This document shows, one piece after another, positions 1-64,000 of a stretch of 64,000 nt of DNA. Under the pieces are notes generated by a model. The model ran no database searches and was not told where the DNA came from. It saw only the letters and a list, made by a program, of their open reading frames with translations. The stretch is taken from the sequence record OQ599310; one strand, written 5' to 3'. This stretch comes from Escherichia phage 55. The position numbers were made by a program, and so were the translations under genes. Position 1 is the stretch's first letter. Each line of letters opens with the position of its first letter.

Positions 1-1
1 T

Positions 2-1189
2 GATGAATCCTTTAAATTTGCCGATGAAGTTTCTTATGGTAGTGTTATTAAGCCGACTTTAGAAAAGTTTGCTAAGAAAATTAAAACTGAAAAAACAACA
101 TCTGTTAAAGCATTAGCTGCTTTTGTTGAAGCTGCAAATGAAATTGCAGACTCTATTAAAGACGAATGGTTTGAAGATTTTAGACGTGATAATTTCCAAC
201 TGCCTGACGACGTTTTAGCTGAAGTATCTGAAAGAACTTGGAAACAACGTAAATCAGCGTTCTTGTCTAATGTGATGTATACTTATGCCCGAGAATCGGC
301 TAGAGGCACCTTTAATATAACAATGAATCGGGACCCTAAACAATACTCTGTTGCTGAAAAACGAGCTATTCGTGAATATGCCTCTTCTGCATATACAGAT
401 ATCAATAATATGTTGTTAGGTCGTTATAAACCAGATTTTTACGATGTTGCGGATGAAGATGAAGTTAAACGCGCTATTGATGGTCTTGATTCGGCGTTTT
501 TAAATGGAGACCGTTTACCTGAAGGACTAACGTTATATAGAGCTCAGTCTATCAGAATGCCTATTTACGAAGCAATGGTTAAAAATAAGGTATTCTACTT
601 CAGAAACTATGTTTCCACTTCACTAGCTCCTATTATTTTCGGTGGGTTTAAAGAGAACGTTGCCCTTGGACTTGCTCCTGAAGAAGTTCGCAAAGAGCTT
701 AACATTGACAATAATGACGAAGGTGTTACTATTTCTCCTAGTCAAGTAAGAACAGCTATGCATGCACCAGAACAAATCCGTGTTAACGTTGGATGGGCTA
801 TCGATGACGCCCATAAAGTTAACGTGATTTATCCAGGACAGTTGAGTAATCACCCTAATGAGCAAGAAATTATTTTGCCTAGAGGCATTCTCTTGCAGAT
901 AAATAAAATTACAGATGCGTCATCTGACACCGGTGCAGGTTTAGAATCCAACCTTAAATTTATTCAAGCTGAAGTCATGTCCTCAGACCAGTTGGATGAA
1001 GCCGTCATTTATGATGGTGATGTTCTCATGGAAACAGGCGAGGTGGTTGCTATGACGGGTGAAATCGAATCGGATGAGCCGGTATCGTTCTCCTCATTTG
1101 TAGAAAAAACTAGTGCACCTAAAGGTTTGAAATTGTTAGCATCTTTAATGGATTTAGAATCAGTTCCGTTTAAATTTGTCCAAGGATAG
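2..1189 (+). CDS. alt: Alt ADP-ribosyltransferase, C-terminal portion (5' end lies outside window)
   Basis: Frame 2 is open from window edge to stop at 1189; ART triad R(YRAQS)/STS/E-x-E(EQEIILP) visible; position next to gene 54 as in T4. Confidence 0.8.
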   Translation, partial: DESFKFADEVSYGSVIKPTLEKFAKKIKTEKTTSVKALAAFVEAANEIADSIKDEWFEDFRRDNFQLPDDVLAEVSERTWKQRKSAFLSNVMYTYARESARGTFNITMNRDPKQYSVAEKRAIREYASSAYTDINNMLLGRYKPDFYDVADEDEVKRAIDGLDSAFLNGDRLPEGLTLYRAQSIRMPIYEAMVKNKVFYFRNYVSTSLAPIIFGGFKENVALGLAPEEVRKELNIDNNDEGVTISPSQVRTAMHAPEQIRVNVGWAIDDAHKVNVIYPGQLSNHPNEQEIILPRGILLQINKITDASSDTGAGLESNLKFIQAEVMSSDQLDEAVIYDGDVLMETGEVVAMTGEIESDEPVSFSSFVEKTSAPKGLKLLASLMDLESVPFKFVQG

Positions 1190-1218
1190 TTTACAAACAC
1201 ATGGATGTGTGATACTAT
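1190..1218 (+). promoter_or_regulatory. early (sigma70-type) promoter with stem-loop
   Basis: -35 TTTACA, 17-nt spacer, -10 TACTAT; inverted repeat GGATG..CATCC. Confidence 0.6.
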
Positions 1219-1247
1219 CATCCCATCAACAACATGAGGAAAACGTT

Positions 1248-1541
1248 ATGAAATCTATGCTTCGCTTTAATGGTCAAGAACTAGTAGTTGAAGATGTTAT
1301 CCCGGCAGATGATGTTTTTAACGAAGCTGTGATTGACGAATTGAATCGAGTATTCCCAGGTGCATTCCATATTGCTATGGAACCTCTTAAAAACTTTCGT
1401 GACCCTGAACACACTGATCAAATTTTTATCGGTGTACTGACAGGTCATTTAGAAACAGAGGTACCAATGGTCGTATTAGTTAAATACTCTAAAGATGATA
1501 CTCCATTCCGAGCACCAGCATTCCTTTCATTCCGTAAATAA
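1248..1541 (+). CDS. small hypothetical protein downstream of alt
   Basis: ATG at 1248 preceded by GAGG RBS and early promoter 1190-1218; ORF track start 1176 is an upstream extension. Confidence 0.6.
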   Translation: MKSMLRFNGQELVVEDVIPADDVFNEAVIDELNRVFPGAFHIAMEPLKNFRDPEHTDQIFIGVLTGHLETEVPMVVLVKYSKDDTPFRAPAFLSFRK

Positions 1542-1550
1542 ACCCCTAAA

Positions 1551-1572
1551 GGGAGACGTTGTCTCCCTTTTT
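1551..1572 (+). terminator. rho-independent terminator
   Basis: GGGAGAC gtt GTCTCCC then TTTTT. Confidence 0.7.
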
Positions 1573-1573
1573 C

Positions 1574-2536
1574 TTATAGTCCTAAAACTCTTGACGCAGA
1601 ATTCACCACACCTGTCAATGTGTTTATATTAGACACACCTCCAGCAGTCCCACCTAATCTAGAAAGTCTTGATACTGCACTTCCTAGACCAGAATCATTC
1701 TGATTATTTCCAAACATTCCTGAAACACTACTAATAAGTCCTGATTCTAACCATTCTAAAGCAGCCTGTCTATTTACAGCACCTGATTGCATAACGCGAT
1801 AAGCAAATGTTACGTCAAAAACTGTTATCTGATTATCACCATCATATGTTAACTCAGGAGAAGAGACACTAACAGGAATACATCCAGTGAACATGACAGC
1901 GGTATGTGGTAAACCATTTCGTGCATGTAAATTAACCTGAATATCCGCTTCGACGTCTTGTGGTAAAGCGCGAAGACCTGTTACAGGGTCTTGGACCGAG
2001 TTTACCCAGTCTTGCATTGCTCTAAAGTTAGATGCTTCAGAATCCATTCTAAAGCTTATTACTAACGGGTCCATTTCTCGGCCGGTAATTCGGATGTTCG
2101 GTGAGTTATAGTTGAAATCCGTTTCATAAGATAATCGGTTCTCAGGCATTTTTACAGAATAAATCATTAAACCTGTATTATTATATGCCATATTGAAGAA
2201 GTCTATCAGATAAGCTCCTACTGTGAACTCACCTAACAAGCTTTGTACCGTACGTTGGCTCATTGCTCCAATCAGATATTTACTTATACCTGATTTTCGA
2301 ATTAATTTCTGTGTTCCTGCTGTAATCAGGGTTGTTACGCCCTGATTGATATCACCTTGAGTTAATCCTAACCAATCAGAATCCAACCCTAAGTTATTAT
2401 AAGCAAAACTACCAATTGACGAAATTAGTGAAGATGATTTAGTCGATGGTGTAGTAGCAAATACACAACTAAACATATTGTTTCGTTGGAAATCTGCATT
2501 TATAGCTTGGTTATTAAATTCTTCTAAAGAGTACAT
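1574..2536 (-). CDS. 54: baseplate tail tube initiator gp54
   Basis: 320 aa, same length as T4 gp54; synteny alt-54-48. Confidence 0.85.
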   Translation of the reverse strand: MYSLEEFNNQAINADFQRNNMFSCVFATTPSTKSSSLISSIGSFAYNNLGLDSDWLGLTQGDINQGVTTLITAGTQKLIRKSGISKYLIGAMSQRTVQSLLGEFTVGAYLIDFFNMAYNNTGLMIYSVKMPENRLSYETDFNYNSPNIRITGREMDPLVISFRMDSEASNFRAMQDWVNSVQDPVTGLRALPQDVEADIQVNLHARNGLPHTAVMFTGCIPVSVSSPELTYDGDNQITVFDVTFAYRVMQSGAVNRQAALEWLESGLISSVSGMFGNNQNDSGLGSAVSRLSRLGGTAGGVSNINTLTGVVNSASRVLGL

Positions 2537-3645
2537 TAGAAAGTCCCCGCATAAAGTGAAGAACGGTTTAATGTAATAATTTCTCGCATTGTTATCTCTA
2601 ACGTAAATGTTGACGGTAAGTTAGGAGCAACAGCAAGACCATTAAATTGTCCATTTGGAGTTTTATCAAAACGTACGCTTTGAATTTGACATGGGCCAAA
2701 TACATCAGTTAACCCGTCAAATTTAGATGTATAACCAAAGTTTTTAACCATCCAAATTGTAGGGTTACTTACAACTAATACATTTGTTAATGACGCAGTA
2801 ATCTTTTCAAACAATGTCTTATTTTTTACTGCATCGTCTGGCGTCATAGGCTCAATAAACGTTGAACGGTACCATTCGTCTAAATAACTTTTAATCTCTT
2901 GGGCGTACTGTGATTTACCGGTCTCACCATATGAGAAATAGTTAAAATACTGGTAAATGTTTATAATAGCCATAAGGTCTTCAGTTGAACGCGGAGTTAA
3001 ATCCCATGTAAAGACTTTAGTACGGTTCTCGGCACCACCATACATACTACGAGAAGTCGTATAAATCTGCTCGTTATTATCAGCCATAAGCCCTTGAGTA
3101 ATAGAATCTAATGCACCAAAAACTGCAGTAGAAGCAATGTTACTTAAAACACCTGTAGCAGTACCTCCACCTTTAGTAATAAGGCTATCACCGATATCAT
3201 TAAAACGATGTGAAGTTGTATCAACGTCAGATTTGGAACGTGGCAAAAGTATATTAGCAACAGGAGTTTTATTTATAGTAGATTTATTAGCTCCGGCAGG
3301 AAGCAACCCATTAGAGAATTTAGTCACTGCATCTTTCACGTTATCAGTTAAATCTGATATGATACCATTAGATGAAGTTCCGGCGTATGCCGGACGTAAA
3401 TTCCTGAGGGATCCTGAATCGCGTGCAGACATATTGTACGCGGTAAATAATAATCCATTCTTATAAAGGTCTGTTACCTGGAAGTCTCCTGTGGAGTCAT
3501 TTCCGGCTGCTCTTCCTGTAGGAAATTGAGCAACATAAGTTTTAGTAGTTGTTTCGGTTTTAGTGCTTTGCCCAGCACTTTCTGAGACTGGGATTGCTTT
3601 ATTTAAATCCTTTGCATCTACTACTATTTCTTTTACACTAATCAT
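2536..3645 (-). CDS. 48: baseplate tail tube cap gp48
   Basis: 369 aa; synteny between 54 and 29; stop overlaps gene 54 start. Confidence 0.8.
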   Translation of the reverse strand: MISVKEIVVDAKDLNKAIPVSESAGQSTKTETTTKTYVAQFPTGRAAGNDSTGDFQVTDLYKNGLLFTAYNMSARDSGSLRNLRPAYAGTSSNGIISDLTDNVKDAVTKFSNGLLPAGANKSTINKTPVANILLPRSKSDVDTTSHRFNDIGDSLITKGGGTATGVLSNIASTAVFGALDSITQGLMADNNEQIYTTSRSMYGGAENRTKVFTWDLTPRSTEDLMAIINIYQYFNYFSYGETGKSQYAQEIKSYLDEWYRSTFIEPMTPDDAVKNKTLFEKITASLTNVLVVSNPTIWMVKNFGYTSKFDGLTDVFGPCQIQSVRFDKTPNGQFNGLAVAPNLPSTFTLEITMREIITLNRSSLYAGTF

Positions 3646-3653
3646 AATAATCC

Positions 3654-5426
3654 TTAATTAACACCGGTGGCATGGAAAATTCCAGGAGCCGTTGTACTTG
3701 TTACAGGGGTCATATTCTGGACTACGGTATTCTTTTTGACGACGTTATTTGTGTTACTAATCGCCGCTACCGGTTGCTGTTGTTTAGATTCAGAAGCACG
3801 TCCTTTCTCTATTGACTGAACTTGTTTTGCTTCCGGAGATTTAGTCGAAGATTCAGGCTTAACTGTTGTCTGAGCCTTTTTGGCTTCAGCCATTTTATTA
3901 TTTAGCTTTTCAAATCTAGCGTCTATTTCCTTTTTAACAACAGGAGTTTTATTAAGTTCAGGGTCTTTAATAAGTTTACTTAAATCAGCATAAGACTTCT
4001 CGACGTTTTTAGCATTTTCCGGATTAGTCATATCGATTTTATCGATATAATCCTCAAATCTAACCAGTGCCGCACGAGTTTCATTAGCTTTTATATACGC
4101 CTCTTTACGCTCCTCTTCAGGTAACTCTTTTAATTTTGCTGATTCCGCAGCACGCTCATCGCTTGTACTAAACTCTTCTTTATTGTCATTACCACGAACC
4201 CAGTTAGTAACGAATGTTTTGCCGCGTTGTAACATATCAAGACCTTTAGAAACGGTTCCTAATTCCCCATCGTCACGCTTCATTTGATATTTAGCGACTT
4301 TCTCTTGGTCTTCTTTCTTTAATTTGTTCCCAGTAGTTTCTTGGAATCCTTCCAAAGCACGTCCTTCTATTTCGTCCGCGGTATCACCAAAACCTATAGC
4401 ACGCAATATAGATGCGGAGAGTTTAGCCATTCCTAATTGAATTAGTTCACCTAAGTTCATTAATGCTGTTCCTACACCTTTGACAATAGCAACGGTTAAA
4501 CCACCCCAGTCTCCAGCTTCCCACAATTGTTTTATCGAGTCAATAGAAGTGAATATATCACTTAAGAATTTACCCCACTCTTGAGCTTCATCGGAGAATT
4601 TAGTAAAGTTTTCATCAAATAAATCCCAGGCAGAAGTGAATTTGTCTGTCCAATATTTGAAATGGACTATCAATAAATCAATACCGATAACAATACCAAG
4701 AATAAGCGCGGCCATTTTTGCTGCTTCAATAGCGGCCGTTATAGTGTATTTGAAAAGCATTCCAGCAATTCTGTCTGAAATTGATATTGATTTATTAAAC
4801 CCGGTTTGAACTGTTTTGGTGAGCATTGCGATTTTATCGCTCAATTTAAAGCTAATTCCGCCTTTAGAATCGGAAGTAGAATTAGCACTTTCTTGAACCG
4901 GGGCTGGGAAGAAATCTTCGTCTGGCTTATTATCAATCTTTTCAGGTGTAGGTAATGCTTTAAACAACTCATCAGAAGTTTCATTCTCAACCACTTTAAC
5001 AGGTATTGCGTTCTCAATTACTTCAAGAGAGGTGCCTCCTGTATTTTGAATAGCGGTAGATGTTTGTAATTTTTGCTCTAACAATGTAGCTAATCGGTCT
5101 AACTTAGAGCTTATTGCACTAGAAACTTCGTTTATACTTTTAGTGACTTCAGTTTGTTTTTCAATAACTTCTGCGATAAGCTCTGTGCCTTCAGCAGTAT
5201 TATCTGTCGAATTCTTTAAGTCTCCAATTGATTCAATAATTCCATTGCCTTTATCTTCTACACTTTGCGATGTGAGTTCAGACGCGGCTTGGACATCGTC
5301 TAGTTTTGATGAAATATCATTCAATGCTTCTAATGAATCGGTAGCTGCTGTTGCAGCTACTTTTTGTGGTTTATTATCGGCAATGACCTTATTTCTACGC
5401 ATGGATTTCATTTCTTCAGGTTTCAT
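3654..5426 (-). CDS. 29: tail length tape measure / baseplate hub gp29
   Basis: 590 aa, same as T4 gp29; synteny. Confidence 0.85.
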   Translation of the reverse strand: MKPEEMKSMRRNKVIADNKPQKVAATAATDSLEALNDISSKLDDVQAASELTSQSVEDKGNGIIESIGDLKNSTDNTAEGTELIAEVIEKQTEVTKSINEVSSAISSKLDRLATLLEQKLQTSTAIQNTGGTSLEVIENAIPVKVVENETSDELFKALPTPEKIDNKPDEDFFPAPVQESANSTSDSKGGISFKLSDKIAMLTKTVQTGFNKSISISDRIAGMLFKYTITAAIEAAKMAALILGIVIGIDLLIVHFKYWTDKFTSAWDLFDENFTKFSDEAQEWGKFLSDIFTSIDSIKQLWEAGDWGGLTVAIVKGVGTALMNLGELIQLGMAKLSASILRAIGFGDTADEIEGRALEGFQETTGNKLKKEDQEKVAKYQMKRDDGELGTVSKGLDMLQRGKTFVTNWVRGNDNKEEFSTSDERAAESAKLKELPEEERKEAYIKANETRAALVRFEDYIDKIDMTNPENAKNVEKSYADLSKLIKDPELNKTPVVKKEIDARFEKLNNKMAEAKKAQTTVKPESSTKSPEAKQVQSIEKGRASESKQQQPVAAISNTNNVVKKNTVVQNMTPVTSTTAPGIFHATGVN

Positions 5427-5956
5427 TCAAGCAATCCAATAATTTCTGCTATACCCTTAATAGGGCCATTAGGGCCTGGAATAGCAATGGTTGTCGAAAG
5501 GTCTTCTGCCCATTTGATTACAAAAGCAGGCATCTCAAGGAAAGAAATTTCTTTCTCTTCGTCATTAACTTTTATTAAGCAATTTGATAGCATTTCACTG
5601 ATTGTAGCGAATTGTTCAAATTTGCCTGGGGGTCTAAAATAAAAAGTATTACCTTGAAATTGGAATTCTGTTCGTTGGCATACATAGACGTCATCTAGTT
5701 TATAAGTGAATCCATCTTTTTCAACTTCAGACTTAAGTTTGTTATTAAATTCCAATATGTGTAGACATGCAAAATCAAAATCTGCCGGACTCATATTTTT
5801 ACAAATAGAATCAGCTAAGATTTTCATGTTTTCGTCAGGACCTTTAACGTCCTTTAAAAGATTATAATGTTTGAGCCCCAATTTGGGAATCATTACCTTT
5901 TTATTAGACTGTGGTAGAATTATTTTCTTTAGAGGTAGAATCAGATTTAAGTTCAT
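5423..5956 (-). CDS. 28: baseplate hub distal subunit gp28
   Basis: 177 aa as T4 gp28; synteny. Confidence 0.8.
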
Positions 5957-7076
5957 TTTTAACCTTAACTGGGTTAACAGGTTCTAACACCATTGAGTTG
6001 GTAAACATGTACAGATGAGTTTGTGAGTTGTTATTTGATAACTCATGAATAACTTCATCTACGTAAAATTCGGATTTGAATTGGTTCTTTTGGTCGACAA
6101 ATATAATTTTAGTAGCAGGCGTTATGTTAAAATTACCTGTAGTAGTGCATTTAGCATATCCGTCATATTGAGCCATTGTCTGAAGACGACTTGCTTCTTC
6201 AAATCCATTACGATAGGTCATTTCGGAATATCCACCAGATCTTGACACAACAATAGCATTATCACCATCGCCTGTAACAATAACCGGAATAGATGTATCT
6301 AAAAATGAATGGGCGAATATCGTGGCGTTTTTAATAGGGTCTCTTGTAAATTGGTTAGCTTTAGTCATCCAGGTGAAATCCCATACTAATGGATACTCAA
6401 GCTCTTGAATATACTGGCCTACGGTATTTGGCTCGCCTACAATCATCTTAATGCCTTCCTGGCCAATAAGAGTATCGTAGTCAATCATGTTTACGCCTAA
6501 AATATCTTGCCATACGAATACGAACTTATCACTCGCTGTAGCAAGTCCTAATTCTCTGACATATGCCAAATAATCATCAAATGTGCTTGTCCAAGGAATA
6601 TCAGGAACATAAGCATTAATAGTGTTTATTGGCGGAGTAATTAATGTACGGTCTTTATATATGACACCTAACATTTCACGTATAGATTCTCCTGCGTCTG
6701 GGAAGAATGGTCGCCCAAATTTAAGGTTCTCTATAGAATGTATTGTTCCAAGCTCAATTGCAATAATATTGTCACCTTTTGAGTCCACAGACACAGAATA
6801 ATGTCTACATCCGTAAATTCGAGTTCTAACTTGGAGAGGTGTGTTTGAATTTGAAACAGAGATTTGGACTATCTGTCTACCATCCATTTTAGTGTGGATG
6901 TTTTTAGTGTCATAAAATTGAAGAATCCCTTCATTTCTTCCATATAGCGAATCTCGCATGGTTAAAGTTGTTATTGTTGCTGCGAGTTCAACGTATCTAT
7001 TTTCTTGCCAAGCCGAATAATCTTGGTATAATTTAACGCTTAAGTTAGGATATCCTGGACGTTGGAATACTGTCAT
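5904..7076 (-). CDS. 27: baseplate hub subunit gp27
   Basis: 390 aa; N-terminus [12 protein letters not shown]... matches remembered T4 gp27. Confidence 0.9.
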
Positions 7077-7825
7077 TTTTTATGGTCCTTTTCTACTAAT
7101 GTTAAAGCAATACCACGTTCAACAGGAATCATTTGCATAATAGAATCCAATGTGTATTGACTCTTTACTAGTGAATGGTTTATCTGATAGAATGTAAAAA
7201 TCTCATCAGGGTTAACTAACAATTTAAAAACCTCTAAGATATCAGTATATGTTTTAACATGACGTTCACAACAACCTAATCTAAGGGTCAAATTAATAGG
7301 GTTCATAGAAGCAATAACCTTCTCGAGCGAGTCAATGTCTATTGCTTCTATTACTTGGATTTGGTTCTCTTCAGTCAAATCATTCCATGGGTACCATTCA
7401 TCATTATAATATATTTCTTTTATGTTTTCACTTATCATTAATGCTTTATTGTCATAAAACTTTTCAGGGAAAGAAAAACGTATTTTTATACCAGCAACAT
7501 CAAGTTCAGGTTCGACTAGTTCTTTTTGATATATCTCAAATGGTGCAGTTTTTTCTTTAGAGCATTTAGGGCAAGTGAAAATAACGGGAACTTTTGTTTT
7601 GCCTATAGAGCCTGCAAAAACTTGCAGGAATATAAATGGTTGCCATGTTTTAGGGTACTCGCCAAAATAATCATCAATCAGATCGGCAATTATTTCTTTT
7701 TGTTCTTGCGGCGAACGATGTTCGATATCATTTCTAACTAGTAAAAAGTCTCTATAATCCGCCACAGTGAACGGCTTAAAACGATGAACACCATCCGGTA
7801 ATTTACAACGAATTATATTAGCCAT
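7073..7825 (-). CDS. 51: baseplate hub assembly catalyst gp51
   Basis: 250 aa; divergent from gene 26 as in T4. Confidence 0.85.
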
Positions 7826-7842
7826 AATTACTCCTTTTCTAT

Positions 7843-7850
7843 TATTTATA
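7843..7850 (-). promoter_or_regulatory. late promoter TATAAATA for gene 51 (overlaps the gene 26 promoter)
   Basis: Reverse complement of TATTTATA. Confidence 0.6.
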
Positions 7851-7854
7851 AATA
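7847..7854 (+). promoter_or_regulatory. late promoter TATAAATA for gene 26
   Basis: Exact TATAAATA ~20 nt upstream of ATG. Confidence 0.7.
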
Positions 7855-7872
7855 CACAATAAAGGAGTTAAC

Positions 7873-8499
7873 ATGTACAAATATACGTTTACCGTACGTT
7901 TAGGCGATAAAGAAGTGAATTGTAGAGCCTTTACTTTAAAAGAATATTTAGGACTCATAGGTGCGCGGGCTACCGGTACTATTGAATCAGCAGTGAACAA
8001 TATTATCACTAATTGCTCTAATGCTAAAAACTTGACTAAACAAGAAGCCGAGTTATTGTTGGTAAATCTGTGGGCACATTCGTTAGGTGAAGTGAATCAA
8101 GAACACACCTGGAATTGTTCCTGTGGGCATTCATTTCAAGTCTATATGAATTTATTGCACACTCAATTGGATGAACAGGCCGACCCCTGGTATTCGTTTA
8201 GTGGTATTAAAATTAAGTTCCGACAACCTAAATTATTTGATGATAAAAATATCGCATTAATGATTGCTTCATGTATTGAGGCCGTTTTTGTCAATGGAGA
8301 GTCCATCCCTGTTGAAGATTTAACTGAAGCAGAAATAAACGACCTTTACGGCCTTATAACAGAAGATGACATGATCAATATTAAAAATCTTTTGGTATCG
8401 CCGTCAATTTATCTGGCAACCCCTATTAAATGTCCCAAATGTGGGGCGTCACACGTTCACACAATACGAGGCCTCAAAGAATTCTTTGAGTTATTATAA
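7873..8499 (+). CDS. 26: baseplate hub subunit gp26
   Basis: 208 aa; late promoter TATAAATA at 7847-7854; followed by gene 25. Confidence 0.85.
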   Translation: MYKYTFTVRLGDKEVNCRAFTLKEYLGLIGARATGTIESAVNNIITNCSNAKNLTKQEAELLLVNLWAHSLGEVNQEHTWNCSCGHSFQVYMNLLHTQLDEQADPWYSFSGIKIKFRQPKLFDDKNIALMIASCIEAVFVNGESIPVEDLTEAEINDLYGLITEDDMINIKNLLVSPSIYLATPIKCPKCGASHVHTIRGLKEFFELL

Positions 8500-8897
8500 T
8501 GTCTAATATCAATAAACTTTATTCAGATATCGACCCAGAAATGCGTATGGATTGGAACAAGGACGTTGCTCGTTCTGTAGGACTTCGTTCTATTAAAAAT
8601 AGTCTTCTTGGCATAGTGACAACTAGAAAAGGCTCACGCCCCTTCGACCCTGAATTTGGATGCGATTTGGTTGATGAACTTTTCGAGAACATGACACCGC
8701 TTACAGCTGATACGATTGAGCGTAATATCCAGGCAGCCGTCCGTAACTATGAGCCACGCATCGACAAACTTTCTGTAAGTGTAACGCCAGTATATGATGA
8801 CTATACGGTTATAGTAGAGATTAGATTTTCGGTCGTAGATAACCCTGATGATATCGAACAAATCAAACTTCAGTTAGCATCAAGCAATAGAGTGTAA
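8499..8897 (+). CDS. 25: baseplate wedge subunit gp25
   Basis: 132 aa; NINKLYSDIDPEM...IEQIKLQLASSNRV near-identical to remembered T4 gp25. Confidence 0.95.
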   Translation: MSNINKLYSDIDPEMRMDWNKDVARSVGLRSIKNSLLGIVTTRKGSRPFDPEFGCDLVDELFENMTPLTADTIERNIQAAVRNYEPRIDKLSVSVTPVYDDYTVIVEIRFSVVDNPDDIEQIKLQLASSNRV

Positions 8898-8922
8898 TGC
8901 TTCAAGGCAACCTATGTATAAT
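8896..8922 (+). promoter_or_regulatory. MotA-dependent middle promoter of uvsY
   Basis: MotA box AATGCTTCA, 12 nt, then TATAAT. Confidence 0.75.
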
Positions 8923-8977
8923 GGTTTTAGGTCCTTCCGATACAGCCGGGAGATTATTAGTTAAAAGAGAGAATATT

Positions 8978-9391
8978 ATGAAGCTGGAAGATTTACAGGA
9001 AGAGTTAGACGCAGACTTAGCTATTGATACGACAAAGTTGCAATATGAGACGGCGAATAATGTTAAGTTATACAGCAAATGGCTACGTAAGCACTCATTT
9101 ATTCGTAAAGAAATGTTGCGTATAGAGACTCAGAAGAAAACTGCTCTAAAAGCAAGATTAGACTACTACTCGGGACGAGGTGATGGTGATGAATTCAGTA
9201 TGGACCGATACGAAAAATCTGAAATGAAAACTGTCCTGGCCGCAGATAAAGATGTGCTTAAAATAGAGACTACTTTACAATACTGGGGAATTTTACTTGA
9301 GTTCTGTAGTGGTGCACTTGATGCAGTTAAGTCTCGTAGTTTTGCACTTAAACATATCCAGGATATGCGAGAATTTGAAGCGGGGCAATAA
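8978..9391 (+). CDS. uvsY: recombination mediator UvsY
   Basis: 137 aa from ATG 8978 (RBS AGAGAGAA); ORF-track start 8897 lies inside the middle promoter; sequence matches remembered T4 UvsY. Confidence 0.95.
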   Translation: MKLEDLQEELDADLAIDTTKLQYETANNVKLYSKWLRKHSFIRKEMLRIETQKKTALKARLDYYSGRGDGDEFSMDRYEKSEMKTVLAADKDVLKIETTLQYWGILLEFCSGALDAVKSRSFALKHIQDMREFEAGQ

Positions 9392-9615
9392 TGCGTTATT
9401 CAATTGAAGATGCCTTTAATAATGATGAAGAATTTGAAACTGAAATTAAATTCTTAATGGAAAAGTATCGTCTACGACGTCAGGATATTCGTATTCTGGC
9501 CGACCATCCTTGTGGCGAAGACGTCCTTTATATTAAAGGGAAGTTTGCTGGGTACATCGACGAGTATTTTTATACAAAAGATATGGGTATCGATATGTGC
9601 ATGCGAATGGTATAA
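9391..9615 (+). CDS. uvsY.-1: small protein downstream of uvsY
   Basis: 74 aa, start overlaps uvsY stop; position as in T4. Confidence 0.7.
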   Translation: MRYSIEDAFNNDEEFETEIKFLMEKYRLRRQDIRILADHPCGEDVLYIKGKFAGYIDEYFYTKDMGIDMCMRMV

Positions 9616-9647
9616 ATAGATATGTAATTTCAACTTAGGAGGCAATC

Positions 9648-9815
9648 ATGTCAGATAAGATTTGTGTTGTCTGTAAAACTCCAATCGATTCTGCATTGGT
9701 TGTTGAAACAGACAAAGGTCCAGCACATCCTGGTCCTTGTTATAATTATGTCCAACAATTGCCGGTTTCAGAAAGTTCAGAAGAGCAATTGAACGAAACC
9801 CAACTTTTACTATAG
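9648..9815 (+). CDS. uvsY.-2: small Cys-containing protein (55 aa), absent from the ORF track
   Basis: ATG 9648 after AGGAGG RBS; CVVCKTP...HPGPCYNY zinc-ribbon-like; codons counted by hand to TAG at 9813. Confidence 0.6.
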   Translation: MSDKICVVCKTPIDSALVVETDKGPAHPGPCYNYVQQLPVSESSEEQLNETQLLL

Positions 9816-9842
9816 TGTTACCTTTTTTTGCCTATGGTTTTT

Positions 9843-9870
9843 GGCCCTTCCAAAAGGTCGGGCCTTTTTT
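9843..9870 (+). terminator. rho-independent terminator after the uvsY operon
   Basis: GGCCC..GGGCC stem then TTTTTT. Confidence 0.65.
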
Positions 9871-9872
9871 AA

Positions 9873-10106
9873 TTAGAAGTCTTCTTCCTCATCCTCATCA
9901 TCGTCGCCTTCAAGTTCGGCACGCTTACCTGCTAAGGCATCCCTGACAGAAATATCGTCTGTATCTTTTAATTCCGTTTCTTTTATACGTTTCTTATAAT
10001 AAGCTTCCAATTCTTCAAGCCCTTCTAAGGTATGACAACTAGCAATTTTACCCATGAATTCGTCAATAGATGCTTCGTATAAAAATTGTTTAAATTCAAG
10101 TACCAT
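9873..10106 (-). CDS. uvsW.1: small acidic protein downstream of uvsW
   Basis: 77 aa, acidic C-terminus; position as in T4. Confidence 0.75.
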   Translation of the reverse strand: MVLEFKQFLYEASIDEFMGKIASCHTLEGLEELEAYYKKRIKETELKDTDDISVRDALAGKRAELEGDDDEDEEEDF

Positions 10107-10131
10107 TTTTATCTCCTAAGGGCCGAAGCCC

Positions 10132-11646
10132 TTATAAATTAATTGTTTTCATTACATAGTTAAATTTCTCATCAGCGTAACGTTGGATACGATCAATACC
10201 GTGTTTTAACAAGTAATTAAGATGAGTATACTTCTTTTTAGTATTTAATGATTTAGGTTTTACACCTGCGTCATCGATGAGATCCCAAACTGTAGCAACA
10301 GCTTTAGAACCATGCTTACGAAGCACACGACCTACTGTTTGAAGTACGATAATTTTTGATTTAACACCATGGGCAAAAATAACATGATGAAGATTCTTGA
10401 CTGAAATACCAGTAGAGAATACTCCATATGATGCGACAATAATAATGCCTTTACCATTTTCTGCCATGACTTTAAGCGCGTTACGTGTTTCAGTATCAAC
10501 TTCACCTGATACGTAATAAACTTTTTCGTATCCAAGCTCTTTAATAGCTTCAAATATTTCTTTACCGTGTGTAACGTGTTTAAACATTACAAAGGCGTTC
10601 TCGTCTTTCTTGGCCAATTTGACTGAAAGTTGGGCAATCCACTTTGTACGTCGTTTTAGTCCGGTAATAATTTTAACTTCTTCTTGGTATGTTTTACCTT
10701 TTAATTTAGTGGCGAATTCGTCCGGATAACGAAGGAAAATACTATTAATCTTAAGCTCAGTTACCTGTCCGTCTTCCATTAATTTAGACGTGCTAACAGG
10801 ACGGAAGATTTCGCCGAACATACCTACGTACTGCATTACATTGGCTTTTCCGTCTCTTAATGAGCCGGATAAACCGAATTTAAACATACAATTATTTAAT
10901 CCTGAGATGATTGAAGAAATACTTTTGCCTGTTGCTAAGTGGCATTCATCGTTCATCATCATACCGAACTGAGAGAACCATTCTTTAGGCTGCTTAACTA
11001 CCGTTTGCCATGTGCCAACAATAATTGGAGCGTCGTTTTTAGATTTGTCCGCTTTATCGGCACCACCGCCAATTTTCTTAATCATCGAATGACTAAACAA
11101 GCGATAATCAACAAAATCATTAGCCATCTGGGTTGTCAATGCTGTTGTAGGGACGATAATGAGAATTTTACCTTCATAGTTCTCTAGATAATATCGAGCT
11201 AAAAGTGCTTGGATTAGTGATTTACCTGCTGATGTCGGAAGGTTTAAAATTCGACGACGATTAACTAGTCCTTCATATACTGCATCTTTTTGATACCAAT
11301 GTGGTTCGATTTTGGTGTTGCCCGAATAAATTTCTTGTTTAGAAAGCCATGCGTCAAAATCTTCCCTAGTAAGGTCTTCAGTCTCAAAGATTTTAGGGTC
11401 AATCCATACAGAATAACTCATATTGTTACAGAACTTTTTTATTTGTCCTACAAGTCCATATGGTAACAAACGATTGTAATCTAAAAGTCGAATTCTACCA
11501 TCCCATTGCCCATAGCGATATTTTGGGTTAAATTTATACCCGTCAGCTTCAAAGCTAAAAAAGTCACGAAGTTCGTAAAACGTACTTTCGTCGCATTCAA
11601 TGCGAACGTGACTAAAATCATAAAAATGTACTTTAATGTCAGTCAT
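10132..11646 (-). CDS. uvsW: UvsW RNA-DNA / DNA helicase
   Basis: 504 aa; N-terminus DIKVHFYDFSHVRIECDESTF and Walker A PTSAGKS match remembered T4 UvsW. Confidence 0.95.
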   Translation of the reverse strand: MTDIKVHFYDFSHVRIECDESTFYELRDFFSFEADGYKFNPKYRYGQWDGRIRLLDYNRLLPYGLVGQIKKFCNNMSYSVWIDPKIFETEDLTREDFDAWLSKQEIYSGNTKIEPHWYQKDAVYEGLVNRRRILNLPTSAGKSLIQALLARYYLENYEGKILIIVPTTALTTQMANDFVDYRLFSHSMIKKIGGGADKADKSKNDAPIIVGTWQTVVKQPKEWFSQFGMMMNDECHLATGKSISSIISGLNNCMFKFGLSGSLRDGKANVMQYVGMFGEIFRPVSTSKLMEDGQVTELKINSIFLRYPDEFATKLKGKTYQEEVKIITGLKRRTKWIAQLSVKLAKKDENAFVMFKHVTHGKEIFEAIKELGYEKVYYVSGEVDTETRNALKVMAENGKGIIIVASYGVFSTGISVKNLHHVIFAHGVKSKIIVLQTVGRVLRKHGSKAVATVWDLIDDAGVKPKSLNTKKKYTHLNYLLKHGIDRIQRYADEKFNYVMKTINL

Positions 11647-11675
11647 GTCAAATTACCATGTAATAAATATAGTTA

Positions 11676-11683
11676 TATTTATA
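11676..11683 (-). promoter_or_regulatory. late promoter TATAAATA for uvsW
   Basis: TATAAATA on minus strand 30 nt upstream of uvsW start. Confidence 0.6.
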
Positions 11684-11696
11684 ATGAGGAAATACC

Positions 11697-12365
11697 ATGA
11701 TCGATAAAGACTATATTGAAGAGTTACGTGCTCTTTCTGATAAAAAGGAAGCCAAAGCTAAACTGTTTGAATATGCGGAACAATTTGGCATTAGTGTTAA
11801 GAAAACAAAATCATTCGATAATATTGTTATTGATATCGAAGAAGCTCTTAACGCACTGGCTGATGAACCATTACCTGAAACTGATGGATTATCTATCACC
11901 GATTTAATTACTGCCGCAGATGATGTGGACGGTGTTAATTTCACCAACGAAGAAGTTAAAGAAGAAGCTATTCTGTTGTTTGATTCTCCAACAGAACAAG
12001 TTGAAGTATTAGAAGTTGTCGAACAAGAAAAAGAATTCGACCATGATAAATTCGAAGAAGCAATTACTCAGGTTGTTGAATCTGAAAAAGAGCCTGAGTC
12101 AGAGGTAAATAAAGAAGTAAATTTTGTTCTGCCTGAAAATTTTAGTCCTACACTTATTAAATTAGGCAAAGGCCCAGGGTATGTTACTGTTCCTTGGTGG
12201 ATTTATCAATGGATAGCCGAAACACCTGATTGGAAATCTCGCCCAACTAGTTTTGTGCATGCTTCTGCTCACCAAACATTATTTAGCTTAATTTATTATA
12301 TTAATCGCGATGGATCAGTTCTAATTCGTGAAACTCGTAATTCTTCTTTCGTAACATTAAAATAA
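11697..12365 (+). CDS. inh: inhibitor of prohead protease Inh
   Basis: 222 aa; position immediately before hoc as in T4. Confidence 0.75.
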   Translation: MIDKDYIEELRALSDKKEAKAKLFEYAEQFGISVKKTKSFDNIVIDIEEALNALADEPLPETDGLSITDLITAADDVDGVNFTNEEVKEEAILLFDSPTEQVEVLEVVEQEKEFDHDKFEEAITQVVESEKEPESEVNKEVNFVLPENFSPTLIKLGKGPGYVTVPWWIYQWIAETPDWKSRPTSFVHASAHQTLFSLIYYINRDGSVLIRETRNSSFVTLK

Positions 12366-12374
12366 GGATAACTT

Positions 12375-13505
12375 ATGGCTTTTACAGTTGATATAACTCC
12401 TAAAACACCTAGTGGAGTTATAGATGAGACTAAGCAGTTTACTGCTACTCCCAGTGGTGAAACTGGAGGCGGAACTATTACATATGCTTGGACTGTAGAT
12501 GATGTTCCACAAGATGGAGCTGAAGCAACTTTTAGTTATATACTAAAGGGACCTGCCGGTCAAAAGACTATTAAAGTAGTTGCAACAAATACAGTTCCAG
12601 AAGCTGAAGCTGAAACAGCAGAAGCTTCTGGAACTATCACAGTTCAAAACAAGACACAAACGACTACCTTAGCCGTAACTCCTGCTAGTCCTTCAGCTGG
12701 AGTAATTGGAACCCCAGTTCAATTTACTGCTGCCTTAGCTTCTCAACCAGCTGGAGCGTCTGCTACGTATCAGTGGTATGTAGATGATTCACAGGTTGGT
12801 GGAGAAACTAACTCTACATTTAGCTATACTCCAACTACAAGTGGAGTAAAAAGAATTAAATGTGTAGCCCAAGTAACTGCGACAGATTATGATGCAAAGG
12901 AAGTTACTTCGAATGAAGTATCATTAACGGTTAATAAGAAGACAATGAATCCACAGGTTACATTGACTCCTCCTTCTATTAACGTTCAGCAAGATGCTTC
13001 GGCTACATTTACGGCTAATGTTACGGATGCTCCAGAAGAAGCGCAAATTGCGTATTCATGGAAGAAAGATTCTTCTCCTGTAGAAGGGTCAACTAATGTA
13101 TATACCGTTGATACCTCGTCTATTGGAAGTCAAACTATTGAAGTTACTGCAACTATTACTGCAACTGATTACGATAGCAAAACTATTACAGCAGAAGGTC
13201 AAGTTCAGGTAACTGATAAAGTTGCTCCGGAACCAGAAGGTGAATTACCTTATGTTCATCCTCTTCCACATCGTACTTCAGCTTACATCTGGTGCGGTTG
13301 GTGGGTTATGGATGAAATACAAAAAATGACTGAAGAAGGTAAAGATTGGAAAACTGACGATCCAGATAGTAAGTACTACTTGCATCGTTACACTCTCCAG
13401 AAGATGATGAAAGATTATCCAGAAGTTGATGTTCAAGAATCGCGTAATGGATACATCATTCATAAAACTGCTTTAGAAACTGGTATCATCTATACCTATC
13501 CATAA
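12375..13505 (+). CDS. hoc: highly immunogenic outer capsid protein Hoc (tandem Ig-like domains)
   Basis: 376 aa; near-identical to remembered T4 Hoc incl. C-terminal YVHPLPHR...IIYTYP. Confidence 0.95.
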   Translation: MAFTVDITPKTPSGVIDETKQFTATPSGETGGGTITYAWTVDDVPQDGAEATFSYILKGPAGQKTIKVVATNTVPEAEAETAEASGTITVQNKTQTTTLAVTPASPSAGVIGTPVQFTAALASQPAGASATYQWYVDDSQVGGETNSTFSYTPTTSGVKRIKCVAQVTATDYDAKEVTSNEVSLTVNKKTMNPQVTLTPPSINVQQDASATFTANVTDAPEEAQIAYSWKKDSSPVEGSTNVYTVDTSSIGSQTIEVTATITATDYDSKTITAEGQVQVTDKVAPEPEGELPYVHPLPHRTSAYIWCGWWVMDEIQKMTEEGKDWKTDDPDSKYYLHRYTLQKMMKDYPEVDVQESRNGYIIHKTALETGIIYTYP

Positions 13506-13510
13506 TCGTA

Positions 13511-13530
13511 GGGGCTTCGGCCCCTTTCTT
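13511..13530 (+). terminator. rho-independent terminator after hoc
   Basis: GGGGC ttcg GCCCC then TTTCTTCGTTTT. Confidence 0.7.
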
Positions 13531-13604
13531 CGTTTTAAAGCATATAAAACACAACTTGAGATTGATGTATATAATGGCACAAACCAAATAATACGGGATT
13601 GATT

Positions 13605-13799
13605 ATGAGAGCTGAAGTTGAAGTTTATACATTACATGAGGCGGGATTTTCATTCGTAGAAATTGCTCAAAAAATTGGTTTACAACCTAAAGAAGTTGGA
13701 TTACTATGGACTAAAGCCGAGACAGCTCGGTCAAAGTTTAAAGCAAAAGAAAAAGTTGTATACCGTAAACGTTTGATTAACAAAAAGGTGAAGAAATGA
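13605..13799 (+). CDS. small basic hypothetical protein
   Basis: ATG 13605; ORF track start 13599 is TTG. Confidence 0.55.
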   Translation: MRAEVEVYTLHEAGFSFVEIAQKIGLQPKEVGLLWTKAETARSKFKAKEKVVYRKRLINKKVKK

Positions 13800-14047
13800 G
13801 TTTTGCACAGGAATTAAGAGAAAGGGCACTGGCCACTAAAGCTAATTTGTTGAGTGATTTTATTACTAACTTCTCTGTGATGGCAGAGAAAGCCGCTGAT
13901 AAAGGCCAGACACAATTCACGTACTACCCGTCAAAGAACGATTTAACTATAACTGAACAAGTCGGTCAATGGCTTCGTGATAACGGCTTTCAGTATAAAA
14001 TTAATCACGACCAACGTGATGGGCACTGGATAGAAATCAAGTTCTAA
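13796..14047 (+). CDS. small hypothetical protein
   Basis: 83 aa, start overlaps preceding stop. Confidence 0.6.
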   Translation: MSFAQELRERALATKANLLSDFITNFSVMAEKAADKGQTQFTYYPSKNDLTITEQVGQWLRDNGFQYKINHDQRDGHWIEIKF

Positions 14048-14075
14048 TATGCTTTACAATTTTTGATGGTATAAT
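14047..14075 (+). promoter_or_regulatory. candidate middle promoter upstream of rnlB
   Basis: TGCTTTA box 14050-14056, 13 nt, TATAAT 14070-14075. Confidence 0.55.
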
Positions 14076-14166
14076 GAATCTAGGTTCTATCCATTCAAAT
14101 TAAACATCTGGTCAGAGACAGAGTCTCTGCTAATTATTTTGATATTATTATTTATAATGGTGATTT

Positions 14167-15174
14167 ATGTTTAAGAAATACAGCAGTCTTGAAAACCACT
14201 ACAACTCTAAGTTTATTGAAAAACTCTACACTAATGGTTTGACTACTGGTGTTTGGGTAGCACGTGAGAAAATCCATGGGACCAACTTCTCGTTAATAAT
14301 TGAACGTGACAACGTCACATGCGCCAAGCGCACAGGCCCTATTCTTCCAGCAGAAGATTTTTATGGTTATGAAATCGTACTCAAGAAGTATGATAAAGCT
14401 ATTAAAGGCGTTCAAGAAGTCATGGGCAGCATTTCAACTTCAGTGTCGGTGTCATATCAAATCTTTGGTGAATTCGCTGGTGGTGGAATCCAGAAAGGTG
14501 TTGACTACGGTGAAAAAGATTTTTATGTGTTCGATATCCTTATCAATACAGAAAGTGGTGATAATACGTATTTGACCGATTACGAAATGCAAGATTTCTG
14601 TAATGAATTCGGTTTTAAAATGGCACCAATGCTTGGCCGTGGAACATTTGATTCTCTTATCATGATTCCAAATGACCTTGATTCCGTCTTAGCCGCTTAT
14701 AATGCTACTGCGTCAGAAGACCTTGTCGAAGCAAATAATTGCGTATTTGATGCTAATGTTATTGGCGATAATACTGCGGAAGGTTATGTTCTGAAACCTT
14801 GTTTCCCTAAATGGCTGCCAAACGGTACTCGTGTAGCTATTAAGTGCAAGAACTCTAAATTCAGTGAAAAGAAAAAGTCTGATAAGCCTATTAAAACTCA
14901 GGTTCCATTAACCGAAACTGACAAAAACTTGCTTGATGTTCTAGCTTGTTATGTTACATTAAATCGTGTTAATAATGTTATTTCTAAGATTGGGACTGTA
15001 ACGCCGAAAGATTTTGGCAAAGTGATGGGATTGACTGTTCAAGATATTCTGGAAGAAACTTCTCGTGAAGGTATTGTATTAACATCATCTGATAATCCTA
15101 ATCTTGTTAAGAAAGAATTAGTCCGAATGGTGCAAGATGTTCTGCGTCCTGCATGGATTGAATTAGTATCATAA
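14167..15174 (+). CDS. rnlB: RNA ligase 2
   Basis: 335 aa; nucleotidyltransferase lysine motif KIHGTN; matches remembered T4 Rnl2. Confidence 0.95.
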
Positions 15175-15175
15175 C

Positions 15176-15204
15176 GAAAAAAGGGACCGTAAGGTCCCTT
15201 TTTT
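15176..15204. terminator. bidirectional terminator between rnlB and gene 24
   Basis: AAAAAA GGGACC gtaa GGTCCC TTTTTT. Confidence 0.8.
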
Positions 15205-15207
15205 CGT

Positions 15208-16491
15208 TTATTCATCTATAATAATTTTAGGCAATTTAACACCTAGTAAAACAGACAAGTCTGAACGTCCTGCCATTTTATCCATGTCCCCGCCATCAAT
15301 TATTCTCGCTTCTTTTTCGTCTTTTGCTACTGTGTAAGGATTTGCTGATAAAGCATATCTAACCAATAATCCGATAGACGGTTGCAAGCTTTCTGGATCA
15401 ACTACAACTTTAAATGCACCAACATGTTCCGGGTCATCTAAATCCACTCCTTCGGTGTATGGAGCATAAAAGATGGACCCTACAATTTCTTTTTCGCCGA
15501 GATTTTCTACAACACCCACAATAACATAATCTAACGGGCTGTTGGTATCGCAGTAAAGAGGTAATCCATTTGCCAAGAATCCATAAGCATTTTGTGAAAG
15601 ATACTTGTCATCTTCTGGCTTATGTTTTAACCAACCGGAAGCAGCAAGAATAGCAGCTGCACGAGCTGAGGCTACACAAAACGTTGCAGTATAAGTTGTC
15701 TCTTTTTGAATGTGCGATACCATTTCACACACCATTCGATATAATGAACGACCTGCTTCTGGAGCGGATGCATAGCTCAAGTCAATAAATCCAGTGTCAG
15801 TAATTCCAGTAACTTTATAACGTTTCGATACAGTAATTAAAGACTGAAGAATATCTTTATTAATTTCATCAGCCATTTCAGTAGCAAGCAAATCTTCTAA
15901 GAAGTTAGGGGCATCAAATCCATTCGCTTCCAAATCTTGCGCTAATTCAACCGTGAGACCAGTTTTAAGTTTACGAGATTTGACTGAAGTTTGCCATTTA
16001 TTAATCTGGAATCTTGCATCAGAAATTTCGCTACCAGAGCTTTCAAATTTGCTTGTTACCGCTGCATCTGAAAATAACCGTACCTTTAAATGAACGACTG
16101 CAATCTGAAGAGCTAATTCTAGATCACTTTCTTGAATATCTGCAAATGGTGTATCTTCTAACACCTTATAGACGATATTATTATATTTGAAAAAATCACC
16201 TTTATTTAGTGTGGCTTTTGATTCTTCTGTGAGCTCAGTAATTTTTTCTCGGTCTACATATCCAGCTTCGCCTGCATAAGTAGCACCAGTTTTAAATGTG
16301 AATTCGTTATCTGGGTTAAGATATTTGATACCATAAAAAGCAGCAACAGGTTGATTAGTTCTTTGTGTTGCTACAATGTCAGAATATATTAATTTAGTCG
16401 TAGCGCGAGTCAAAGCAACGAGATTTGGGCGACCGATTGAGTTGCTAGTAGACGTTGTAGATTCACGCAATAATTTTTGGATTTTACTCAT
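15208..16491 (-). CDS. 24: head vertex protein gp24
   Basis: 427 aa; capsid-protein fold paralog of gp23; synteny. Confidence 0.9.
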   Translation of the reverse strand: MSKIQKLLRESTTSTSNSIGRPNLVALTRATTKLIYSDIVATQRTNQPVAAFYGIKYLNPDNEFTFKTGATYAGEAGYVDREKITELTEESKATLNKGDFFKYNNIVYKVLEDTPFADIQESDLELALQIAVVHLKVRLFSDAAVTSKFESSGSEISDARFQINKWQTSVKSRKLKTGLTVELAQDLEANGFDAPNFLEDLLATEMADEINKDILQSLITVSKRYKVTGITDTGFIDLSYASAPEAGRSLYRMVCEMVSHIQKETTYTATFCVASARAAAILAASGWLKHKPEDDKYLSQNAYGFLANGLPLYCDTNSPLDYVIVGVVENLGEKEIVGSIFYAPYTEGVDLDDPEHVGAFKVVVDPESLQPSIGLLVRYALSANPYTVAKDEKEARIIDGGDMDKMAGRSDLSVLLGVKLPKIIIDE

Positions 16492-16518
16492 TGCATTTTT
16501 TCCTTATGTGATATAGAT

Positions 16519-16526
16519 TATTTATA
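16519..16526 (-). promoter_or_regulatory. late promoter for gene 24
   Basis: TATAAATA on minus strand 28 nt upstream of start. Confidence 0.65.
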
Positions 16527-16543
16527 AAGATTGTTTACAACGT

Positions 16544-16572
16544 ATTTGGTATGTGATACTATAGACTTATCA
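16544..16572 (+). promoter_or_regulatory. early promoter for the ORF between genes 23 and 24
   Basis: GTTTACA -35, 17 nt, TGTGATACTAT extended -10. Confidence 0.6.
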
Positions 16573-16592
16573 ACTACAGAGGAGTAAACAAA

Positions 16593-16862
16593 ATGACTAA
16601 AGCACGTTTCTTACGAGATACTTTAAAAGTTCTAGAAGCTGAAGCAGTTAAGTTAGTAGAAAAATATGGTGCAAAAGTTAATGGTAATGCCTTCAACAAA
16701 GTATGGATGAAAGTTGATTCTGAAGCTCGAGCTAAAGGTTATTGGGCCACTGATAAACTTGCATCATTCAAAAACAAAGACGGTTCTCCGGCATATGTCC
16801 AAGAAGGTATGCCTAATTGGCAAAATATTTTGAAAACTTACATCGAAATTGCACAGAAATAA
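16593..16862 (+). CDS. small hypothetical protein inserted between genes 23 and 24
   Basis: 89 aa; early promoter 16544-16572 and RBS GAGGAG. Confidence 0.65.
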   Translation: MTKARFLRDTLKVLEAEAVKLVEKYGAKVNGNAFNKVWMKVDSEARAKGYWATDKLASFKNKDGSPAYVQEGMPNWQNILKTYIEIAQK

Positions 16863-16865
16863 AAC

Positions 16866-16890
16866 CAAAAATGGGAGACCGAAGTCTCCC
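16866..16890 (-). terminator. terminator downstream of gene 23
   Basis: GGGAGAC cgaa GTCTCCC; T-run on minus strand. Confidence 0.7.
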
Positions 16891-16919
16891 ATAAGGTTAT
16901 GTATTTTAACGTTAAAGCA

Positions 16920-18488
16920 TTAAATTCCTTTAACGTAGACGCGTCTAAAGTAAGCGTTCTTACCAAGGCTGTTCAGGATAGACGGCATACCGGACTGGAT
17001 GCGAGCACCTGGAGCCTGCAGGGAACTTTCAGCAAACGGGTTAACACCGATACCGTAACGAGTTTTAAAGCCCATTACCGGCTGGAAGTTCTTAGGATCG
17101 GAACCACGCAGTGGGGTAAGTGCAACGTAAGGAGCATAGTAAATACCTGCATCCATTTCGTTAGCGCCTTTGTAACCAACGGTGAAGTAATCCTGTTTAG
17201 CATACTGGTCGATGTATACGCGGTATTTACCACCAAGTACACCGGCAAATACAGACTTAGTAGTGTCGGTATTAAACCCAGAAGCCAGACCCTGTGCAGC
17301 GTAAGAAATACCAGTATCAACTGAAGCCAGTACGTTAACTACGTTACGGGAAGCGATAATGAAGTTACCTTCACCACGACCGGTTTGACGAGCAATTTCA
17401 ACTGCTTCTTTATCAATCTGGAACAACAGAGATTTAAAGCTTTCACCGGCCCAACGAGCACCACGGATATCAATCGGGTCCTGGAAGTCAAATACACCGG
17501 CTTTAGAACCCGGAGTCAGGGTCATACCAGATTTACCAACCTGTGCAGAGTAGTTAATCCAATCAACAACTTCACGGTTGATTTCTAGCATAATTTCCGT
17601 AGCCAGAATACCGCTCAGTTCAGCATCAGCATCCATACCGTGTACTGCACGGAGGTCTTGTGCTAATTCGATAGAGTAAGCAGCTTTCAGCTGGCGAGAT
17701 TTAGCTTCGATAACTTGTTTATCGATACGGAAGCCCATTTCATTCCATGGGTTATCGGTAGAACCGTTGAAACCTTCCTGGAGTTCAGCGATAGAAGTAG
17801 CCATACCTTCAGCGATTTCTACCAGTGCACCAGCTTCCATTTGTTTCTTAACTTCTGCATCTAATTTAGCTGCATCAGTTGCACCAGAATCAAGTGTTAC
17901 GACAGCAGAAGCTTGCAGATATACAGTACCAGTTTCTTGGAAGAAGTGAGTATAGATATCACCTACAACAGTAGTAGTGTCAGCAGCCAGAGCTGGGAAT
18001 TTCTTAGCAGCACCCTGACCAGAGAACATCGCGTCTGGGGCATACATCGGATGGAAAGCTTCTTTAGCGCCAGCAGCGATAGGGTCTTTACCATATACTG
18101 CACGGAGAGCAAATACCTGACCGGTCGGGCTGTTCATAGGCTGAACACCACAAATATCAAAAGCGATCAGATTAGGAATAGCACGACGAACCATACCCAT
18201 AACTGCCGGCCCAATTTGGGTTACTGCGCCAGAGGTTTGACCTGCTGCGATGTTCTGAGCATTATAACCATGGTCACCACCAATTTCAGCTTCGGTCAAG
18301 AAAGAACCAAATGCCTGAGCGATTTTCTCGTCTTTATATTCAGGGGATACTTCGAAATCTTTTTCCTGGTTTTCGAAGATTTTAGCGATAATAGCCTGCT
18401 TGCTATTAGCGATTTCCGGCAGGCCTTCACCTTCCAGCAGTTCTTTCCATTTGTCTACGAGCTGAGCTTTAGTTTTGATAGTAGTCAT
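16920..18488 (-). CDS. 23: major capsid protein gp23
   Basis: 522 aa; near-identical to remembered T4 gp23. Confidence 0.97.
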   Translation of the reverse strand: MTTIKTKAQLVDKWKELLEGEGLPEIANSKQAIIAKIFENQEKDFEVSPEYKDEKIAQAFGSFLTEAEIGGDHGYNAQNIAAGQTSGAVTQIGPAVMGMVRRAIPNLIAFDICGVQPMNSPTGQVFALRAVYGKDPIAAGAKEAFHPMYAPDAMFSGQGAAKKFPALAADTTTVVGDIYTHFFQETGTVYLQASAVVTLDSGATDAAKLDAEVKKQMEAGALVEIAEGMATSIAELQEGFNGSTDNPWNEMGFRIDKQVIEAKSRQLKAAYSIELAQDLRAVHGMDADAELSGILATEIMLEINREVVDWINYSAQVGKSGMTLTPGSKAGVFDFQDPIDIRGARWAGESFKSLLFQIDKEAVEIARQTGRGEGNFIIASRNVVNVLASVDTGISYAAQGLASGFNTDTTKSVFAGVLGGKYRVYIDQYAKQDYFTVGYKGANEMDAGIYYAPYVALTPLRGSDPKNFQPVMGFKTRYGIGVNPFAESSLQAPGARIQSGMPSILNSLGKNAYFRRVYVKGI

Positions 18489-18505
18489 TTGTGTTAACCT
18501 TTAAA

Positions 18506-19318
18506 TTAGAAACGAGATGCGACTTTCGCATATAAACTTACATTAGAATTCTGTTCTACCTGAGTTGTGGTAGTGTCAACTGCTTCGGCAACAAAATTAA
18601 GACCGGCAGCGTCATTGTCAACTGTATTTATACTTTCGGTAATAGCGGCTTCTTCTTTAGTAGAACCTTTAACCATTTCTACAATAGCAGTTAACTTAGT
18701 ACCAAATGCGTCAGAATAATCCATACCTTCAACCAGGCCAATAACTTTTTCTTTCTGAGATTCAGTCAGGTCTTTTACGCTTTCATTAATAGCGGTTTCA
18801 CGCTGAACGTAATTGATATATGCATCACGTTTGGTAACTTCTTCGAACAAACGAGCGGTTTCTTCTTTATGTTCGGCCAGCTCTTCTTCCATTTCTGCTA
18901 CAACATCTACAGATTCTTCTGGAACAACAACGTTATGTTCAACAAACAGTTCTTTCAGACCACCAAGCATGGATTCGAACAAATCAGCTTTAATGCCTTT
19001 ATCAACTGCGATTTGGTTTTCTGCGAGCCATTCTTTTGCAAGATGGTCTAGGAATTTAGAAGCTTGTTCAGCCAATTTTTTATCAGCTTTCTCTTCAGCA
19101 TCTTCTTTGGCCTTTTCAACTTCTTCTTCAGCCTTTTCGGCGATGGCTTTGATATGAGATTCAGCCAGTTTGACTGCTTCCTGCTTAACGGTGGCTTCGA
19201 ATACAGTGCTGAAATTAGCTTTAACGTCCGGAGACAGTTCTACTGATTCGAAAACACTATTAAGAGCAACTGAAGTCTCGATGTTCTGAGCTTCTTTCAA
19301 AAGTTGTTCTTTGATCAT
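18506..19318 (-). CDS. 22: prohead core scaffold protein gp22
   Basis: 270 aa, acidic/coiled; synteny. Confidence 0.9.
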   Translation of the reverse strand: MIKEQLLKEAQNIETSVALNSVFESVELSPDVKANFSTVFEATVKQEAVKLAESHIKAIAEKAEEEVEKAKEDAEEKADKKLAEQASKFLDHLAKEWLAENQIAVDKGIKADLFESMLGGLKELFVEHNVVVPEESVDVVAEMEEELAEHKEETARLFEEVTKRDAYINYVQRETAINESVKDLTESQKEKVIGLVEGMDYSDAFGTKLTAIVEMVKGSTKEEAAITESINTVDNDAAGLNFVAEAVDTTTTQVEQNSNVSLYAKVASRF

Positions 19319-19351
19319 TTTAGTGTCCTGTGGTTTAGATTACATTATTAT

Positions 19352-19993
19352 TTATAATGCTTTTAAACTCTCTGCGAGAGCTTTAAATGCTTCGTCAGCA
19401 CTGTTTTTGGTGATTTCCACCGAATTTTCTGATTCTGATATTTGTTTAGGAGTAACCCAAGCATCTGGAGCAGAAGGTCCCCATACGGCATCTACACCGA
19501 CGGTTAATTTAAATCCTTCGTTCACGATACGGTACCCTTTATTGGTGTCGGTTAAAGAACCAAGACCACGAGAGGAAACACCTGGAATCCAACCAGCTCG
19601 TATATTAGCAGCTAATTTATCGCCGGGACCATGGTCGCCTTCAATAATTCTAGCACGTCCATATACATCGTTTCCTTTCCACCACATATCTTCAATAATG
19701 ATAGCGGCTTGCATAGGGTCAACATTTGCACGAGGTGGATGGTTTAATTCTCCAAGGGCTTGTTTGGTTGCGACTTGTTCTTTAATATAGTCACTTACTG
19801 CTTTTTCCAAAACGCGTTTAGGATATAAACGTTTATTTCGGTTAACAACCTCTGCCTGAAGAAAAATACCTTCTATATAAAGCCCTGGTTTTAAGCCAGA
19901 ATCTTTTCCATCATGAGATTCCAACATTGGAACGCCATCAATAATCTCACCGGGTTGACCCCAAGTTTCAATAAGTAACTCGGGTTTATTCAT
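19352..19993 (-). CDS. 21: prohead core protease gp21
   Basis: 213 aa; synteny 20-67-68-21-22-23. Confidence 0.9.
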   Translation of the reverse strand: MNKPELLIETWGQPGEIIDGVPMLESHDGKDSGLKPGLYIEGIFLQAEVVNRNKRLYPKRVLEKAVSDYIKEQVATKQALGELNHPPRANVDPMQAAIIIEDMWWKGNDVYGRARIIEGDHGPGDKLAANIRAGWIPGVSSRGLGSLTDTNKGYRIVNEGFKLTVGVDAVWGPSAPDAWVTPKQISESENSVEITKNSADEAFKALAESLKAL

Positions 19994-20418
19994 TAGCTTA
20001 ATCCTAATGCTTTACGACGTTTAAGAGCCTTTTTACGCTTACGCAGGCCTTTAACTTGGCCTGAAGGGTTAGCTTTTTTAGCTTTAACGACCTTACGAGC
20101 GATTTGTCTACGTTTTGCTTTAGAAAGACCAGTGGTTTGGAACGCGTTACGTTCACGAGTTTTACGGTCTTTAGTGCGGGTGACTTCACCACGAGAAGAA
20201 ACATGTTTAACGATAAACTCATTTAACTGTTCTTCATTAATAATGGAAGCCATTGCAACAGCTAAATCCGTTTCAGTTTCAAGCATGTTCTCGATAATAG
20301 TATTTATATCGTCAATATCGAGAGCAGAAGACAATGCATCGATTCGGCCCTGTGCTTCAGGAATAAGTGCTTCGACATTTTCGAGTACCAATTCATAAGA
20401 TTCAGGGATAAGATACAT
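19993..20418 (-). CDS. 68: prohead core protein gp68
   Basis: 141 aa as in T4; synteny. Confidence 0.8.
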
Positions 20419-20654
20419 TATTCATCGTCCTCATCATCTTCGTCTTCGTCGTCATCGCCTTCATCAGCGTCGTCTTCCGAAGCTTTAGCTTTCTTTTCTT
20501 CTTCAGGTTCTTCGCCTTCAATCAAAAATTGAGAAGCGATTTCTGCTTTGCGTGCTTCAATCAAACGAACCGTTTTTTCTGCCATTGCACTTTCAAAAAA
20601 CTTTCGAGTAGCAACGAGGTCGTTTGATTTAATAGCTTGAATTAAATCGTCCAT
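20418..20654 (-). CDS. 67: prohead core protein gp67
   Basis: 78 aa, poly-acidic C-terminus; synteny. Confidence 0.8.
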
Positions 20655-22225
20655 TAAAAATCCTCTTGTTCTTGGTCGGGGTCTTGGAAACGAGCCTCTT
20701 TCGACTCTTCTTCAATTTGCTTAGCCTCTTGTTCAATTTCCTCGTCAGACATCTGAAGAATATCTTTCATAGCTGTTCTGTGAGAAATATATTTACCAAT
20801 AAATGGTTCGGCCATCTGAAGCATATTAATGCGACGCTCCAGAATCTCAGCATCTTTTAATTCCGAGAAATAACTATCCCGATGAAATTTTATCTTAATA
20901 TTATTTATTTCATCATTCCACTCATCTTCTGTAATAATTCCTTTAAGAATTAAATTAGTTTTAAGCGGGTCTAGGAATATCTCTTCAAATTTATGTTGCA
21001 GCTCACGAATAAATTTACCAAATGACAATTCATCTCGTGTAATAGAAGTACCAGCATCAAACTGTATACCACCTTGGTCACTTGGAATACGGGTAATAGG
21101 AATACGTAAAGCCATATAAAGCGCATTACGGAACCAACGTACATCTTCCATATTTCCAGTATTATCTGCACCCGGTAATGTATCAACTTCTGTTACTGCT
21201 TTACCATCACGTCGTTGTAACCAATAATCTTCGGTCATCGACATAATATGCTGCTGGTTTTTAATCTTGCCTGTAGTGGCATCATATGCAATACGGTTTT
21301 TCATCGTATTCATAACATGTTGCATATGTTCTGCTGCTTTTCTTGAAGGCATATTACCTGTATCAACGTACCATACACGACGATCAGGAGCACGAGTAAT
21401 ACGATAAATTACGACGGCATCTTCAAGAAGTTTTAATTGGTTCGCCGGCTTAATAGCCCGATGCAAATAACCAATGATATTTTTACCACAACAATCAACT
21501 AAACCAGAATGGGCATAAACAATCGCGGCTTTAGGGATTTTTATTTTTGTGCCAGCTTCATATATGCGACCATCACAAGCATAAGATTCGTGTGATGTGT
21601 CATAAATGAAATATTCTTTATAACCCTTGACTATTTTAACACCGGCTTCAGTGGTTGTAATAACTTCACGGACATATTGAACTTGGCGTGGGTCTAAACG
21701 ACGAAGCTCTTTAATACCTTCTTTAGGGCGTTTAGGGTCAATAATTTTATGGAAGAAAATTCGAGAATCTACATACCAACGCCTAAAATGGTCTGAACCT
21801 TTACGTTGGAAAGATAAATGATTCAACACTTCGTTAAATTCATCCAACATCATTGATTTTATATTTGGACTAAATTTTGTGTTGTCTAAATTTATAGAAA
21901 CGACTTCTGTATCATCTTCATATACGATAGCATCAGAAACTATTTCAGAGACCGCGTTATCCACTTCATAGTTCGTCATCAAATTTCGATACGTATCGAT
22001 TAATTCACGGGTTGATTTGAGCCCTGGTTCTTGGCTACCGAACATTCTCTGAAACATAGCATTATATGTTTGCTGTGCTTCATTTTCAGATACTTCGTAT
22101 TCTTTAGCACCATCGTCTAATTTTGGTGTGGTGATAGATTCTAAATTTTCTTTTTCTTGGTCTTTGTAATCACGTTCGTCCATTTTTGCCCATGGAGCAA
22201 ACAAACTTAAGATATTAAATTTCAT
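20654..22225 (-). CDS. 20: portal vertex protein gp20
   Basis: 524 aa from [14 protein letters not shown] (matches T4); ORF track start 22237 is a 4-codon extension. Confidence 0.95.
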
Positions 22226-22253
22226 TGTATTCTCCAAATGGGAATTATAGTTA

Positions 22254-22261
22254 TATTTATA
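22254..22261 (-). promoter_or_regulatory. late promoter for gene 20
   Basis: TATAAATA on minus strand ~30 nt upstream of start. Confidence 0.65.
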
Positions 22262-22309
22262 TGGACTTCTCCGTCATCACGGGAAGCTGGGGATTTCTCC
22301 CCAACCGGA

Positions 22310-22801
22310 TTATTCCCACCAATCAAGAGCAAGAGTTACTTCGAACGTTTCAATCTCGTTATTCGAATCCCAATCAAGAGATACTTCACCAACGTTAGTA
22401 GGCCACAAGCCGACAATTTCAACTTCTTTAGTGACCGTTTTAGCATCACGAGCAAATTGACGAACGATAGCAGTCTTTTTATATTCAGCAGGTTTACCAC
22501 CGGTAATTTCATTACCTTGACCTGCTGCAATACCTTGCCAATCAACAAATTTCTGACGAATGCTATGGGCATCATCGTTCATTACTGTAATAGTCCAATC
22601 ATCGAATGTACGGTCACCAGCCACGTTAATTTTACGGTTCATATAAGAAACAGGAACCTTTTCAACGATCGCAGCAGGAAGAGCCGTAGCACGACACTGG
22701 AAGCTAAAGTTTTGCCCAAGATAAGAGATTTCTACTTCGAACAGGTTAGGGCGAGCGAAATCACCAGATTCGAAGGCGCGAGTTACGTCATCTACAAACA
22801 T
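22310..22801 (-). CDS. 19: tail tube protein gp19
   Basis: 163 aa as T4 gp19; synteny. Confidence 0.9.
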   Translation of the reverse strand: MFVDDVTRAFESGDFARPNLFEVEISYLGQNFSFQCRATALPAAIVEKVPVSYMNRKINVAGDRTFDDWTITVMNDDAHSIRQKFVDWQGIAAGQGNEITGGKPAEYKKTAIVRQFARDAKTVTKEVEIVGLWPTNVGEVSLDWDSNNEIETFEVTLALDWWE

Positions 22802-22872
22802 ATTAGCCTCTGTAGTAATATGGGCTTAGGATTAACCGGATGCCCATAGAATTAATTTTTAAACGATATAGT

Positions 22873-22880
22873 ATATTTAT
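22873..22880 (-). promoter_or_regulatory. late promoter for gene 19, preceded by hairpin 22881-22900
   Basis: TATAAATA on minus strand next to TGGGCTAccgaaaTAGCCCA stem-loop. Confidence 0.55.
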
Positions 22881-22913
22881 ATGGGCTACCGAAATAGCCC
22901 ATCAGGCGTCTTA

Positions 22914-24896
22914 TTAACCACCTACAGCACCAATCAGTTCGTCGAAATCGGCACCAGTTGCTGTTGCTACAAAGTTCAACGTAATATAATTTATCGAGCG
23001 GGCAGGTTGTAAGTAGAAAGTAGCTACAAATTCATTACGGTCGATAACTGCTGGGGTGTTATTGGTAGTATCACAAACAACTTTAAAGTTATATACACCA
23101 CCGAGAGCTTTAATACCCTGTAGATATTGAGAAGTCTCTGTACGGAAAGAAGAACGGGTAAATGCGTTGTTCAATTCAAACAGGCGATATTTAGATGCTG
23201 AACCAATGTTCGTTTTAACCATATTGAACAAACGACGAACGTTAATACGGTCAAATGGTGAAGGAACAGAAGTGGCAGTTTTATCACCGTACAGAACATA
23301 CCCATCACCACCGGTACCAGTAACAGGGTTAATAGCTTCCTGATACAAACGATCACGTTGTGCTTGGCGAGTTTCAATTGCAAGCTTAATAACGTTAAGA
23401 ATTTGTCCACGGTTATAACCGGCAGGAGACATCCAAGGCTGAGAAATATTGTCTGTACGAGCACAAAGACCAGCGATATCAGCGGCTAATGGAACCCAAC
23501 GATTCACATCATTATATTTGTCGTATTGATATTTATAGTTACCGTCAATAGCAGCATAAGTAGAACTTACATTAAAGTTATTATCAGTGTAAGTTCCTGA
23601 CGCAGTACGCCAATCAACCAGATTATCAACTGCACGATTAACAGGAATACCGACTATAGTTGCACGTGGCGGTGAGCAAAGAACCAAGCAATCTTGGCGA
23701 GAATCACCAATTGCTACAACATGTTTCTGAACTGTAGAAGCAACTTCTAAAGATTCACCTGCACAAGAACCTGCAATAAACAACTGCGCATTAACAGATT
23801 CGCGGTCAGCAAACAAATCCCAAGCTTCCATTAAATCACCAGCGTCAACCGTTTCATTAGATGATAAACCACCGCCCAGTTTGATTACGCCAGAGAAACC
23901 TTTTGGCCAACCTTGTGCAGTAGCGAAAATATAATTGCTTGCGCCTTTAGCAAAGAAATCATCAATAAAGATATTACTACCATAAATATCGCGTTCACCG
24001 CGTTTAGTAGAAAGAACTACACTCTGGACTACAGCATCGTTACGACGAACGATAATTGCGTATTGGTCATCAGTTTGTGGGCCATACCCAAATATTGCTT
24101 TAGCTGTAGATGCGCGAGTACCACCATCAGGATAAATTTTTAACTGGGCTGAAGCACCTTTGTCATAGTCTGCTTTAGATACGATTTCAATTTCGAGCTG
24201 GTCGCCAAGTTCACCAGGATAAAGAGCAACTACGCCTGGGACACCATATTTTTTAATAGATTCTTGGAAAGTTAGAGAAGTAATAGCTTCTTCAGAAGTT
24301 TCAACTTCAGTTAACAGAATGCCCGAATCGGTTACGATAGAACCAATTGTAATAACGCCAGAAAGTCCAGAAGAAGAACTGGCAACTTCGGCGGTCCAGT
24401 TAGAACCCAATGCCGGATATTCGTTAATTTCTTTTGCACGAGCAATAATTTTACCGGTCGGGATATAAATGTTAAGAATTTTACCATCGACATCAACTGA
24501 AGTGACATAACCATCTGCTTCAACAGTTTCGGTCAAATACTTAACGATAATTTTATCACCAACTGCATAGTTACTGCCGGCAGCAGAGATTGTGAATTCA
24601 ATATTGCCTGCTACAGGAGATGAGTTCTTAGCAGTATCACGATCAACTGCACGCACAACGCGAAGGTCATTACCATATTGAAGGAAGTTCATAGCAGACA
24701 TGAAATAATCTGCTGTATCCGTATTAGGAGTACCAAACATATCAACTAATGCAACTTCATCAGTGATTTGTTTAATCTGGAATGCAGGTCCCCATTGGAA
24801 TTTTCCAGCCAGGGCAGCAGTACCAGTGGAGTTATTAACTACAGTACTCTGTACGGTAGTTTCTTTGAGCTCAACGCCCGGAGAGAGAAGTGACAT
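22914..24896 (-). CDS. 18: tail sheath protein gp18
   Basis: 660 aa; synteny; late promoter upstream. Confidence 0.92.
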   Translation of the reverse strand: MSLLSPGVELKETTVQSTVVNNSTGTAALAGKFQWGPAFQIKQITDEVALVDMFGTPNTDTADYFMSAMNFLQYGNDLRVVRAVDRDTAKNSSPVAGNIEFTISAAGSNYAVGDKIIVKYLTETVEADGYVTSVDVDGKILNIYIPTGKIIARAKEINEYPALGSNWTAEVASSSSGLSGVITIGSIVTDSGILLTEVETSEEAITSLTFQESIKKYGVPGVVALYPGELGDQLEIEIVSKADYDKGASAQLKIYPDGGTRASTAKAIFGYGPQTDDQYAIIVRRNDAVVQSVVLSTKRGERDIYGSNIFIDDFFAKGASNYIFATAQGWPKGFSGVIKLGGGLSSNETVDAGDLMEAWDLFADRESVNAQLFIAGSCAGESLEVASTVQKHVVAIGDSRQDCLVLCSPPRATIVGIPVNRAVDNLVDWRTASGTYTDNNFNVSSTYAAIDGNYKYQYDKYNDVNRWVPLAADIAGLCARTDNISQPWMSPAGYNRGQILNVIKLAIETRQAQRDRLYQEAINPVTGTGGDGYVLYGDKTATSVPSPFDRINVRRLFNMVKTNIGSASKYRLFELNNAFTRSSFRTETSQYLQGIKALGGVYNFKVVCDTTNNTPAVIDRNEFVATFYLQPARSINYITLNFVATATGADFDELIGAVGG

Positions 24897-24923
24897 TTTA
24901 ATTCCTCTTAATTTGCTTTATTT

Positions 24924-27249
<2,326 letters not shown>

Positions 27250-28071
27250 TTATTGTTTTCTAGGACCAGGAGGGGTTGGTGGAGTCGGGATTGGAATATC
27301 ATGAGTATAAGTTTGTTCAACTTCACCATTCCAATCTTGTGCTTCAACGTCTCTCGGTTTAATTTCTGTATCAACTGATTCAAAAACGCTGGCGGCTGTT
27401 TGAAGGTCTCGTTCATTAGCATGAAAATCAAGATAAGTCGTTTTAATAAGGCCTTCAGCTGCGCCTACCGGAGGATACATCCATCCATTTACTTCAAATG
27501 TTAATGACCACTCTAAACGTCGACGGGATAAATTATCACCGTCTATTTGTTCATCCATTGCTGCGGCCATCCATACGACTTTAATATCCCTTTCAAATGG
27601 AATATCCTGTCCATATTGCTCAATCATAGTCGTATTAAAATGCGGCTGAAAATATGGAATAATTTGCTCAACGATTTGGAACATATCATCTTCATAACGA
27701 GTAAAGATGCTCAGTTCAAAAATCATTTTAATTGGTGATGGGTTGTATTGGTCTACAATATCCTTAGTCGATTTACTCAAAAGAGAGTTATTCAATATAT
27801 TCGTTTTAAACGTTGGGTTATAAACGAAATCTACCATTTGGAGATTTATACGTGGTAGAATAGTTTCGACTTTAGCCACATCTTCTTGTGAGTTTATAGA
27901 GGTCCATTTATTAAGTTTCATCATAAAGTGCTCTTTAGATGCATACGTAATAGGAACCCTAATTAATTTATTGCCTGTAGACAATTGACGGTTAACTTGG
28001 ATATTTGAAAACAAATCGCCCATCATTGTGATATATCGCCTGAACGACGAGTTGTAAAAATAGCCAAACAT
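27250..28071 (-). CDS. 15: tail sheath stabilizer / tail completion gp15
   Basis: FGYFYNSSFRRY N-terminus matches T4 gp15; second Met used. Confidence 0.9.
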   Translation of the reverse strand: MFGYFYNSSFRRYITMMGDLFSNIQVNRQLSTGNKLIRVPITYASKEHFMMKLNKWTSINSQEDVAKVETILPRINLQMVDFVYNPTFKTNILNNSLLSKSTKDIVDQYNPSPIKMIFELSIFTRYEDDMFQIVEQIIPYFQPHFNTTMIEQYGQDIPFERDIKVVWMAAAMDEQIDGDNLSRRRLEWSLTFEVNGWMYPPVGAAEGLIKTTYLDFHANERDLQTAASVFESVDTEIKPRDVEAQDWNGEVEQTYTHDIPIPTPPTPPGPRKQ

Positions 28072-28123
28072 CATTTCTCCTAACCGGCCTTTCGACCGGT
28101 GTTTGCTTTATCTTATCTATTTA

Positions 28124-28888
28124 TTAATTCATAAACCCATCGTCAAACGGTGAATTTTGTCTACCACGGTTGTTAACTACTACGTATGGTTCAACGTATT
28201 CACTTGCCTCTGAATTGATTTGCTCAACTTCAGAATATTCATCGATATTAATGTCATGGATACCGTCAAGATTTCTAACAGGGTTAAGTTCCAAGTCACT
28301 AAATTCAGGTATATTGATACCTTCATTTTTCTGAAGCACCGGATTGATTTCTTCGCCAGAGTAAATAAACTTGCCTGCAGTAATTTTACGAATCGCATTT
28401 TTACCTACTTGATAGAATGGGTCATATGGTTCAACCCAGTTAATCTCAAACAAACTGTTATCCATTGGGAAGTATATTAAATCACCTTCCTTGGGCTCCT
28501 GATTGTCGACCTGGTGTTTGAAAAGACCCGGGTTAATAGATAATGTAACTTCGTCTTGAACTTGCATTCCGAAGTTGCTGAAGAACGATTTCGCTCCTTC
28601 ATAACCTTCAAAAGAGTTCAGATATGCAGCAAATTTCCATGCTTTAGTAAATTTATTTTTAAGGTCCTCACCAAAGATAAGGTCCACGGCAACATATTCA
28701 CGTGGAACATAAAAACATTCAATACCGCGCATCTGTATGCTTTCTGCCACTAGAACATCGGCTAATGTCTGACTATTCTCATAATTATTAAAATTGACAA
28801 ATGGATTGAGGATTTCAGTCTCATTTGTCTGAGAATACCCACCACGATTTTCTAGTTTAGCGAAAAGATTTTTATCATAAGTTGCCAT
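28124..28888 (-). CDS. 14: neck protein gp14
   Basis: 254 aa; synteny. Confidence 0.85.
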
Positions 28889-28889
28889 A

Positions 28890-29816
28890 TTAACCTACCA
28901 AAATACCTGCAGGAGGGTCCAGTAAATATAACTCTTCTCGTAAAGCTTCTTTCTCTAAACGAGCTTCTTCAATTAATCGAACACCATCAACAGTGACGCC
29001 ACCAGGTAACATCATACCTTGATGTTTAGCAAGAATTTGTCCATTAAGCTCTTTAGCTAATGCAGTCGCATAATCTTTAACCCAGCGGTTGTTATATGCG
29101 CCTTGTTTAGTTGCAGGATCTTCACCGACTCGTCGTCCGACCAAATTATGGTCTGGGTTGTCATAACGTTCAGAAAGAGACCATGAATCACGAGGACCGA
29201 CCTGACCGTACCCTACTGTATTTCCTACCATCTTATGGGTCTCGATATAAGAGCGAACATACGATTCAACGATAATGACATCTTTCTGTCTAAAGTTACC
29301 CATTACTTTTAATTGCTCGTTTGCAGAGTTAAACCAAAAATCTGGAAGAGGAGCAATCATATCTTGAAGCATACCCATATAAGATACTAATTGAGAATAA
29401 TACCCGAGGTCAGCGCCAAAAGCGTTCGGGCCGTAGAATTTACCACAATTACTACCCATACCACCTGAAACACCAGCCATTCCTAAAAGGAAATCGGTGA
29501 ACCATGGATAAGTTGCATTACCATCCATTGAAGTAATAGAGCCAACATTTGTTCTTATAATTCTTGTTACGGCAAATACGTTAGAACCACGCATATCAAA
29601 TACGCCGTGACGGTATTTTTCTTCGTCATCAACAAAAAATACATGGAAACCTTTATTCAACCCGTCAAAATGGTATTCGCCATAAAGTTCTAACGCTCGT
29701 GAAATACAATCATAAATTTGGTCTGTAGTTAATTCAACATTTACAATAGGAGCGCCTAAACGACGTAATATTACGTCCTTTAATTCTTTAGGGTTTTGTG
29801 CATTATAACCTGACAT
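28890..29816 (-). CDS. 13: neck protein gp13
   Basis: 308 aa; synteny. Confidence 0.85.
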
Positions 29817-29848
29817 ATAAATCCTTTAGGGCCCGAAGGCCCTTTTCA

Positions 29849-31297
29849 TTAAGCTGTAGGAAGTTCAACCCATGCACCATCTTTGCGAACATAGAATTTA
29901 CCGTCTGAAGGAGCATCTTCAATATATCCAGTGTCCTTAAGAGTTTGGATTTCAGCTTCTGCAGCGGCCAAATCAGTTTCAAGAGTAGCAATTCTAGAAG
30001 TTAAACCATTAATTGTCGTATCATGACTTTTAACTGTAGGCAATATACCGCGTTCTTCAACAGTCGAACCATTTGGGTTGGTGCCATTTATAAGAGTATT
30101 TAATGTGTTTACAGAACCCTTAATTCCTGTGCTATTAGTCCCAACATCAGTTTGAATGTTCTGAATGTCATTACTCATCCCACTGATAGTTCCTTCAAGC
30201 TCTCGAGTACGATAAAGCAAAGAGCCGTCTGGTTCTGGTTTACCGCCTGAAGCGTCAACACCAACTACGTTATTTAACCATGACACATTAAAACGCAGTC
30301 CTGACGAAGAATCAGAGCCGACAACAGTGTTCAATGCTCCGATAGCATCAGTATTGAGTTTAATACGTCCTTGGATTGTAGTAGGCAAATCATCAGCGCC
30401 AATGGCAGTTTCTACTGTAGTCAAACGAGGTTTAATACCACCTGATTGATTGAGCTCAAGATTAATGTCGTTTATTGCTGAACTATTCGCATTAGTTGTA
30501 GTAATAATAGAAGTCGTATTAGGATACCCAATAGACTGTTTAATGCCATCCAAGTCAGCATTTTGACGCGACAAAGTTAAATCAATACCGGAAAGACGAC
30601 TAAACACCGGAGTAGTGAAAGAAGTACGAGGGCCCATTTCTTCGCGCAAGTGTTCAACTTCAATAGTTAAAGAGCCGACGTCAGAATCAGCAAATTTAGT
30701 TTCTAAATCAGTTAATCGAACACCGTGGTCAACAATTACGGAGCTATTAGTCATAATACGGCGTTTCATACCAGTGCTATCATTTCCTGGAGTAGGAACC
30801 CCATTAATATCTTGGCCAGTATATTGTCCTAATTCGTTTTTAATCCAAAGCAGGTCGTTACGAACCGTTCTATAAACTGAATCTGTTTCCTGATTATAAA
30901 CACCAATATCATCAGTATTCGCATCGATATGTTCATTCAAATCATTCAATTCACTAGCATGGGTTTGAACTGTGACTTTAATGACATCAATATCTTGGGT
31001 GTTCTGGCCTATCTGTGCAAGAGCATCAACATCCCCAGAAACATCTAAAATACCTTGAATAACTTTAATATCTTCATTGGCCGTATTCAAAGAAGATGCT
31101 ATAGTTTTAATATTAACATCTAACGCTTCTACGTTACGTTGAACTTCAACAATAGGACGGTTCATTACACCTTCAGAACCGTATTTTGTGTCAGCACCTG
31201 TTATTTCTTCATCGTTTTTAATCCATTCAATACGACTCTGACCCGCGTCTGGCGGGCCGTCAACATATGGTAAATCTACCAGAGTTATATCAGCCAT
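29849..31297 (-). CDS. wac: fibritin (whisker antigen control)
   Basis: 482 aa coiled coil; C-terminal foldon GYIEDAPSDGKFYVRKDGAWVEL. Confidence 0.9.
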   Translation of the reverse strand: MADITLVDLPYVDGPPDAGQSRIEWIKNDEEITGADTKYGSEGVMNRPIVEVQRNVEALDVNIKTIASSLNTANEDIKVIQGILDVSGDVDALAQIGQNTQDIDVIKVTVQTHASELNDLNEHIDANTDDIGVYNQETDSVYRTVRNDLLWIKNELGQYTGQDINGVPTPGNDSTGMKRRIMTNSSVIVDHGVRLTDLETKFADSDVGSLTIEVEHLREEMGPRTSFTTPVFSRLSGIDLTLSRQNADLDGIKQSIGYPNTTSIITTTNANSSAINDINLELNQSGGIKPRLTTVETAIGADDLPTTIQGRIKLNTDAIGALNTVVGSDSSSGLRFNVSWLNNVVGVDASGGKPEPDGSLLYRTRELEGTISGMSNDIQNIQTDVGTNSTGIKGSVNTLNTLINGTNPNGSTVEERGILPTVKSHDTTINGLTSRIATLETDLAAAEAEIQTLKDTGYIEDAPSDGKFYVRKDGAWVELPTA

Positions 31298-32880
31298 TAT
31301 TTTACCTTAATGATATAGTTTAAAGAAATATTCCATGGACGAGTTTCATTTCCAATTAATTCTGGACGATTCATGGTATATCTAGAGTTACGCTGAGACG
31401 CTGGATCAATTTCATATCCATCGTTAGTAAAATATGAACGGTTATCCCAGTCAAGTCCTTTACGAGTACCAACAAAGTTTGAACGACGAGTATTACCAAA
31501 TGCACCGGAATCATCATGTTCGCCAAAACCACCAGCATGCTTATGATATGACATCTGTTGTTTTTGCACTTCACCGACATATCCACCAGTACAACCTACC
31601 GCCAGACGAGGCTTACCGAATTGGTCATTACCATTAACATTAGGGTTAGTTAAATGGTTACCACGACCTGAGCCGCGAACAAATAATCCACGCATATCAG
31701 GCAAGCCTGGGTTAGAAGAGCTACCACCATATCGTGTCCCAATTCTGGAAGCATATACCGGACATTCTGAAGCAGAAACGGTCCCACCATGACAGAAGCG
31801 CCAGTCAGAACTCGGTAAACTATCTGCTGCCCACATTGTAATAGCACCGACTGGAAGAATTCGGTCTAATTCATTTTGAGTCACAATACGATTGCCTTGA
31901 ATATAACCGCCGGTCATATTGACATTACCCGTTATATTAGCGCCACCAGAACCAACCGTCAACGTATTATTAATGCGAAGCGTGCCATTAATAGTTTGTC
32001 CGCCTCGTTGGTGGATAACATCAGCATTCCAAGCAAGGGCAGAAGAACCATCACCACCTGATTGGTTACCCGCTTGTGTAGTTAAACGAACAACTCCACG
32101 TAAAGAAGTTGTAGCCCCACGCCCGTTTAATGTTGCGCCGGTCACTACAACTGAAGAGTTGTTACTATTTACTTCAGTCTGTGTCCCTAGTTTAACGACA
32201 CCTTTATTAGTTTCTGATGCTACTGAATTCATAAAGGTATAAGGTGAAATTGCATAGCCTTCACGCAGGGTGCCTTGTTGTGCTTGAGCAACTGTAGCCA
32301 AACGAACAACACCGGTAATAGATTCGGTGGCGTCACCATTATTTGGAGCAATTTGCGAAATAAGTTTAATTGCTAATTGTTGCGTTTTTAACGGAGTCAT
32401 TGCCGTCGTATCGTCAGAACCGGCTAATGCCGCAGCAGAAGTTGAAATTTTAATTACGCCATTTGTTGCTTCTGTTGATACTTTTGTCTGGAATACATTG
32501 TCTATTTTTTGATTCAATTTAAGCGGAGTAATTGATGCATCGTCAATAGCTCCGGCTACTGCTTCATCTTCAGTAGCATAACGAGTTAAGCCATATTGAG
32601 TTTCGGTTGCATTAGGATATTGTAGACGAGCATTCAGTGTTGCCGGAGTAACAGCTTTATTATTATCTAATCCATCAATAACTTCTTGTGGAGTAGCTAT
32701 TTGAATAATTCCTGGTGTAGTAGTTGTTGCTTCCGGTACGCCATTAACACCTGAAGGAGAAATAGCAGCTAATGCGGCTTGGACATTAGTGACTGTATCT
32801 GGAAAATTCGACCCCGTAGGGTCGAATTCAACGTAAATGGATTCGTTTGAAACGTGTTGGTATGTATTGTTATTACTCAT
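31297..32880 (-). CDS. 12: short tail fiber gp12
   Basis: 527 aa as T4 gp12; synteny. Confidence 0.9.
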
Positions 32881-33536
32881 GAGGCTCTCACAAAGTGGTA
32901 GAAAACGGTAGGAGTATCATGGTTATCAAGAGTAACCGTTTGGGCACCCAATAAATTCCATGTTCCGTATCCGGATTTTGCTTCAGACAAAATTTCTTGC
33001 GAAATTGTTACACCAAACGAAGCATATGTTGGCAACACATGACGTTGGTTATCTAAATATGTCACCTGAAGTTTATTACCTTCGGATGGATGGTCTTTAT
33101 AAGAAGAAATAGCGATTTGATTAGCAATGGCTTCTTGTAAAGCTATACGAACTTGTGCAGTTAATTCGTTATCAGTCATACCTATTGTTGCTTTAACAGC
33201 AAGTCCAAATACGTTAATAACGACCGGCGTTCCAGGGGCCAAAGTATCGTCGAGAACATCACCAGAAAAAGTCCAATAATCAACTTGTGCTGTACCTTCA
33301 GGCGATATGCCTGAAGTGTTTGTGACAACAGTACCAATATCAGCTCGTGCCATGTTATGGACATCATTTATTGCAGATTCTACGTTAGCGTCATAAAAAC
33401 CGCGAGCTAACTGAGAAATAGTCACGGAACCTACAGCTTGGTTGTTTAAAACATCAATTTGAGCTGGATTTTTTCTGTAATTCAAAAAATCAGCATGGCG
33501 GGAAATAACTCCAGCCTTTGTATTAAGTACAGTCAT
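32877..33536 (-). CDS. 11: baseplate wedge / STF attachment gp11
   Basis: 219 aa from internal Met ([10 protein letters not shown] matches T4); start overlaps gene 10 stop. Confidence 0.85.
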
Positions 33537-35341
33537 TATGCAATCCTTACCCAACGGTATACAGTTATAGATGGCTGAATATTAGTTATAGAACGTGCTG
33601 GAACATGAGATCCGTTAGTCTTTGCATGGTCTTCACGATATTTAGTGTAAATAGGACCTTCTGCATCTGGGTCATATTGGCAACCGCCTATAATTACCGT
33701 ACCATTATCATCAGAAATAAGAACCTTTTCATCGGTTTGTGTAGCTGGTAAATCAGCGTTTTCTAATGTGATGGTTGTTACACCAACAGTACCACCTGCG
33801 GTATGAGTAGGGTTACCGTTGACGTCAAGGTCATTATTATTTAATGCAAAATTAGGATCGGATGCGTCGTCATTCCAACCTGCTAATACTTTGCCTTGCC
33901 CCCAAATTTTCCATGAACCAAAACCTAAATAAGTGGCCGGATTATTAGGGTTAACCGCATTTTCGTAAATAGTCCCGACAGGATAAATTGTATCAAATAT
34001 TGCTGAGATAGTCGAGAATTCACGTTCATACTTAGGAACAGGTTCTACATTAGGCCATCCAATTTTATCGAAATCTGTTAATGCAACGTCACCAGTAATT
34101 TCAATATTAGACCCTTGAGAAACATATTTCTCATCAGCGACATCAAGGATTTCTTCCATTTCAAGAAGAGTTCCTAAATCGTTATTAAACCATGTGATGG
34201 TAATAATGTCCTGGTCTTCAAATTGACGGTCAAACAGAATTGCGCTAGGGATATTATCAGTATATTCAATCGCATAATCTGTATATGATTGAGTCCATGT
34301 CCCACCGAGATTAGCGCATGACTCTTCAGAATCAGCATCCACACCTTCACAACGGAAAATAGGAGTTCCAACAGTACCAGCTAATTCTTGGAGAATACCG
34401 TTGAAGCGAACTTCTAATGAATTCGGGTTAGGTGGTTCTGTAGGATTAATACCAAATGCTGTAAATGGAATAGACCGGAATGTACTCAAATCAGTGACGT
34501 AAATACTTCCGTCAATAGACTTTTTAGCAGTCAATTTACTATCTAAAATGCGAACTTGGCGACGAGTATATGAACTACGCCACTGAGAAACCCCATCTAG
34601 GAATGTCTCAATTTGAACAGTGTCCCCAACATTACATGGTTGACGTAATCTAATATTAAATCCATCAAGTGCAACCAGTTCACCGGGATTAGCGCCTGGA
34701 GAACCAAAATCACTATTATCACTGAATACATCACCATAATACAATTCGTTGCCACGATGTTTTACGCGAATATTGTTAACGTTATAAGAGGTCCCGTTAA
34801 AAACATCCATGAAATCGGTCTGACCTTGGGTTTCAACCAGATATTCTCTACGAGCAACGTTACTAATGTCAGAGCTAACTATTTTATCAATTTGTTTGTT
34901 CTTGATGTATTCCCAACGTCCAGGAGCACAATAAACTAATTCTAAATCAGAGAACTGGACGTTAATTTCTACCGGAGATGAAGAACCTTTAATCGTGTCC
35001 CCGTTTGCCGGAATTAAAGTAACAGGGTTAATGTTCCAAGTTGCAAATACGTCACGAGCACGAATAACTTTATTATAGTCTGCAATTGTCCCTTTAGGAA
35101 GATTTACCGAAACTCGCCCAGAAGTAGTATTAATTGCATAAGATTTACCCCAAGCAGCCTTAAGATTAAGACCATCAGCCGCATCATAAGTCTTCCATGC
35201 GCCAGCGGCATAAGGAACTTCACCATCACCTAATTCATAATAGATTTCGTCAAAGTTCTCATTTATTTTTTCACCACCTCGACGAAGGTAATCGCCTTGT
35301 CCGTCATCAACGACGTTACCAATTTTAATATTTTGTTTCAT
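33536..35341 (-). CDS. 10: baseplate wedge gp10
   Basis: 601 aa; synteny. Confidence 0.9.
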
Positions 35342-36213
35342 TATTGAGCGACCCCAATTTTCTGAGTTGAGATAATTTTAACTGCTGAACGTAATCCAAT
35401 AATATCGGATGTAATCGTCATAGTAGCAAAGTTGTTAATAATACTAAAGCTAATATTAGCAATCTCGTCGGTTTCATCTACATTACCAACTCGCATTACT
35501 GCAAATTCGGTAGAAAGAACTTCTGAGTTAATTGTATCTATTAGAATATTTATTTCGCATGTTTTTATTTTTCTACCATCAGCGGATTGACATGTAACAA
35601 GCAATTTAGCCATGTTATAATCCGTGCGATAAAACAGAGGAATAGAAACTGTGTTTCCTGTAAGACTCCAAGTCCCATCAACAGGAGATTCTTTCTGTCC
35701 AAACATGCTATCAGTAGAATAATTCCATACTGAAGTTGGCCCGTTAAGTTCAACACAACGAAGAACAACATGAGTATAAGGGGTGGAAATAACAAGATTA
35801 TTAAGAACACCTTTAATTGAACCGTCAGTTACTTGGATACTTAAAGGATTGTTAACAGAAATAGACCCATTAGAGTTTATGAATTCTACAGAGTCACCTA
35901 ATTCAGGACGGTCAATAATAACAATCACACCACCATCAGAAGCATCAATATCATGCATAGTGCCTGGTTTAATAGGAGTTTGATAATCGGCCGCCTTTCC
36001 TTTTTGATAATAACCTGTGGCATGAATAGTTTGACCTGTAGGTCCGGTTCCATCTGCTACGGCCATTTTACGTTGATCGCCAAATGCATTGTAAATAGCG
36101 TTGATATCGTCATTTATTTTATTACCACCGTCGAATAAGATATCACCTGTTGAGGCATTACCAATTTCGCCGGTATCGATTAATTGTTTAGGAGTTTGCT
36201 TAAAAAATGCCAT
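35341..36213 (-). CDS. 9: baseplate wedge / long tail fiber socket gp9
   Basis: 290 aa; late promoter 36246-36253. Confidence 0.88.
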   Translation of the reverse strand: MAFFKQTPKQLIDTGEIGNASTGDILFDGGNKINDDINAIYNAFGDQRKMAVADGTGPTGQTIHATGYYQKGKAADYQTPIKPGTMHDIDASDGGVIVIIDRPELGDSVEFINSNGSISVNNPLSIQVTDGSIKGVLNNLVISTPYTHVVLRCVELNGPTSVWNYSTDSMFGQKESPVDGTWSLTGNTVSIPLFYRTDYNMAKLLVTCQSADGRKIKTCEINILIDTINSEVLSTEFAVMRVGNVDETDEIANISFSIINNFATMTITSDIIGLRSAVKIISTQKIGVAQ

Positions 36214-36245
36214 AATTCTGCCTTTTGTTGTCCGATATTATATTC

Positions 36246-36253
36246 TATTTATA
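36246..36253 (-). promoter_or_regulatory. late promoter for gene 9
   Basis: TATAAATA on minus strand 33 nt upstream. Confidence 0.65.
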
Positions 36254-36254
36254 G

Positions 36255-36282
36255 ATACAAAAATGGGAGCCCGAAGGCTCCC
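36255..36282 (-). terminator. terminator downstream of gene 8
   Basis: GGGAGCC cgaa GGCTCCC then T-run on minus strand. Confidence 0.7.
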
Positions 36283-36285
36283 TAA

Positions 36286-37290
36286 TTAAAACATAAACAA
36301 AATGTTAATTTCTTCTGTTTGGTCCATTGCCATAATAACAGGTGGTCGGTTTTCCATATAAATCATTTCACCTGAATGACGTTGCAGGTCTCTAGGGTCG
36401 TAATAATCCTTTTCTGCTTTAACATTAGGGTCATTTGGATTTTTCTTAGCTTCTAATGGGTTTGCGATAATTGATATCTGTCTAAAACCCTTGTTACCAG
36501 GCAAAGCTGCCTCAGGGAAATAAACAGAATCAAAATATGCTTTAAACCGCATCGTATTGGCTTTAACACGGTAAATCAAGCCGTAGTCGTCTTGTTGCCA
36601 AGTTAAGTTATTTTCATATCCCCAACGGGTTGGGTCTTCTTTAATTTCTTCCGGCCATGGAACTACAAGATATTCGTTAGTGCAACGGTTAATTGACACA
36701 TCGGCAGGAATCTCATAAAGGTATTCCCAAATATATCCATCACCGGTTTCGATAACCCCATTAGCATCGCCTCTGCCTTCAGGAGGAGACATAGAACGAA
36801 CAGACGGAGTCCATTTACCACCTAATTTAAGACATTCATCTTTATTATCTAAAGATTCTATTGAACAGAGCCCTACGTCAGGGACGTCTAAACAACGGTA
36901 AATTAACCAACCGGCTCCAACTTCTGTCGCGTTGTACGGAGCAGTATTACATGCGACTATATCGTTAATTCTAAACGTGTAAGGGTCCGGATATCGCACA
37001 TCTCCCCAATCACGCCTAGGAATAACAGAATCTAACATTGAAGGTAAAACTTTAACGGTACCCATCATATGGGTCCACATATCAGTAACACCAAGAACAG
37101 AATCTGTAGGATAAGGTGGGGCGAAGCCCACCTCATTTTCATTTGACGCCCAAGGCTCTGAACGTCCAAACGTAATATAAATGGAGTTCTTATCATCTCC
37201 ATCCCCAACTGAATTATAAAAATTCAGCATTTTCTCTGTTCTAAATTTTGATGTAACTATTGCACGATAGATAACACTTGAATCATTCAT
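36286..37290 (-). CDS. 8: baseplate wedge gp8
   Basis: 334 aa as in T4; synteny. Confidence 0.88.
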   Translation of the reverse strand: MNDSSVIYRAIVTSKFRTEKMLNFYNSVGDGDDKNSIYITFGRSEPWASNENEVGFAPPYPTDSVLGVTDMWTHMMGTVKVLPSMLDSVIPRRDWGDVRYPDPYTFRINDIVACNTAPYNATEVGAGWLIYRCLDVPDVGLCSIESLDNKDECLKLGGKWTPSVRSMSPPEGRGDANGVIETGDGYIWEYLYEIPADVSINRCTNEYLVVPWPEEIKEDPTRWGYENNLTWQQDDYGLIYRVKANTMRFKAYFDSVYFPEAALPGNKGFRQISIIANPLEAKKNPNDPNVKAEKDYYDPRDLQRHSGEMIYMENRPPVIMAMDQTEEINILFMF

Positions 37291-40200
37291 CTAATTTAAC
37301 CTGTGGTGGATTCACGGGGTCTCTTGGATTTCCTACATTATCGATTAACCGCTGTTCAACCAAATCTCTAAATCTAGAGAATGTTGTTCCGGACGCATCA
37401 AATAATGGGCTCATCAGTTTACGTCGTTCCGATGGAAGTTGACCTTGAAATATGGAGTTATTGTTTTCAGCGTTATAATCTTCAGGCAATGGATAATCTT
37501 GACCAGCCATAGGGCCTATTTCATATATCGCTTTACCTGTAATAGGGTCAAACTCAACATTTCCTTGTGGGTCTAATTTAGCCACTCGGTCTGCATATTT
37601 AGTCGGTAATCCAGAATCCCACTTATAGTTTTTGTATTTATTAATAATGGTTTCAACATGTTTAAGTGTTAATCCGGTGTTAATAAACATTGTGAGAAGG
37701 GTAATTGCGATAAATCCAAATCCAACCGGATGAACAAAACGTAATACGTCTGATTTCCAACGAGATGATGGAAGTTTAGATTTAATCTTCATTACGTAGT
37801 ATGCTCTACCACGATTTATGTAATCGATGTTGTTCTGAGAAAGCTCTTTACCTTTAATACCACGAACAATTTCACCTTCAAAACCCGGGAGTCTTTCAGC
37901 TTTAACTTCTTGTCCTTGGATTAAACGACCTAAGAGGTTGTGAATTGTTACGGTCCATTGTAATTTACCTTTAGAGTAACTTCTCTCGATATACGTCACA
38001 TTACAACGTCCTGTCGCGGTGTATATGGTTTGTCCGACCAAATCTTCTGTCAACGAATCAGATTCAATGATGATATCATATTCGGTCCCGGAACTAGATT
38101 CAATTTCAATTTCAACATCTTCGTTATAAAGCACTTTAAACAAGAATTTATATGACGCTTCAGTTCCTTTAGTTGAATAGAAGTCATAACTTCTTGATTC
38201 AAAGAAACGAGACACTAAATCGCGTTTTTCGGCGTTTAAGTAAATGTTTCGTTTATAAATCTCAGACCATAAATATTCCCACGCATGTTCTTCTCGCGGA
38301 TATTGATTTTTAATAAGATTCAAAAGGTTGTTATAATGGGTCCCATAACCGTCAGAAAGATACTGAATATAAGCCTCGCAGAATGCTTCGAAGTTTGTAT
38401 TATCTAAAAGATAAGACTCCGGCATCATTGTAGTGAGCAATGGTCGTAAATCTGGGTCCGCAATGCCGTTCTCTTCTACAGGAGTCCATGTGGTATCTTT
38501 TTCTTGGTTTTGTAACGATGCTGTTAAGAATATATTAGTAGGCTTCCAAATTATAGAAACATTATCTCTAACACGATAACTAAAATCATAATAAGAAATA
38601 ATCTCACCCGATGATTTATAGAAAATCATGCCGGATGCATATTTTTTAAATCCGGTGAAATCTACGTTAGGCATCACTATTGTACAGTCACCGTCCTTCC
38701 AATATTCATGAACTTCACGGTCTGAAGAACTAAGTGGATGATTCTCAATAACCTTAGTGTAAAGTAAATCAGAATAAATTACAACGGCCTTGTCTGAGTT
38801 ATTAATCCAACAACGAGTACCAGACTTTCTAGAATAACTAAAGAATGGCTCAGCATAGTATTCCATCGGTTGAGGAGTGAACGATTCCCATTGAGAGTCT
38901 TCAGTTGAAATAAATGCCATCATATGATAATGTTTATCAGCCAACCATTCGCGAGGATACTCATATTTAACAGCACCGATTAAACCGTACTTGATTTGTG
39001 TTTTTGGGTCATCAACAATATCCGATTCTAGAAATTTAAAATTACTAGATGAAATAGATAACTCAACACCATCAGTAGACATACTGGTGTACCCAGGTTC
39101 AATACGACGGCGTTCTTCTTCAGTATTACCAAACACACGTTTAAATGTGCCAGCATCATGGTCTAGAACGTAAACGCCCTTATCAGCAGAATCAACAATA
39201 GGAGTGGTCCTCGGGTCGTCATTAAGATTAACAACTTCGCCGATAATCAGTGCAAATATTTTACCGCCAACAGAATCCATTTTATAGCAAACTGCCTTAG
39301 GGTTACCTGTGATGTTAAATGTTTCTTGTTCAAACAAACGTTCGGAATATGTCGGAGATAACGGGTCTGAATCAATAGGGGCATTACTAGTTTTAATAAA
39401 ACGAACTTTATCTCGAGCAGCAACGTATACATAATCGTCGTTGCAAACGATAGCTTCTGCAATACGTGATACGTTAGCAGGTAATGATGCGTAGTTACCA
39501 AATATTTCTACATCAAATCCTAAATTTAACTGGTCACCAATTTTAGCAAATGTTATATCTTGAGAACTAAATCTCACATCATCAGCAGACCAACGAACGT
39601 CAGTTGATTTACGGCCGTAAAATAATTTATCATACCCAAGAACATACGTGGTATAACCTGTCTGGTAATACACTGTTCTTGATACAGGGTACCCTACACG
39701 GTCATTAAACAATTTAACCGATTTCCAGGTTTGTCCCTTATCATTAGAGACTTTAACCACAGGCTGATACCGTTCAAACAAATAAAGAATTCCTTCGGAT
39801 TCCATCAAATAAACACGGTTTATATCATGACACACCTGTTGAATCGAACCTTGAATTTCATGATACTCATTTTCGCCAATAATGAAATTTTTAATAGATG
39901 AAATATCCGCATAAGCAGGGCTAAATTGGAACGATTCATTCATTAGAGCTGCCATTATAGTGTCGTTATTAAAATCGACATAAGCCATGTTGTTATTTGT
40001 AAATTTTTCTCTAATAAAAGTGTTAGCCAATTGCATTTCAATCATATGTTGAAATGTATACGCGTTAGTCTGAAATGATTCAAATATTTCGGTATATACC
40101 CAATCAGATCTCTCGAAGCCTTCAGCGGCAGTTGATACACGAATAATATAAGAAGTTAATGGGTCTAAGCTACTTTCGAACCAGTTGCTATTAGGAGTAT

Positions 40201-40381
40201 ATCCTAAATTTATCCATCTGTAGCTGGCAGGGGGAATTATTTCCCCGTCTGCCGTTTTAGTCTCAGCGATTTCTACGAAATAGTAGAAATTAGCACCAAC
40301 GTCATCCCAGCGTATTTGAACTTGGTTAGCGGACAACTTGGATATTCTGAGACTTGTGACTGCTGGCGCTTTTACTGTCAT
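37283..40381 (-). CDS. 7: baseplate wedge gp7
   Basis: 1032 aa as in T4; synteny. Confidence 0.92.
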   Translation of the reverse strand: MTVKAPAVTSLRISKLSANQVQIRWDDVGANFYYFVEIAETKTADGEIIPPASYRWINLGYTPNSNWFESSLDPLTSYIIRVSTAAEGFERSDWVYTEIFESFQTNAYTFQHMIEMQLANTFIREKFTNNNMAYVDFNNDTIMAALMNESFQFSPAYADISSIKNFIIGENEYHEIQGSIQQVCHDINRVYLMESEGILYLFERYQPVVKVSNDKGQTWKSVKLFNDRVGYPVSRTVYYQTGYTTYVLGYDKLFYGRKSTDVRWSADDVRFSSQDITFAKIGDQLNLGFDVEIFGNYASLPANVSRIAEAIVCNDDYVYVAARDKVRFIKTSNAPIDSDPLSPTYSERLFEQETFNITGNPKAVCYKMDSVGGKIFALIIGEVVNLNDDPRTTPIVDSADKGVYVLDHDAGTFKRVFGNTEEERRRIEPGYTSMSTDGVELSISSSNFKFLESDIVDDPKTQIKYGLIGAVKYEYPREWLADKHYHMMAFISTEDSQWESFTPQPMEYYAEPFFSYSRKSGTRCWINNSDKAVVIYSDLLYTKVIENHPLSSSDREVHEYWKDGDCTIVMPNVDFTGFKKYASGMIFYKSSGEIISYYDFSYRVRDNVSIIWKPTNIFLTASLQNQEKDTTWTPVEENGIADPDLRPLLTTMMPESYLLDNTNFEAFCEAYIQYLSDGYGTHYNNLLNLIKNQYPREEHAWEYLWSEIYKRNIYLNAEKRDLVSRFFESRSYDFYSTKGTEASYKFLFKVLYNEDVEIEIESSSGTEYDIIIESDSLTEDLVGQTIYTATGRCNVTYIERSYSKGKLQWTVTIHNLLGRLIQGQEVKAERLPGFEGEIVRGIKGKELSQNNIDYINRGRAYYVMKIKSKLPSSRWKSDVLRFVHPVGFGFIAITLLTMFINTGLTLKHVETIINKYKNYKWDSGLPTKYADRVAKLDPQGNVEFDPITGKAIYEIGPMAGQDYPLPEDYNAENNNSIFQGQLPSERRKLMSPLFDASGTTFSRFRDLVEQRLIDNVGNPRDPVNPPQVKLDE

Positions 40382-42351
40382 TGTGAAATAGGCTCCAAAT
40401 CTATAGTTAAGTACTGAGGACGTAAGTCATTTTCAAATACGATTAAAGAACCATCCTTTGTAAAAATAATATCATCTGCAGGGTCGGAATAAAGTTCAAT
40501 TGTTTGGACTTCAAAACGGTCTGAAGTGAGGTCAATTTTAGCGATGTTCCAATAAATCGAATCGGCAGGATAATTCACTTCGCCAATTGAATAGTATTTG
40601 TTTCGTCCGTCAGTAACAGTAAGTTTATTAAAATCATTACCTGTATAAGGTTGTATATTTTCGTTTTCAACAACATCACCGTCTGCAAATGGACCAATAA
40701 TAACTTGACCTATGCCACGGTCATTACGGTCAGAAGATACTATGCGAACACCGTATTTAATAGTTTCGTTTGCATTTTCTGGATTAGGTCTGTGCGAATC
40801 AAACGAGAATATATTAGATTCCATCGATCTATCTTTAATCTGATTATTGTATTTAATACCGGCCTCAGGCGTTTTATAGAAGTTTTGTACTTCGCGAACC
40901 ATTTGAATAGTAGCTGAAGAACCAATAATAGAAATATCTGCATCATCGACATAAGTTAGCATTTTAGATTTTGCAAACGATGAGTTAAAAATTTCTACAT
41001 CTTCAATATAATATCGGTCAATTTTATTAATAATTTGCCCTTCAAGATATTGTTCTGATTCTTGGAGTTTATTCAACGCGTATGTAACTTTGATATTCAT
41101 TTTGATAAACAAATAATCAGGCGAAATAACAACAGGTGTAATAGTCCCTAAGTTATAATCATTTAAATAGTTTTTGATATCATCACGTTGAACAGAAGTC
41201 AAATACAATCCAGATTTAGGCTTAGCAGCAATATATGCGTACCCTGGTTTAGATGAATCTGTGAATGTTTGAACCGCTTGAATAATAGAACCAAACCGCT
41301 CAGAAACGAATGTGTCATAGTCGGAAGCGGTTACACAACGTTGTTGAGTTTCGCGTTTAATTGTGCCTAATTCTCGAATACGTTCAATATCTTCAGGGTC
41401 ACCACCGCCATCGGCCCCGACAAAGTCTGGGTTATTGCTAGGGTTCTCGTTAATATCGATTACCGTGATATTAGCTAATGTATCGGCATAAGAAAATCCT
41501 ACAGCACCGTTAGCATCTGCGCCATTAGTAGAAATATACTCAATTACGATTTTAGAACCCTGAACAGGTTTAAGGCCACCAATATAGTTAGATGTTAACG
41601 CACCTTCTGATGTGTTAATAGAGATTTCGCCCTCACCAAAATAAAATTCGGTGTTCCCGTCAACTGTTTCACGCATATAATAGATTGTTGACGTAGAACC
41701 AGCGTGAACCATAGACTTACGAGTCCAGTTAATCCATTCTGCTCCATCAACGTATAACTTAACCAAATTACGGTCAATATTCTTATCACGAATAATGATA
41801 GGTTTTAATTTATCAAATGTTAATTCAGTGCGAACAATACGTCCTTGAGCTAATCGAAGACGTGGAAAATATTGGTTATTTTTGTCTTTAACTACAATGA
41901 CATCTTCAGTAGAAACAAAGTTATACGGGTTAACAGAAGTATCTTTAGCGTATGCTAAGAAACGAGTGCCACGTGGAATGGTGATATAGTTTCTATTTAA
42001 CGCATCCGTACATGTGAGCATAATTTCTGTTTGTGCTGCTGATTTAGATGAAGGCAGATATCCATTATCTTGAGCCGCTTGTACAACAGAACTACGCAAG
42101 TTTGCAGTACGCATAAAACTTTCATACACTGCACTATTACTGAACTGTTGGATGTAAAGAGTGTTATATGCTAAAAGGTCGCACAATACGTTTAAGCGTG
42201 AACCTTCAAAATCATAATCAAGAAATTCATTCTGTCCATGGAGCCATTCGATAATGTTTTGTTTGATTTCGGCAAATGTGCCCCCGATAAAAATCTCGGG
42301 AATAGCATTCGCTGTTCGGGTTAATTGATAATTTACAGGAGTGTTTGCCAT
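40378..42351 (-). CDS. 6: baseplate wedge gp6
   Basis: Start at MANTPVNYQLTRTANAIPEIF (T4 gp6 N-terminus); ORF-track 19-aa extension rejected. Confidence 0.9.
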   Translation of the reverse strand: MANTPVNYQLTRTANAIPEIFIGGTFAEIKQNIIEWLHGQNEFLDYDFEGSRLNVLCDLLAYNTLYIQQFSNSAVYESFMRTANLRSSVVQAAQDNGYLPSSKSAAQTEIMLTCTDALNRNYITIPRGTRFLAYAKDTSVNPYNFVSTEDVIVVKDKNNQYFPRLRLAQGRIVRTELTFDKLKPIIIRDKNIDRNLVKLYVDGAEWINWTRKSMVHAGSTSTIYYMRETVDGNTEFYFGEGEISINTSEGALTSNYIGGLKPVQGSKIVIEYISTNGADANGAVGFSYADTLANITVIDINENPSNNPDFVGADGGGDPEDIERIRELGTIKRETQQRCVTASDYDTFVSERFGSIIQAVQTFTDSSKPGYAYIAAKPKSGLYLTSVQRDDIKNYLNDYNLGTITPVVISPDYLFIKMNIKVTYALNKLQESEQYLEGQIINKIDRYYIEDVEIFNSSFAKSKMLTYVDDADISIIGSSATIQMVREVQNFYKTPEAGIKYNNQIKDRSMESNIFSFDSHRPNPENANETIKYGVRIVSSDRNDRGIGQVIIGPFADGDVVENENIQPYTGNDFNKLTVTDGRNKYYSIGEVNYPADSIYWNIAKIDLTSDRFEVQTIELYSDPADDIIFTKDGSLIVFENDLRPQYLTIDLEPISQ

Positions 42352-42359
42352 TTTAATTC

Positions 42360-42653
42360 CTATTTTATAAAGACTTTTGACGAGGCCTGAGAAACAGTAT
42401 CCCCGCATGAAATTGGGTCAGCCATTTGAACGGCCTTTTTACCGGTGACGTATACTTTAGATGTACGAGGTTCAGTAACACCTCCATGAGTCTCGTATGG
42501 TTTTTTAATTTCTGTATGAGGTGTTATTTGGTCTCCTGCCACAAGAACAGGAATACCGCCGGTGAACACTTTAGATTGGGAAGCATTTATTACAGTAGGA
42601 GGCCATGCTTCATGACCTGTTGTAACGCACTTGTCGTAACTTAAGCCAGACAT
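42360..42653 (-). CDS. 5.4: PAAR-repeat spike tip protein gp5.4
   Basis: 97 aa from [11 protein letters not shown]; matches remembered T4 gp5.4. Confidence 0.9.
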
Positions 42654-42655
42654 TT

Positions 42656-43171
42656 TTATGGCCTCATATAAACATAGTTTCGTAATTGTTGTGCCCATTT
42701 GCTCCAATTTCCTACTATAGTTTTTGTATAAACCTTAGTAAGAGTTTTTTGTACTGGAGCCGGTGGAGGTTCTGTACCAGAGTCACTTCTAGAACCGCCT
42801 GATGAACTTTCTTCTTGGTAGTTATAAATCATTTCAACCGTATAACTAAACACTTTACGAAGATTCTGAGGAGCTCTCCACAAATATAACTGTGTGGACT
42901 CATCTTTTGGTAAATCATCCCATGAAGATGCGGTTTCAAAATCATCATTTAATCGGTATTTCAATGCGTCCGAAGAAAAGCTAAACACACTTTCATATGT
43001 TCCATATAAACGATTACCATCTACCGTAATGCCTTGTGTTGGTTCATAATCTATTATATTTATTGACACTAAAGTTTCGGACGTTTCTAACTGTGGAGTA
43101 AAAAGGACGTCAATAGACGCCCCTTCCATGTCTTCTCCTAAGTCGGTATTTAAAGGAAGTATTTGTGCCAT
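42656..43171 (-). CDS. 5.1: hypothetical protein gp5.1
   Basis: 171 aa between genes 5 and 5.4 as in T4. Confidence 0.7.
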
Positions 43172-43174
43172 ATA

Positions 43175-44908
43175 TTACCCAATATCAATACGAGATCCGT
43201 CAACAGTGTATTGTCCTGAAGCTACTGAGCTCATTGTAGACATTGTTTCTGCCCAATCACCTGCAACAGTCATATCAACATTACCATTAACAGTCCATTT
43301 AACGTTTCCGTTGACGGTGTAATCATGATTCCCTTCGACCTGAGTTTTAGCATCACCTTTAACAAGAATATCTGCATTTCCGTCAACAACTATTTTGATA
43401 TTCCCCTTAACGTAAAGAGTTCCATCACCTTCAACAGTTTTAGATTGGTTACCACGAATAAAGATTGTGTCATTGCCGTCTATTTGATGGAGGCGGTCTG
43501 CCATGTTATAATATATTTCATTAGCGCCAACATTAACAAGCTTATCGCCAGAAATCAAGAAGTTCCCGTCGCCATTAGTGATGTCAAAAAGGTCTTCTAC
43601 AGTTTTACGAGTACGACGCCCAGACGGAGAAACTTCCTCATATGACCCTGTTGGATGAACTAAGCGATAACGTTCATTACCTGGAGTATCGTCAAATTCT
43701 TGGATATGACCGCTTTCTGTTTCCATAGCATGAACATACGGATACTCACCACGATAACTTGATTCCGGTTCTTTAAAAAGGATACGTGAATCTAATGGAA
43801 CAGGAGGACCAGCAGGGTCTTCTGAATCGGTATTTCTAGTAACTAAATCAGCACCAACTCCTGGTGAAGGCGGCGTTTTAACAGGAACACCGTATGATTC
43901 CATGTTACCGGTTAAAATAATTGTTGTTACACGTGAAGCACGCCCTTTAGTCTGTTGGAACCATAATGAATCGCGTCCAGATTTGTATGCAGTTTTCCAA
44001 TCGCCTTCGGCCATTGCTTTAAGCATAGTATTGAATTTTGCTACACCACCAACGCCCATTTGGAAGCACATGTTTTCTAATGCCATTTGACGAGACCTGT
44101 TCATTTTAGCATAAACAGGACCTACTTTAGAATTAGAACGAATGTCTTTCTGCATCTTAGCAAGGTCTTTCTCAAATAACGCTGTTGCTTCTTCTAATGT
44201 AATAGTTCCCGGATTTCCTGTTACTTCACGCCCTACTTGATCGGATAACAATTTATTAATTCGAGACATATCTCGGGTCTTTTCCATTACGATAAGGTGT
44301 CCAATACCTACGGTAGGATATCCGAGATGGTCCCAATACACTTTATCACGAAGACCTTCGTCACGACGTAACATTTCTGTTATTGTAAAATTAGGGTCAT
44401 CATCTTCTGGAATATTTGCTAAATCTGTATCATCTGGGTTTATACCATAATCCAAGTTGTTATCTTGAATTACGTTAGAGTTTGAATAATAACCAGCTTC
44501 ACCACCTTGGTTTAATACGTTCGTATCATTACCTAAACGTCGTGGATACTGGCCTGTCGGGTCTGAAAAACCTTCAAGTCTATTAGGCTTTTCACGTACG
44601 ATTCCACCGTATGTACCAAGTACAATCCCGTTTGTTTTCCATTTGTCTAAGAAATGACCATATACTCGAGTTCCTTCAACAGGACCTGTAACAGAACCAC
44701 CAATACCTGACATTGATGCAGACGTAATAGGTTGAATAACAGTCATCCATGGAAGTTTTTCTGTAGGAATACCTTGTACATCACCTTGTGCTCTCTGTGC
44801 TGGATGAAGACCAACGACTCGAACTCGAACTCGCCCTTGTTTTAATGGGTCCATTCTGTCCTCGACAACACCCACGAACCAATTAAGGCTACTGCTAATC
44901 ATTTCCAT
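43175..44908 (-). CDS. 5: baseplate central spike with lysozyme domain gp5
   Basis: 577 aa; lysozyme motif GYPTVGIGHL; C-terminal VxGxxxxx beta-helix repeats. Confidence 0.95.
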   Translation of the reverse strand: MEMISSSLNWFVGVVEDRMDPLKQGRVRVRVVGLHPAQRAQGDVQGIPTEKLPWMTVIQPITSASMSGIGGSVTGPVEGTRVYGHFLDKWKTNGIVLGTYGGIVREKPNRLEGFSDPTGQYPRRLGNDTNVLNQGGEAGYYSNSNVIQDNNLDYGINPDDTDLANIPEDDDPNFTITEMLRRDEGLRDKVYWDHLGYPTVGIGHLIVMEKTRDMSRINKLLSDQVGREVTGNPGTITLEEATALFEKDLAKMQKDIRSNSKVGPVYAKMNRSRQMALENMCFQMGVGGVAKFNTMLKAMAEGDWKTAYKSGRDSLWFQQTKGRASRVTTIILTGNMESYGVPVKTPPSPGVGADLVTRNTDSEDPAGPPVPLDSRILFKEPESSYRGEYPYVHAMETESGHIQEFDDTPGNERYRLVHPTGSYEEVSPSGRRTRKTVEDLFDITNGDGNFLISGDKLVNVGANEIYYNMADRLHQIDGNDTIFIRGNQSKTVEGDGTLYVKGNIKIVVDGNADILVKGDAKTQVEGNHDYTVNGNVKWTVNGNVDMTVAGDWAETMSTMSSVASGQYTVDGSRIDIG

Positions 44909-45483
44909 TATGCAATCTCCATCTCACGAATCAAATCAGTAATAAACGAGTTTATATCTTCTTTTGCAACAATTTTTATTTTACGAAGTTTTTCGTTATC
45001 TAATACTGCCGCTTCATAAATATCAACCGCAGCTAAAGGTCCTTTATACTGTGGATATTTGCGAGCTTCATCACCTTTATCGTACCAAACTAAAGGCTCG
45101 TCAGGATATGAAACTAAATTGTAAAATTTCTCACGGTTCTCGTTAATATGATAAAGAATTTGGTCGCCGCCTGCATTAGCATATTTCTGAATAGAAGCTT
45201 GATACGCTGCTTCCTGAGATGTAATCCAACCATAATACGGGTCGTAGTTGTCATTACACATCAAAAGAACCCAGTATAATTGAGGGTTGCCATAAATGAT
45301 ATTCGCTAGTTCTTCAGGACGCGGAGAGCCTTTAATATAATAAGAACGTAATCTATAATTGGCAGCAACACGCTTAAAGTACTCTTTATAGTTACGAAAT
45401 ATGTCTGTCATAGGAATAGTAGGTGCATTCTTATCAACTGTTTTAGCACTATATCCTATTGGGTCGAAGAATGTAAATAACAA
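44908..45483 (-). CDS. 53: baseplate wedge gp53
   Basis: 191 aa; MLFTFFDPIGYSAKTV matches T4 gp53. Confidence 0.9.
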   Translation of the reverse strand: MLFTFFDPIGYSAKTVDKNAPTIPMTDIFRNYKEYFKRVAANYRLRSYYIKGSPRPEELANIIYGNPQLYWVLLMCNDNYDPYYGWITSQEAAYQASIQKYANAGGDQILYHINENREKFYNLVSYPDEPLVWYDKGDEARKYPQYKGPLAAVDIYEAAVLDNEKLRKIKIVAKEDINSFITDLIREMEIA

Positions 45484-45510
45484 GATAGTCTCCTTCCAAT
45501 ATGAAATTGG

Positions 45511-45518
45511 TATAAATA
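45511..45518 (+). promoter_or_regulatory. late promoter for gene 4
   Basis: TATAAATA 27 nt upstream of ATG 45545. Confidence 0.65.
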
Positions 45519-45525
45519 ATAATAC

Positions 45526-45533
45526 TATTTATA
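45526..45533 (-). promoter_or_regulatory. late promoter for gene 53 (divergent, crossing the gene 4 promoter)
   Basis: TATAAATA on minus strand. Confidence 0.55.
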
Positions 45534-45544
45534 AGGAGGACAAC

Positions 45545-45994
45545 ATGGCCTACTCTGGTAAATGGGTCCCAAAAAATTTAAAAAAATACCGTGGAGACCA
45601 TACCAAAATAACGTATCGTTCAAACTGGGAAAAATTCTTTTTCGAATGGTTGGATAAAAATCCAGAAATTATTGCATGGGGTAGTGAAACAGCAGTAATT
45701 CCATATTTTTGTAATGCTGAAGGTAAGAAACGTCGATACTATATGGACATATGGATGAAAGATGCATCAGGTCAAGAGTTCTTTGTAGAAATAAAACCAA
45801 AGAAAGAAACTCAGCCACCTATTAAACCGGTGAATCTTACAACTGCGGCTAAGAAACGTTATATGAATGAAATCTACACGTGGTCTGTGAACTGTGACAA
45901 ATGGAAAGCTGCCTCAGCTGTTGCTGAAAAGAGAAATATAAAATTTCGAGTTCTAACCGAAGATGGTCTTAGAAAACTCGGATACAAGGGGTAA
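45545..45994 (+). CDS. 4: head completion protein gp4
   Basis: [11 protein letters not shown] start after AAGGAGGA RBS; ORF-track upstream extension rejected. Confidence 0.95.
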
Positions 45995-45996
45995 TT

Positions 45997-46818
45997 ATGA
46001 GCATATTCCAAATTATATCTGAAGGCGTACAAGCCCCTAAGATTGCTCAGTCTATGAATGAAAGAAAATGGATTGAGATAGGATTAGAATACAAGAAAGC
46101 TAAAGAGAAAGGAATCACTGCAAAAGCATTTGCAGAATCAAAAGGAATAAAATACTCGTCGTTTACATCTGCAATGTCTAGATATGCATCATCTATTAAG
46201 ACTGCACAGAAAATTGAAACGCTTGAATCTAAACCTAAAAATAAACTCAATAAGCAAGAACGTCAACTTCTGATGATAAACTCGTTTCGCAGTTCAATAC
46301 GAGAAAAGATTAGAAATGAAGGCGCAGCAGTAAACAACAAATCATCTAAGTGGTTTGTTGAAACAATTAAAAAAAGTGTAAAAGGTCATAAAGTAGTCAA
46401 ACCTACGCCAGGCAAAATTTATACTTACGTGTATGATGCTAAACATAAAGATACTCTGCCATACTGGGACCGATATCCTTTGATTATTTATTTAGGATTA
46501 GGTAAACATAATTTGATGTATGGGTTAAACTTGCACTATATCCCACCTAAAGCACGTCAACAGTTTCTTGAAGAATTGCTGAAGCAATATGCTAGCACAA
46601 CTACTATTACTAATAACACAAAGTTGAAGATAGACTGGAGCAAGGTGAAAGGATTTCAAGGTGCTGACAAAATGATTAAAGCATACCTGCCAGGCCACAT
46701 TAGAGGAACAATAACAGAAATAGCTCCTAAAGACTGGGCTAACATAATCATGTTACCTACTCAGCAGTTTATGTCAAAAGGAAAACGTTTCTCTGCGAAT
46801 ACTGTTTGGAAATCTTAA
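45997..46818 (+). CDS. 2: DNA end protector gp2
   Basis: 273 aa; synteny 4-2-3-1. Confidence 0.85.
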
Positions 46819-46920
46819 TTCTATTCTCTTCCGTTCTTCTGATATTCTGTTGAACCGGATTAATGGAAGAGACCTAAAACTATTATACTGCATTTTTATT
46901 AAAGCGTTTTTGAGGTGCTT

Positions 46921-47505
46921 ATGACTCGTCCAACGAGACAGATTTTTAACCAAACAAATATAACAAACTTTGTTGTGGATATCCCAGATAGTACACGAAC
47001 TTCAGGTTTTGTGCTCAATGCCCAAACGGCTCCATTGCCAGGTGTGAGAATTCCTGTTGTTGAAACTGTGACAGGCACGATGGGGTTAGGACGTGCAATG
47101 CGTGCAGGCACCACATTTGAATACGACCCTTTTGTTGTACGATTTATAGTTGATGAAGACATGACGTCCTGGATGAACATGTATAAATGGATGCTCAGCA
47201 CTAATAACTATATAACCGGACATAATACGGCACACTCTGATGGCCCTGAGTTTGTTACTTTGCACATTTTAAACAACAATAAGACCGAAGTAGTTTTGAC
47301 GGCAAATTTCTATAAACCATGGATTTCTGATTTGAGTGAAATTGAATTTAGTTACACCGAAGACTCTGACCCTGCCGTTACGTGCGTAGCAACTATTCAC
47401 TACGCGTATATGACGATAGAAAAAGATGGCGAAGTCATTGTATCTCAACAACCACGTCAAGCGGTCGAATCTAAATCCATTTCTAGACACCCTTCTTTGC
47501 GTTAA
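46921..47505 (+). CDS. 3: tail completion / tail tube terminator gp3
   Basis: ATG 46921 after GAGG; track start 46915 is GTG; synteny. Confidence 0.8.
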   Translation: MTRPTRQIFNQTNITNFVVDIPDSTRTSGFVLNAQTAPLPGVRIPVVETVTGTMGLGRAMRAGTTFEYDPFVVRFIVDEDMTSWMNMYKWMLSTNNYITGHNTAHSDGPEFVTLHILNNNKTEVVLTANFYKPWISDLSEIEFSYTEDSDPAVTCVATIHYAYMTIEKDGEVIVSQQPRQAVESKSISRHPSLR

Positions 47506-47558
47506 TCGCTTCTAGCTCCGTATGTTATAATCACTCATAAATTATATGAGGAAAACTT

Positions 47559-48293
47559 ATGGAGCTAATCTTTTTAAGCGGCATCAAACGTAGTGGTAAA
47601 GACACCACTGCTGATTACATCAATTCAAACTTTAAATCCGTAAAATATCAATTGGCATATCCAATTAAAGACGCTCTAGCAATAGCCTGGGGACGTAGGC
47701 ATGCTGAAAACCCTGATGTATTCACCGAGTTGAAATATGAATACTTTGAAGGCATTGGATACGACCGTGAAACACCATTAAATCTCAATAAGTTGGATGT
47801 TATTGAATTATTGGAAGAAGCGCTAATTTATTTGCAAAGTCAATATTTACCAATTAATAATGTTAAAGTATTATCATCATTAGAAGGTGGATATTCGTAT
47901 CTAGATATTAAACCATATGAAGCCCTGCGTGAAGCTATAAATAATATCAACGACACATGGTCAATCCGCCGTCTTATGCAAGCCCTCGGTACGGATGTTG
48001 TCGTTAATTTATTTGACCGTATGTATTGGGTTAAACTTTTTGCATTAAACTATATGGATTATATTGGAAGTGATTTCGATTACTATGTTGTGACCGATAC
48101 ACGCCAAGTCCATGAAATGGAAACCGCTAGAGCGATGGGTGCTACAGTTATTCATGTGGTTCGCTCCGGTACGGAATCCACCGATAAACATATTACAGAA
48201 GCTGGGTTGCCTATTGAAGAAGGCGATTTAGTTATTACAAACGACGGCTCTTTAGAAGAGCTTTATTCTAAAATTGAAACAATCTTAAGGTAA
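47559..48293 (+). CDS. 1: deoxynucleoside monophosphate kinase gp1
   Basis: 244 aa; P-loop GIKRSGKDT; synteny. Confidence 0.9.
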   Translation: MELIFLSGIKRSGKDTTADYINSNFKSVKYQLAYPIKDALAIAWGRRHAENPDVFTELKYEYFEGIGYDRETPLNLNKLDVIELLEEALIYLQSQYLPINNVKVLSSLEGGYSYLDIKPYEALREAINNINDTWSIRRLMQALGTDVVVNLFDRMYWVKLFALNYMDYIGSDFDYYVVTDTRQVHEMETARAMGATVIHVVRSGTESTDKHITEAGLPIEEGDLVITNDGSLEELYSKIETILR

Positions 48294-48297
48294 TAAA

Positions 48298-48983
<686 letters not shown>

Positions 48984-48997
48984 TTTTCACAAAACAG

Positions 48998-49026
48998 TTT
49001 ACATAAGGATGATGGTGTGATACTAT
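48998..49026 (+). promoter_or_regulatory. early promoter with stem-loop upstream of ipI
   Basis: TTTACA / TACTAT; inverted repeat GGATGAT..ATCATCC. Confidence 0.65.
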
Positions 49027-49060
49027 CATCCTATCAAATAAACAACCTCAAGGAAATAAA

Positions 49061-49348
49061 ATGAAAACCTATAAAGAATTTATATCACCTGTTGCTAACG
49101 TTTCTACTCTGACCGAAGCAACCCTTACTTCCGAAGTTATTAAAGCAAATAAAGGACGTGAGGGTAAACCGATGATTAGTCTGGTTGATGGTGAAGAAGT
49201 AAAAGGTACTGTTTACTTAGGTGATGGATGGTCTGCTAAGAAAGATGGCGCTACTGTTGTTATCTCTCCGGCCGAAGAGACCGCACTGTTTAAAGCTAAG
49301 CATATTTCTGTAGCTCAGCTTAAAATTATTGCAAAAACTCTTCTGTAA
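49061..49348 (+). CDS. ipI: internal protein I (capsid-targeted, injected)
   Basis: 95 aa; N-terminal MKTYKEFI CTS; body matches remembered T4 IPI. Confidence 0.9.
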   Translation: MKTYKEFISPVANVSTLTEATLTSEVIKANKGREGKPMISLVDGEEVKGTVYLGDGWSAKKDGATVVISPAEETALFKAKHISVAQLKIIAKTLL

Positions 49349-49352
49349 GTAG

Positions 49353-49381
49353 TTTACATGCTGATAGGACTATGTTATAGT
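49353..49381 (+). promoter_or_regulatory. early promoter with stem-loop
   Basis: TTTACA / TATAGT; palindrome GATAGGACTA..TAGTCCTATC. Confidence 0.65.
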
Positions 49382-49416
49382 AGTCCTATCAAATCAACAA
49401 CCAAACGGAAAAACAA

Positions 49417-49680
49417 ATGAAAACCTATAAAGAATTTATCGCTGAATCTCAATCTTCTACTCTGTCAGAGAACTACGAATCATTCTCTTACAACAACGAC
49501 CATGCAATGTTCTACGACCGAAACATCGGTACTTATGTCCATGTATGGGGTGTTAAAGATGGTAATGTAGTTGTTAAGAAAAACTCTAAAGAAGGCAACG
49601 GACGAGGCCAGGTAAAAATTACCAGCAAGAAAGCTATCCAAGCTTACGTCGATTATGTTAAACGCGAAGCTGGTATTTAA
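49417..49680 (+). CDS. CTS-bearing internal-protein-like protein (87 aa)
   Basis: N-terminus MKTYKEFIAE; first 23 nt identical to ipI start; early promoter 49353-49381. Confidence 0.75.
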   Translation: MKTYKEFIAESQSSTLSENYESFSYNNDHAMFYDRNIGTYVHVWGVKDGNVVVKKNSKEGNGRGQVKITSKKAIQAYVDYVKREAGI

Positions 49681-49683
49681 TAG

Positions 49684-49712
49684 TTTACATGATGATAGGA
49701 CTATGTTATAGT
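49684..49712 (+). promoter_or_regulatory. early promoter with stem-loop (same as 49353 copy)
   Basis: Same 40-nt promoter/palindrome sequence. Confidence 0.65.
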
Positions 49713-49749
49713 AGTCCTATCAAATCAAATGAGTAAATGGAGAAATAAA

Positions 49750-49935
49750 ATGAAACGCGCTGAACTGATTCGTAATGTTGCTATAGTAATTGCTTCAATG
49801 GCTTTTAGTTTTTCGATGTTTGTAGGATTCATTTGTGGACTACTGACAACAACTGAAAACTCTATCTCATTGGTAGTAGCATTTCTAATCGGCTTAATCG
49901 CTATCGTTATGGATAAAATTGCAAAAGGTGAGTAA
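49750..49935 (+). CDS. small membrane protein (61 aa)
   Basis: Hydrophobic helices; RBS GGAG; early promoter 49684-49712. Confidence 0.6.
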   Translation: MKRAELIRNVAIVIASMAFSFSMFVGFICGLLTTTENSISLVVAFLIGLIAIVMDKIAKGE

Positions 49936-49936
49936 A

Positions 49937-50299
49937 ATGAAATATCACGTATATGCGGATTTTGAAGCAAATCCTTCTAAAGACCCGGATTGTCGTTTAT
50001 TCCGTAATCCGTTTGATTCAGCAGCTCAAGCATGGGCCTGGATTAAAACTTGTACTCCTTCTTACACTTTCTTTGAAGTGGTAGATGATAATGGTGTTTT
50101 GCATCCAGAACCTACAGAAACTATTAATTTCCTTCTGTTTGCTGGTTATGACTGTTATCCTCTTGGTGGTATTGACGACCTTGTTGCTACAGGAAAAACT
50201 GTCGAAGCTCTTCGCGAAATTTATAAAAACGCAGAAGAAAATTTTGACTGGTATCATATTGTTGATGCTCATACCTTTGAAGTGGTGGAACATTCATGA
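49937..50299 (+). CDS. hypothetical protein
   Basis: 120 aa; ATG overlaps upstream stop. Confidence 0.6.
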   Translation: MKYHVYADFEANPSKDPDCRLFRNPFDSAAQAWAWIKTCTPSYTFFEVVDDNGVLHPEPTETINFLLFAGYDCYPLGGIDDLVATGKTVEALREIYKNAEENFDWYHIVDAHTFEVVEHS

Positions 50300-50586
50300 T
50301 TCTTTATGCTAAGGTAAAATCCGTTGAGAATGGATATGAAAGCGATCAACGTGCAGCTAAAGCACTAGTCGATTACTATGGTATTTTGACCCACTTTGAA
50401 GTTGAAAAGGTTTACGTCGACCGTTCATCTTCACAGGTTAAATTACTTTGGGAAGACCGCAAATTTAATAGTGTGAACTTTGATTTCTTTATTGAAACAG
50501 AAAAAGGCCCTCTTGAATATGATATTTTCAAGAATCCTTTGAAATTACGTTGCATTGAATATAATTACATTAATATGGTACGGTGA
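50296..50586 (+). CDS. hypothetical protein
   Basis: 96 aa; translationally coupled. Confidence 0.6.
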   Translation: MILYAKVKSVENGYESDQRAAKALVDYYGILTHFEVEKVYVDRSSSQVKLLWEDRKFNSVNFDFFIETEKGPLEYDIFKNPLKLRCIEYNYINMVR

Positions 50587-50590
50587 TTAA

Positions 50591-51106
50591 ATGAATATTC
50601 GTTTAGGCAGTACAATTCCTAAGGGCTACGTAATTGATGTCACTACCTATGAAAATGATGGTGACAACTATAAAACCAAAACATTGTTTGAAGTGGAAGA
50701 GCATGAGCTCCAACAGTTTAAATATCTCTTGAAGAAATTTAAGAGCCGTCATTCTAGCACCAAAGCCGAACGTTATTGTGGTAATACACCATTCAGTGAT
50801 TGCTCGCTTTTAATCTATGAATACTTGGTTGAAGGGCTGTTCTCAGACCAGCTTTATCCAGAATTCATTAAAAAGGTCTTTGGTATTGAAGTCGACCTCG
50901 GTAATAAATCTGAAGAAGATGAATCACGTGTATTCGACCTGTTCTTTGTGAAAGGCGATGAGATATCTCAAGGTCTTATTGATATTCTTGGCTATGCTTC
51001 TGAATACTATGATTACGATTTCTTGCGTGTAGTTGAACGTGTCGAATTTGCTTATATTGAAGAAGAAATCGTTTTGCCAACCGTTAAAATGTTTGATTTG
51101 CTTTAA
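50591..51106 (+). CDS. hypothetical protein
   Basis: 171 aa ORF in early operon. Confidence 0.6.
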   Translation: MNIRLGSTIPKGYVIDVTTYENDGDNYKTKTLFEVEEHELQQFKYLLKKFKSRHSSTKAERYCGNTPFSDCSLLIYEYLVEGLFSDQLYPEFIKKVFGIEVDLGNKSEEDESRVFDLFFVKGDEISQGLIDILGYASEYYDYDFLRVVERVEFAYIEEEIVLPTVKMFDLL

Positions 51107-51123
51107 GAATAATTTGTTATTAT
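51096..51123 (+). promoter_or_regulatory. candidate middle promoter upstream of tRNA genes
   Basis: TGCTTTA 51099-51105, 12 nt, TATTAT. Confidence 0.45.
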
Positions 51124-51185
51124 TAATTCATACCCTCTATTACCAAAGGTGCTCTAAAGTGCCTTTCATAATAGAAAGTTATTTA

Positions 51186-51259
51186 GGCCCTGTAGCTCAA
51201 CGGTTAGCAGCAGTCCCCTCATAAGGGAAAGGTTACCAGTTCGAATCTGGTCTGGGTCA
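51186..51259 (+). tRNA. tRNA with CAU anticodon (Met or lysidine-Ile type), imperfect stems
   Basis: Hand-folded cloverleaf: T-arm ACCAG/TTCGAAT/CTGGT, loop CTCATAA; one acceptor mismatch, 3-bp D stem, one G-A in anticodon stem. Confidence 0.55.
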
Positions 51260-51265
51260 TATATT

Positions 51266-51342
<77 letters not shown>

Positions 51343-51360
51343 ACTTTAAGTGAGGAAAAT

Positions 51361-51705
51361 ATGAAAGGCAATGTTTATCTGGTAGTTCATGATTTAACGT
51401 TTTATTTTAACGAATATGATACAGTTATTTCTCATCGATTGATTAATTCGCTGTATCAGCATGCCGATTACATCTATGTTCAAAATGAATTTGGTCATTG
51501 GAAGTTCATTAAAAACCGTTCCGGGTTAACTAGTTTTGAATACTTTGACCGTAAAGACCTTTTAAACGAAATCCCATTGCAACATCGGTTTCAGAAACGC
51601 GAATCATTATATTATTGCCGTCATATACCAAACGCCGAATGTGTTGATGAAGCAATTAATCTATGGCGTAGACGTAGAGAACAAATTGATGATATGCCAA
51701 AATAA
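51361..51705 (+). CDS. hypothetical protein
   Basis: ATG 51361 after GAGGAAAA RBS; ORF-track start 51313 lies inside tRNA-Arg. Confidence 0.6.
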   Translation: MKGNVYLVVHDLTFYFNEYDTVISHRLINSLYQHADYIYVQNEFGHWKFIKNRSGLTSFEYFDRKDLLNEIPLQHRFQKRESLYYCRHIPNAECVDEAINLWRRRREQIDDMPK

Positions 51706-51719
51706 GAAGCCGGGTCGCT

Positions 51720-52006
51720 ACCGGCAAGACGTCGGACTGATGTTCCCTGAGTAAGGACTGGTCTTAATAAATCTTTATGATTCGTTAATATCCCCTTACA
51801 TCACAGCAGAAACGGCGCACAGAATTATCGATTCGAGGAAATATCTTTGCCGTAAGCCGAGTAGCGTTTTTGACGGAACGTTCGGATATGGTCGAGATAT
51901 GGCCTTTTAAAATATTGAGTAGCGTCAACTACTTAATAACCGGGTTCAAATCCCGGCGTTTCGTACAAACACTTACCTAGTAGGTGGAAACCCCGACAAG
52001 GTATAT
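51720..52006 (+). ncRNA. candidate small stable RNA region (T4 rnaC/rnaD-like?) with tRNA-like T-arm
   Basis: ~290 nt without ORF in the tRNA neighbourhood; hairpin GCCGG..CCGGC at 51710-51725; T-arm CCGGG/TTCAAAT/CCCGG at 51940-51956; no canonical cloverleaf. Confidence 0.3.
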
Positions 52007-52036
52007 AGCCCCTTCCGAAAGGTTGGGGCTTTTTTG
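52007..52036 (+). terminator. rho-independent terminator (repeat copy 1)
   Basis: AGCCCCTTCCgaaaGGTTGGGGCT then TTTTTT. Confidence 0.7.
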
Positions 52037-52044
52037 TATAAATA
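52037..52044 (+). promoter_or_regulatory. late promoter TATAAATA
   Basis: Exact TATAAATA 36 nt upstream of ATG 52080. Confidence 0.6.
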
Positions 52045-52079
52045 TAGTAAACAATAAACCTACTTTCTAAGGACCATCA

Positions 52080-52706
52080 ATGTATACTTTTAATGAATTT
52101 TTAGCCGAAACGGAAGTAATCACCGAAGCCGGTGTACGTATGACAAAAGAGAAGTGGCAAGCTGCTTACGATGCTATTTCTGGTACAAAAACTAGTACAG
52201 AGTTTTTCAAAAACGTTCAAGCCATGTACGGTATCGACACTTCCAGCCAAAAAGAATATTACAGAGCTTCTAAAGCATTCAAAGATATTGTTAGTGGTGG
52301 TGTTTCTGCTAAATCTGGTTCGCCTAAAGTAAAACCTGCTCCTACCACTCCTAAACCTGCGACCCCTAAAGCAGTAGCAAAACCTGAGCCTAAGCCGGAA
52401 GTAAAAGCAACTCCTAAAGCTCCTGCTCTTAAGTTTGATACTTCTAGCCTGGAAAAAAAATATAAACAACTATCTTCGCTTGTTCGTGATATTGAATCCG
52501 ATACATCTTCACTCGTTCGTGAATTCAACAGTCTTCGTAATGGCCAACATATCAACAACCTTGATACCCCAGACCTTTATCGTCTTTATTTGACTATTGA
52601 AGGTTTGAAGTACACTCAACCACTTCACGATGAGATTAAAGAAAAACTTCGTCAGGCAGGTCGTTTGGCTGCTGACGCTGCTCAGTATGCAAAAACCCGT
52701 AAATAA
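52080..52706 (+). CDS. CTS-like N-terminus protein with Lys/Pro-rich linker (IPIII-like?)
   Basis: 208 aa; MYTFNEFLAE N-terminus; own late promoter and flanking terminators. Confidence 0.7.
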   Translation: MYTFNEFLAETEVITEAGVRMTKEKWQAAYDAISGTKTSTEFFKNVQAMYGIDTSSQKEYYRASKAFKDIVSGGVSAKSGSPKVKPAPTTPKPATPKAVAKPEPKPEVKATPKAPALKFDTSSLEKKYKQLSSLVRDIESDTSSLVREFNSLRNGQHINNLDTPDLYRLYLTIEGLKYTQPLHDEIKEKLRQAGRLAADAAQYAKTRK

Positions 52707-52724
52707 TTAAGTTACAATCACTTA

Positions 52725-52750
52725 AGCCCCTTCCTATGGTTGGGGCTTTC
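52725..52750 (+). terminator. terminator-like hairpin (repeat copy 2)
   Basis: AGCCCCTTCCtatGGTTGGGGCT then TTTC. Confidence 0.55.
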
Positions 52751-52785
52751 GGGCATCTAGGGCAGATAAATTTTTCACAAAGTTG

Positions 52786-52813
52786 TTTACTTCTCCTTGA
52801 GGTATGATACTAT
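52786..52813 (+). promoter_or_regulatory. early promoter
   Basis: GTTTACT ... TGATACTAT; ends in TAGACCTATC repeat. Confidence 0.55.
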
Positions 52814-52843
52814 AGACCTATCAAAACAAATGAGGAAAACATT

Positions 52844-53347
52844 ATGAGTCTTTATACTGAACTGAATAAAAAATCTGAAGAATCGCGTGACGTTGTTTTT
52901 AAAAATGTACAAAAGCGTATTTTGGAAAAGATGTATGATGCTGCATCTAAAGGTGAAAAATCATGCCGCTTTCCGATGAGATGTTCTACAGATTTATGCT
53001 CAAATACTATTGAATGGTTAGAAAGCGAAGGTCTTACTGTAGAGAAAAACCCGGCGACTTCTATTGACGGTGAATCATATATTAGTATTTCTTGGGATAA
53101 ACCACAGGTTAATGAGAAAGACGGTGATTGGGTTGTGGATGTTAAGACTTCTGATGGTGGACGTTCTGTTGAAGTTTCAGCCGTAGTTAAAGGTACACAT
53201 GGGCAAAATAGCTGGGGATGTGGTGGTGAAGAAAAAGAAATTGTTCTTAGTGTGATTGCAAGGTCTACTAGCAATAAAATTGCCCAGAGCATCATCTATG
53301 CTGCATGTATCGAAGCTGGAAAAATTTGCAAAATTAAAAATAAATGA
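52844..53347 (+). CDS. hypothetical protein
   Basis: 167 aa; RBS GAGGAAAA; early promoter 52786-52813. Confidence 0.65.
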   Translation: MSLYTELNKKSEESRDVVFKNVQKRILEKMYDAASKGEKSCRFPMRCSTDLCSNTIEWLESEGLTVEKNPATSIDGESYISISWDKPQVNEKDGDWVVDVKTSDGGRSVEVSAVVKGTHGQNSWGCGGEEKEIVLSVIARSTSNKIAQSIIYAACIEAGKICKIKNK

Positions 53348-53376
53348 TGTACAAACACCATGGACGGTGTTACTAT
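53348..53376 (+). promoter_or_regulatory. early promoter
   Basis: TGTACA, 17 nt, TACTAT. Confidence 0.55.
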
Positions 53377-53404
53377 AGACCTATCAAATCAAGAGGAAAA
53401 CAAA

Positions 53405-53632
53405 ATGGCTAAAGTTAGTATTGATGTCGTTGATTATGAATACACAGAAGAAGTTATTCGCAACCGTCACCCTGAAGTTCGTATCGATTCAGCCCAAGAT
53501 TCCAAGTTCTGGACAACTGAGCTTAATCTGAGTGGTCCTTATGAAGCTGTTAAGAAGTTCATGGTTGAAGAATACTGTGAAGGCATGCACCCCGAAGACG
53601 CCAAGTTTTATGTCAATTTGATTAAAAAATAA
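53405..53632 (+). CDS. hypothetical protein
   Basis: 75 aa from ATG after GAGGAAAA; track start 53360 overlaps promoter. Confidence 0.6.
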   Translation: MAKVSIDVVDYEYTEEVIRNRHPEVRIDSAQDSKFWTTELNLSGPYEAVKKFMVEEYCEGMHPEDAKFYVNLIKK

Positions 53633-53661
53633 TTTACAAACTCTTGAGAGCAGAGTATAAT
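53633..53661 (+). promoter_or_regulatory. early promoter with stem-loop
   Basis: TTTACA, 17 nt, TATAAT; inverted repeat GAGAGCA..TGCTCTC. Confidence 0.7.
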
Positions 53662-53702
53662 GCTCTCATTGGATAATAAACCACCAATTGAAAGGTAATA
53701 AT

Positions 53703-54296
53703 ATGAACACACTGAAGAAACTTGTTGAATTCATCCGCACTAAACTGGGTACTGCTATGGCTAAAAATCTGACTGTCGAAGAACAGTATAACGCAGCTGC
53801 AGATAAGTTGATTACCCAAATCAAAGAACTAAAAACGGCTTCTGTTAAATCTATTAATGAAGAAAAACGTATTCGCGAACTTGTTAATGAAAAGAACAAG
53901 CAAGCCGCTTCTAAGGAACGTGAAATTCGTAAGCTCCTGGCTGAAGGACAAGATGTTACCATGCATGCTAAGCTTGGTCTTCTGTATCGTCGAACTGCCG
54001 AACAACTTAATACAAAAGCTGACGGGTATGCCGCTATGCGAATTGAAATTGCTCGTAAGGTGGTTGAACTTGACGATGCTCGTCAGAACCTGGCAATCAA
54101 ACTCGAATACATTCGTGAAACTCGAGCAGCCAATGCCCTTGGTATCTCTACGGCTGATGATGTAATTGAAATCGCTGCACTGACTAAGGTTGATATCGAA
54201 GACACTCTGACTCGTGTTGAAACGTTCAATGGCACTCCAGCTGGTGTCGAAACCACTTCTGCTGATGTACAAGAATATATTAACTCTTTGAAATAA
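53703..54296 (+). CDS. coiled-coil protein (possible PspA/IM30-like, unverified)
   Basis: 198 aa, long helical heptad-like sequence; early promoter 53633-53661; terminator 54305-54327. Confidence 0.6.
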
Positions 54297-54304
54297 AATA
54301 ATAC

Positions 54305-54327
54305 GGAGGACTCCGGTCCTCCTTTTG
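54305..54327 (+). terminator. rho-independent terminator
   Basis: GGAGGAC tccg GTCCTCC then TTTTGG. Confidence 0.7.
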
Positions 54328-54345
54328 GATAATAAAGGAGTTAAC

Positions 54346-54948
54346 ATGCGAAACCAAAATAATGATATTGACTCAATGTTCGAAGAGTTCCGAGATAAGG
54401 TAAATCCACCTACGTCCTTAGTTGATTCATTACGATATGTTGCAACCGGACGTAAATGGTACTGGTCGTCTTCTTATGAGACCACCGAGAAAACGGCTAG
54501 CCATAGCAGAAAATCTTTATTAGCCCCAGGTATTATGATTCATGATATCGGAGCTATTGCTAAACTAGTTGCAGACCATGATATTAGATTCACTGATTTC
54601 GTTGCTCCTACGTGGTCTGTTTGTTGTTTAAACACTGAATGGGAATATATCAGCGAACGCTCTGAAGATTATTATGGTTTTAGAGATAAGCTTCTGAGGT
54701 CTAATATGTTTTATATCGATACAGAAGTTCTAGTCGATAATAAAAAATATTACTTTACGTTAATCATCGATTCTGAAACTATGTATGAAGGCAAGCCTTT
54801 GCTTAAAAGAGTTGATGCTTTAAGTGCTATTGATGCGCTTTATGAAACTATGGTTGTTAGTCCTAATTTCACTAACAATTTAATCCTTGAGCAATTTATT
54901 ATGGAATGTAGAGAATATGTCAAAGCCAACCCTATACATGCCAAGTAA
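54346..54948 (+). CDS. hypothetical protein
   Basis: 200 aa; RBS AAGGAG. Confidence 0.6.
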   Translation: MRNQNNDIDSMFEEFRDKVNPPTSLVDSLRYVATGRKWYWSSSYETTEKTASHSRKSLLAPGIMIHDIGAIAKLVADHDIRFTDFVAPTWSVCCLNTEWEYISERSEDYYGFRDKLLRSNMFYIDTEVLVDNKKYYFTLIIDSETMYEGKPLLKRVDALSAIDALYETMVVSPNFTNNLILEQFIMECREYVKANPIHAK

Positions 54949-55312
54949 GCCCTGGGCGTATGAATACAAGCGTAAATTAATCCCAAATGAAGTACTATTT
55001 GGCCCTATTTTAGCTTTAGCATTTTTAATCTTTATGATTATAGGAGCTGTTTTAGATTCTAGTGAAGTTATATCGTCTGATGCAGCATTTTCATTAATGT
55101 TCGTCGCACCACTTATTGTACCGTTTTTATTAATGCCTATTAATTGGGCAGGATATTGGCACCAAGGCCGTCATCACAGAGCCCGATTAAGAGAATGGAA
55201 AGTTCAGTGCGCAAAAGCCCAAGCTCAGTATGATGAAGCTGTTAAAAAGTATGAATATGAAGAAGCTATGGAATTCGTTAAGGAAATAAGATGCAAAAGC
55301 CTCAACTCTTAA
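54917..55312 (+). CDS. membrane protein, C-terminal FVKEIRCK motif (start uncertain: 54917 or 54938)
   Basis: Two hydrophobic helices; overlaps upstream gene end. Confidence 0.5.
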   Translation: MSKPTLYMPSKPWAYEYKRKLIPNEVLFGPILALAFLIFMIIGAVLDSSEVISSDAAFSLMFVAPLIVPFLLMPINWAGYWHQGRHHRARLREWKVQCAKAQAQYDEAVKKYEYEEAMEFVKEIRCKSLNS

Positions 55313-55650
55313 CCGTATGGCCTTCTCTTGGTGAGAACATTCTAATTTTTATTATGAGTATTGGCATGGGATTTGCCTTTGGATTAGTTGGATTTCTTAT
55401 TGACGGAGTTGTGTTAGGATTTATAGGGAACACCGGTGGATTCACAGACCAATGGCAGGACTTACGATATACTCAAGCCTTTGCATCCATCGCATCATTT
55501 TGTACTGTAGTCTATTTTTACTACGATTTTATAAACCACAACAAGAAAAATAAAAAGGTTTACGCTTCTCAAATGATTAGTTATAATGAACTCCTAGCTA
55601 GACGTGAAAATGAAACAATCGAAAACTTTATTAAGGAATGTAGAAAATGA
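55291..55650 (+). CDS. membrane protein ending ENFIKECRK
   Basis: 119 aa, hydrophobic core; overlaps upstream ORF by 22 nt. Confidence 0.6.
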   Translation: MQKPQLLTVWPSLGENILIFIMSIGMGFAFGLVGFLIDGVVLGFIGNTGGFTDQWQDLRYTQAFASIASFCTVVYFYYDFINHNKKNKKVYASQMISYNELLARRENETIENFIKECRK

Positions 55651-55952
55651 GTAAGATTATTGAAATTAAAGTACCAGAGTTTAATGATGCCAAATCCGCT
55701 TCAGATGCAATTTATAAACTTCTGAATCAAGCTGAACGTATCGAAGAAGAAGCAACAAAGATCGCAGACCAATATGCTGTATCATTTTCTGTAGGTGATT
55801 ATGGTAGCGGTCGTACTTATTATCCTAAGGGTGAAATCGTATCCCAGTGGATGAAAGATGAAATTGAAAATAATGGCGGCGATGTTAAGCGTGAAGGTAA
55901 TGGATACGTTATTACTGAAGGTGCTTGGGTTTCGTCTTCTGCGTTGTGCTAA
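55647..55952 (+). CDS. small protein paralog A (C-terminal GAWVSSSALC)
   Basis: 101 aa; first of three tandem paralogs. Confidence 0.65.
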   Translation: MSKIIEIKVPEFNDAKSASDAIYKLLNQAERIEEEATKIADQYAVSFSVGDYGSGRTYYPKGEIVSQWMKDEIENNGGDVKREGNGYVITEGAWVSSSALC

Positions 55953-55961
55953 GGAATCATT

Positions 55962-56234
55962 ATGTCTAAAGAACAAACCGAACTGGCTGAAGCTGTAGCA
56001 AAAATCTATGCAGCTATTGAGGCTGCCAAAGAAATTGCTGATAAACAAAACACAACATTCGACTTGTATCCAGCTTATGGTATGGGTGGAACCTATCATT
56101 CACCCGGACATCTTAAAGCCGATCTTGAACGTTGTACAAAAAACGGCCAGGCTGAATGGGCTGACGTTTACCAATACGACTACAACCTGAGCCTTGAAGA
56201 TGGCGGTTGGGTTGCATCTTCTCACACTTGCTAA
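55962..56234 (+). CDS. small protein paralog B (C-terminal GGWVASSHTC)
   Basis: 90 aa; shares KIY..IE.A.EIAD and GxGGTY motifs with paralog A. Confidence 0.65.
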   Translation: MSKEQTELAEAVAKIYAAIEAAKEIADKQNTTFDLYPAYGMGGTYHSPGHLKADLERCTKNGQAEWADVYQYDYNLSLEDGGWVASSHTC

Positions 56235-56243
56235 GGAAATCAT

Positions 56244-56441
56244 ATGTCTCGTGAATTAGATTGTGCTGTACGTACCGCAGTAGCTGCTCTAGAAAACCTG
56301 TTCCAGATTGCAACCGAAGAGCGTGAAGAAGTTACATTGTGGATTGAAGATAACGCAGGTCTGAATCTCCAGGACGCGATCTCATTATCCCACAATAGTA
56401 TCACTGTTCAAGGCTGGGTATCGTCTAGTTATTCTTGCTAA
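56244..56441 (+). CDS. small protein paralog C (C-terminal QGWVSSSYSC)
   Basis: 65 aa; same C-terminal motif and same TAAGGAA-ATG junction. Confidence 0.6.
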   Translation: MSRELDCAVRTAVAALENLFQIATEEREEVTLWIEDNAGLNLQDAISLSHNSITVQGWVSSSYSC

Positions 56442-56446
56442 AACAG

Positions 56447-56475
56447 TTTACAACAAGATAGGGCTATGTTATAGT
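56447..56475 (+). promoter_or_regulatory. early promoter with stem-loop
   Basis: TTTACA / TATAGT; palindrome GATAGGGCTA..TAGCCCTATC. Confidence 0.65.
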
Positions 56476-56503
56476 AGCCCTATCAAATTAAATGGAGTTC
56501 ACA

Positions 56504-56743
56504 ATGATTTATTACGAAAGTATCGGAACCAAAGTGGTTGGTAAAACCATTACTCGTGAAAAGTTTGCAAAGATATTCGATATGCGTTATAAAAAATCTG
56601 AACACAAAGGCATCCGATTCGAAGATGCGCACTGTACAATTTGCCCTTATAATGAAGACATAAACGGTACAATCGTTCCATTGGTAGAGGCTTCACATGA
56701 TGACCTCTGGGATGAATATAATATCGCATGTCGTGAAATTTAA
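56504..56743 (+). CDS. hypothetical protein
   Basis: 79 aa; RBS GGAG; early promoter 56447-56475. Confidence 0.6.
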   Translation: MIYYESIGTKVVGKTITREKFAKIFDMRYKKSEHKGIRFEDAHCTICPYNEDINGTIVPLVEASHDDLWDEYNIACREI

Positions 56744-56767
56744 GTGAATTAATCCGAGGAAAATATT

Positions 56768-57724
56768 ATGATGTTAGTTATTGGTTCTCGTGCACTTCAC
56801 TATCATGGTCTTATTGATTCTAGCGCTATCAAAAATAGCGATTGGGACTTTATTGCGGACCAAGGTTCTTGGAATGCATTCAAAAATCAAATGATGGGTG
56901 TATATGTCCACCAAGATAACCCTGATGTCCAAGTTTTCAAATGCTTCCATAATGGACGCGAAACTCATTTTGAAGCATACATCGTTCCGGCTATCACTAA
57001 CGTTCGCGAACTAGTCGGTGAACTCACTCCTGAAGATTTCACGTCTTCTTATGACCTTTTAAAATACGCCAAGAAAAATTTGACTAAAGACCGTTTGAAC
57101 GGGTTTTACTGGGCAACTCCTGAGATATGTCTTGCAATTAAGATGTCTCATCGTTTCAAGAAAAATAATCCATTCTTTTTAAAGACTATGAACCATATTC
57201 AGTATCTTCGTGGTAAAGGTGTTACACTGAACGATGAACTTACTGAAATTATGCTGAAACGCCAGAAAGAAACCTTGAACTATGCTCACCCAGTTCTTGA
57301 CACTTCTAAAAGTGCGTTCTTTAAAGATGACATCTATACATATGACCATGATACTATTCATGAAGCCATTGCACTAACAGACCGTCCAGCGTATACATTT
57401 TATATGAAAGATGGTTCTGAAGTCATGACCTCACGCGAGAAGTTCGAATCATTACCAGAAATGGTCAAATTGGCCGGCGTATACGAAGAATCATGTGTAC
57501 TAGCGTTAGAACGTTCTCAGATTCCTAATAACTTTGAAATCCATCCACGTGATAGTTTTATGATGGCCCTTGAAAAGGTCTGTACATCAATCACATCAGG
57601 ATGGTTCCGTGAGTTCGCTTGGGAAAATTATAGCAAAGTAGTAAGTATGTACCAAAGCTTAGGACACGACGATTACGTCAAGCGTTTCAAACAAAACTTT
57701 CATATGGTAAAACCTTTCAAATAA
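56768..57724 (+). CDS. hypothetical 318-aa protein, possible nucleotidyltransferase-like N-terminus
   Basis: Largest ORF of the accessory region; N-terminal IGSRAL...SDWDFIAD pattern. Confidence 0.65.
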   Translation: MMLVIGSRALHYHGLIDSSAIKNSDWDFIADQGSWNAFKNQMMGVYVHQDNPDVQVFKCFHNGRETHFEAYIVPAITNVRELVGELTPEDFTSSYDLLKYAKKNLTKDRLNGFYWATPEICLAIKMSHRFKKNNPFFLKTMNHIQYLRGKGVTLNDELTEIMLKRQKETLNYAHPVLDTSKSAFFKDDIYTYDHDTIHEAIALTDRPAYTFYMKDGSEVMTSREKFESLPEMVKLAGVYEESCVLALERSQIPNNFEIHPRDSFMMALEKVCTSITSGWFREFAWENYSKVVSMYQSLGHDDYVKRFKQNFHMVKPFK

Positions 57725-57737
57725 TTTCACAAAACAG

Positions 57738-57766
57738 TTTACAAGGTCTGTAGTTGTTGATACTAT
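57738..57766 (+). promoter_or_regulatory. early promoter with stem-loop
   Basis: TTTACA, 17 nt, TACTAT; GGTCT..AGACC. Confidence 0.6.
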
Positions 57767-57804
57767 AGACCTATCAAAACAAATGAGTGAATGGAGATAT
57801 AAAA

Positions 57805-58005
57805 ATGACTACTTTGAATAAACGTTTCGGTAAAGCTAAACCTGGTTGTGCAGCAGAACGTCGTTATGTTTTCGCTCAGTTAGAAGATGTAGAGTATCAG
57901 ATTAATCAAGTTCACATTACTGGTATCGAGCCTATGTGTGGCCTTGAAGCTCTTCGTGAAGTTCGTGATGGGTATCGTCGTGTCATCGAAGAAATGTCAA
58001 AATAA
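57805..58005 (+). CDS. hypothetical protein
   Basis: 66 aa; RBS GGAG; early promoter 57738-57766. Confidence 0.55.
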   Translation: MTTLNKRFGKAKPGCAAERRYVFAQLEDVEYQINQVHITGIEPMCGLEALREVRDGYRRVIEEMSK

Positions 58006-58006
58006 G

Positions 58007-58035
58007 TGTACAAACTGATAGGACTATGTTATAGT
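58007..58035 (+). promoter_or_regulatory. early promoter with stem-loop (third GATAGGACTA copy)
   Basis: TGTACA / TATAGT. Confidence 0.6.
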
Positions 58036-58063
58036 AGTCCTATTAAAACATGAGGAGAATATT

Positions 58064-58369
58064 ATGAAATTAGGCGAAACCAACCGAATCGGTCTTTTAA
58101 CAATATTTGTATCACTTTTTTACGCAGCTCTTTCTGTTGCAGTATTACAAAAGGCTTACAGTATGGATGGTGTTCCTGGTTTTGTATTCTTATCGCCGTT
58201 TTTGCTATTCGTTGGAGCATTGTTATTATATGCCACGACTAGTTTCGACCATAACGTCTGGGTCAATTATAAATGTAAATTGTCTGAAGAAGAACACGCA
58301 GAAGCTCGTAAAAAAGCTATTGAATCTACCAATCTAGAAAATTTCATTAAAGAATGTCGAGGAAAATAA
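58064..58369 (+). CDS. membrane protein ending ENFIKECRGK
   Basis: 101 aa, two hydrophobic helices; early promoter 58007-58035. Confidence 0.65.
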   Translation: MKLGETNRIGLLTIFVSLFYAALSVAVLQKAYSMDGVPGFVFLSPFLLFVGALLLYATTSFDHNVWVNYKCKLSEEEHAEARKKAIESTNLENFIKECRGK

Positions 58370-58370
58370 T

Positions 58371-59057
58371 ATGAATAGTTCTAAAGTGTTTAATAGTCAA
58401 GCTCGTGCAGTAGGTGGTTTTGCCGGCGGTATTTCTAATGATAAAATCAAGAACGAGCCTATGTTCTTCAACTGTAGTTTAGAATTTGCTTATAATAACG
58501 GCGGTCCTATTACTCGCAGCTTCATCATGAACTTGCCGGATGATTGGAACACCGACCAGGTTGTATTTGATTCACGAGTCCATATGCTGATGCCTGGTTG
58601 GTATCCTGCTATTCCTGGTTATCACCATGATGACGTACCACGCCCGGATATTCCGGTTGGTCAACATTTTATTACTGCAGGACAACCTGACTATGACAAT
58701 CCTCGCTATTTGTCTGAACATATTCTTGGTCTTGTTAACGCTGATGTGTGTCCTACTCATTTTGCAACAGGAACTGCAGAGTTCAGTCAGATTCCTGATG
58801 GCGAACTTATCTATCGCCAGTGGCACAAAGAAGTCCTCGAAAAAATTGAAAAAGGTGAACTAGAGAAATGGGAAGCTCCGGACCGTACTCTTCTTCAGTT
58901 TGATTGGCAAACATGGCACACTGGTTCTCGTGCAATTAGTAATGGATGGCGTTGGTTCGGACGTGTATCTCGTAATACAGACCGAGTTAAAAAGATTACC
59001 AATGAAATTCGTGTCAACGCTCAAGTTTATCTAGAATTCCCTATGGAAGGCTGGTAA
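58371..59057 (+). CDS. hypothetical 228-aa protein
   Basis: His/Trp-rich (GYHHDD, TWHTG); no confident family assignment. Confidence 0.6.
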   Translation: MNSSKVFNSQARAVGGFAGGISNDKIKNEPMFFNCSLEFAYNNGGPITRSFIMNLPDDWNTDQVVFDSRVHMLMPGWYPAIPGYHHDDVPRPDIPVGQHFITAGQPDYDNPRYLSEHILGLVNADVCPTHFATGTAEFSQIPDGELIYRQWHKEVLEKIEKGELEKWEAPDRTLLQFDWQTWHTGSRAISNGWRWFGRVSRNTDRVKKITNEIRVNAQVYLEFPMEGW

Positions 59058-59548
59058 TGATTAACAAAACATATTGGTCTAATATTGACGACGGCAATGA
59101 AGGTATTTCGTACTATTCAGTGGATTGGACAGAATGTCCATCCTACTTAGTGAAACGTATTTGCCAAGAATTTAAAATCGACCAGCCAGCAGGTATTATC
59201 GTGAACAGATACATTAACGGATATCAACCTATCGATGAAGTAATACGAACAACTCAAGCTGATCTTGAAAAGTTTTTCAATAAGTGCCAATGGATAACAG
59301 GATGGATTATATTTGTACCGTCGGTATGGTTTTTTAGTACTAAGGTGAGTTCTTTCGGTTTTGTTGATATTATTGCTATCTTATTAGCATCTATTATCGT
59401 AAGTATAATTGGTGGTATAATTGGTGGAGGTACTATAGGCATCATTATTAATCTTGTTAAAAGTAGTTTACAGGAACGTAAAGACAAGATAAAGGCCAAG
59501 AATAACGAAGTTGAACGTTTTATTACCGAATGCAGGAATTTGAGATGA
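59057..59548 (+). CDS. membrane protein ending ERFITECRNLR
   Basis: 163 aa; soluble N-domain, Gly/Ile-rich TM segment. Confidence 0.65.
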   Translation: MINKTYWSNIDDGNEGISYYSVDWTECPSYLVKRICQEFKIDQPAGIIVNRYINGYQPIDEVIRTTQADLEKFFNKCQWITGWIIFVPSVWFFSTKVSSFGFVDIIAILLASIIVSIIGGIIGGGTIGIIINLVKSSLQERKDKIKAKNNEVERFITECRNLR

Positions 59549-59781
59549 GTATAGCAATTTACATTAAATCAGAATCATGCGATAGTTATCTGTACACGTA
59601 TGATAAAGATGTGTCAGAAGAAAAAATCAAAGACGATCTTAATATGGACCTTGATTTGTTCCGTCCTATTGCAGATTACAAACTTGCGGTCTCTAATAGT
59701 GAAAGTCCATCTAAAGAAACGCGCATTGAAGAATTTATGTCCGAATTAATGGCCAAATCATGGGACAGAGATGATGAGTAA
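59545..59781 (+). CDS. hypothetical protein
   Basis: 78 aa; start ambiguous (59530 or 59545). Confidence 0.5.
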   Translation: MSIAIYIKSESCDSYLYTYDKDVSEEKIKDDLNMDLDLFRPIADYKLAVSNSESPSKETRIEEFMSELMAKSWDRDDE

Positions 59782-60229
59782 GAAAAATAAAGTGAAAGAA
59801 CTATCAGCCGGTATTATTTTCCTTACCGAAGATAAAGAATTATTCATGGGCCGTGTAACTGGTTCTCGTTCTAAAGGTGCATTAGCTCATCGGTGGGATA
59901 TTCCTAAAGGCCGTGTCGAACCTGGCGAATCTCCTATTGAAGCCGCTATTCGTGAATGCGAAGAAGAAACTGGGTTTACACAATATGACCCTGCCTTCCT
60001 GAAAGACCTAGGTGAGCATCATTACTCAGACAATAAGAATATTCATCTGTTCCTATATACCATCCCTGTAGAGCACGAGCAATTCAGAAACAGTGTTTGT
60101 AATTCCTATCATACATTCCCAGACGGACGACAAATTCCTGAATTTGATGCATTCGCTTTAATTAAACCTTCTCAATGGGAATATGTAATGGGCAAATCGT
60201 TATATAAGGTGCTCACTACCCTCCTATAA
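59771..60229 (+). CDS. nudE: Nudix hydrolase
   Basis: Nudix box GRVEPGESPIEAAIRECEEETG; immediately upstream of e as in T4. Confidence 0.9.
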   Translation: MMSKKNKVKELSAGIIFLTEDKELFMGRVTGSRSKGALAHRWDIPKGRVEPGESPIEAAIRECEEETGFTQYDPAFLKDLGEHHYSDNKNIHLFLYTIPVEHEQFRNSVCNSYHTFPDGRQIPEFDAFALIKPSQWEYVMGKSLYKVLTTLL

Positions 60230-60236
60230 GTAATAA

Positions 60237-60262
60237 ATACCTCCTATAAACGTGGGAGGTAT
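60237..60262 (+). promoter_or_regulatory. hairpin sequestering the Shine-Dalgarno of gene e
   Basis: 8-bp stem ATACCTCC / GGAGGTAT; SD GGAGG sits in the 3' arm; loop TATAAACGTG. Confidence 0.7.
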
Positions 60263-60263
60263 T

Positions 60264-60752
60264 ATGAATATATTTGAAATGCTTCGTAATGACGAAGGTC
60301 TTAGACTGACTTTATACAAAGACACTGAAGGCTTTTGGACAATTGGCATAGGCCATTTAGTAACAAAGAACCCGTCTTTAGCCGTAGCTAAAGCTGAACT
60401 CGACAGAATGATCGGACGTAAATGCAACGGTACAATTACCCTTGATGAGGCTGAAAAGCTATTTAATGAAGACGTTGATAAAGCCGTTCGCGGAATTTTG
60501 GGTAATGCTAAACTTAAACCGGTATATGATTCTTTAGATGCGGTTCGTCGATGTGCATTGGTCAATATGGTCTTCCAAATGGGTGTAGCAGGCGTCGCCG
60601 GTTTTACTAATTCTCTTCGTATGCTTCAACAGAAACGTTGGGATGAAGCGGCAGTAAATCTAGCCCAATCTAAATGGTATCGTCAGACACCTAATCGCGC
60701 GAAACGCGTAATCTCAACATTTAAAACAGGAACTTGGAAAGCGTATATATGA
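60264..60752 (+). CDS. e: lysozyme (endolysin)
   Basis: MNIFEMLR...DEAEKLFN...[13 protein letters not shown] matches T4 lysozyme; start ATG 60264 after GGAGG; track start 60252 is GTG. Confidence 0.97.
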
Positions 60753-61030
60753 AAACATATAGCGAATTTTTATCAGAATCTATTCTTAACGAAGCTACTG
60801 ACACATTTGCAACTAAGCTAGGTGCCGCTTTGGTTGAAGCCGAAAGTCTATTAGCACGTATTTCTGAACTTGCTAGTAAGATAGATACTCGCAAATTTGA
60901 GCGCACCAGTGATATCGTTAAGCTTGAAGCACTGTTGCGTATGTGCGATAAACCCGAAGAAATCGCTAAGAACGGCTCGCTGATGAAACAACGTCTTGAA
61001 AAATATATTTCAGGCGCTTCAGAAAAATAG
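60749..61030 (+). CDS. CTS-bearing internal-protein-like protein (94 aa; IPII/IPIII position)
   Basis: N-terminus [10 protein letters not shown]; ATGA overlap with e stop. Confidence 0.75.
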
Positions 61031-61032
61031 TG

Positions 61033-61062
61033 TTTACTTCCTCCAAGGGTTTTGATACTATA
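61033..61062 (+). promoter_or_regulatory. early promoter upstream of denV
   Basis: GTTTACT ... TGATACTAT. Confidence 0.55.
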
Positions 61063-61088
61063 CATCTATCAACTACTTGGAGGAAATT

Positions 61089-61502
61089 ATGACTCGTATC
61101 AATTTAACACTTGTTTCTGAACTGACCGACCAACATCTTATGGCTGAGTATCGTGAATTACCACGCGTATTTGGTGCAGTCCGTAAACATGTTCAAAATG
61201 GTAAACGTGTAAAAGATTTTAAAATCTCTCCAACATTTATCTTAGGCACAGGTCACGTAACATTCTTTTATGACAAACTCGAATTTTTACGTTTACGTCA
61301 AATCGAGCTAATCGCGGAATGTTTAAAACGCGGTTTCAAAATCAAGGACACGACAGTCCAGGATATTTCCGACATTCCTGTAGAATTTCGTAATAATTAT
61401 GTCCCGTCCGAAGCGTCCATTTCGATAAGTCAAGCACGCTTAGATGAAAAAATTGCTCAACGTCCGACTTGGTACAAATACTATGGTAAATCAATTTACT
61501 AA
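61089..61502 (+). CDS. denV: endonuclease V (pyrimidine dimer DNA glycosylase)
   Basis: [12 protein letters not shown]...[10 protein letters not shown] matches remembered T4 DenV; track start 61077 is TTG. Confidence 0.95.
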
Positions 61503-61509
61503 GGAAAAA

Positions 61510-61839
61510 ATGAAAACATATCAAGAGTTTATCACTGAAGTTACATTATCTGCGGAACAGAAAGCTGCTATCGAAGAAAGTAAAAATCCCAAAGTAACAT
61601 ATAAAGTAAATAGTAAAGGCGTTTTTGATGGCTTGGTTCAAGACCCTGAATTGAAAAAAGCTCTTTCTAAAACTAATGCGTACTTTGCTCCTAAATTTAA
61701 CACAGCAGGTGTACTTATTGGATTGGATGTATTCAACTCTAAAGGTGTTCTATCTAATGCCTTTGGTTATGCCGCTAACAAAATTACCAAAGCCGCATGG
61801 GAATCCAATACCAAACAAGCTCAAAAGCCTAGAGTATAA
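61510..61839 (+). CDS. CTS-bearing internal-protein-like protein (109 aa)
   Basis: MKTYQEFITE at internal Met after AAGGAAAAA RBS. Confidence 0.75.
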   Translation: MKTYQEFITEVTLSAEQKAAIEESKNPKVTYKVNSKGVFDGLVQDPELKKALSKTNAYFAPKFNTAGVLIGLDVFNSKGVLSNAFGYAANKITKAAWESNTKQAQKPRV

Positions 61840-62011
61840 TTCTTGTCTAATAAAGGGAAACGCAACCTCTCCTTATGAACGTCGAGTCCTCTAAGTGATG
61901 TACCTTTTCCAACCTGTAATAAGGTCGAGCGCAATGCGGTAATGGGTTTACATAGCGAGTCGAAGGACAATTCATGCGCCATGGAATGGCCCAAACCTTA
62001 AGAGAAATAAT

Positions 62012-62551
62012 ATGAGAACATTTTTAACTGGACCTTATCTATCCCTGATGAATGCTTTTACACACCATTCTGATGCTAGAGTAGAAGAAATTTGTAAGAA
62101 CGGTTATATCCCACCGTTTGAAGACGTACTCAAGCAGTACTGTACACTTCGTTTAGACGGCGGCCGACAATCAGGTAAATCAATTGCTGTGACTAACTTT
62201 GCTGCTAATTGGCTGTATGATGGTGGAACAATTATTGTTCTTTCCAATACTTCAGCTTATGCTAAAATTTCTGCTGACAATATTGAAAAAGAATTTTCTC
62301 GTTATTCTAGCGACGATATTCGATTCCGTTTATTTACTGATTCTGTTCGTAGTTTTATTGGCAATGAAGGTTCTAAATTCCGTGGATTAACGCTTTCTCG
62401 TATTCTGTATATAATTGACGAGCCTATTAAAGCTCCTGATATGGATAAGATTTACAATGTCCATATTAAAACAGTACAGTACTGCTGCAAAAGCAAATAT
62501 TGCATCGGCGGCAATGCTCGTCCTCAATTTTTTGTGATTGGAATGCAATGA
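62012..62551 (+). CDS. P-loop NTPase-like hypothetical protein
   Basis: Walker A GGRQSGKS and Walker B-like ILYIIDEP. Confidence 0.65.
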   Translation: MRTFLTGPYLSLMNAFTHHSDARVEEICKNGYIPPFEDVLKQYCTLRLDGGRQSGKSIAVTNFAANWLYDGGTIIVLSNTSAYAKISADNIEKEFSRYSSDDIRFRLFTDSVRSFIGNEGSKFRGLTLSRILYIIDEPIKAPDMDKIYNVHIKTVQYCCKSKYCIGGNARPQFFVIGMQ

Positions 62552-62856
62552 TGACCACTATTGAAGTTTTTGAATATTGTTATAACAGCCCAGTATGCAA
62601 TAAAAGGGCTCTTGTAGAAAATTACGAGATTTACCATTTTAAACCTAAACGATACCGTTTGACTAAAGGTCCGTTCGCGGGGCAGCAGGTTCTTTGTACT
62701 GCTCCTAATGCACGGTTGATGACTAGTATTCCGCATTTCAAAATGGAATTTATTGATGGACCATTTAAGGGATTAATCACTCAAAGTTTAATGGCGTTTA
62801 ATTCCGACCCATTTTTGATTAAAGAAAAAACTTGGATAAATTTATTTTCTAATTGA
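62548..62856 (+). CDS. hypothetical protein
   Basis: 102 aa from ATG overlapping upstream stop. Confidence 0.55.
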   Translation: MMTTIEVFEYCYNSPVCNKRALVENYEIYHFKPKRYRLTKGPFAGQQVLCTAPNARLMTSIPHFKMEFIDGPFKGLITQSLMAFNSDPFLIKEKTWINLFSN

Positions 62857-62862
62857 GGTTAT

Positions 62863-63225
62863 ATGAAAGCATATCAAATTCTTGAAGGTGCACATAAAGG
62901 CACTATTTATTTTGAAGACGGTACTCAAGCCCGGATTATTGTCTCTAAGACTTTTAAAGAAGACGCTATTGTAGACCCGGAAATTTTCTACGGTTTGAAT
63001 GCCCGTGAAATTGAAATTGAACATCAACCTAAAGTTAAAATTGAAGGTGGTCAACACCTGAACGTTAATGTTCTGCGTCGTGAAACTCTGGAAGATGCAG
63101 TTAAGCATCCAGAAAAATATCCGCAGTTGACCATCCGTGTATCCGGTTATGCAGTTCGCTTTAACTCTCTGACTCCGGAACAGCAGCGTGACGTTATCGC
63201 TCGTACCTTTACTGAGAGTCTATAA
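62863..63225 (+). CDS. autonomous glycyl radical cofactor (GrcA/YfiD-like)
   Basis: Glycyl-radical signature RVSGYAVRF; C-terminal half resembles enterobacterial GrcA; T4 is known to carry a YfiD homolog. Confidence 0.85.
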
Positions 63226-63449
63226 TGGCTAAATTGATTATAGAAGGGTCTGAAGATGTTTTAAAATGTTTTGCCGCCTGGTTTAGTTGCTCAGGCGAGC
63301 AATCATTCATTGAAGCATTTAGAATAGGTGATATTACTGGAAACTATCCGGCAACTGATATCACTGTACGTGGATATGGTATTAATGAGCCTATCCAATT
63401 GGTCGAATATGACCTTGCCACCGATGAGGAAATTCCTTATGTCGATTGA
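63225..63449 (+). CDS. hypothetical protein
   Basis: 74 aa; ATG overlaps GrcA-like stop. Confidence 0.55.
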   Translation: MAKLIIEGSEDVLKCFAAWFSCSGEQSFIEAFRIGDITGNYPATDITVRGYGINEPIQLVEYDLATDEEIPYVD

Positions 63450-63684
63450 AGATATTAAAGGCTACAAGCCACATACCGACGATAAAATCGGTAAAGTGAA
63501 CGCTATTAAAGATGCAGAAGTTCGATTAGGGCTTATTTTCGATGCCTTGGCGGAAGAAGCGTTGTCTGCGAATACTCCTGAAGCTTTGACAGCTTTGTCC
63601 CAATTGAACTGTGCTAAAGAACGCCTAAAGGAAGCTAGTATGTGGGCTTGTCGTGCGGTATTTCAACCAGAGGAAAAATACTAA
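63439..63684 (+). CDS. hypothetical protein
   Basis: 81 aa from [10 protein letters not shown]; track start 63328 is an extension. Confidence 0.55.
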
Positions 63685-63983
63685 TGGCTCAAATCCTATC
63701 AGGCTTTGGAACTCATTATGAAGCATCTCGACGCATAACTGAAAGCAATCCTTTTGGCCTTGTTCCGAAGCACAAGAAAATTCAAAGCCTTGATGACTTT
63801 GAGAATCGCCTATGGGCCCTCTTTAATGAGTACAAGGCATATCTGAAAGAAGACGCTGACGATTGTCTTGAAGAAGATGAGATTGCGTATTACGAACAAC
63901 GCCTTGAACAGCTCAAGAACTTCCACCAGGTTCGTGACGAAGTATCTAAAGCAGTTAAAAAGTTAATTCCTTTCAAAGAGTAG
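63684..63983 (+). CDS. hypothetical protein
   Basis: 99 aa from MAQILSGFG; TAATG overlap. Confidence 0.55.
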
Positions 63984-63986
63984 TTT

Positions 63987-64000
63987 ACTTCTCCTCTAGT
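63987..64000 (+). promoter_or_regulatory. start of another early promoter (truncated by window end)
   Basis: GTTTACTTCTCC matches the -35 region of the 52786 and 61033 promoters. Confidence 0.35.

Follow-up and report, generated by a model that had tools for sequence, protein, structure and literature searches.

A small putative early gene between capsid genes 23 and 24 of an RB69-like phage, and the varying contents of its slot among T-even phages

The gap between the genes of the capsid vertex protein (gene 24) and the major capsid protein (gene 23) is filled in phage T4 by segD, a GIY-YIG gene, so that an earlier note on the present DNA was right to place a seg-type homing endonuclease there in T4. 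In Escherichia phage 55, the same gap holds an open reading frame of 89 codons, hereafter ORF89, which runs against both of its late neighbours. What is this gene, does it descend from an endonuclease, and how did it come to lie between two capsid genes? We addressed these questions in a stretch of 64,000 nucleotides of this phage (sequence record OQ599310), which we refer to as the window.

The first 25 kb of the window match the Mosigvirus phages LH01, JS09 and Shf125875 over their full length with 98% identity, and the window belongs to an RB69-like T-even phage of this genus. It extends from alt at its left end to the vs genes and is reversed relative to the T4 map, so that its minus strand encodes the late structural genes and its plus strand the early ones. 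The slot is flanked on the left by gene 24 (15208-16491, minus strand), an ORF of 427 aa named gp24 in close relatives, and on the right by gene 23 (16920-18488, minus strand), an ORF of 522 aa named gp23 in relatives. The window and T4 each have a single gene 24; two tandem copies (24a and 24b) lie beside the slot in JS98, VR7 and two metagenomic contigs (L012 and L021).

ORF89 and its expression signals

The plus-strand ORF reported in the earlier note is real. It begins with ATG and occupies positions 16593-16862, stop codon included, and its residues 1-89 match positions 1-90 of the protein family phrog_6003 (E = 2.1e-45). Genes 24 and 23 are both on the minus strand, which makes it antisense to its late neighbours, as had been described. 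The start coordinate of 16544 given for it did not hold, as this position cuts into the promoter spacer. We postulate that ORF89 is very probably a genuine, dispensable early accessory gene of the RB69ORF188c / phrog_6003 family, which would encode a small basic effector and form the cargo of an exchangeable cassette in the 23/24 gap.

A promoter scan and a motif search both point to a putative early-type sigma-70 promoter ahead of the gene (G-TTTACA-N17-TG-n-TACTAT, plus strand, 16533-16562, with TTTACA from 16534), which supports the claim that ORF89 has an early promoter of its own. The window has 13 matches to the pattern GTTTAC-N17-19-TAnnnT, where 3.1 are expected; no shuffle reached this number, and 12 of these 13 sites are on the plus strand, the early strand in the window. 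Several of them have the module TGATACTAT in common. The -10/start module of the ORF89 promoter (16554-16573, GATACTATAGACTTATCAAC) has copies with 95% identity at 52805-52824 and 57758-57777, both of which belong to other early promoters. The ORF89 promoter is kept in JS98, W143, LF82-5 and IME08 and is collinear with the region upstream of T4 segD, and the comparison of slots revealed no early-type promoter in empty ones. A search with the late-promoter motif found no plus-strand late promoter upstream of ORF89. Judging from these sequence features, namely the plus-strand promoter family, its conservation across genera and the lack of a plus-strand late promoter upstream, early expression of ORF89 is likely.

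Back to back with the early promoter lies the late promoter of gene 24 (TATAAATA, 16519-16526, minus strand), an exact match that precedes the ATG of this gene by 27 nt and is present in all phages aligned; sites of this sequence number 19 in the window against 7.7 expected. On the plus strand, a Shine-Dalgarno sequence (GAGGAG, 16579-16584) can be read directly 8 nt 5' of the ORF89 ATG. Host sigma-70 RNA polymerase would thus transcribe ORF89 from its own early promoter, and the strong ribosome-binding site would drive its translation.

Downstream of ORF89, a terminator scan identified a hairpin with a 9-bp stem and a UUCG loop (16871-16892), for which the folding energy is -18.9 kcal/mol as minus-strand RNA and -17.4 kcal/mol as plus-strand RNA. 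Only in the minus-strand direction does a U-run follow, and we therefore assign the hairpin to gene 23 as its terminator. Identical hairpins occur in JS98, W143, LF82-5 and L012, and a copy with 92% identity lies elsewhere in the window, between genes 8 and 9 (36258-36282). Together with the copies of the promoter module, this means that both boundaries of the cassette are motifs repeated in the genome. The promoter -10 module and the hairpin are the only parts of the slot that are repeated in the window, which contains no paralogue of ORF89. Many database records of other phages likewise had a second site with a match to the slot.

The ORF89 transcript would head towards the 3' end of gene 23, where the hairpin of that gene would at least stabilise its 3' end. 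Since the hairpin has no U-run on the plus strand, the early transcript may also run on antisense into gene 23. This raises the question of whether the function of the locus resides in its RNA, with early readthrough of a weak plus-strand hairpin yielding an antisense RNA by which the production of capsid protein would be delayed or tuned. T4 is known for early "anti-late" transcripts and keeps the promoter even though the ORF is gone, both of which speak for such a role, as does the missing U-run. Nevertheless, the sequence, length, charge and fold of the ORF89 protein are conserved down to 30% identity, members of the family are also found at loci that are not opposite capsid genes, and most relatives lack the promoter and the ORF alike. 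We consider an RNA function improbable on these grounds, and an antisense effect could be a side effect of the ORF89 transcript.

A family of small basic proteins found within and outside T-even phages

ORF89 was already known as a gene, which first received an annotation in the RB69 genome, as RB69ORF188c (NP_861878.1), and is annotated in more than 100 others. The copy in PhAPEC2, for example, is annotated as similar to RB69ORF188c. RB69ORF188c and its orthologues all carry the label "hypothetical protein", and a full-text literature search for the name RB69ORF188c found no paper on it. The RB69 gene and its Mosigvirus orthologues are the same gene as ORF89, with 98-100% protein identity in many of them and with the same slot, strand, promoter and hairpin; the protein itself is 100% identical in at least 18 GenBank phages, and about 120 of them have the gene with an identity above 95%. 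ORF89 as such is therefore an ordinary gene, annotated many times in GenBank, and its presence in the window, as originally stated, matters little. What the comparison of phages adds concerns the slot and the family.

The homology search proposed in the earlier note for the 89-aa protein has now been run, and it led to phrog_6003 and RB69ORF188c and to no Pfam family. Using ORF89 as a tblastn query, we retrieved 240 phage records, about 120 of which had more than 80% identity (many of them 100%) and the other 120 of which had 30-38%. Over these records and 30 metagenomic clusters, spanning 30-99% identity, protein length is kept at 83-93 aa. The family is small, comprising seven clusters among 1.84 billion representative proteins and 30 in a profile search of a 5.8-billion set. 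Distant members occupy the same slot in the same orientation in JS98 (orf173), VR7 (ORF190c), Tequatrovirus W143 and two metagenomic T-even contigs. One further member, a 90-aa protein from a 173-kb contig (P0006), bears the name "NADPH-dependent curcumin reductase CurA", an evident annotation error in view of its size and context.

The family also occurs outside the T-even phages, at about 30-40% identity and in two settings. In contigs of approximately 46-50 kb related to the Klebsiella phages vB_KsaM-C1 and MEW1, its members directly follow the primase gene (L017/L018, 3001-3252), and in phages of roughly 145 kb, seen in a 141-kb contig related to Acinetobacter phage ABPH49 and Serratia phage Kashira, a member lies amid small unassigned ORFs (L019, 3001-3267). 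The role of the protein is therefore tied neither to the capsid genes nor to SegD. Two genes upstream of the family member in L017 is a gene for a T5orf172/CapR-domain protein, a possible endonuclease. Within the T-even phages, the ORF of Escherichia phage mogra (MN850579, 65653-65918) is frameshifted into two pieces, one of them annotated as a 51-aa protein. This frameshift and the empty slot of most Tequatroviruses indicate that ORF89 is dispensable.

Protein modelling with AlphaFold2 from a 25-sequence alignment gave five models of ORF89 in agreement with one another, with pLDDT values of 93-95 (94.8). The predicted fold has helices at residues 3-25 and 31-48, a beta hairpin at 52-60/66-70 and a last helix at 76-88. 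Residues M1, K3, F6, G31, N32, N35 and Q70 are invariant in the alignment and N30 is nearly so, and 24 of the 25 family members have a pI of 9.2-9.9. The product is thus predicted to be a soluble, basic, small helical domain of about 10 kDa. ORF89 had no match among Pfam, NCBIfam and PADLOC families. Foldseek against the PDB returned nothing at E <= 0.001, a sequence profile search of the PDB returned nothing, and the only return of a fold search in BFVD was a member of the ORF89 family; no informative structural relative of the modelled fold was thus found in either the PDB or BFVD.

Two candidate relatives were set aside. The Pfam family DUF4859 reached E = 0.003, below the cut-off, through three near-identical members of the 25, and we regard this match as noise. 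The search of the 1.84 billion proteins also returned P0013, a metagenomic protein of 655 aa with six tandem repeats, five of which match residues 40-70 of the ORF89 profile (E = 1e-5 overall). The common motif is W-x-T-[DE]-K-L-A-x-[FY]-N-G-K-[DN]-G-x-P-A-Y-[VI]. The match covers some 30 residues of a longer repeat unit, and the repeats are presumably cytochrome-b5-like; we regard this as a local motif similarity rather than homology, and probably a coincidence.

A small basic protein encoded between genes 23 and 24 might be expected in the phage head, either as an internal protein or as a capsid accessory, and ORF89 does have a weak match to a PHROG family of "internal virion protein" (E = 0.09). 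We find this very improbable, since the promoter of ORF89 is of the early type and the late-promoter motif is missing near it on the plus strand, and the N-terminus of the family alignment displays neither a conserved Leu/Ile-x-Glu protease-cleavage site nor a capsid-targeting motif. Furthermore, most Tequatroviruses, which have the same capsid, lack the gene, and homologues in other phages adjoin replication genes. Our preferred reading remains that of an early accessory protein. Its size, charge and gene class suggest that it might bind a host or phage macromolecule, either a nucleic acid or an acidic protein, and it would then be one of the many small early proteins of T-even phages that act in host takeover or counter-defence. 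As a well-folded orphan present in three unrelated groups of phages, it is a reasonable candidate for early-effector screens.

Homing endonucleases: the window and the T4 sites

Is ORF89 what is left of a Seg-type (GIY-YIG) endonuclease? Its position and orientation are those of T4 segD, and a BLASTP comparison with SegD gave one local match of 17 residues (E = 0.022 for this single comparison). Profile-profile alignment of the ORF89 family with the Seg proteins by HHalign gave a probability of 0.1%, and ORF89 matches neither the GIY-YIG or SegE_GIY-YIG families of Pfam, both T4 SegD and the LF82-5 protein discussed below doing so, nor any other nuclease family of that database. The family also forms a compact, confidently folded domain of constant length, its gene is intact beside a full SegD-like gene in phages LF82-5 and IME08, and it occurs in phages with no seg gene nearby. 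We thus attach almost no probability to descent from an endonuclease, a reading which BLASTP, HHalign and Pfam refute at the level of sequence and which the earlier note had named as the result that would overturn its own.

Endonucleases were searched for in the whole window with all 15 homing endonucleases of T4 and one SegD-like protein as queries, using phmmer and two home-made HMMs on the 930 stop-to-stop ORFs with 30 aa or more, and tblastn on the DNA. No relative of the 15 T4 enzymes was found in the window, the best value (E = 0.003) falling on an antisense fragment of 32 aa. As a control, most of the Seg and Mob queries recovered five to six paralogues each in T4. The GIY-YIG HMM had no match in the window; phmmer, tblastn and the HNH HMM gave nothing better than E = 0.003 for similarity to MobA-E or I-TevIII or for an HNH domain. 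Pfam detected no nuclease domain in ten unassigned ORFs of the window, and Rfam no intron. The claim that the window is devoid of GIY-YIG and HNH-type ORFs is thus borne out by these searches.

The sites at which T4 carries endonuclease genes within the range of the window are those of segE (inh/uvsW), segD (23/24), segC (5.1/5.3) and segB (between tRNA-Arg and tRNA-Ile). The earlier note was correct as to the absence of endonucleases from the loci it listed, and misplaced two of its three gene names: the gene that T4 carries at inh/uvsW is segE, and the place of segF is soc/56, which the window does not include. The uvsW/inh junction, placed by ORF coordinates and the T4 map, consists of a 50-bp gap (11647-11696). 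The segC site, which that note did not mention, is also unoccupied. There, the ORF list, the JS09 annotation and the T4 map place the 5.4/5.1 junction at 42654-42655, where the two genes abut with no room for an ORF and where T4 has segC and 5.3.

The tRNA and stable-RNA cluster (51186-51965, plus strand), delineated by ARAGORN, Rfam and blastn with T4 rnaC and rnaD, comprises tRNA-Met, tRNA-Arg, an ORF of 114 aa, rnaD and rnaC, with no segB. tRNA-Met and tRNA-Arg are 6 nt apart. The homologue of rnaD (51702-51820) has 84% identity to T4 and that of rnaC (51828-51965) has 97.8%. A 94-nt "tRNA-Lys" called by ARAGORN at 51873-51966 was rejected, as it has no Rfam support and is the 3' part of the rnaC homologue. 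The 114-aa ORF (51361-51705, plus strand) is RB69ORF150c-like and has no Pfam domain; it occupies the space from tRNA-Arg to rnaD, its stop codon overlapping the beginning of the latter. In T4 this site measures only 1-2 nt, and segB flanks tRNA-Arg on its opposite side.

That RB69-type phages are poor in homing endonucleases was already reported in 2006: putative mobile elements were listed for RB43 and RB49 and none for RB69, and T4 was concluded to carry many more (Nolan et al. 2006, PMC1524935).

States of the 23/24 slot and exchange of its contents

A query spanning the ends of both capsid genes allowed us to read the content of the slot across phages, and four states were distinguished. 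Most Tequatroviruses, as well as relatives infecting Salmonella, Klebsiella and Morganella, have an empty slot, and the match then comprises about 85 bp beyond the two capsid-gene anchors. In fHoEco02, for example, the late promoter is directly followed by the terminator hairpin, with the stem-loop some 20 bp from the promoter. In the second state, found in the window, JS98, VR7 and W143, the slot contains a gene of the ORF89 family alone. In the third, a family gene is followed 3 nt downstream by a SegD-like gene, as in IME08 (Dhakavirus) and LF82-5 (Mosigvirus), and in the fourth, segD is present alone, as in T4, T6, PST and others. The word "inserted", applied to ORF89 in the earlier note, is apt, given a gap of only about 85 bp with abutting late promoter and terminator in most Tequatroviruses and several other genera. 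The comparison thus indicates a cassette, running from the promoter and ribosome-binding site to the hairpin, that entered an ancestrally empty gap. Meanwhile, the view of the ORF as an alternative to an endonuclease fails, because in LF82-5 and IME08 a family member lies directly upstream of a SegD-like gene.

The orf173 of JS98, ORF190c of VR7 and orf166 of IME08 resemble ORF89 in family (30-38% identity), slot and orientation, and have homologous promoters and hairpins. These alleles of Dhakavirus and Gaprivervirus nevertheless form a divergent class, with a SegD-like gene behind some of them and never behind alleles of the window's class. The SegD-like endonuclease of LF82-5 has 57% identity to T4 SegD and copies of at least 80% identity in 38 records, most of which probably have the same arrangement of a family gene with the SegD-like gene 3 nt further on. 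None of the approximately 120 alleles of the window type is linked to an endonuclease.

LF82-5 (PV660449; L009, 1898-2990) provided insights into how the contents of the slot may change. When compared to positions 16489-16922 of the window, its flanks are 95-100% identical in 100-bp blocks, and identity collapses exactly between GAGGAG and the hairpin. Within these limits, its cargo consists of a JS98-type allele, which has 32% identity to that of the window and is also found in Tequatrovirus W143, and of the SegD-like GIY-YIG gene. The latter is situated at the stop codon of the family gene, and TATAGAAACAAGAATGGGAGAC resumes unchanged after it. LF82-5 looks like a cassette replacement that was caught in the act, and is possibly a product of homing. 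The alignments show the cargo of the slot to be an exchangeable cassette with short conserved regulatory sequences at its two ends, where recombination probably moves it between phage genera. In some phages this cassette carries a SegD-like gene directly behind the family gene, and the window has the endonuclease-free version. For T4 specialists, this clean natural exchange of cargo within an otherwise conserved capsid operon is of modest value. What our comparison adds is the position of its boundaries, one of them at the ribosome-binding site that closely follows the promoter and the other at the hairpin, together with the four states of the slot and the presence of the family in unrelated phages.

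Such a cassette is reminiscent of the PeSL cassettes, in which a variable, non-essential ORF lies between a TTTACW-N17-TAYWAT early promoter and a GC-rich stem-loop; PeSL motifs within conserved core regions accompany plastic, non-essential genes (PMC2839356, PMC4122927). As in PeSL cassettes, the promoter and the stem-loop of the slot are both repeated elsewhere in the genome, and the differences between LF82-5 and the window start and end at the slot motifs or within about 20 nt of them. The canonical PeSL differs in being a single composite of stem-loop and promoter, whereas in the slot the promoter (16533-16562) and the stem-loop (16871-16892) flank ORF89 and, unlike in a canonical PeSL, the stem-loop doubles as the terminator of gene 23. 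Neither of the two PeSL papers (PMC2839356, PMC4122927) mentions the 23/24 slot, RB69 or JS98. Alternatively, the boundaries of the cassette could stem from the repair of an endonuclease cut instead of shuffling mediated by promoter and hairpin.

This leads to an alternative in which the locus is mainly a recipient site for SegD-like homing, where the enzyme of a co-infecting phage cuts the endonuclease-free cassette and leaves a JS98-type allele together with the endonuclease. LF82-5 displays exactly this replacement in a Mosigvirus backbone, and an endonuclease gene that begins where the family gene stops, with TATAGAAACAAGAATGGGAGAC unchanged after it, is what is expected of a homing insertion. 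The distribution of endonuclease genes fits as well, with none of about 120 window-type alleles linked to one and 38 records carrying a SegD-like gene. However, the capsid genes on either side of the slot in LF82-5 show no tract derived from a donor, and homing accounts for the movement of the cassette, not for the role of ORF89. Among the alternatives to an early accessory gene, it is the only one with appreciable support, and we hold it to be possible although rather unlikely.

The earlier note implied a contrast between ORF89 and T4, which our comparison contradicts: segD is likewise antisense to the capsid genes and lies behind a collinear, homologous promoter and leader. The region upstream of segD (L006, 7207-7326, minus strand) is collinear with positions 16489-16610 of the window and with the upstream regions of the family. 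In all of them, the start of gene 24 is followed by TATTTATA, TTTACA, a spacer of 17 nt, TATTAT with a TG extension, the leader and TAAAATG, and the ATG of the ORF89 family aligns with Met4 of the annotated T4 SegD. The two loci thus have the slot, the antisense orientation, the late promoter, -35, -10 and leader, and the terminator design in common. They differ in that T4 encodes an endonuclease of 223 aa, as against a non-nuclease of 89 aa in the window, and lacks the ORF89 family in this slot. Based on this collinearity, T4 looks like a derived state, with segD placed directly behind the promoter and leader of the family. In a previous review, segD stood out as the only endonuclease gene of T4 to run against the genes around it, and a promoter specific to segD had yet to be identified (Edgell et al. 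2010, PMC2988022). The comparison of slots suggests an origin for this promoter and ties the uncharacterised ORF89 family to SegD-type endonucleases.

Tentatively, and with no more confidence than we give to homing alone, these observations may be joined in a single scenario. The 23/24 slot would be a homing arena, and the ORF89-family gene its ancestral resident and the host gene of SegD-type endonucleases. An endonuclease would have inserted at the stop codon of the resident, where the two are probably translationally coupled, and the pair would spread into endonuclease-free phages such as phage 55 by replacing their allele, a process in which LF82-5 would have been caught. In T4, the resident would have been lost at a later stage, leaving segD joined to the early promoter and leader of the deleted gene, and this would account for the segD promoter that the 2010 review could not find. 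Independently of this scenario, the protein would be a new small basic effector of the early phase that has travelled widely, among T-even phages, Klebsiella phages of roughly 48 kb and phages of roughly 145 kb.

The slot may also have been entered by endonucleases in another genus. KP15-like Klebsiella phages (phiKp_19, LC768482, 173431-174370) encode a Seg-like protein with 46% identity to that of LF82-5, and some 170 bp separate its gene from the 3' end of gene 23, which suggests an independent colonisation of the slot.

Follow-up and report, generated by a model that had tools for sequence, protein, structure and literature searches.

What are the short, repeated sequences that precede the small ORFs of this phage, and what are the inverted repeats found within many of them for? 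The window analysed here, a stretch of 64,000 nucleotides from Escherichia phage 55 (OQ599310), displays 96–97% identity to Mosigvirus genomes and is from an RB69-like Mosigvirus coliphage. An earlier note on this DNA had described a repeated promoter-like motif, which is real and far above chance: searching the window for GTTTACA-N17-TAYWRT with at most one mismatch returned 12 matches, all on the + strand, versus 1.47 expected, and a repeat search retrieved a 48-nt family in 7 copies and a 30-nt family in 6 copies. Manual curation resulted in 13 early-promoter elements, 13/13 on the + strand. An extra motif match at 13678, within an ORF, is doubtful and stands outside this set. The elements are given below together with one terminator-like hairpin; element coordinates begin at the first base of the 7-nt GTTTACA box (−35 box), and ΔG values are in kcal/mol.

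1189–1247, + strand: element before a small ORF downstream of alt; weak 5-bp stem only; RB69 Pe:125323
16533–16592, + strand: element before a small ORF between the gp23 and gp24 genes; RB69 Pe:109605
48997–49060, + strand: element before an ipI-like ORF (ATG 49061); hairpin 49006–49032, AGGATGATGGTG pairing with TACTATCATCCT over 12 bp with 2 G·U around the −10 TACTAT, ΔG −16.8, z −5.7
49352–49416, + strand: element before the internal-protein-like ORF 49417–49680; −10 TATAGT; hairpin 49362–49391 holding an exact 28-mer (49363–49390), ΔG −17.7, z −6.0
49683–49749, + strand: element before a trna.4 homologue (ATG 49750); hairpin 49693–49722 holding the exact 28-mer (49694–49721), ΔG −18.2, z −7.0
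52726–52749, + strand: terminator-like GC hairpin (GCCCC…GGGGC then TTT), recognized by eye about 35 nt 5' of the element at 52785
52785–52843, + strand: element with a 16-nt spacer before ORF 52844–53347; no significant hairpin
53347–53404, + strand: element (ATGTACA) before frd.3 (ATG 53405); no hairpin
53632–53702, + strand: element (ATTTACA…TATAAT) before an e.6 homologue; no ATCAA tail; hairpin 53645–53668, TGAGAGCA/TGCTCTCA around the −10, ΔG −13.8, z −4.8
55558–55646, + strand: weak candidate internal promoter in an e.3-like ORF; no hairpin, no tail; its RB69 orthologue, Pe:70143, scores just 4.9
56446–56503, + strand: element before ORF 56504–56743; hairpin 56457–56484, with a G-C pair where relatives show A-T or G·T, ΔG −18.7
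57737–57804, + strand: element before ORF 57805–58005; hairpin 57744–57772, AGGTCTGTAGT pairing with ACTATAGACCT with 1 G·U, ΔG −16.6, z −4.7
58006–58063, + strand: element (GTGTACA) before ORF 58064–58369; hairpin 58016–58045 holding a 27/28 copy of the 28-mer, ΔG −15.5
61032–61088, + strand: element before denV (ATG 61089), of type B (see below); spacer TTCCTCCAAG (61038–61047) complementary to the SD region CTTGGAGGAA (61076–61085)

Eleven of these elements are concentrated within 48,997–61,089, which represents 19% of the window (binomial P = 6e-7); the "at least a dozen copies" announced for this range are thus 11, and 13 is reached only over the whole window. Their main region is the ipI–tRNA–e–denV hyperplastic region, in which every gene lies on the + strand. 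The two elements outside it each precede a small inserted ORF. Both had been reported within the structural block, at 1190 and 16544, and both are present, the second starting at 16533. The ORF following 16533 is inserted in the opposite orientation, and this element has neither a hairpin nor a co-directional upstream gene.

Promoter anatomy and early-promoter class

The elements are 45–65 nt in size, with a common layout of GTTTACA, a 16–17-nt spacer, TGn, TAYWRT, AGNCCT directly followed by ATCAAA, an A/C-rich leader of 21–35 nt, the SD and the ATG. The extended −10 (TGn) occurs in 11 of the 13, and the +1 is probably the A of ATCAAA. A (C)TATCAA-type tail, previously presented as a general feature, is found in 11/13 elements and is lacking at 53632 and 55558. 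Every element is co-oriented with its gene and located 21–53 nt 5' of the SD and ATG. In nine elements the −35 is 0–14 nt away from a stop codon, so the 40 nt upstream are mostly coding; their A+T content is 0.60–0.80 versus 0.62 for the window.

T4 early promoters have been described as UP/−35/TGn/−10 "über" promoters with additional consensus regions (PMC2988021), and RB69 early promoters were predicted in 2006 by Nolan et al. (PMC1524935, Additional file 3). The latter include orthologues of the window elements (Pe:64934, 67959, 69254, 70143, 72069, 72354, 76459, 76812, 77187, 109605 and 125323), and counterparts of the same design occur in T4 before regB, denV, ipII, ipIII, e.6, e.7, e.8, trna.4 and ipI. 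The GTTTAC −35, the TGn-extended −10, the extra conserved positions and the orthology to early promoters all place these elements among T-even early promoters. From their sequence and their orthology to predicted RB69 and T4-type early promoters, we infer that they are strong early promoters served by σ70 and the host RNA polymerase.

Hairpins: frequency, covariation and strand

A hairpin was sought in all 13 elements. Strong hairpins over the −10/discriminator occur in seven (48997, 49352, 49683, 53632, 56446, 57737 and 58006), with ΔG values of −14 to −19 kcal/mol and z scores of −4.7 to −7.0, and one further element, 61032, has a long-range stem between spacer and SD. Five or six elements have none, so the hairpin is not obligatory. 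The view that the −10 sits inside an inverted repeat is therefore correct for 7/13, plus the long-range form, and incorrect for 1189, 16533, 52785, 53347 and 55558. Elements without a hairpin are comparable to the "degraded" PeSLs (promoter-early stem-loops) of a 2014 study (PMC4122927). Three identical 28-mers had also been reported, with coordinates that are 1–2 nt off: the sequence is exact at 49363 and 49694 only, the copy at 58017 differing by one mismatch (terminal C>T), and a fourth copy at 56457 carries two mutually compensating mismatches, A>G with T>C.

The stem sequences are of at least four kinds, in three registers, and all enclose the −10. Their 5' arms, GGATGATGG, AGGTCTGTAG, TGAGAGCA and GATAGGACTAT, are unrelated to one another and share a single downstream partner, the discriminator/+1 block AGNCCTATC, which is conserved and serves as 3' arm; between elements, the register of the stem moves by as much as 7 nt. 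Across 29 distinct family members, pairing extends to 91.4% of cells versus 32–57% in slid controls, both sides change in 8 of 12 pairs, and one pair occurs as AU in 19, GU in 6 and GC in 4, with zero unpaired cells; many of these hairpins being paralogues or orthologues, such covariation and wobble counts are not counts of independent events. The site orthologous to 56446 has A-T, G·T or G-C depending on the phage, and the same design with compensated arms recurs in Acinetobacter and Aeromonas phages.

Based on what the spacer pairs with, the structures can be divided into two types: in type A it pairs with the −10/discriminator/+1 block, in type B with the gene's own SD. The relative G53 has 43 elements, with about 15 of type A and about 5 of type B. 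The type B design of denV is also found at T4 denV, and the duplex of the G53 orthologue reaches −17.3 (z −5.4).

The sense strand folds more stably than the antisense strand (Wilcoxon on z, p = 4e-5) and has 29 G·U pairs versus 8. When both mismatches were treated equally along the stem pairing registers, 26 G·T were counted versus 14 A·C, the latter mostly at helix ends, which by our estimate corresponds to roughly 12–15 versus about 3 independent events. This excess of sense-strand G·T wobbles suggests a structure that forms in the sense strand (RNA). However, G·T is also the best-tolerated mismatch in DNA hairpins, so this bias does not separate RNA from non-template-strand DNA.

Indel junctions and cassette exchange

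The window was compared with six relatives, including JN02, pEK20, HY126, RB69 and Mizar. Approximately 10 indel or replacement events were identified; in 7 of them one or both junctions lie within an element, and chimeric elements remain at joints, as the modular shuffling suggested for these sequences would predict. Viable indels are confined to the gaps between genes, where promoters lie, and against an "intergenic only" null this enrichment is modest (about p = 0.02). Two of the exchanged units are cassettes:

49347–49756, + strand: cassette between two 76-bp direct repeats (49347–49422 and 49681–49756)
57715–58069, + strand: complete element–ORF–element cassette

ORF 49417–49680, together with one element, is missing from JN02, pEK20, HY126 and RB69 and replaced in Mizar; it occurs in only 28 phage records. 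The two cassette ORFs are found in 28 and 121 records, versus about 147 for a neighbouring gene (at least 90% identity). pEK20 and RB69 lack the second cassette, their junction falling at the two −35 boxes, and the chimeric element is visible at the pEK20 57737/58006 joint. Tequatrovirus G50 carries this cassette (57,715–58,069) with 93.3% identity over 357 nt, at a different locus and with unrelated flanks. Further junctions were identified at 52785, in whose 5' UTR a replacement relative to RB69 (window 52043–52829) has its right-hand junction, and at the site of 53632, where JN02 has an insertion of an element plus ORF. pEK20, JN02, HY126 and RB69 have an extra 165-nt ORF between two elements, of which the element at 53347, with a junction repeat at 53368–53411, is a chimera; the 5' UTR of 16533 is identical to that of this 165-nt cassette ORF. 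Between related phages, element-bounded ORFs are thus gained, lost and replaced, with chimeric elements at the joints.

Relation to known systems

As defined in two studies, PeSLs consist of an upstream stop codon, a σ70-type early promoter, a stem-loop, an SD and an ATG; the stem-loop usually occupies the −35 to −10 interval or overlaps the −10, G–T pairs being noted, and PeSLs are enriched in hyperplastic regions and located at indel junctions (PMC2839356; PMC4122927). With a σ70-type promoter by the SD and start codon, a stem-loop, clustering before small variable ORFs of a hyperplastic region and junctions within elements, the layout found here fits this definition. The PeSL identity proposed earlier is thus supported, and the elements, although real, are of an already described kind, the concept having been published in 2010 and 2014.

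The PeSLs of RB49/phi1 (Arbiol et al. 2010, PMC2839356) resemble those of the window in their hyperplastic clustering before small ORFs, their position at indel flanks and the chimeras left after excision. When cloned, they showed strong promoter activity, mini-circles between PeSLs were detected, and one stem-loop lowered downstream lacZ as much as rrnB T1 (PMC2839356). Promoter, attenuator and mini-circle activities are measured properties of the RB49 PeSLs, whereas the window elements are described here from their sequence. RB49 promoters are near-perfect TTGACA/TATAAT, whereas the window has a GTTTACA −35 and a TAYWRT −10 with TGn; RB49 stems are polyG/polyC, whereas those of the window are A/T-rich, with the conserved discriminator/+1 block as 3' arm. 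The PST/T4 PeSLs (Comeau et al. 2014, PMC4122927) share the consensus TTTACW-N17-TAYWAT with the window, and those of PST/T4 and nt-1/KVP40 are likewise tied to indels and replaced ORFs, including the internal-protein locus. In that study stem-loops were drawn just upstream of the promoter, an arrangement seen only once in the window (52726–52749 before 52785); a stem inside the promoter is the commoner form here, and also occurs in T4 at ipI, ipII, ipIII, e.7 and trna.4. The RB69 promoters of 2006 occupy orthologous sites; a C preference at −3 to −1 was noted, a search of the text revealed no stem-loops, hairpins or inverted repeats, and the promoters are not connected there with gene shuffling (PMC1524935).

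Two other systems offer comparisons. Like the cassettes, lambdoid morons consist of a single accessory gene with its own promoter and a terminator-like element. Unlike moron flanking signals, which are not thought to mediate moron movement (PMC2839356), the flanking repeats here are recombination sites. The masking of ribosome-binding sites in T4 has its counterpart in type B, which is found at denV in the window and at regB, denV and other genes in G53 and T4. This start-site-dependent masking is a feature of the T4 genes e, soc, 49 and I-TevI (e.g., McPheeters et al. 1986): a transcript begun at an upstream promoter can sequester the SD in a hairpin, and one begun at a promoter within the hairpin is devoid of the 5' arm. 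In the T4 cases, late or middle promoters turn the gene on late, whereas in type B the internal promoter is an early one whose own spacer provides the 5' arm.

Possible roles of the hairpins

The explanation that best accounts for these observations, to which we give a probability of about 65%, is that early promoters are organized as compact promoter–leader cassettes, that their hairpins act on read-through RNA, and that their repetition drives ORF shuffling. Such a cassette would fill the whole gap from a stop codon to the next ATG, and in about half of the elements the otherwise free spacer would have evolved complementarity to something downstream. Since transcription would start inside or after the 3' arm, the hairpin could form only in read-through RNA from the upstream gene, and not in the promoter's own transcript. 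There, type A might cause attenuation or polymerase pausing or leave the RNA with a protected 3' end, and type B, again only in read-through RNA, would mask the SD; with either type, expression of each cassette would be left to its own promoter.

A related reading, taken from the PeSL papers, regards the hairpins as classical Rho-independent terminators of the upstream gene. The RB49 stem-loop that matched rrnB T1 speaks for it, as does the location of the hairpins 1–20 nt past the upstream stop codon. It would also fit G53, where elements with an intrinsic terminator just upstream have a hairpin in 0/5 cases versus 19/38 otherwise (Fisher p ≈ 0.06), a suggestive absence of hairpins where a canonical terminator already precedes the promoter. 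Yet no + strand element hairpin of the window is followed by a U-tract, the tails being A-rich (AAATCAA or AAAACAA), so these are not canonical terminators and classical termination is unlikely. The stems are A/T-rich with 3–5 G-C pairs, and the RB49 result, obtained with G/C-rich stems, may not be transferable to them. True terminators with a GC hairpin and T-run are present elsewhere in the region, and the element hairpins were called neither by a terminator scan of the window nor by the G53 annotators, who did mark canonical terminators; the hairpin at 52726–52749 likewise received no call from the scan and no annotation in G53. The "terminator" half of the PeSL definition is thus unsupported by the sequence here.

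Structure could instead act in DNA, as a cruciform or single-strand hairpin that modulates how the promoter opens or responds to supercoiling, or as a site of cutting or initiation, e.g., for endonuclease VII, that creates a recombination hot spot. Junctions within elements fit this proposal, and the tolerance of DNA hairpins for G·T makes the sense bias compatible with a non-template-strand hairpin. We nevertheless regard it as improbable: crossover points are spread over the element, from the −35 box (57737/58006) to around −10/+1 (53347), as would result from ordinary homologous recombination across short repeats; a cruciform requires pairing on both strands, and antisense stems are clearly weaker; and the pairing of type B with the SD is sensible only in RNA. 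Slightly less probable still is that these are plain early promoters whose inverted repeats are functionless hitch-hikers, copied by duplication or gene conversion. Four of the seven window hairpins do belong to one sequence family (GATAGGRCTAT…) and could be copies, five or six elements presumably work without a hairpin, and the 3' arm is conserved promoter sequence anyway. Mere copying does not readily explain, however, why one partner block is shared by 5' arms of four or more unrelated kinds, in three registers, why an orthologous site shows compensatory states, why pairing so exceeds that of slid controls, or why compensated arms recur in Acinetobacter and Aeromonas phages. An operator, at which a dimeric phage or host protein over the −10 shuts off early transcription, seems very improbable. 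A palindrome over the −10 is the arrangement typical of a classical repressor site, arms of the GATAGG…CCTATC type are conserved in three phage genera, and the mechanism that shuts off T4 early transcription is incompletely explained (PMC2988021). But the arms are wholly different between elements and covary rather than being conserved, their register shifts, the G·T asymmetry breaks DNA dyad symmetry, and half of the early promoters have no repeat.

Whatever the hairpins do, 45–80 bp of near-identical sequence every 0.3–3 kb provides a substrate for homologous recombination. Recombination between promoter–leader cassettes of this kind would delete, insert or swap the intervening ORFs, a PeSL-type modular shuffling that would be independent of the hairpin role. 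The comparison with relatives supports the conclusion that phages gain, lose and exchange small accessory genes at the sites of these elements.

Predicted early promoter elements of the accessory region

Window positions 48,800–61,200 are 96–97% identical to Mosigvirus genomes (RB69-like, Straboviridae), such as vB_Eco_NicPhage and vB_EcoM_G53 (hereafter G53). All genes of this interval lie on the + strand, in the order 57B/ipI, two tRNAs, e.x genes, nudE, e and denV; the stretch from 57B/ipI to denV represents the classical T-even hyperplastic region, and structural genes occupy the remainder of the window. The motif GTTTACA-N17-TAYWRT, with at most one mismatch, was matched 12 times in the window, always on the + strand, against 1.47 matches expected, and curation yielded 13 elements. 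The repeated early-promoter element described in the earlier note is thus present, and its proposed clustering between 48998 and 61062 holds for 11 of the 13 elements (P = 6e-7). The other two are the copies that had been placed within the structural block.

Curated candidate early-promoter elements of the window, named by the start of the −35 box
1189, + strand, element preceding a small ORF located after alt
16533, + strand, element preceding a small inserted ORF that lies between the major capsid and vertex genes and is oppositely oriented
48997, + strand, early-promoter element
49352, + strand, early-promoter element
49683, + strand, early-promoter element
52785, + strand, early-promoter element
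53347, + strand, early-promoter element
53632, + strand, early-promoter element
55558, + strand, early-promoter element
56446, + strand, early-promoter element
57737, + strand, early-promoter element
58006, + strand, early-promoter element
61032, + strand, early-promoter element of denV

A TGn extended −10 box and an AGNCCT-ATCAA tail each occur in 11 of the 13 elements, all of which are followed, 21–53 nt downstream, by a Shine-Dalgarno sequence (SD) and an ATG. An independent repeat search of the window recovered a 48-nt family in seven copies and a 30-nt family in six. Of three 28-mers previously reported as identical, those at 49363 and 49694 are exact copies, but the one at 58017 differs by one base; a copy at 56457 carries two differences that compensate each other. 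A generic σ70 consensus scan revealed no enrichment in the region (49 found vs 43.7 expected); only the phage-specific extended motif was informative. A first PWM, trained on the window copies and hence circular, was used solely for strand exclusivity. In the Rfam search, no family matched at the elements and two tRNAs alone passed the curated threshold. Scanning IMG/VR with the 28-mer (one pair left free) retrieved 4 contigs, too few to be useful, and the GenBank phage collection was used instead.

RefSeq records of T4 and RB69 contain no promoter features. For RB69, 58 early promoters were predicted (Nolan et al. 2006, PMC1524935), and their coordinates match the RB69 orthologues of the window elements, which are likewise predicted to serve as promoters. 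A text search of that paper returned nothing on stem-loops, hairpins or inverted repeats. One more match (GTTTACA-N17-TACTAT, 13678-13707), with neither tail nor hairpin, falls within a small ORF that lies upstream of the rnlB region. It could reflect chance or mark an internal promoter, and RB69 early promoter Pe:112451 (Nolan et al.) may be its counterpart.

Hairpins within the predicted promoters

When the 48 nt starting at the −35 box were folded, seven elements gave strong hairpins (ΔG −13.8 to −18.7 kcal/mol, z −4.7 to −7.0), whereas 1189, 16533, 52785, 53347, 55558 and 61032 gave no significant fold. Each of the seven uses the promoter spacer as its 5' arm, and the end of the −10 box, the discriminator and the predicted first transcribed bases make up the 3' arm (type A). 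Both the arms (GATAGGACTAT, AGGATGATGGTG, AGGTCTGTAGT, TGAGAGCA) and their register vary among elements, a pattern that favours selection for pairing over selection for sequence. Element 61032 has a spacer, TTCCTCCAAG, complementary to its SD region, CTTGGAGGAA, similar to the spacer–SD pairing of T4 denV and regB. There is, as judged from base complementarity, a second, putatively SD-masking form of the element (type B).

Pairing holds in 91.4% of cells across 29 distinct family members, as compared with 32–57% when the partner is slid, and both sides vary at 8 of the 12 stem pairs; one pair is AU in 19 members, GU in 6 and GC in 4, with no mismatch. As the copies are related, fewer independent events underlie these counts than the numbers suggest. 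The orthologous site of element 56446 is A-T in JN02, G·T in G53, pEK20, HY126 and RB69, and G-C in the window. For a genome-wide view, the G53 genome was joined from five pieces and found to carry 43 credible elements, every one on the early strand, about 15 of type A and about 5 of type B. Folds of the sense strand exceeded those of the antisense strand in stability (Wilcoxon on z, p = 4e-5), and the strong stems contained 29 G·U pairs in sense vs 8 in antisense. A register-based count weighting G·T and A·C alike gave 26 G·T vs 14 A·C, the latter mostly at helix ends. The stems thus bear a sense-strand signature, probably one of RNA. Since the predicted +1 falls within the 3' arm, the promoter's own RNA cannot form the stem, which would be possible only in read-through RNA or in single-stranded sense DNA.

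A canonical terminator would require a U-tract, but no T-run follows the element hairpins on the + strand, none was called by the terminator scan, and this explanation was rejected. An operator was also rejected, as the arms covary and the register shifts. By comparison, the terminator at 54305–54322 was called by the scan and is also annotated in G53, while that at 52008–52035 was placed by eye and is annotated by G53 alone. A GC hairpin at 52726–52749, read by eye, looks terminator-like and is called by neither. In G53, a canonical terminator precedes five elements, and the hairpin occurs in 0/5 of these vs 19/38 of the others, a difference that is not significant but suggests that the hairpin is absent where a true terminator precedes the promoter. 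In the Tequatrovirus G50 (locus L019, 1413-1767), the copy of element 57737 comes after a canonical terminator and has a decayed stem in which G·T wobbles have appeared (AGACC>AGATT), a single case that fits the hairpin being dispensable beside a terminator.

Recombination at the elements

The window was compared with G53, Mizar, JN02, pEK20, HY126 and RB69. Four relatives lack positions 49423–49680 (an internal-protein-like ORF plus one element), and Mizar has other sequence in their place; elements 49352 and 49683 form a 76-bp repeat, in which the joint lies. Four relatives have an extra 165-nt ORF between two elements, of which window element 53347 is the chimera; JN02 has an element plus ORF inserted exactly at element 53632; and pEK20 and RB69 lack 57745–58005, the two −35 boxes marking the joint. 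RB69 also has an extra internal-protein cassette, whose joint is at window 49029–49083; a replacement that distinguishes the window from RB69 has one of its ends in the leader of element 52785, and a Mizar replacement ends within the leader of element 49683. Three events involved no element: insertion of a tRNA-Asn plus homing endonuclease, replacement of the 3' part of ORF 52844–53347 (JN02, RB69), and an internal-protein insertion joined via a 39-nt repeat encoding the capsid-targeting peptide.

Phage records with the two cassette ORFs number 28 and 121, and those with a neighbouring gene, at ≥90% identity, about 147; the region as such is common to about 150–200 Mosigvirus and Tequatrovirus records. 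An element–ORF–element block (57715–58069) has a counterpart in G50 with 93.3% identity over 357 nt, which lies after a nucleotidyltransferase gene and terminator and has unrelated flanks; by this similarity, one cassette is common to two genera. Promoter cassettes are crossover sites, even between genera.

Other genes and RNAs of the region

The tRNA-Asn lies between tRNA-Met and tRNA-Arg in Mizar and HY126 (window 51259-51339; loci L003, 4008-4880, and L006, 3638-4507); a NUMOD3 homing-endonuclease-like ORF is annotated there in Mizar, the equivalent HY126 stretch being unannotated. The T4 internal-protein capsid-targeting peptide MKTY(K/Q/S)EF(I/L)xE opens five ORFs (49061, 49417, 52080, 60749 and 61510), with the variant MYTFNEFLAE at 52080, and the 30–40 nt encoding it constitute a recombination repeat in their own right; the internal-protein gene insertion of JN02, HY126 and RB69 is joined there, at 61502–61540. 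A late-promoter-like TATAAATA (~52039-52046) precedes the internal-protein-like ORF 52080. Positions 51700-52002 are homologous to the T4 stable RNAs rnaD and rnaC (species 2 and 1; 90.5% identity, 306 nt). Rfam has no family for this stretch, ARAGORN calls an odd 94-nt 'tRNA-Lys' (51873–51966) inside the rnaC homologue, and the CDS annotated there by G53 is probably spurious. Three tandem paralogous small ORFs (55647-56441; 101, 90 and 65 aa) share the C-terminus G-x-W-V-(S/A)-S-S-x-x-C, with no element between them. At 60225-60262, the SD of lysozyme gene e lies inside a hairpin (TACCTCC…GGGAGGTA) containing a late-promoter-like sequence, as at T4 e; this hairpin is annotated as a terminator in G53.

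Relation to promoter-early stem-loops and significance

Promoter-early stem-loops (PeSLs) were defined in RB49/phi1, with stem-loops mostly between −35 and −10 or over −10 (PMC2839356), where promoter and attenuator activity was measured and mini-circles were detected (Arbiol et al. 2010), and the idea was carried to PST/T4 and nt-1/KVP40 by Comeau et al. 2014 (PMC4122927). Our literature search found no 5'/3' end-mapping papers for the T4 group. Hairpin promoters like those of the window precede T4 ipI, trna.4, e.7, ipII and ipIII, and near-identical elements whose arms are compensated are found in two distant T4-like phages, Acinetobacter phage Berthold (locus L012, 560-2800) and Aeromonas phage 25 (locus L018, 600-660), for example GTTTACA..GATAAGGCTATGGTATAATAGTCTTATCAAATCAA and GATGGGACTAT..ATAGTCCCATCAAATCAA. 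Their discriminator/+1 block is that of the window, AGNCC(T/C)-ATCAAAT being conserved across hosts. The window adds one more clear instance of the PeSL class; the observation of the earlier note stands overall with minor corrections, and its interpretation is supported. No new kind of system is revealed; what is added to the PeSL picture are stems that are not canonical terminators, a sense-strand (probably RNA) signature, a putative SD-masking form and a cross-genus cassette.

As a tentative reading, with a probability of about 0.3, the promoter spacers may encode a conserved RNA-level insulator. With transcription starting inside the hairpin, folding would be limited to read-through RNA; a type A stem would stop, pause or 3'-protect the upstream RNA, a type B stem would mask the SD, and each promoter–gene cassette would be expressed autonomously wherever it lands. 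Across T4-like phages of Escherichia, Acinetobacter and Aeromonas, selection would maintain this design, down to shared arms (GATRGGACTAT / ATAGTCCYATC).

The region provides a clean RB69-group example of the gain and loss of small accessory genes in T4-like phages; those between cassettes code, among others, for internal head proteins and possible anti-defence factors. The elements delimit the early transcription units of the region, which is useful for annotation and for engineering therapeutic-type phages. The sense-strand bias of the stem, together with the spacer–SD pairing, sharpens the question posed by the PeSL model, namely what the stem-loop does, and its role as an insulator, if true, would explain the free shuffling of cassettes and offer a general rule for reading the early regions of Straboviridae.

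Follow-up and report, generated by a model that had tools for sequence, protein, structure and literature searches.

Our favored reading, which we hold with some confidence, is that five genes of Escherichia phage 55 make up a Mosigvirus set of internal proteins, which would be packaged, cleaved, injected, likely used for counter-defense, and exchanged as cassettes. One of the five is internal protein I (IPI), a known anti-restriction protein. By analogy, the other four probably belong to a recognized, highly variable class of injected counter-defense proteins. The 64-kb stretch of DNA that we analyzed (the window) is from a Mosigvirus, or RB69-like T-even phage, and shares about 96% identity with each of G53, CEV1, and NicPhage.

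The capsid-targeting tag

An earlier note had claimed that five open reading frames (ORFs) share an N-terminal tag of the form M-K/Y-T-Y/F-x-E-F-I/L-x-E. We confirmed all five on the + strand of the window, with ATG starts at 49061, 49417, 52080, 60749, and 61510, and a six-frame scan of the window for M[KY]T[YF].EF[ILVM] matched these five and nothing else. The start of the tag is present in all five, but the final glutamate of the consensus does not hold, as position 10 of IPI is proline. Four of the tags resemble MKTYQEFIAE and fit M-K-T-Y-x-E-F-[IL]; the tag at 52080 is a variant (MYTFNEFLAE). Two looser patterns found no additional ORF in the window or in the parts of G53, the closest complete genome, that lie beyond it.

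We also considered that the shared N-termini might be chance similarity, or that the ORFs might be non-coding. The only support for this is the shortness of the motif. Given the amino-acid frequencies, about 0.0005 matches to M-[KY]-T-[YF]-x-E-F-[IL] are expected, versus five observed, and 200 shuffles gave no matches. Also, each ORF matches a PHROG family and has homologs in many phage genomes. We therefore give this explanation practically no chance.

These features support the identification of the tag, from its sequence, as the capsid-targeting sequence (CTS) of T4. Each ORF has a site of the type cleaved by gp21 ([IL]-x-E), which is at residues 8–10 in four of them (IAE10, LAE10, LSE10, and ITE10) and at residues 17–19 in IPI (LTE19). 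Three of the five have a second such site at residues 15–18. The predicted mature protein has a pI of 9–10 in four of five cases. The mature domains are unrelated to one another and to T4 IPII and IPIII. The mature domains of T4 Ip1–Ip3 are likewise reported to be mutually unrelated (PMC12373910).

The window also holds the T4-type genes for the portal, protease, scaffold, and capsid. These include gp21, the prohead core serine protease (19352..19993, - strand; Pfam Peptidase_S77, 2.9e-107), and gp22, the scaffolding core protein (18506..19318, - strand; Pfam T4_CASP, 1.5e-89), which is flanked by gp23, gp24, and gp20. Proteins with a CTS are directed to the gp22 core, and gp21 is expected to remove the tag. 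By extension from T4, we propose that the tag draws each protein into the prohead's scaffolding core, and that gp21 would then cut it off: in IPI, behind residue 19; in the others, behind residue 10, a residue from 15 to 18, or both. The small and mostly basic mature proteins would stay with the DNA in the head and enter the cell alongside it. For the four proteins besides IPI, packaging, cleavage, and injection are predictions from sequence.

IPI and the cassette beside it

The first of the five genes (49061..49348, + strand; MKTYKEFISP) encodes 95 amino acids and is ipI, as the earlier note had it. It matches Pfam IPI_T4 (PF11634) at 3.2e-50 (168 bits; cut-off, 25) over residues 20–95, and the structure of IPI* (PDB 2JUB) at 8e-42, with residues 20–95 aligned to 1–76. 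Both matches begin at residue 20, which is the known N-terminus of IPI*; cleavage after LTE19, as in T4 IPI, would give a 76-residue IPI*. The protein is 87% identical to T4 IPI and 99% identical to RB69 IPI, has the same length as T4 IPI, and its gene adjoins 57B in both phages. The other four ORFs match neither the IPI_T4 profile nor 2JUB. T4 IPI (as IPI*) inhibits GmrSD from E. coli CT596, and by orthology we infer that IPI* of this phage acts as an inhibitor of a GmrSD-type enzyme (type IV restriction). One difference is that the DNA of this phage is probably arabinosylated, judging from its relation to RB69 and NicPhage, instead of carrying glucosylated hydroxymethylcytosine (glucosyl-hmC; PMC13390438).

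Beside ipI is a rare cassette allele (49417..49680, + strand), which encodes 87 amino acids and starts with MKTYKEFIAE. With sites IAE10 and LSE18, its predicted mature protein has about 69–77 residues and a pI of about 9.3. It belongs to phrog_13302, which has no assigned function, and it is annotated as hypothetical throughout the records shown. Its relatives are found in only 35 phage records, and a search of 1.84 billion representatives gave just three clusters. The proteins in two of these lack the tag, and their genes lie among the early genes of other T4-like phages. Untagged homologs are gp015 of Dhakavirus IME341, between the topoisomerase gene 52 and motA, and a protein from a metagenomic T4-like contig, 3' of genes for a DnaB-type helicase and an Rv2179c-like exonuclease. 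Only the Mosigvirus form of this domain carries the CTS, within a promoter-repeat cassette beside ipI.

The repeats in this cassette resemble PeSLs, which are mobile promoter/stem-loop cassettes of T4-type phages (T4/PST consensus TTTACW-N17-TAYWAT; PMC2839356, PMC4122927). There are three intergenic copies on the + strand (direct-repeat family D1), with early-promoter hexamers and hairpins, at breakpoints in gene content between close relatives. Copy 1 (48995..49042), upstream of ipI, is diverged (65% identical to the reference copy), with TTTACA-N17-TACTAT and a 12-bp hairpin (-15.4 kcal/mol, z = -3.9). Copy 2 (49350..49397) is the promoter of the 49417 cassette, with TTTACA-N17-TATAGT, a TG, and a hairpin of -17.7 kcal/mol (z = -5.4). 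Copy 3 (49681..49728; -18.2 kcal/mol, z = -5.35), which is 98% identical to copy 2, closes the cassette just upstream of a tRNA.4-like gene. When aligned to LF82-41, homology is lost at 49446 and regained at 49739, and the breakpoints relative to both LF82-41 and RB69 coincide with the tag and the repeat.

As in published PeSLs, then, an early promoter and stem-loop repeats bound variable ORFs; unlike in those, the 5' recombination joint also takes in about 30 nucleotides that encode the tag (ipI and the 49417 gene are identical at 29 of 30 nucleotides there). Because the joint includes the tag, exchange leaves each incoming domain fused to it. We propose that the internal-protein set turns over by such exchange, and that the unit at the ipI locus is an early promoter/stem-loop, a ribosome-binding site, the CTS, and a variable domain. 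When phages are compared, the breaks in homology fall precisely where the CTS ends and at the promoter repeat that follows. Similar interchangeable cassettes beside ipI, flanked by direct repeats, encode Ip5, Ip7, or Ip9 in T2, T6, RB15, K3, and RB32. The repeat here is 48 nucleotides, versus a "43 bp direct repeat" in the annotations of RB32 and ATK47. (Those annotations carry the names Ip5, Ip7, and Ip9, which are credited to Repoila et al. 1994.) By sequence comparison, the 49417 cassette is none of these three.

Since the same domain is found with and without the tag, a point that seems to be less recognized, the tag appears to have been won or lost by cassette recombination. The 49417 gene would then be a natural case in which recombination at tag-coding DNA turned a cytoplasmic accessory protein into an injected one, or did the opposite. 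Could the tag on some members instead be a relic of recombination that has no role in packaging, on proteins that are made early and stay in the cytoplasm? The untagged forms in IME341 and the metagenomic contig would fit, as would the early-type (not late) promoters that precede both ipI and the 49417 gene, and T4 IPIII is functional when expressed without its CTS (PMC9391042). However, ipI, ipII, and ipIII of T4 also lack perfect late promoters of their own, yet their products are packaged, and a CTS by itself is reportedly enough to carry foreign proteins into heads (PMC3012670). Furthermore, the tag and a cleavage site are intact in all five proteins and in distant homologs of the proteins at 52080 and 61510. 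These homologs, from other genera, are just 35–50% identical and have kept the tag, so it is under selection. We consider a relic very unlikely.

The e/denV genes and a probable third locus

Two of the genes flank denV. The earlier note had observed that the order around e and denV differs from T4's, and this is correct: the order is e-ip-denV-ip here and in RB69, versus e-ipIII-ipII-denV in T4. The first of the two (60749..61030, + strand; 93 amino acids) overlaps the stop codon of e with its ATG (ATGA). It is 92% identical to its ortholog RB69ORF127c, matches phrog_3499 ("internal head protein") at 1e-46, and is 47–52% identical to Ip5 of T2 and RB32 over 84 of its 93 residues (E = 1e-15 to 2e-17). 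The annotation of RB32 equates Ip5 with RB69ORF127c. By sequence, this protein is the Mosigvirus form of Ip5. In RB32 (a Tequatrovirus), Ip5 is in the ipI locus, where it "replaces ipI"; here it is between e and denV. Besides the sites LSE10 and LNE15, it has internal LVE30 and ISE40 sites, and its predicted mature form is not basic.

The second (61510..61839, + strand; 109 amino acids; MKTYQEFITE) begins 8 nucleotides after denV. With the site ITE10, its predicted mature protein has 99 residues and a pI of 9.7. It is 97% identical to its ortholog RB69ORF123c and belongs to phrog_3966, which has no assigned function; nearly all of its homologs, from 90 phage records, are labeled as hypothetical. 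A homolog in the Dhakavirus AnYang (ORF054, about 35% identical) also follows denV and has the same first ten residues.

The known internal-protein loci, on the 57B/ipI side or the e/denV side, hold four of the five genes. The fifth (52080..52706, + strand; 208 amino acids) is outside both, between rnaC and frd.3/e.8. Its tag is off consensus at two positions (K2Y and Y4F), while its Dhakavirus orthologs start with MKTYNEFLNE. Across the family, N-termini are CTS-like, E16 is invariant, and A17 is nearly so. With sites LAE10 and ITE16, the predicted mature protein has about 192 residues. The family (phrog_2280, no assigned function) is found in 138 phage records from several genera, and all of the annotated ones listed say hypothetical. 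A perfect T4 late promoter, TATAAATA, lies 43 nucleotides before the ATG (52037–52044), just after a terminator-like hairpin with a T-run (52007–52036; together 52007..52044, + strand). This TATAAATA occurs at only five sites on the + strand of the window. The same layout is found in JS98 (at -36) and PG7 (at -35), while Marfa has CATAAATA. Downstream of the ORF is a weak terminator-like hairpin (52724..52749, + strand; -14.8 kcal/mol, z = -1.8).

The family combines a late promoter and the tag in Mosigvirus, Dhakavirus, Karamvirus, and Marfavirus, and further homologs are found in phages that infect Serratia, Kosakonia, Yersinia, and other hosts. Its conservation is far above that of typical ip genes and would suit a structural role no less than a part in an arms race. 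This protein, and perhaps others, might be a packaged structural protein (a basic, DNA-associated head filler or an ejection aid) and not a defense inhibitor. The gene is syntenic and conserved across these genera and other T4-like phages, whereas ip genes turn over fast; like virion genes, it is preceded by a conserved late promoter of its own; and the mature protein has a pI of 9.7, with two helical domains joined by a disordered Pro/Ala/Lys-rich linker (AlphaFold2 model, pLDDT 71). But the gene is missing from T4 and other Tequatrovirus, and we detected no DNA-binding fold. Also, the CTS-bearing RB69ORF149c, which occupies the same rnaC to frd.3/e.8 interval, is just 25–30% identical, and its C-terminal part cannot be aligned to the rest of the family, so the protein is dispensable. 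We consider this alternative unlikely. By sequence, the family looks like a semi-conserved internal head protein, and as a third ip locus driven by a late promoter, it seems to be less recognized.

Probable counter-defense

The predicted number of CTS-bearing proteins is five here, three in T4, and seven ORFs in RB69, so this phage does appear to encode more internal proteins than T4, as claimed. Of the five, only IPI has an ortholog among the T4 internal proteins. The remaining four share the tag, small size, and presumed packaged and injected route with IPII and IPIII, as well as the e/denV neighborhood in the case of the proteins at 60749 and 61510. But their matches to IPII and IPIII are confined to the first 10–25 residues, and hhalign aligned the 52080 family to IPIII across 24 N-terminal columns only (probability 7%). 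As similarity ends with the tag, we rejected orthology to IPII or IPIII for all five.

P1 DarA and DarB are packaged anti-restriction proteins that are delivered with the DNA and act before phage gene expression. The ejection proteins of P22, T7, N4, and SPN3US are also loaded into the capsid and enter with the DNA before phage gene expression. These proteins are unrelated in sequence to the five and have other targeting signals; we detected no homology.

The suggestion that the extra proteins are anti-defense candidates fits published work. IPI inhibits GmrSD, and T4 requires IPIII to infect ECOR17 (PMC3012670, PMC9391042, PMC12373910). Ip1, Ip2, and Ip3 each inhibit one different GmrSD enzyme, with GmrSD-ECOR21 and GmrSD-ECOR17 as the targets of Ip2 and Ip3 (PMC12373910). 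By analogy, each of the four non-IPI proteins most likely neutralizes a different first-line host defense. Our best guess for the targets is further enzymes of the GmrSD family, ones directed against DNA with sugar-modified cytosines (arabinosylated in Mosigvirus).

We counted several observations against our reading. The tag at 52080 is off consensus and its family is unusually conserved, and the protein at 60749 has internal [IL]-x-E sites and is not basic. In addition, ip4–10 were screened against GmrSD variants with no reproducible inhibition, and by the numbering, this should include Ip5 (PMC12373910). Also, NicPhage, which encodes an identical 49417 protein and whose ip region is about 97% identical in DNA sequence (98% covered), is restricted by the GmrSD-family enzyme BrxU (PMC13390438). 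The mature-domain searches proposed earlier identified IPI, but fold and family searches with the other four proteins gave no match that points to a mechanism, and a fold search with the 52080 protein was uninformative. PADLOC and NCBIfam gave nothing except low-complexity matches of its linker, to proline-rich regions of TonB and PspC.

The novelty of these proteins had been overstated, because the credit for the variable, CTS-bearing ip gene sets of T-even phages goes to Repoila et al. 1994 (as cited in PMC3012670), RB69 has seven, the protein at 60749 is the named Ip5, and ip4–10 were already screened. It is quite possible, if somewhat doubtful, that the capture of the tag by the 49417 domain and the third ip locus of the 52080 family are, jointly, undescribed.

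Our findings leave the picture of T-even biology unchanged and extend its known catalog. Because internal proteins enter with the DNA, they can disarm defenses that strike ahead of all phage gene expression. In the relatives of the phage that encodes this five-member set, cytosines are arabinosylated instead of glucosylated; since the published screens were done with glucosyl-hmC phages, these proteins would be better tried against enzymes whose substrate is arabinosylated DNA. The tagged and untagged forms of the 49417 domain offer a direct way to ask how injection benefits a phage over early expression, and in the 52080 family, annotation may have overlooked a widespread head component.

Five tagged proteins in a Mosigvirus genome

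Positions 48900-62000 match many Mosigvirus (RB69-like T-even) genomes at 95–97% identity over 92–100% of this region, with vB_EcoM_G53, CEV1, and NicPhage as the closest. The gene order on the + strand is 1 - 57A - 57B - ipI ... tRNAs ... e - denV. The - strand carries the head module: gp24 (15208-16491), gp23 (16920-18488), the gp22 scaffold (18506-19318), the gp21 prohead protease (19352-19993), and the gp20 portal (20654-22237). tRNA-Met (51186-51259) and tRNA-Arg (51266-51342) are solid calls. ARAGORN also reports a 94-nt "tRNA-Lys" at 51873-51966, a call not backed by the Rfam tRNA model; according to the ATK47 record, this is the position of rnaC (species 1 RNA), between the homologs of ORF150c and of the 52080 gene.

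The earlier note claimed that five ORFs begin with the capsid-targeting sequence (the tag) of T4 internal proteins, and all five are present as described. They lie on the + strand, and we name them by their starts: 49061, 49417, 52080, 60749, and 61510. A six-frame scan of the window with M[KY]T[YF].EF[ILVM] matched these five starts and no others (about 5e-4 matches are expected by chance; 0 in 200 shuffles). Looser patterns gave no further ORF in the window, and none in 104 kb of G53, the closest complete genome, outside it. So, these five are probably the complete set for this phage type.

All five proteins have an [Ile/Leu]-x-Glu motif where gp21 of T4 would cut. The motif is IAE10 in 49417, LAE10 in 52080, LSE10 in 60749, ITE10 in 61510, and LTE19 in IPI (49061), the same as in T4. 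Three of the five have a second such site at residues 15–18. The predicted mature proteins are 8–21 kDa, with a predicted pI of 9.0–10.0 in four of them and near neutral in 60749.

As the note had also proposed, this phage has more tagged proteins than T4 (five in the window vs. three in the T4 segment that we examined), and their order around e and denV (e - ip - denV - ip) is that of RB69, not of T4. In the corresponding segment of RB69 there are seven tagged ORFs (ipI, 156c, 149c, 127c, 125c, 124c, and 123c) and LF82-41 has five. In the Dhakavirus AnYang, four tagged genes surround denV (54-2168: IpIII, IpII, denV, the 61510-like ORF054, and ORF053, which is apparently Ip7-like, judging from its N-terminal sequence). 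This set mixes T4-type and Mosigvirus-type members.

Identity of the members

49061 (95 aa) is IPI: it matches Pfam IPI_T4 (3e-50) and PDB 2JUB (8e-42), both starting at residue 20, and is 87% identical to T4 IPI and 99% identical to RB69 IPI. 60749 (93 aa) is of the Ip5 type, with 92% identity to RB69ORF127c and 47–52% to Ip5 of T2 and RB32; the RB32 annotation equates Ip5 with RB69ORF127c. 60749 also falls under PHROG 3499 ("internal head protein") and has 496 phage records. 61510 (109 aa) is 97% identical to RB69ORF123c, and its 90 records are almost all labelled "hypothetical"; its AnYang homolog (ORF054, about 35% identity) starts with MKTYQEFITE and lies directly after denV. The other two proteins belong to phrogs whose function is not assigned. 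49417 (87 aa, phrog_13302, no named family) is found in 35 phage records, 28 from Mosigvirus (95–100% identity) and 7 from Dhakavirus (63%), while 52080 (208 aa, phrog_2280) is found in 138 phage records from several genera.

Beyond the tag, the four non-IPI proteins show no likeness to T4 IPII or IPIII, and their mature domains are not related to one another. We considered that the five might be diverged paralogs, and rejected this because no pair of mature domains reached z >= 4, except for orthologs. For the four non-IPI proteins, PDB sequence searches gave no match below E = 0.1, PADLOC gave no match, and NCBIfam gave only low-complexity matches to the linker of 52080. A word-indexed homolog search with 61510 and 49417 returned near-identical relatives only.

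The ATG of 60749 shares bases with the stop codon that ends the lysozyme gene e (ATGA, 60749-60752), and 61510 starts 8 nt after denV (61502-61510) and is preceded by AAGGA. Given this overlap and spacing, both genes look coupled to housekeeping genes, translationally or transcriptionally, without a promoter of their own. In RB69ORF127c (6923-7204 of the RB69 record), 1 nt is missing after codon 4 relative to 60749-60800 of the window, and 21 nt further on there is 1 extra nt. The two changes scramble the tag core (MKTYMNFYQNLSLNE, compared with one 15-residue sequence shared by the window and LF82-41). Either the 2003 sequence contains an error here or the tag has been lost naturally.

Two other groups of ORFs in the window have similar C-terminal ends. 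Four hydrophobic ORFs in the e.2-e.4 region (54887-55312, 55291-55650, 58064-58369, and 59057-59548) share a C-terminal motif (MEFVKEIRCKSLNS, ENFIKECRK, ENFIKECRGK, and ERFITECRNLR), which suggests a paralogous family with a conserved tail; their e.2/e.3/e.4 counterparts are labelled as membrane proteins in the RB69, ATK47, and LF82-41 records. Three consecutive small ORFs in the region of RB69ORF136c-139c (55647-55952, 55962-56234, and 56244-56441) end in G-x-W-V-[SA]-S-S-x-x-C (GAWVSSSALC, GGWVASSHTC, and QGWVSSSYSC) and look like tandem paralogs.

Cassettes at the ipI locus and a possible third locus at 52080

The ipI locus contains a 48-nt direct repeat (49350-49397 and 49681-49728, 98% identical) and a diverged copy at 48995-49042. 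Each copy has an early-type promoter (TTTACA-N17-TATAGT or TACTAT) overlapped by a 12-bp hairpin (-15 to -18 kcal/mol, z = -3.9 to -5.4). These repeats match the PeSL elements (mobile early promoter plus stem-loop) described for T4-type phages (PMC2839356, PMC4122927). They also match what the RB32 and ATK47 annotations call a "43 bp direct repeat", placed around Ip7 and Ip9. Over their first 30 nt, ipI and 49417 agree at 29 positions. Homology to LF82-41 runs from 48500 to 49446, the tag end of the second gene, and then is lost until 49739; LF82-41 holds Ip7 in the slot of 49417. In RB69, the Ip7 cassette is upstream of ipI, not downstream. Exchange thus moves the variable domain as a unit, and the joints are the tag-coding DNA and the promoter repeat.

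The 49417 domain forms just three clusters among 1.84 billion representative proteins. IME341 gp015 (Dhakavirus, 73 aa) lacks the tag and aligns to 49417 from residue 15 on, with 63% identity; its gene is flanked by topoisomerase gene 52 and motA. At the DNA level, the window and IME341 remain similar beyond the stop codon, into flanking promoter and RBS elements. The third relative, P0023 (72 aa, 47% identity), also lacks the tag and is encoded on a metagenomic contig, downstream of genes for a DnaB-type helicase and an Rv2179c-like exonuclease. We infer that the domain travelled as a small cassette, with gain or loss of the tag en route. Gain seems more likely, as the tag is missing from two of the three known lineages. 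An AlphaFold2 model of 49417, from a three-sequence alignment, had a pLDDT of 44, which is too low for a fold search.

The 52080 gene, flanked by rnaC and the frd.3/e.8 genes, is in neither of the two recognised ip loci. RB69ORF149c occupies the same interval and is tagged (MKTYAEFLTE). Upstream of 52080 comes a terminator-like hairpin, followed by TATAAATA, a perfect late promoter located 43 nt from the ATG; the + strand of the window has this promoter sequence at just five sites. Both elements are kept upstream of the homologs in JS98 and PG7, and Marfa has CATAAATA. The family is found in Mosigvirus, Dhakavirus, Karamvirus, and Marfavirus, and also in phages of Serratia, Kosakonia, Yersinia, Erwinia, and Cronobacter; it is labelled hypothetical in all of the annotated records listed. 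The homologs begin with MKTYNEFLNE (Dhakavirus), MLNFKEFITE (PG7), or MLKFKDILTE (Marfa). E16 never varies and A17 rarely does, which points to a conserved second cleavage site. We also considered homology to T4 IPIII and rejected it: hhalign covered the first 24 columns only, with a probability of 7%.

AlphaFold2 (pLDDT 71) predicts helical domains at about residues 20–72 and 117–208, joined by a disordered Pro/Ala/Lys-rich linker. The main alternative to an injected effector is that 52080 has a structural or DNA-associated role, as its late promoter, its wide conservation, and the basic character of its linker suggest. In RB69, the copy shows just 25–30% identity, with its C-terminal part outside the family alignment, and T4 lacks the gene, so 52080 is not essential.

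Proposed role of the internal proteins

In T4, the tag by itself can direct foreign proteins into the head, and IPI*, the processed form of IPI, blocks the type IV restriction enzyme GmrSD (PMC3012670). T4 requires IPIII to infect ECOR17, and untagged IPIII is active when supplied inside the cell (PMC9391042). Ip1, Ip2, and Ip3 each inhibit a single GmrSD variant, a different one in each case, and do not cross-protect; when ip4-10 of T4-like phages were tried on eight active GmrSD systems, no activity was reproducible (PMC12373910). Our literature searches found no usable virion proteomics for Mosigvirus, RB69, JS98, or fHe-Yen9-01.

We propose that all five proteins are directed by the tag into the prohead core, cleaved by gp21, and injected. 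The four non-IPI proteins, 52080 among them, would be specific inhibitors of first-line host defences, and their targets would most likely be type IV enzymes that attack Mosigvirus DNA. RB69 and NicPhage, which are close relatives of this phage, have 5-arabinosyl-dC in their DNA, and BrxU still cuts NicPhage (PMC13390438). The 49417 protein of NicPhage is identical to that of the window, and over the ip region the two DNAs are about 97% identical. So, insofar as NicPhage has this set, the amounts of these proteins made natively give no protection from BrxU.

Papers and sequence records already cover the class, its variability, the rationale for an anti-defence role, and the RB69 homologs. 49417, 52080, and 61510 are labelled hypothetical or carry no annotation in essentially every record that we examined. 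Judged against these records rather than the original 1994 Ip4-Ip12 sequences, they are new or unrecognised putative internal proteins. A specialist might find only two parts new: the pairing of tagged and untagged forms of the 49417 domain, and the third locus with its conserved late promoter.

Follow-up and report, generated by a model that had tools for sequence, protein, structure and literature searches.

Evidence for a CTS-bearing cassette gene at the ipI locus of an RB69-like phage

Within a 64,000-nucleotide stretch of Escherichia phage 55 (record OQ599310; hereafter the window), we analysed the gene of an 87-aa precursor, referred to below as X (49417-49680, + strand), an ORF that is a candidate internal (injected) protein (IP). 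X is almost certainly a cassette gene of an IP locus that bears a capsid targeting sequence (CTS) and, as far as such a protein can be recognised from its sequence, it has every feature that defines an internal protein. We put the chances slightly above even that X is, along the whole chain of events, a packaged and injected anti-defence protein; in that chain we infer packaging, cleavage, injection, the timing of expression and the target.

IPs are diverse defence proteins with the CTS as their only common part (Rao and Black 2010, PMC3012670), and Kuhn and Thomas (2022, PMC9026906) suggest that evolution has used the CTS as a means of loading a variety of proteins. There are more than 30 IP variants, and PeSL-like elements, which in the summary of Repoila et al. 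1994 given by Arbiol et al. 2010 (PMC2839356) lie at two variable IP loci, may restrict IP shuffling to these loci (PMC2839356). Leader-mediated exchange is already known: it was described in 1994, has been reviewed since and is textbook matter for T-even phages. New here are X itself, which the databases leave unnamed or label hypothetical, and its CTS-less relatives at non-IP loci, which point to recruitment from a pool of cytoplasmic early genes. Petrov 2010 contains nothing on IPs, and a literature search on Ip7 and Ip9 returned unrelated fields only.

Locus, leader and propeptide of X

The region of X is 100% identical to that of Escherichia phage vB_Eco_NicPhage, a Mosigvirus (RB69-like T-even phage). 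On the + strand, gp3 lies upstream of gene 1 (dNMP kinase, 47559-48293), which is followed by 57A (48298-48528), 57B (48528-48983), identified as the Acb1 anti-CBASS phosphodiesterase (Pfam Acb1, E 1e-58), and ipI (49061-49348), the gene of internal protein I of the GmrSD inhibitor family (Pfam IPI_T4, E 3e-50; PDB 2jub, E 8e-42). Downstream of X are a 61-aa membrane ORF resembling trna.4 (49750-49935), trna.3-like and trna.2-like ORFs, a 171-aa ORF, tRNA-Met and tRNA-Arg. The position of X between ipI and trna.4, downstream of 57B, is that of a variable IP locus. Hobbs et al. (2022, PMC9117128) recognised that in T4 an anti-defence island is made up of acb1 and ipI; here, 57B/Acb1, ipI and X form such an island. 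In several related phage records, 57B is called hypothetical or 'RNA ligase'.

The window also contains a second IP locus (60252-61839, +), with lysozyme e (60252-60752), a 93-aa CTS protein (60749-61030; phrog_3499, internal head protein), denV (61089-61502) and a 109-aa CTS protein that starts with MKTYQEFITE (61510-61839; phrog_3966, labelled 'unknown function' despite its CTS).

The initial annotation stated that X and ipI are identical over their first 23 nt, which proved correct: the string occurs exactly twice in the window, at the two gene starts, and none is expected by chance (0 matches in 100 shuffles). The run of identity reaches 2 nt 5' of the ATG (25 nt in total), and a second common block, TTCTACTCTG, encodes S-T-L just before the L-x-E motif, so that the resemblance between the propeptides of ipI (MKTYKEFISPVANVSTLTE) and X (MKTYKEFIAESQSSTLSE) spans their whole length.

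IP propeptides comprise 10-19 residues, the prohead protease gp21 cuts after L/I-X-E, and the first 10 residues of IPIII are enough for packaging foreign proteins such as GFP or beta-galactosidase, residues 4 and 7 being required for targeting and residues 8 and 10 for processing (PMC9026906). In X, codons 1-10 (49417-49446, +) encode the putative CTS MKTYKEFIAE, which resembles MKTYQEFIAE; its Y4, F7, I8 and E10 match the positions defined in IPIII (criteria of PMC9026906), and the gp21 motif I-A-E occupies residues 8-10. Codons 11-18 (49447-49470, +) encode a second propeptide segment, SQSSTLSE, which ends in a second gp21 motif, L-S-E. These two motifs, at 8-10 and 16-18, are the only [LI]-x-E motifs in the protein, and the predicted propeptide, within the range of 10-19 residues, ends in such a motif. 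Segment 11-18 parallels ...VSTLTE of the ipI leader, right after which IPI* begins; Pfam and PDB 2jub both start the mature IPI at residue 20, directly after L-T-E.

T4 IPI/IPI* (2jub) and X are alike in their adjacent genes, the 25-nt start, a propeptide of 18-19 aa ending in L-[ST]-E, and the size and charge of the mature protein; they are unlike in the mature part, which shares neither sequence nor profile similarity, and in the IPI leader of the window, where I-x-E is missing at 8-10. This ipI leader (49061-49120, +) starts with MKTYKEFISP, lacks the I-x-E that X and Ip7 have, and retains only L-T-E at 17-19, where IPI* begins; T4-type IPI (MKTFKEFTST...ITE) follows the same pattern. Engineered CTS fusions (Hong, Mullaney and Black: CTS-GFP, CTS-nuclease, IPIII-beta-galactosidase) have shown that a 10-residue tag on a non-head protein leads to packaging and injection (PMC9026906), and X, with a longer, two-site propeptide and presumed packaging, looks like their natural equivalent.

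Comparison of 14 natural variants of X shows that 7 of the 18 leader positions vary, versus 3 of the 69 mature positions (Fisher p = 4e-4). Y4, F7 and the motifs I-[AT]-E and L-[ST]-E are invariant in all 14; the CTS differs only by K/Q at position 5 and A/T at position 9, and residues 12-15 and 17 vary, with QSSTLS, QSSTLT, ESFALT and QNVALT as linker alleles. The K/Q choice at position 5 also occurs in the leaders of other ip genes, which together with the ipI-like QNVALT allele indicates exchange among leaders. At the DNA level, pN/pS among natural variants is approximately 0.25 in the leader and approximately 0.04 in the mature part (pS up to 0.28), and the latter value marks X as a constrained, real gene under purifying selection. 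That X is a spurious ORF is ruled out by its conservation, by this pN/pS of approximately 0.04, by homologues in other genera and by a confidently predicted fold. X is found at 95% identity or above in 28 phage records, each of which labels it hypothetical, and is missing from many sister phages, so that it is dispensable.

A late promoter (TATAAATA) was not found on the + strand from 48000 to 51500, the nearest one on this strand being at 47936-47943, inside gene 1 and upstream of 57A; synthesis of X during head assembly is therefore an assumption. Read-through from 47936 could cover 57A, acb1, ipI and X, and a terminator-like hairpin is located at 48246-48262.

The lack of a nearby late promoter, together with the early promoter that X has of its own, would fit a cytoplasmic early protein that is not packaged and whose CTS-like start arose incidentally when the gene recombined with ip genes next to it. 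The same reading agrees with the absence of a leader in all other members of the X family (see below) and with the leader being the most variable, mosaic part of X. It does not explain, however, why both gp21 motifs, Y4 and F7 are kept in all 14 variants although the intervening residues differ, nor why the ordered part of the predicted fold begins just past the second cleavage site; moreover, because the 10-residue IPIII start packages foreign proteins, X should be packaged if it is present during head assembly. We therefore regard an unpackaged X as improbable and retain the reading of X as a packaged precursor. A literature search for a proteomic record of X found none.

The mature domain and its CTS-less relatives

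The mature protein computed for X is small and basic (69-77 aa, pI 9.2-9.4). The form predicted for residues 19-87 (49471-49677, +) has 69 aa, a mass of 7.9 kDa, a pI of 9.4 and 11 K+R vs. 7 D+E, and consists of a beta sheet and a C-terminal helix. The AF2 model based on a 14-sequence alignment (pLDDT 87, pTM 0.75) has five strands followed by the C-terminal helix, with an ordered core that begins at about residue 20, just past the second cleavage motif; a model from a 2-sequence alignment (pLDDT 47) was discarded.

According to the initial annotation, the mature domain is unrelated to that of ipI. This statement held when the domain was compared, by hhalign, BLASTP and fold search, to IPI, Ip7, an Ip9-like protein and the two other CTS proteins of the window, and nothing in the comparison with these proteins supported a diverged IPI. 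In BLASTP, the best E values of X were 2-39 against this set, in which Ip7 was represented by two variants. The mature domain does not belong to the IPI family (Pfam PF11634, PDB 2jub), and X falls outside the families of Ip7 and Ip9-like proteins (phrog_2667, phrog_7673) and those of the window's CTS proteins (phrog_3499, phrog_3966); phrog_3966, the family of the 109-aa protein, is matched weakly (E 9.6e-5, residues 1-78). A K-D-G-x-x-V-V stretch common to X and IPI was considered as a trace of divergence from IPI and rejected, as hhalign aligns only 10 columns with a probability of 0.08%, and 2jub is not among the matches listed.

X is assigned to phrog_13302 (function unassigned), the profile of which spans residues 16-87 only. 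Searches of X and its relatives against Pfam, NCBIfam and PADLOC found no family, and an HMM profile search against PDB sequences gave only noise (E of at least 0.88). All 14 sequences in the 90% cluster of X are without a name or labelled hypothetical, and X is distinguished from Ip5-Ip14-type proteins by the lack of any Ip name in this cluster. In Foldseek searches with the X model, nothing in PDB was significant (best E 0.9), and BFVD yielded the X family itself only; the fold matches listed do not include IPI* (2jub), although the PDB sequence set contains it. The top fold match is the anti-CRISPR AcrIF13 (PDB 7fi4; 7% identity), with LolA and polo-box proteins scoring nearly as high. The resemblance to AcrIF13 is that of a common beta-sheet-plus-helix fold and not a sign of shared function; the fold matches of X are generic and suggest no function.

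Known T-even ipI-locus cassettes (IPI, Ip7, Ip9 and others), as summarised in later papers (Repoila et al. 1994 via PMC2839356; PMC12373910), share with X the locus, the CTS with a gp21 site, small, basic and unrelated mature domains, promoter/stem-loop repeats, and a presence that varies among close relatives. X differs from them in that its mature domain matches none of those compared and in that it is not called an internal protein in any database record. The X domain, moreover, occurs outside IP loci, without a CTS and in other genera, unlike what was noted for IP genes in PMC2839356.

Protein database searches, a check that the initial annotation had proposed, identified a small family. 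A single-sequence search of 5.8 billion proteins found only X and one 73-aa Dhakavirus protein (63% identity), whereas an exhaustive profile search followed by a second profile search expanded the family to 13 clusters of 47-93 aa. A 3562-aa match in the exhaustive search (P0016) covers only a 26-residue stretch repeated four times and was left aside as probably low-complexity. Of the 13 clusters, 12 have no CTS and start with, e.g., MKTLNINS, MTIQINS, MYTLNSF or MINFTEA. These CTS-less relatives occupy early regions of T4-like phages: the Dhakavirus homologue lies between gene 52 and motA, flanked by an early promoter and a hairpin element that ends in CCTATCAAA, another follows genes for a gp41-like helicase and a dexA-like protein, and a third adjoins cef and gene 39; Shewanella phage Thanatos-1 and Pectobacterium phage PM2 have homologues as well. 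The Dhakavirus homologue between gene 52 and motA is located at 2995-3216 of L004 (Dhakavirus IME341), and in the IME08 records (HM071924) it is present without any annotation.

Because all other members of the family lack the CTS, parsimony places the gain of the leader in the Mosigvirus lineage, and X looks as if it was recruited from a family of cytoplasmic early genes. Under this scenario, a small early protein that T4-like phages use in the cytoplasm would have entered the ipI locus and subsequently acquired an IP leader. A more general proposition, to which we assign somewhat less than an even chance, is that the injected repertoire of T-even phages is replenished by capturing cytoplasmic early accessory genes. 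X would then exemplify natural CTS-tagging, in which an early protein family of approximately 70 aa, travelling among hyperplastic regions on promoter-hairpin cassettes, landed by ipI in a single genus, Mosigvirus, and gained an 18-aa, two-site propeptide through recombination with a neighbouring ip leader, turning a post-infection inhibitor into one delivered with the DNA. If this is true and the CTS-less and CTS-bearing forms share a host target, the pair would show directly how the timing of delivery is selected in the arms race. The CTS-less relatives offer a natural control for what pre-packaging adds.

Proposed function

Under the preferred reading, X would be synthesised as a precursor of 87 aa, its gene being transcribed from its own early-type promoter and possibly by late read-through from 47936 as well. 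Guided by the CTS, the precursor would enter the prohead's scaffolding core, where gp21 would cut off the propeptide behind I-A-E(10) and, probably, behind L-S-E(18); a basic protein of approximately 69 aa would remain in the head with the DNA and be injected at the next infection. The injected protein would most likely bind and block a defence protein of the host directed at incoming phage DNA, the leading candidate being a GmrSD-type Type IV restriction enzyme. Ip1, Ip2 and Ip3 of T4 have been shown to inhibit one GmrSD Type IV enzyme each, a distinct one in every case, and the remaining Ip-locus genes are predicted to do likewise (Silas et al., PMC12373910). The locus and the analogy with Ip1-3 suggest that X, too, has a GmrSD enzyme as its specific target; we propose this only tentatively, as a possibility with odds below even.

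The basic composition of mature X (pI 9.4, 11 K+R vs. 7 D+E) would also suit a protein that is packaged via its CTS but acts mainly as a DNA-associated head protein, in charge neutralisation, packaging or head assembly, rather than as a specific inhibitor. Such a role has been proposed for part of the IPIII phenotype, given that IP lysines touch packaged DNA and that IPIII mutants are slower in head assembly (PMC3012670; PMC9026906). A structural need is, however, ill-suited to a slot that may be empty or carry unrelated proteins, CTS-less homologues cannot function in the head, all three T4 IPs have specific GmrSD targets, and the very strong conservation of the mature sequence suggests a specific binding surface. 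A mainly structural function of X thus seems quite unlikely, and we favour a specific inhibitor.

An injected inhibitor might, however, be directed at something other than a Type IV enzyme, such as a DNA-sensing or abortive-infection system, or might modulate a host function such as transcription. The CTS-less homologues lie near motA, gene 52, cef and dexA-like genes and not beside restriction inhibitors; as these relatives function without a CTS, the domain does not need injection, and its target may differ from a nuclease that attacks incoming DNA. The neighbouring Acb1 targets CBASS, so that the island extends beyond restriction, and the best fold match is an anti-CRISPR protein. Yet every IP whose target is known inhibits a GmrSD enzyme, and neither the sequence nor the fold of X indicates another specific target; we consider a different class of target unlikely, while giving it some weight.

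On the reading preferred here, X is a candidate for inhibiting some defence of E. coli or Shigella to which no inhibitor has yet been matched. The candidate defences include those directed against the arabinosyl-hmC DNA of RB69-like phages; DNA of the RB69 type carries arabinosyl-hmC and is restricted by GmrSD enzymes, one of which (UTI89) spares T4 (PMC6024577). RB69-like phages are frequent among therapeutic and O157-typing isolates, and the presence or absence of X may therefore influence host range.

The promoter-hairpin cassette and exchange of slot contents

X is located between two 48-nt direct repeats that are 98% identical. The upstream element (49350-49397, +) combines an early promoter, TTTACA-17-TATAGT, with an overlapping 11-12-bp stem (dG -17.7 kcal/mol, z -5.4); the downstream element (49681-49728, +) is also the promoter of the next gene. 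A diverged third copy precedes ipI (48995-49042, +), with another stem sequence and a conserved hairpin (dG -15.4 kcal/mol, z -3.9), so that the hairpins of the repeats range from -15 to -18 kcal/mol in dG and from -3.9 to -5.4 in z. Further copies are present at 56457-56486 and 58017-58046 (+), before small ORFs at 56492-56743 and 58064-58369, respectively. In the copy at 56457, GGGCT/AGCCC replaces GGACT/AGTCC, a compensatory stem change that indicates selection on the hairpin itself.

With promoter and stem-loop direct repeats on both sides and an indel junction inside the repeats (in WFL6982), X has the organisation of a PeSL-like cassette. PeSL cassettes of T4-type phages (Arbiol et al. 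2010; Comeau et al. 2014) likewise comprise an early promoter and a stable hairpin in approximately 48 nt, flank variable small ORFs as direct repeats and contain indel junctions. The elements at T-even IP loci are analogues, not homologues, of the RB49/phi1 PeSLs: they are AT-richer, have no G/C-run stems and contain T4-type early promoters (Arbiol et al., PMC2839356); the -35/-10 motifs of the X elements are those given above.

The initial annotation also suggested CTS-mediated modular exchange and a comparison with the ip loci of other phages, and in sister phages the content of the slot indeed swaps between relatives. The same slot holds Ip7 or Ip9-like genes, both annotated as internal head proteins, in some sister phages. 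We observed ipI followed by X in the window, JK45, NHEP10, NHEP36 and others, and in O157 typing phage 6, where a different downstream ORF follows; ipI alone in WFL6982 and many others; X alone in DCP548 and UGJNEcP1 and, by match geometry, in ST0; ipI with Ip7 in Shf125875; Ip7 with an Ip9-like gene in mogra, pEB20 and phiE142; X with an Ip9-like gene in RPN187; and, in EP32B, a CTS stub fused to trna.4, which is a deletion scar.

The junctions themselves support the suggested exchange through the leader. In DCP548 and UGJNEcP1, where ipI is gone, the ipI-type promoter, RBS and codon 3 (ACC) are joined to the body of X; in RPN187, from which ipI is also gone, X has the ipI-type RBS with ACG as codon 3, and in phiE142 Ip7 stands behind an ipI-type RBS and leader. 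The difference between ACC and ACG at codon 3 implies at least two crossover positions inside the common leader. In WFL6982, which has ipI only, the deletion junction lies inside the pair of hairpin repeats, and ipI-only phages suggest that these repeats are a second recombination substrate besides the leader, and probably the main one. Taken together, the junctions in the repeat and in the leader provide direct evidence that both serve as recombination joints, at which X would be gained, lost and swapped, and these natural deletion junctions reveal the short sequences that the phage uses for shuffling IP genes.

In vB_EcoP_EP32B (L010, 672-920), the start MKTYQEFI is in frame with the trna.4-like membrane ORF via a remnant of the hairpin element, every IP cassette having been deleted, with the join at a short TTAT microhomology. 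The Ip9-like gene that follows X in RPN187 (L016, 810-1082) encodes a 90-aa variant that starts with MKTFKEFINE, and the ORF that replaces trna.4 in O157 typing phage 6 lies at 839-1144 of L014.

Follow-up and report, generated by a model that had tools for sequence, protein, structure and literature searches.

Internal proteins (IPs) are the first phage proteins that enter the cell, and T4 IPI*, which blocks a restriction system, is to our knowledge the one internal protein that has been characterised. The polymorphic IP loci of the T-even phages were described by Repoila et al. 1994 (EMBO J 13:4181), as related in later papers (PMC2839356, PMC4122927, PMC9026906); the papers citing this work give two such loci and report that the flanks are proposed to mediate gene shuffling between related phages (PMC2839356, PMC4122927). 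Excision and insertion mediated by PeSL motifs, as well as PeSL-like flanks at the T-even IP loci, are known from Arbiol et al. 2010 (PMC2839356) and Comeau et al. 2014 (PMC4122927). On these accounts, the earliest of them as it is cited by the others, shuffling of this kind is already published for T-even phages (Repoila 1994; Arbiol 2010; Comeau 2014), and since the general principle is in print, the locus described here is to be seen as a clean, well-populated example and not as a new concept.

The locus lies in a window (the whole stretch of DNA that was analysed, 64,000 nucleotides) that is assigned to Mosigvirus, a T4-like phage, and is 98-99.8% identical to Mosigvirus genomes. It is likely that this locus, in a hyperplastic region directly downstream of rnaD and rnaC, serves as a slot for cassettes of internal-protein genes, which are deleted, inserted and exchanged by homologous recombination within a repeated terminator. 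Its features are, in order:

51702-51820, + strand: homologue of rnaD (species 2 stable RNA), by local alignment to T4 rnaD (101/120 columns identical)
51828-51965, + strand: homologue of rnaC (species 1 stable RNA), 136/139 positions identical to T4 rnaC
52007-52036, + strand: hairpin 1, AGCCCCTTCC GAAA GGTTGGGGCT at 52007-52030, plus T run; left cassette boundary
52037-52044, + strand: putative T4-type late promoter TATAAATA, exact motif
52069-52073, + strand: Shine-Dalgarno AAGGA, 6 nt before the ATG at 52080, as read from the sequence
52080-52706, + strand: 208-aa gene, probable internal head protein, with orthologues at the same position in six genera
52725-52747, + strand: hairpin 2, AGCCCCTTCC TAT GGTTGGGGCT, which repeats hairpin 1 but has a weak T tail; right cassette boundary
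52748-52784, + strand: leader, TTCGGGCAT followed by CTAGGGCAGATAAATTTTTCACAAAGTT, compared with LF82-4, G2285, JK45 and T4
52785-52813, + strand: T4-type early promoter (GTTTAC, 17 nt, TACTAT), by pattern scan
52844-53347, + strand: downstream 167-aa early gene (PHROG 6869, without assigned function), conserved right flank of the slot

Gene arrangement and the two hairpins

The 208-aa gene adjoins rnaD and rnaC on their downstream side, and rnaD is annotated in RB68 and RB59 at the position equivalent to that in the window. Searching Rfam over 51700-52000 gave two tRNAs and otherwise no match; the silence on rnaC and rnaD is due to Rfam having no family for either. A 94-nt 'tRNA-Lys' predicted by ARAGORN at 51873-51966 was rejected as a tRNA gene, being the tRNA-like 3' part of rnaC.

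The initial annotation gave the 208-aa gene a late promoter of its own, and the exact motif TATAAATA is confirmed 43 nt upstream of the ATG. Taken alone, this motif is frequent in a window so rich in A and T, with 5 copies on the + strand and 14 on the - strand. However, (T)ATAAATA is present at the same place upstream of the orthologue in six other loci from six genera; it is recorded for G53, pEK20, IME08, CHI14, Yen9-01, PG7 and Marfa, and it is also found upstream of the RB68-type gene.

Both hairpin copies that had been said to bracket the gene are there with identical arms; only the end proposed for the second copy, 52748, is one base too far, because its loop has 3 nt and not 4. Within the 64 kb of the window there are exactly two matches to AGCCCCTTCC-N(2-8)-GGTTGGGGCT, at 52007-52030 and 52725-52747, where none is expected (100 shuffles), and with two copies only the hairpin was rejected as a dispersed repeat of this genome. 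The 10-nt arms are identical in the two hairpins, including two unpaired T/T positions, and the copies differ in the loop (GAAA versus TAT) and in the tail (TTTTTTGTAT in copy 1, TTTCGGGCAT in copy 2). As RNA, both copies form hairpins, with centroid energies for 51-nt stretches of -16.9 kcal/mol for hairpin 1 and -14.8 kcal/mol for hairpin 2. In hairpin 1, a GAAA loop closes a 2-bp inner stem above a GC-rich outer stem of 6 bp, and TTTTTT comes next (the six T at 52030-52035, the first of which closes the stem). The stem of hairpin 2 is the same, but here only TTT precedes CGGG. The internal 2x2 mismatch explains why a simple terminator scan reported neither hairpin; both are marked as terminators by other annotators in related genomes, hairpin 1 in G53.

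Hairpin 1 is located 41 nt after rnaC, and this hairpin is conserved behind rnaC in T4, RB59, RB68, RB69, JK45 and IMG/VR contigs. As the gene comes directly after rnaD and rnaC, hairpin 1 is probably the terminator of the operon formed by the tRNAs and the stable RNAs rnaD and rnaC. Hairpin 2 may be a poor terminator, since only three T follow its stem; its element is also found behind the different CTS gene of JK45. The sequence of the early promoter (52785-52813) agrees with TTTACW-N17-TAYWAT, the consensus given for PeSL promoters of PST/T4 (PMC4122927), and by its layout hairpin 2 together with this promoter is a PeSL-like composite.

Empty, exchanged and stacked sites in related phages

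The comparative survey is based on the GenBank phage collection, IMG/VR having given only 7 contigs with the rnaC end. When an empty junction is constructed and searched for, it gives one contiguous match of ~360 nt in the Mosigvirus records NBG1, ECO111 5-P, LF82-4 and G2285. Two of these four, LF82-4 and G2285, were read in sequence, and both have the order rnaC, one hairpin, CTAGGGCA, early promoter and 167-aa gene, with the 208-aa gene missing and the 167-aa gene directly 3' of the single hairpin and promoter. The sequence directly 3' of the single hairpin in the empty sites is the leader found at 52748-52784 in the window. The presence/absence polymorphism bounded by the hairpins, which the initial annotation had suggested looking for in relatives, therefore exists. 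LF82-4 keeps the GAAA loop of copy 1 and G2285 keeps TTAT, like copy 2 of JK45, which places the joints at different points within the repeat.

In JK45, an unrelated CTS gene is present between the same hairpins, and the comparison with the window shows flanks that are mostly 85-99% identical around an interior of 25-46%. The site is also empty in T4 and RB59, where a single hairpin is followed by TTTTTGGTAT and CTAAGCC. RB68 has, in this order, the hairpin with TTTTTGGTAT and AAATA, a 157-aa CTS gene, and the hairpin with TTTTTGGTAT and CTAGGCC, such that its gene lies between two copies of a ~35-bp repeat. In three IMG/VR contigs there are two tandem CTS genes, separated by a hairpin copy, and in two of the three this middle copy equals the first copy over 30 nt. 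Across T4, RB68, RB69 and these three contigs there are 0, 1 or 2 CTS genes, each joined at a hairpin copy. The earlier proposal that the repeats could mediate insertion or excision of the gene as a unit is supported by the empty sites, the JK45 swap and the comparison of T4 and RB59 with RB68. In an evenly spaced sample of records fully covering the T4 junction, 8/27 are empty and 19/27 are occupied, as judged by the piece count and span of the matches listed; these fractions refer to the sample, the exact total not being countable with a T4 empty-junction query that joins both pieces of an occupied site into one place.

Neighbouring loci show the same principle. At 49417-49680, an IP gene has on either side a 48-nt promoter/stem-loop repeat, the two being 47/48 identical, and a repeated promoter motif at 53369-53392 is where a 54-aa ORF is either present or missing.

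In pEK20 and in most other listed carriers of the 208-aa gene, the hairpin downstream is an unrelated one, GGGGAC-TTCG-GTCCCC, and the second hairpin of the window is shared by only 6 records among the matches listed. An unrelated hairpin follows the gene in the JS09-like majority of the Mosigvirus records and, in other genera, in IME08, CHI14 and Marfa. Since most carriers have an unrelated hairpin, the repeat is neither needed for nor ancestral to the 208-aa gene. The gene without flanking repeats, which the initial annotation had named as evidence against a cassette, is thus literally found, while the cassette reading is otherwise supported; on these comparisons, the repeats are not an obligatory part of the 208-aa gene and would instead mark recombination joints of the slot. 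With orthologues at the same position in six genera, the gene looks like an old resident rather than a frequently moving element.

It has also to be considered that the hairpins are insulating terminators, needed by a late gene in an early region, alike because this type is favoured as efficient, and without any part in gene gain or loss. The hairpin GCCCCnnCCGAAAGGTTGGGGCTTTTT is present in unrelated phages as well (contigs of ~38 kb, Av-05 of the Vequintavirinae, where it occurs together with a T4-style early promoter, and a 251-kb contig), for which reason identical stems alone are weak evidence of common descent. Terminators of some kind lie on both sides of every orthologue, the two usually being different, and the unrelated second hairpin of most carriers also agrees with a purely insulating role. 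By type, the hairpins are probably also ordinary terminators, of a kind known from unrelated phages; however, the joints coincide with the hairpin. The empty sites, the swap and the two-gene array are all joined exactly there, and the two empty sites keep different loops. Moreover, the hairpin type occurs only twice in 64 kb, with the copies adjacent, the unpaired T/T positions are common to both copies, and in RB68 and its relatives the similarity runs beyond the stem (TCTTA on the left, TTTTTGGTAT on the right). Insulation as the whole explanation is therefore improbable.

Another explanation, which we also regard as unlikely, concerns the origin of the repeats, which would be the remnant of a tandem duplication of late promoter, IP gene and terminator. 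On this view, old paralogy would account for the three gene types, and differential loss and unequal crossing-over, without foreign import, for their present distribution. All three are indeed built alike (CTS, helical domain, Lys/Pro/Ala linker, helical C-domain), and two gene types are in tandem in fHe-Yen9-01 and in the three IMG/VR contigs. Their pairwise identity is weak, 22-31%, with BLASTP E-values of 3e-6 to 5e-2 that overstate the significance because the database consisted of 7 sequences. The hairpin copies, however, are near-identical whereas the genes are ~25% identical, and recent exchange or conversion at the hairpins would therefore still be required. Hairpin 2 and the leader of the window also resemble those of JK45 and not those of other Mosigvirus carriers of the same gene, which points to exchange between lineages. 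A duplication in the past is compatible with the cassette slot.

A dedicated enzyme that targets the hairpin and moves the cassettes in an integron-like manner is very improbable; it could be a homing endonuclease encoded nearby, SegB for example, or a structure-specific nuclease that recognises the hairpin as an extruded cruciform. Arbiol et al. speculate on a specific DNA-binding protein at PeSL stem-loops (PMC2839356), G53 has an inversion of the inner 11 nt of hairpin 2, by which the palindrome appears mutationally active, and homing endonuclease genes are present in the neighbouring tRNA cluster of T4, RB59 and AV116, but T4 recombination needs only small (<50 bp) homology patches (PMC2839356), and the integron-like mechanism was rejected because the joints vary within the repeat, as homologous exchange predicts and unlike fixed-site cleavage, and because no integrase or dedicated recombinase was found among the annotated neighbouring genes.

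In the cassette slot that is preferred here, the early tRNA/stable-RNA transcript would end at hairpin 1, the late promoter after it would drive the 208-aa gene, and hairpin 2 would end or attenuate the late transcript before it reaches the next gene's early promoter; with hairpins on both sides, the late gene would thus be insulated inside the early region. The two hairpin copies with their tails provide a direct repeat of ~25-35 bp, at which the cassette could be deleted via phage homologous recombination or copy-choice in replication. At the same repeats, a cassette from a co-infecting relative could be inserted, or one cassette replaced by another. Across relatives, the slot contains 0, 1 or 2 IP genes, with a hairpin copy at every joint. 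Whether an event was a deletion or an insertion, and that the hairpins terminate and recombine, is what we infer from the compared genomes.

The 208-aa protein

The 208-aa protein is probably an internal head protein, which would be packaged in the capsid and enter the host along with the DNA. It had been called CTS-like, and its N-terminus, MYTFNEFLAE, does match the capsid-targeting sequence of T4, 6/10 residues being identical to MKTYQEFIAE of IPII/IPIII. The key positions of the CTS, of which residues 4 and 7 function in targeting and residues 8 and 10 in processing (PMC9026906), are conserved in kind as F4, F7, L8 and E10. Two candidate sites of the gp21 protease are recognised as motif matches, LAE/T after residue 10 and ITE/A after residue 16, and in 10 homologues E16 is invariant and A17 nearly invariant. 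T4 IPI starts MKTFKEF...TITE/A, and the window protein starts MYTFNEFLAE/TEVITE/A; the TITE/A of IPI, at residue 19, is consistent with the 76-residue mature form (PMC3012670). In this scheme, the CTS would take the protein into the prohead core, the gp21 prohead protease would remove a propeptide after E10 and/or E16, and the basic mature protein would share the head with the DNA and be delivered with it to the next host. There it may counteract a host defence, as T4 IPI* does.

The protein has a predicted pI of 9.5. Residues ~20-72 form a helical N-domain and residues 122-206 a C-domain of three helices, connected by a disordered Lys/Pro/Ala linker (74-113); the Lys/Pro-rich linker is present as the initial annotation quoted it. 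The AlphaFold model is of moderate quality (pLDDT 71), with two helical domains and the disordered linker, and gives no indication of function, as a Foldseek comparison with the PDB yields only generic helical-hairpin matches with E above 1. There is no match in Pfam, and the match to PHROG 2280 is to a family without known function. The homologue search found 18 proteins, all 'hypothetical' or without a name, and the literature search found no usable virion proteome covering the protein or its homologues.

A slot that loses, swaps and stacks IP genes at a 25-35-bp joint helps to explain how T4-like phages may be quickly re-tooled for new hosts. The combination of CTS, late promoter and hairpin could serve as a simple signature for unannotated injected proteins, and the slot itself would be a natural, transcriptionally insulated place for cargo in phage engineering.

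Comparison with known systems

This slot, which lies between rnaC and e.8 or the 167-aa gene and is empty in T4, is a third position when compared with the two T-even IP loci, which we take from the T4 map to be the ipI locus and the ipII/ipIII locus. As far as the loci of Repoila et al. are related by the citing papers, they have in common with this one the variable genes that share only the N-terminal leader (CTS), and the conserved regulatory stem-loop sequences on both sides. In this slot, what is repeated is a terminator hairpin plus its T tail, with a late promoter following it on the left, whereas the T-even IP loci have an early promoter/stem-loop composite on both sides.

There is also a similarity to PeSL cassettes. 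In both cases, intergenic stem-loop terminators and promoters surround non-essential ORFs in hyperplastic regions, indels or replacements between close relatives end in the motifs, and where one phage has an ORF enclosed by two motifs, another has a single motif. Here, such ends are seen in the empty sites of LF82-4, G2285, T4 and RB59, in the occupied sites of the window, RB68 and JK45, and in the two-gene arrays of the three IMG/VR contigs. On the right, hairpin 2 and the early promoter (52785-52813) are arranged as in a PeSL of the PST/T4 type, but the arrangement of early promoter and stem-loop is not found on both sides, as the left side has the hairpin and then the late promoter, with no early promoter. 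This left element, a stem-loop paired with a late promoter, differs from the versions given in PMC2839356 and PMC4122927, which are early (PeSL) and middle (PmSL) only. The homology is ~25-35 bp here (hairpin plus tail), compared with ~100 bp for the PeSL motif, and mini-circles have been shown for PeSL in RB49, whereas the slot here is known from sequence comparison.

Going further, it could be proposed, although this is rather unlikely, that this is a third T-even IP cassette array, so far not explicitly described, located behind the tRNA/stable-RNA operon. Its linker would be a bare terminator hairpin with a late promoter (a 'late' counterpart of PeSL), and 0, 1 or 2 injected proteins would be stacked in it. 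Since the hairpin occurs in unrelated phage families, it is conceivable that it also serves as a docking sequence for exchange between them.

The protein agrees with T4 IPI, IPII and IPIII in having a CTS with gp21-type sites, with ITE/A as in IPI, in being small and basic, and in having a late-promoter motif upstream of a gene that is dispensable in relatives. It differs from IPI-III in its two-domain layout with the long Lys/Pro/Ala linker, and its mature part has no sequence similarity to them. The lambdoid morons resemble this locus in being single genes with their own promoter and terminator in a differently regulated region; the flanks of morons are not thought to drive mobility (PMC2839356), whereas the repeated terminator of the slot coincides with the joints.

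The hairpin-bounded locus behind rnaC

The window phage is T4-like and belongs to the genus Mosigvirus, with 99.8% identity to NicPhage and 97.8% to G53 over 1.3 kb. The initial annotation had placed a 208-aa gene, with its own late promoter, between two terminator-like hairpins, and this layout is confirmed by direct reading, pattern scanning and RNA folding, the sole correction being that hairpin 2 ends at 52747 instead of 52748. Upstream of the locus are tRNA-Met and tRNA-Arg, followed by two homologues of T4 stable RNAs.

Features of the locus
51702-51820, rnaD homologue (T4 stable RNA), from comparison with T4
51828-51965, rnaC homologue (T4 stable RNA), 136/139 identical to T4
52007-52030, +, hairpin 1, AGCCCCTTCC-GAAA-GGTTGGGGCT, read from sequence
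52037-52044, +, late promoter motif TATAAATA, motif scan
52069-52073, +, AAGGA, read from sequence
52080-52706, +, 208-aa ORF, ORF call
52725-52747, +, hairpin 2, AGCCCCTTCC-TAT-GGTTGGGGCT, read from sequence

The arms are the same in both copies, including two T/T positions that are unable to pair, and each copy folds into a hairpin; the copies are unlike in loop and tail (TTTTTTGTAT after copy 1, TTTCGGGCAT after copy 2). The hairpin pattern with any loop occurs at exactly two sites in the 64 kb and at none in 100 shuffles, and a looser search of the window for the 3' arm gave no additional copy.

Hairpin 1 is located 41 nt 3' of rnaC and has six T directly behind it. This hairpin also stands behind rnaC in T4, RB59, RB68, RB69, JK45 and several IMG/VR contigs, and it is annotated by others as a terminator in related genomes. 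Its position, structure and conservation point to the terminator of the tRNA/stable-RNA operon. The 94-nt 'tRNA-Lys' called by ARAGORN at 51873-51966 is rejected as a tRNA gene, being the tRNA-like 3' part of rnaC; its equivalent is annotated as 'tRNA-Arg' or as hypothetical proteins in several GenBank records. No Rfam family matching rnaC or rnaD was found.

Empty, occupied and exchanged sites in related genomes

Presence/absence polymorphism bounded by the repeats, as anticipated if the gene moves as a unit, is found in related genomes, where the slot between rnaC and the 167-aa gene or e.8 is seen empty, occupied, swapped or filled with two genes.

States of the slot (HP, hairpin copy; CTS, capsid-targeting sequence)
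T4, RB59: after rnaC, HP-TTTTTGGTAT joined to CTAAGCC, early promoter, e.8; no gene
RB68, one IMG/VR contig: HP-TTTTTGGTAT joined to AAATA (late promoter), 157-aa CTS gene, HP-TTTTTGGTAT joined to CTAGGCC, e.8
RB69: HP joined to AGTTTGAATC, ORF149c as a third type of CTS gene, hairpin diverged but tail the same, CTAGGCC
Three IMG/VR contigs: tandem of HP, 157-aa gene, HP, AGTTTGAATC, 187-aa gene, hairpin, CTAGG, e.8
JK45: RB68-type 154-aa gene between window-like hairpins, then CTAGGGCA leader, early promoter, 167-aa gene
Window, NicPhage, AV116, NHEP29, TB004: HP, late promoter, 208-aa gene, HP, CTAGGGCA leader, early promoter, 167-aa gene
LF82-4, G2285: rnaC, one hairpin, CTAGGGCA leader, early promoter, 167-aa gene; no gene between

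Relative to T4, the RB68 insertion has a direct repeat of ~35 bp at its bounds, and two of the three tandem contigs have first and second hairpin copies without a difference over 30 nt. When an evenly spaced sample of the records fully matching the T4 junction is considered, 8/27 are empty and 19/27 occupied. A four-way alignment gives mostly 85-99% identity between the window and JK45 on both flanks, and only 25-46% between the hairpins. The junction that would remain if the window's gene were deleted from hairpin to hairpin was constructed as a query; it has one contiguous ~360-nt match in four Mosigvirus records (NBG1, ECO111 5-P, LF82-4 and G2285). The sequences of the latter two were read: the single hairpin of LF82-4 has the GAAA loop of copy 1 and that of G2285 a TTAT loop like the one in JK45 copy 2, so that the exchange points lie at different places within the repeat, as is expected of homologous exchange.

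A frameshift or sequencing error seems to have split a single 187-aa CTS gene of RB69 (2936-3498 of L003) into ORF149c and ORF148c; two IMG/VR contigs (L008, L010) carry the gene intact.

The matching second repeat is not universal. In pEK20 and most other listed records with the 208-aa gene, the second hairpin is a different one, GGGGAC-TTCG-GTCCCC, and hairpins of this general kind, with a GC stem and a TT(C/A/G)G loop, are also seen in IME08, CHI14 and Marfa. The gene is thus also carried without the flanking repeats, which qualifies the cassette interpretation and leaves it supported. The window's second hairpin is common to only six records (NicPhage, AV116, NHEP29, TB004, a 6.6-kb fragment and, flipped, G53). 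Since hairpin 2 and its leader look like those of JK45, the present arrangement of the window is itself probably the product of exchange between lineages. In G53 (4027-4049) the inner 11 nt are the exact reverse complement of those of hairpin 2 at 52725-52747 (AGCCCC-AACCATAGGAA-GGGGCT versus AGCCCC-TTCCTATGGTT-GGGGCT); NicPhage, AV116, NHEP29 and TB004, unlike G53, have the orientation of the window. Such a flip would be the product expected of template switching at a palindrome.

It could also be argued that the repeats are ordinary, unrelated terminators. The GCCCCnnCCGAAAGGTTGGGGCTTTTT hairpin is indeed a widespread terminator type, present in Av-05 (Vequintavirinae) and in numerous IMG/VR contigs of unrelated phages, and common descent by duplication is not proven by identical stems alone. 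The argument for duplication comes instead from the adjacency of the copies, the homology reaching into the tails and the joints of the relatives, which lie at the hairpin. The carriers unrelated to T4 (L024-L049) include a ~38-kb group, a 251-kb contig and Av-05. In the last of these (NC_025830, 113598-113628), behind the hairpin come GCATCTATCA and an early promoter of T4 style (GTTTACTTCTCCT...TATAGTAGACCT), adjoining a gene annotated 'lysis inhibition'; the whole resembles a promoter-early stem-loop (PeSL) in another phage family.

The 208-aa protein and other internal protein genes

The N-terminus MYTFNEFLAE is identical at 6/10 positions to the CTS of T4 IPII/IPIII, MKTYQEFIAE. The residues reported to be critical, 4 and 7 in targeting and 8 and 10 in processing (PMC9026906), are all conserved in kind. 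A second candidate site, ITE/A behind residue 16, is similar to TITE/A of IPI; across the family E16 is invariant and A17 nearly so. The protein is basic (predicted pI 9.5), and its model shows two helical domains, the C-terminal one of three helices, joined by a disordered Lys/Pro/Ala linker. Structural and family searches gave no significant match, and all homologues are labelled hypothetical. Judging from the CTS, the protein would be packaged, cleaved and injected.

Homologues, by identity to the window protein
Mosigvirus, several genomes, at least 90%
Dhakavirus, IME08, 64%
Winklervirus, CHI14, 58%
Tegunavirus, fHe-Yen9-01, 42%
Karamvirus, PG7, 34%
Marfavirus, Marfa, 34%

In these six genera the genes share their position, behind the tRNA cluster and ahead of e.8 or e.6, and each is preceded by a terminator and a (T)ATAAATA motif. 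The family is present in 143 records and the RB68-type gene in 512. In fHe-Yen9-01 (1501-2616 of L017) both types co-exist as a tandem pair whose 9-nt spacer has no hairpin, and are therefore not alleles of one gene.

Three further CTS genes in the window correspond to classical internal protein (IP) loci.

Further CTS genes
49417-49680, 87 aa, position of T4 ipI
60749-61030, 93 aa, directly behind the lysozyme gene
61510-61839, 109 aa, after denV

The latter two flank denV and correspond to the ipII/ipIII locus of T4, and an early promoter with a stem-loop (61032-61087) lies between the 93-aa gene and denV. The 87-aa gene is flanked by 48-nt direct repeats (49350-49397 and 49681-49728; 47/48 identical), each an early promoter (GTTTAC...TATAGT) overlapping a stem-loop (ATAGGACTA...TAGTCCTAT), which by their sequence form a textbook PeSL pair. 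Between the 167-aa gene and frd.3, a 54-aa ORF is present in pEK20 (4122-4392 of L004) and JK45 and absent from the window and G53; this indel falls exactly at the repeated promoter motif TAYTATAG-CCTATCAA / TAYTATAGnCCTATCAA (window 53369-53392). The behaviour of the slot is visible twice more in the window. For the mechanically called 90-aa ORF at 53360-53632, the ATG at 53405 (MAKVSIDV...) is the probable start; the Frd3 domain of this ORF covers residues 16-90 and its first 45 nt overlap the early promoter.

Mechanism and relation to known systems

The cassette interpretation is supported with the qualifications that the second repeat is not universal, that the hairpin type is widespread and that the direction of change is inferred. 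The picture with the best support combines a cellular and an evolutionary layer. Within the cell, a late gene lying in an early region would be insulated by the hairpins. In evolution, the repeated hairpin and tail would provide 25-35 bp of homology, through which the very active recombination and replication machinery of the phage may delete, insert or replace cassettes. According to PMC2839356, small homology patches (<50 bp) suffice for T4 recombination, and in RB49 excision occurs between neighbouring PeSLs as mini-circles. Given that six genera have the slot occupied, the empty sites would be deletions.

PeSL-like sequences were noted by Repoila et al. (1994) at two highly variable IP loci, with shuffling proposed, as summarized in PMC2839356 and PMC4122927; IPs are described as a diverse set with the CTS as the only common feature (PMC3012670, PMC9026906). 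The slot works like these T-even IP loci, at a different position that is empty in T4. It does not fall under the strict PeSL definition on its left side, since the repeat there pairs a terminator with a late promoter. The locus is a clean, well-populated example of an already published principle, to which it adds a possibly undescribed slot and a family of proteins that are putatively injected and have no function assigned.
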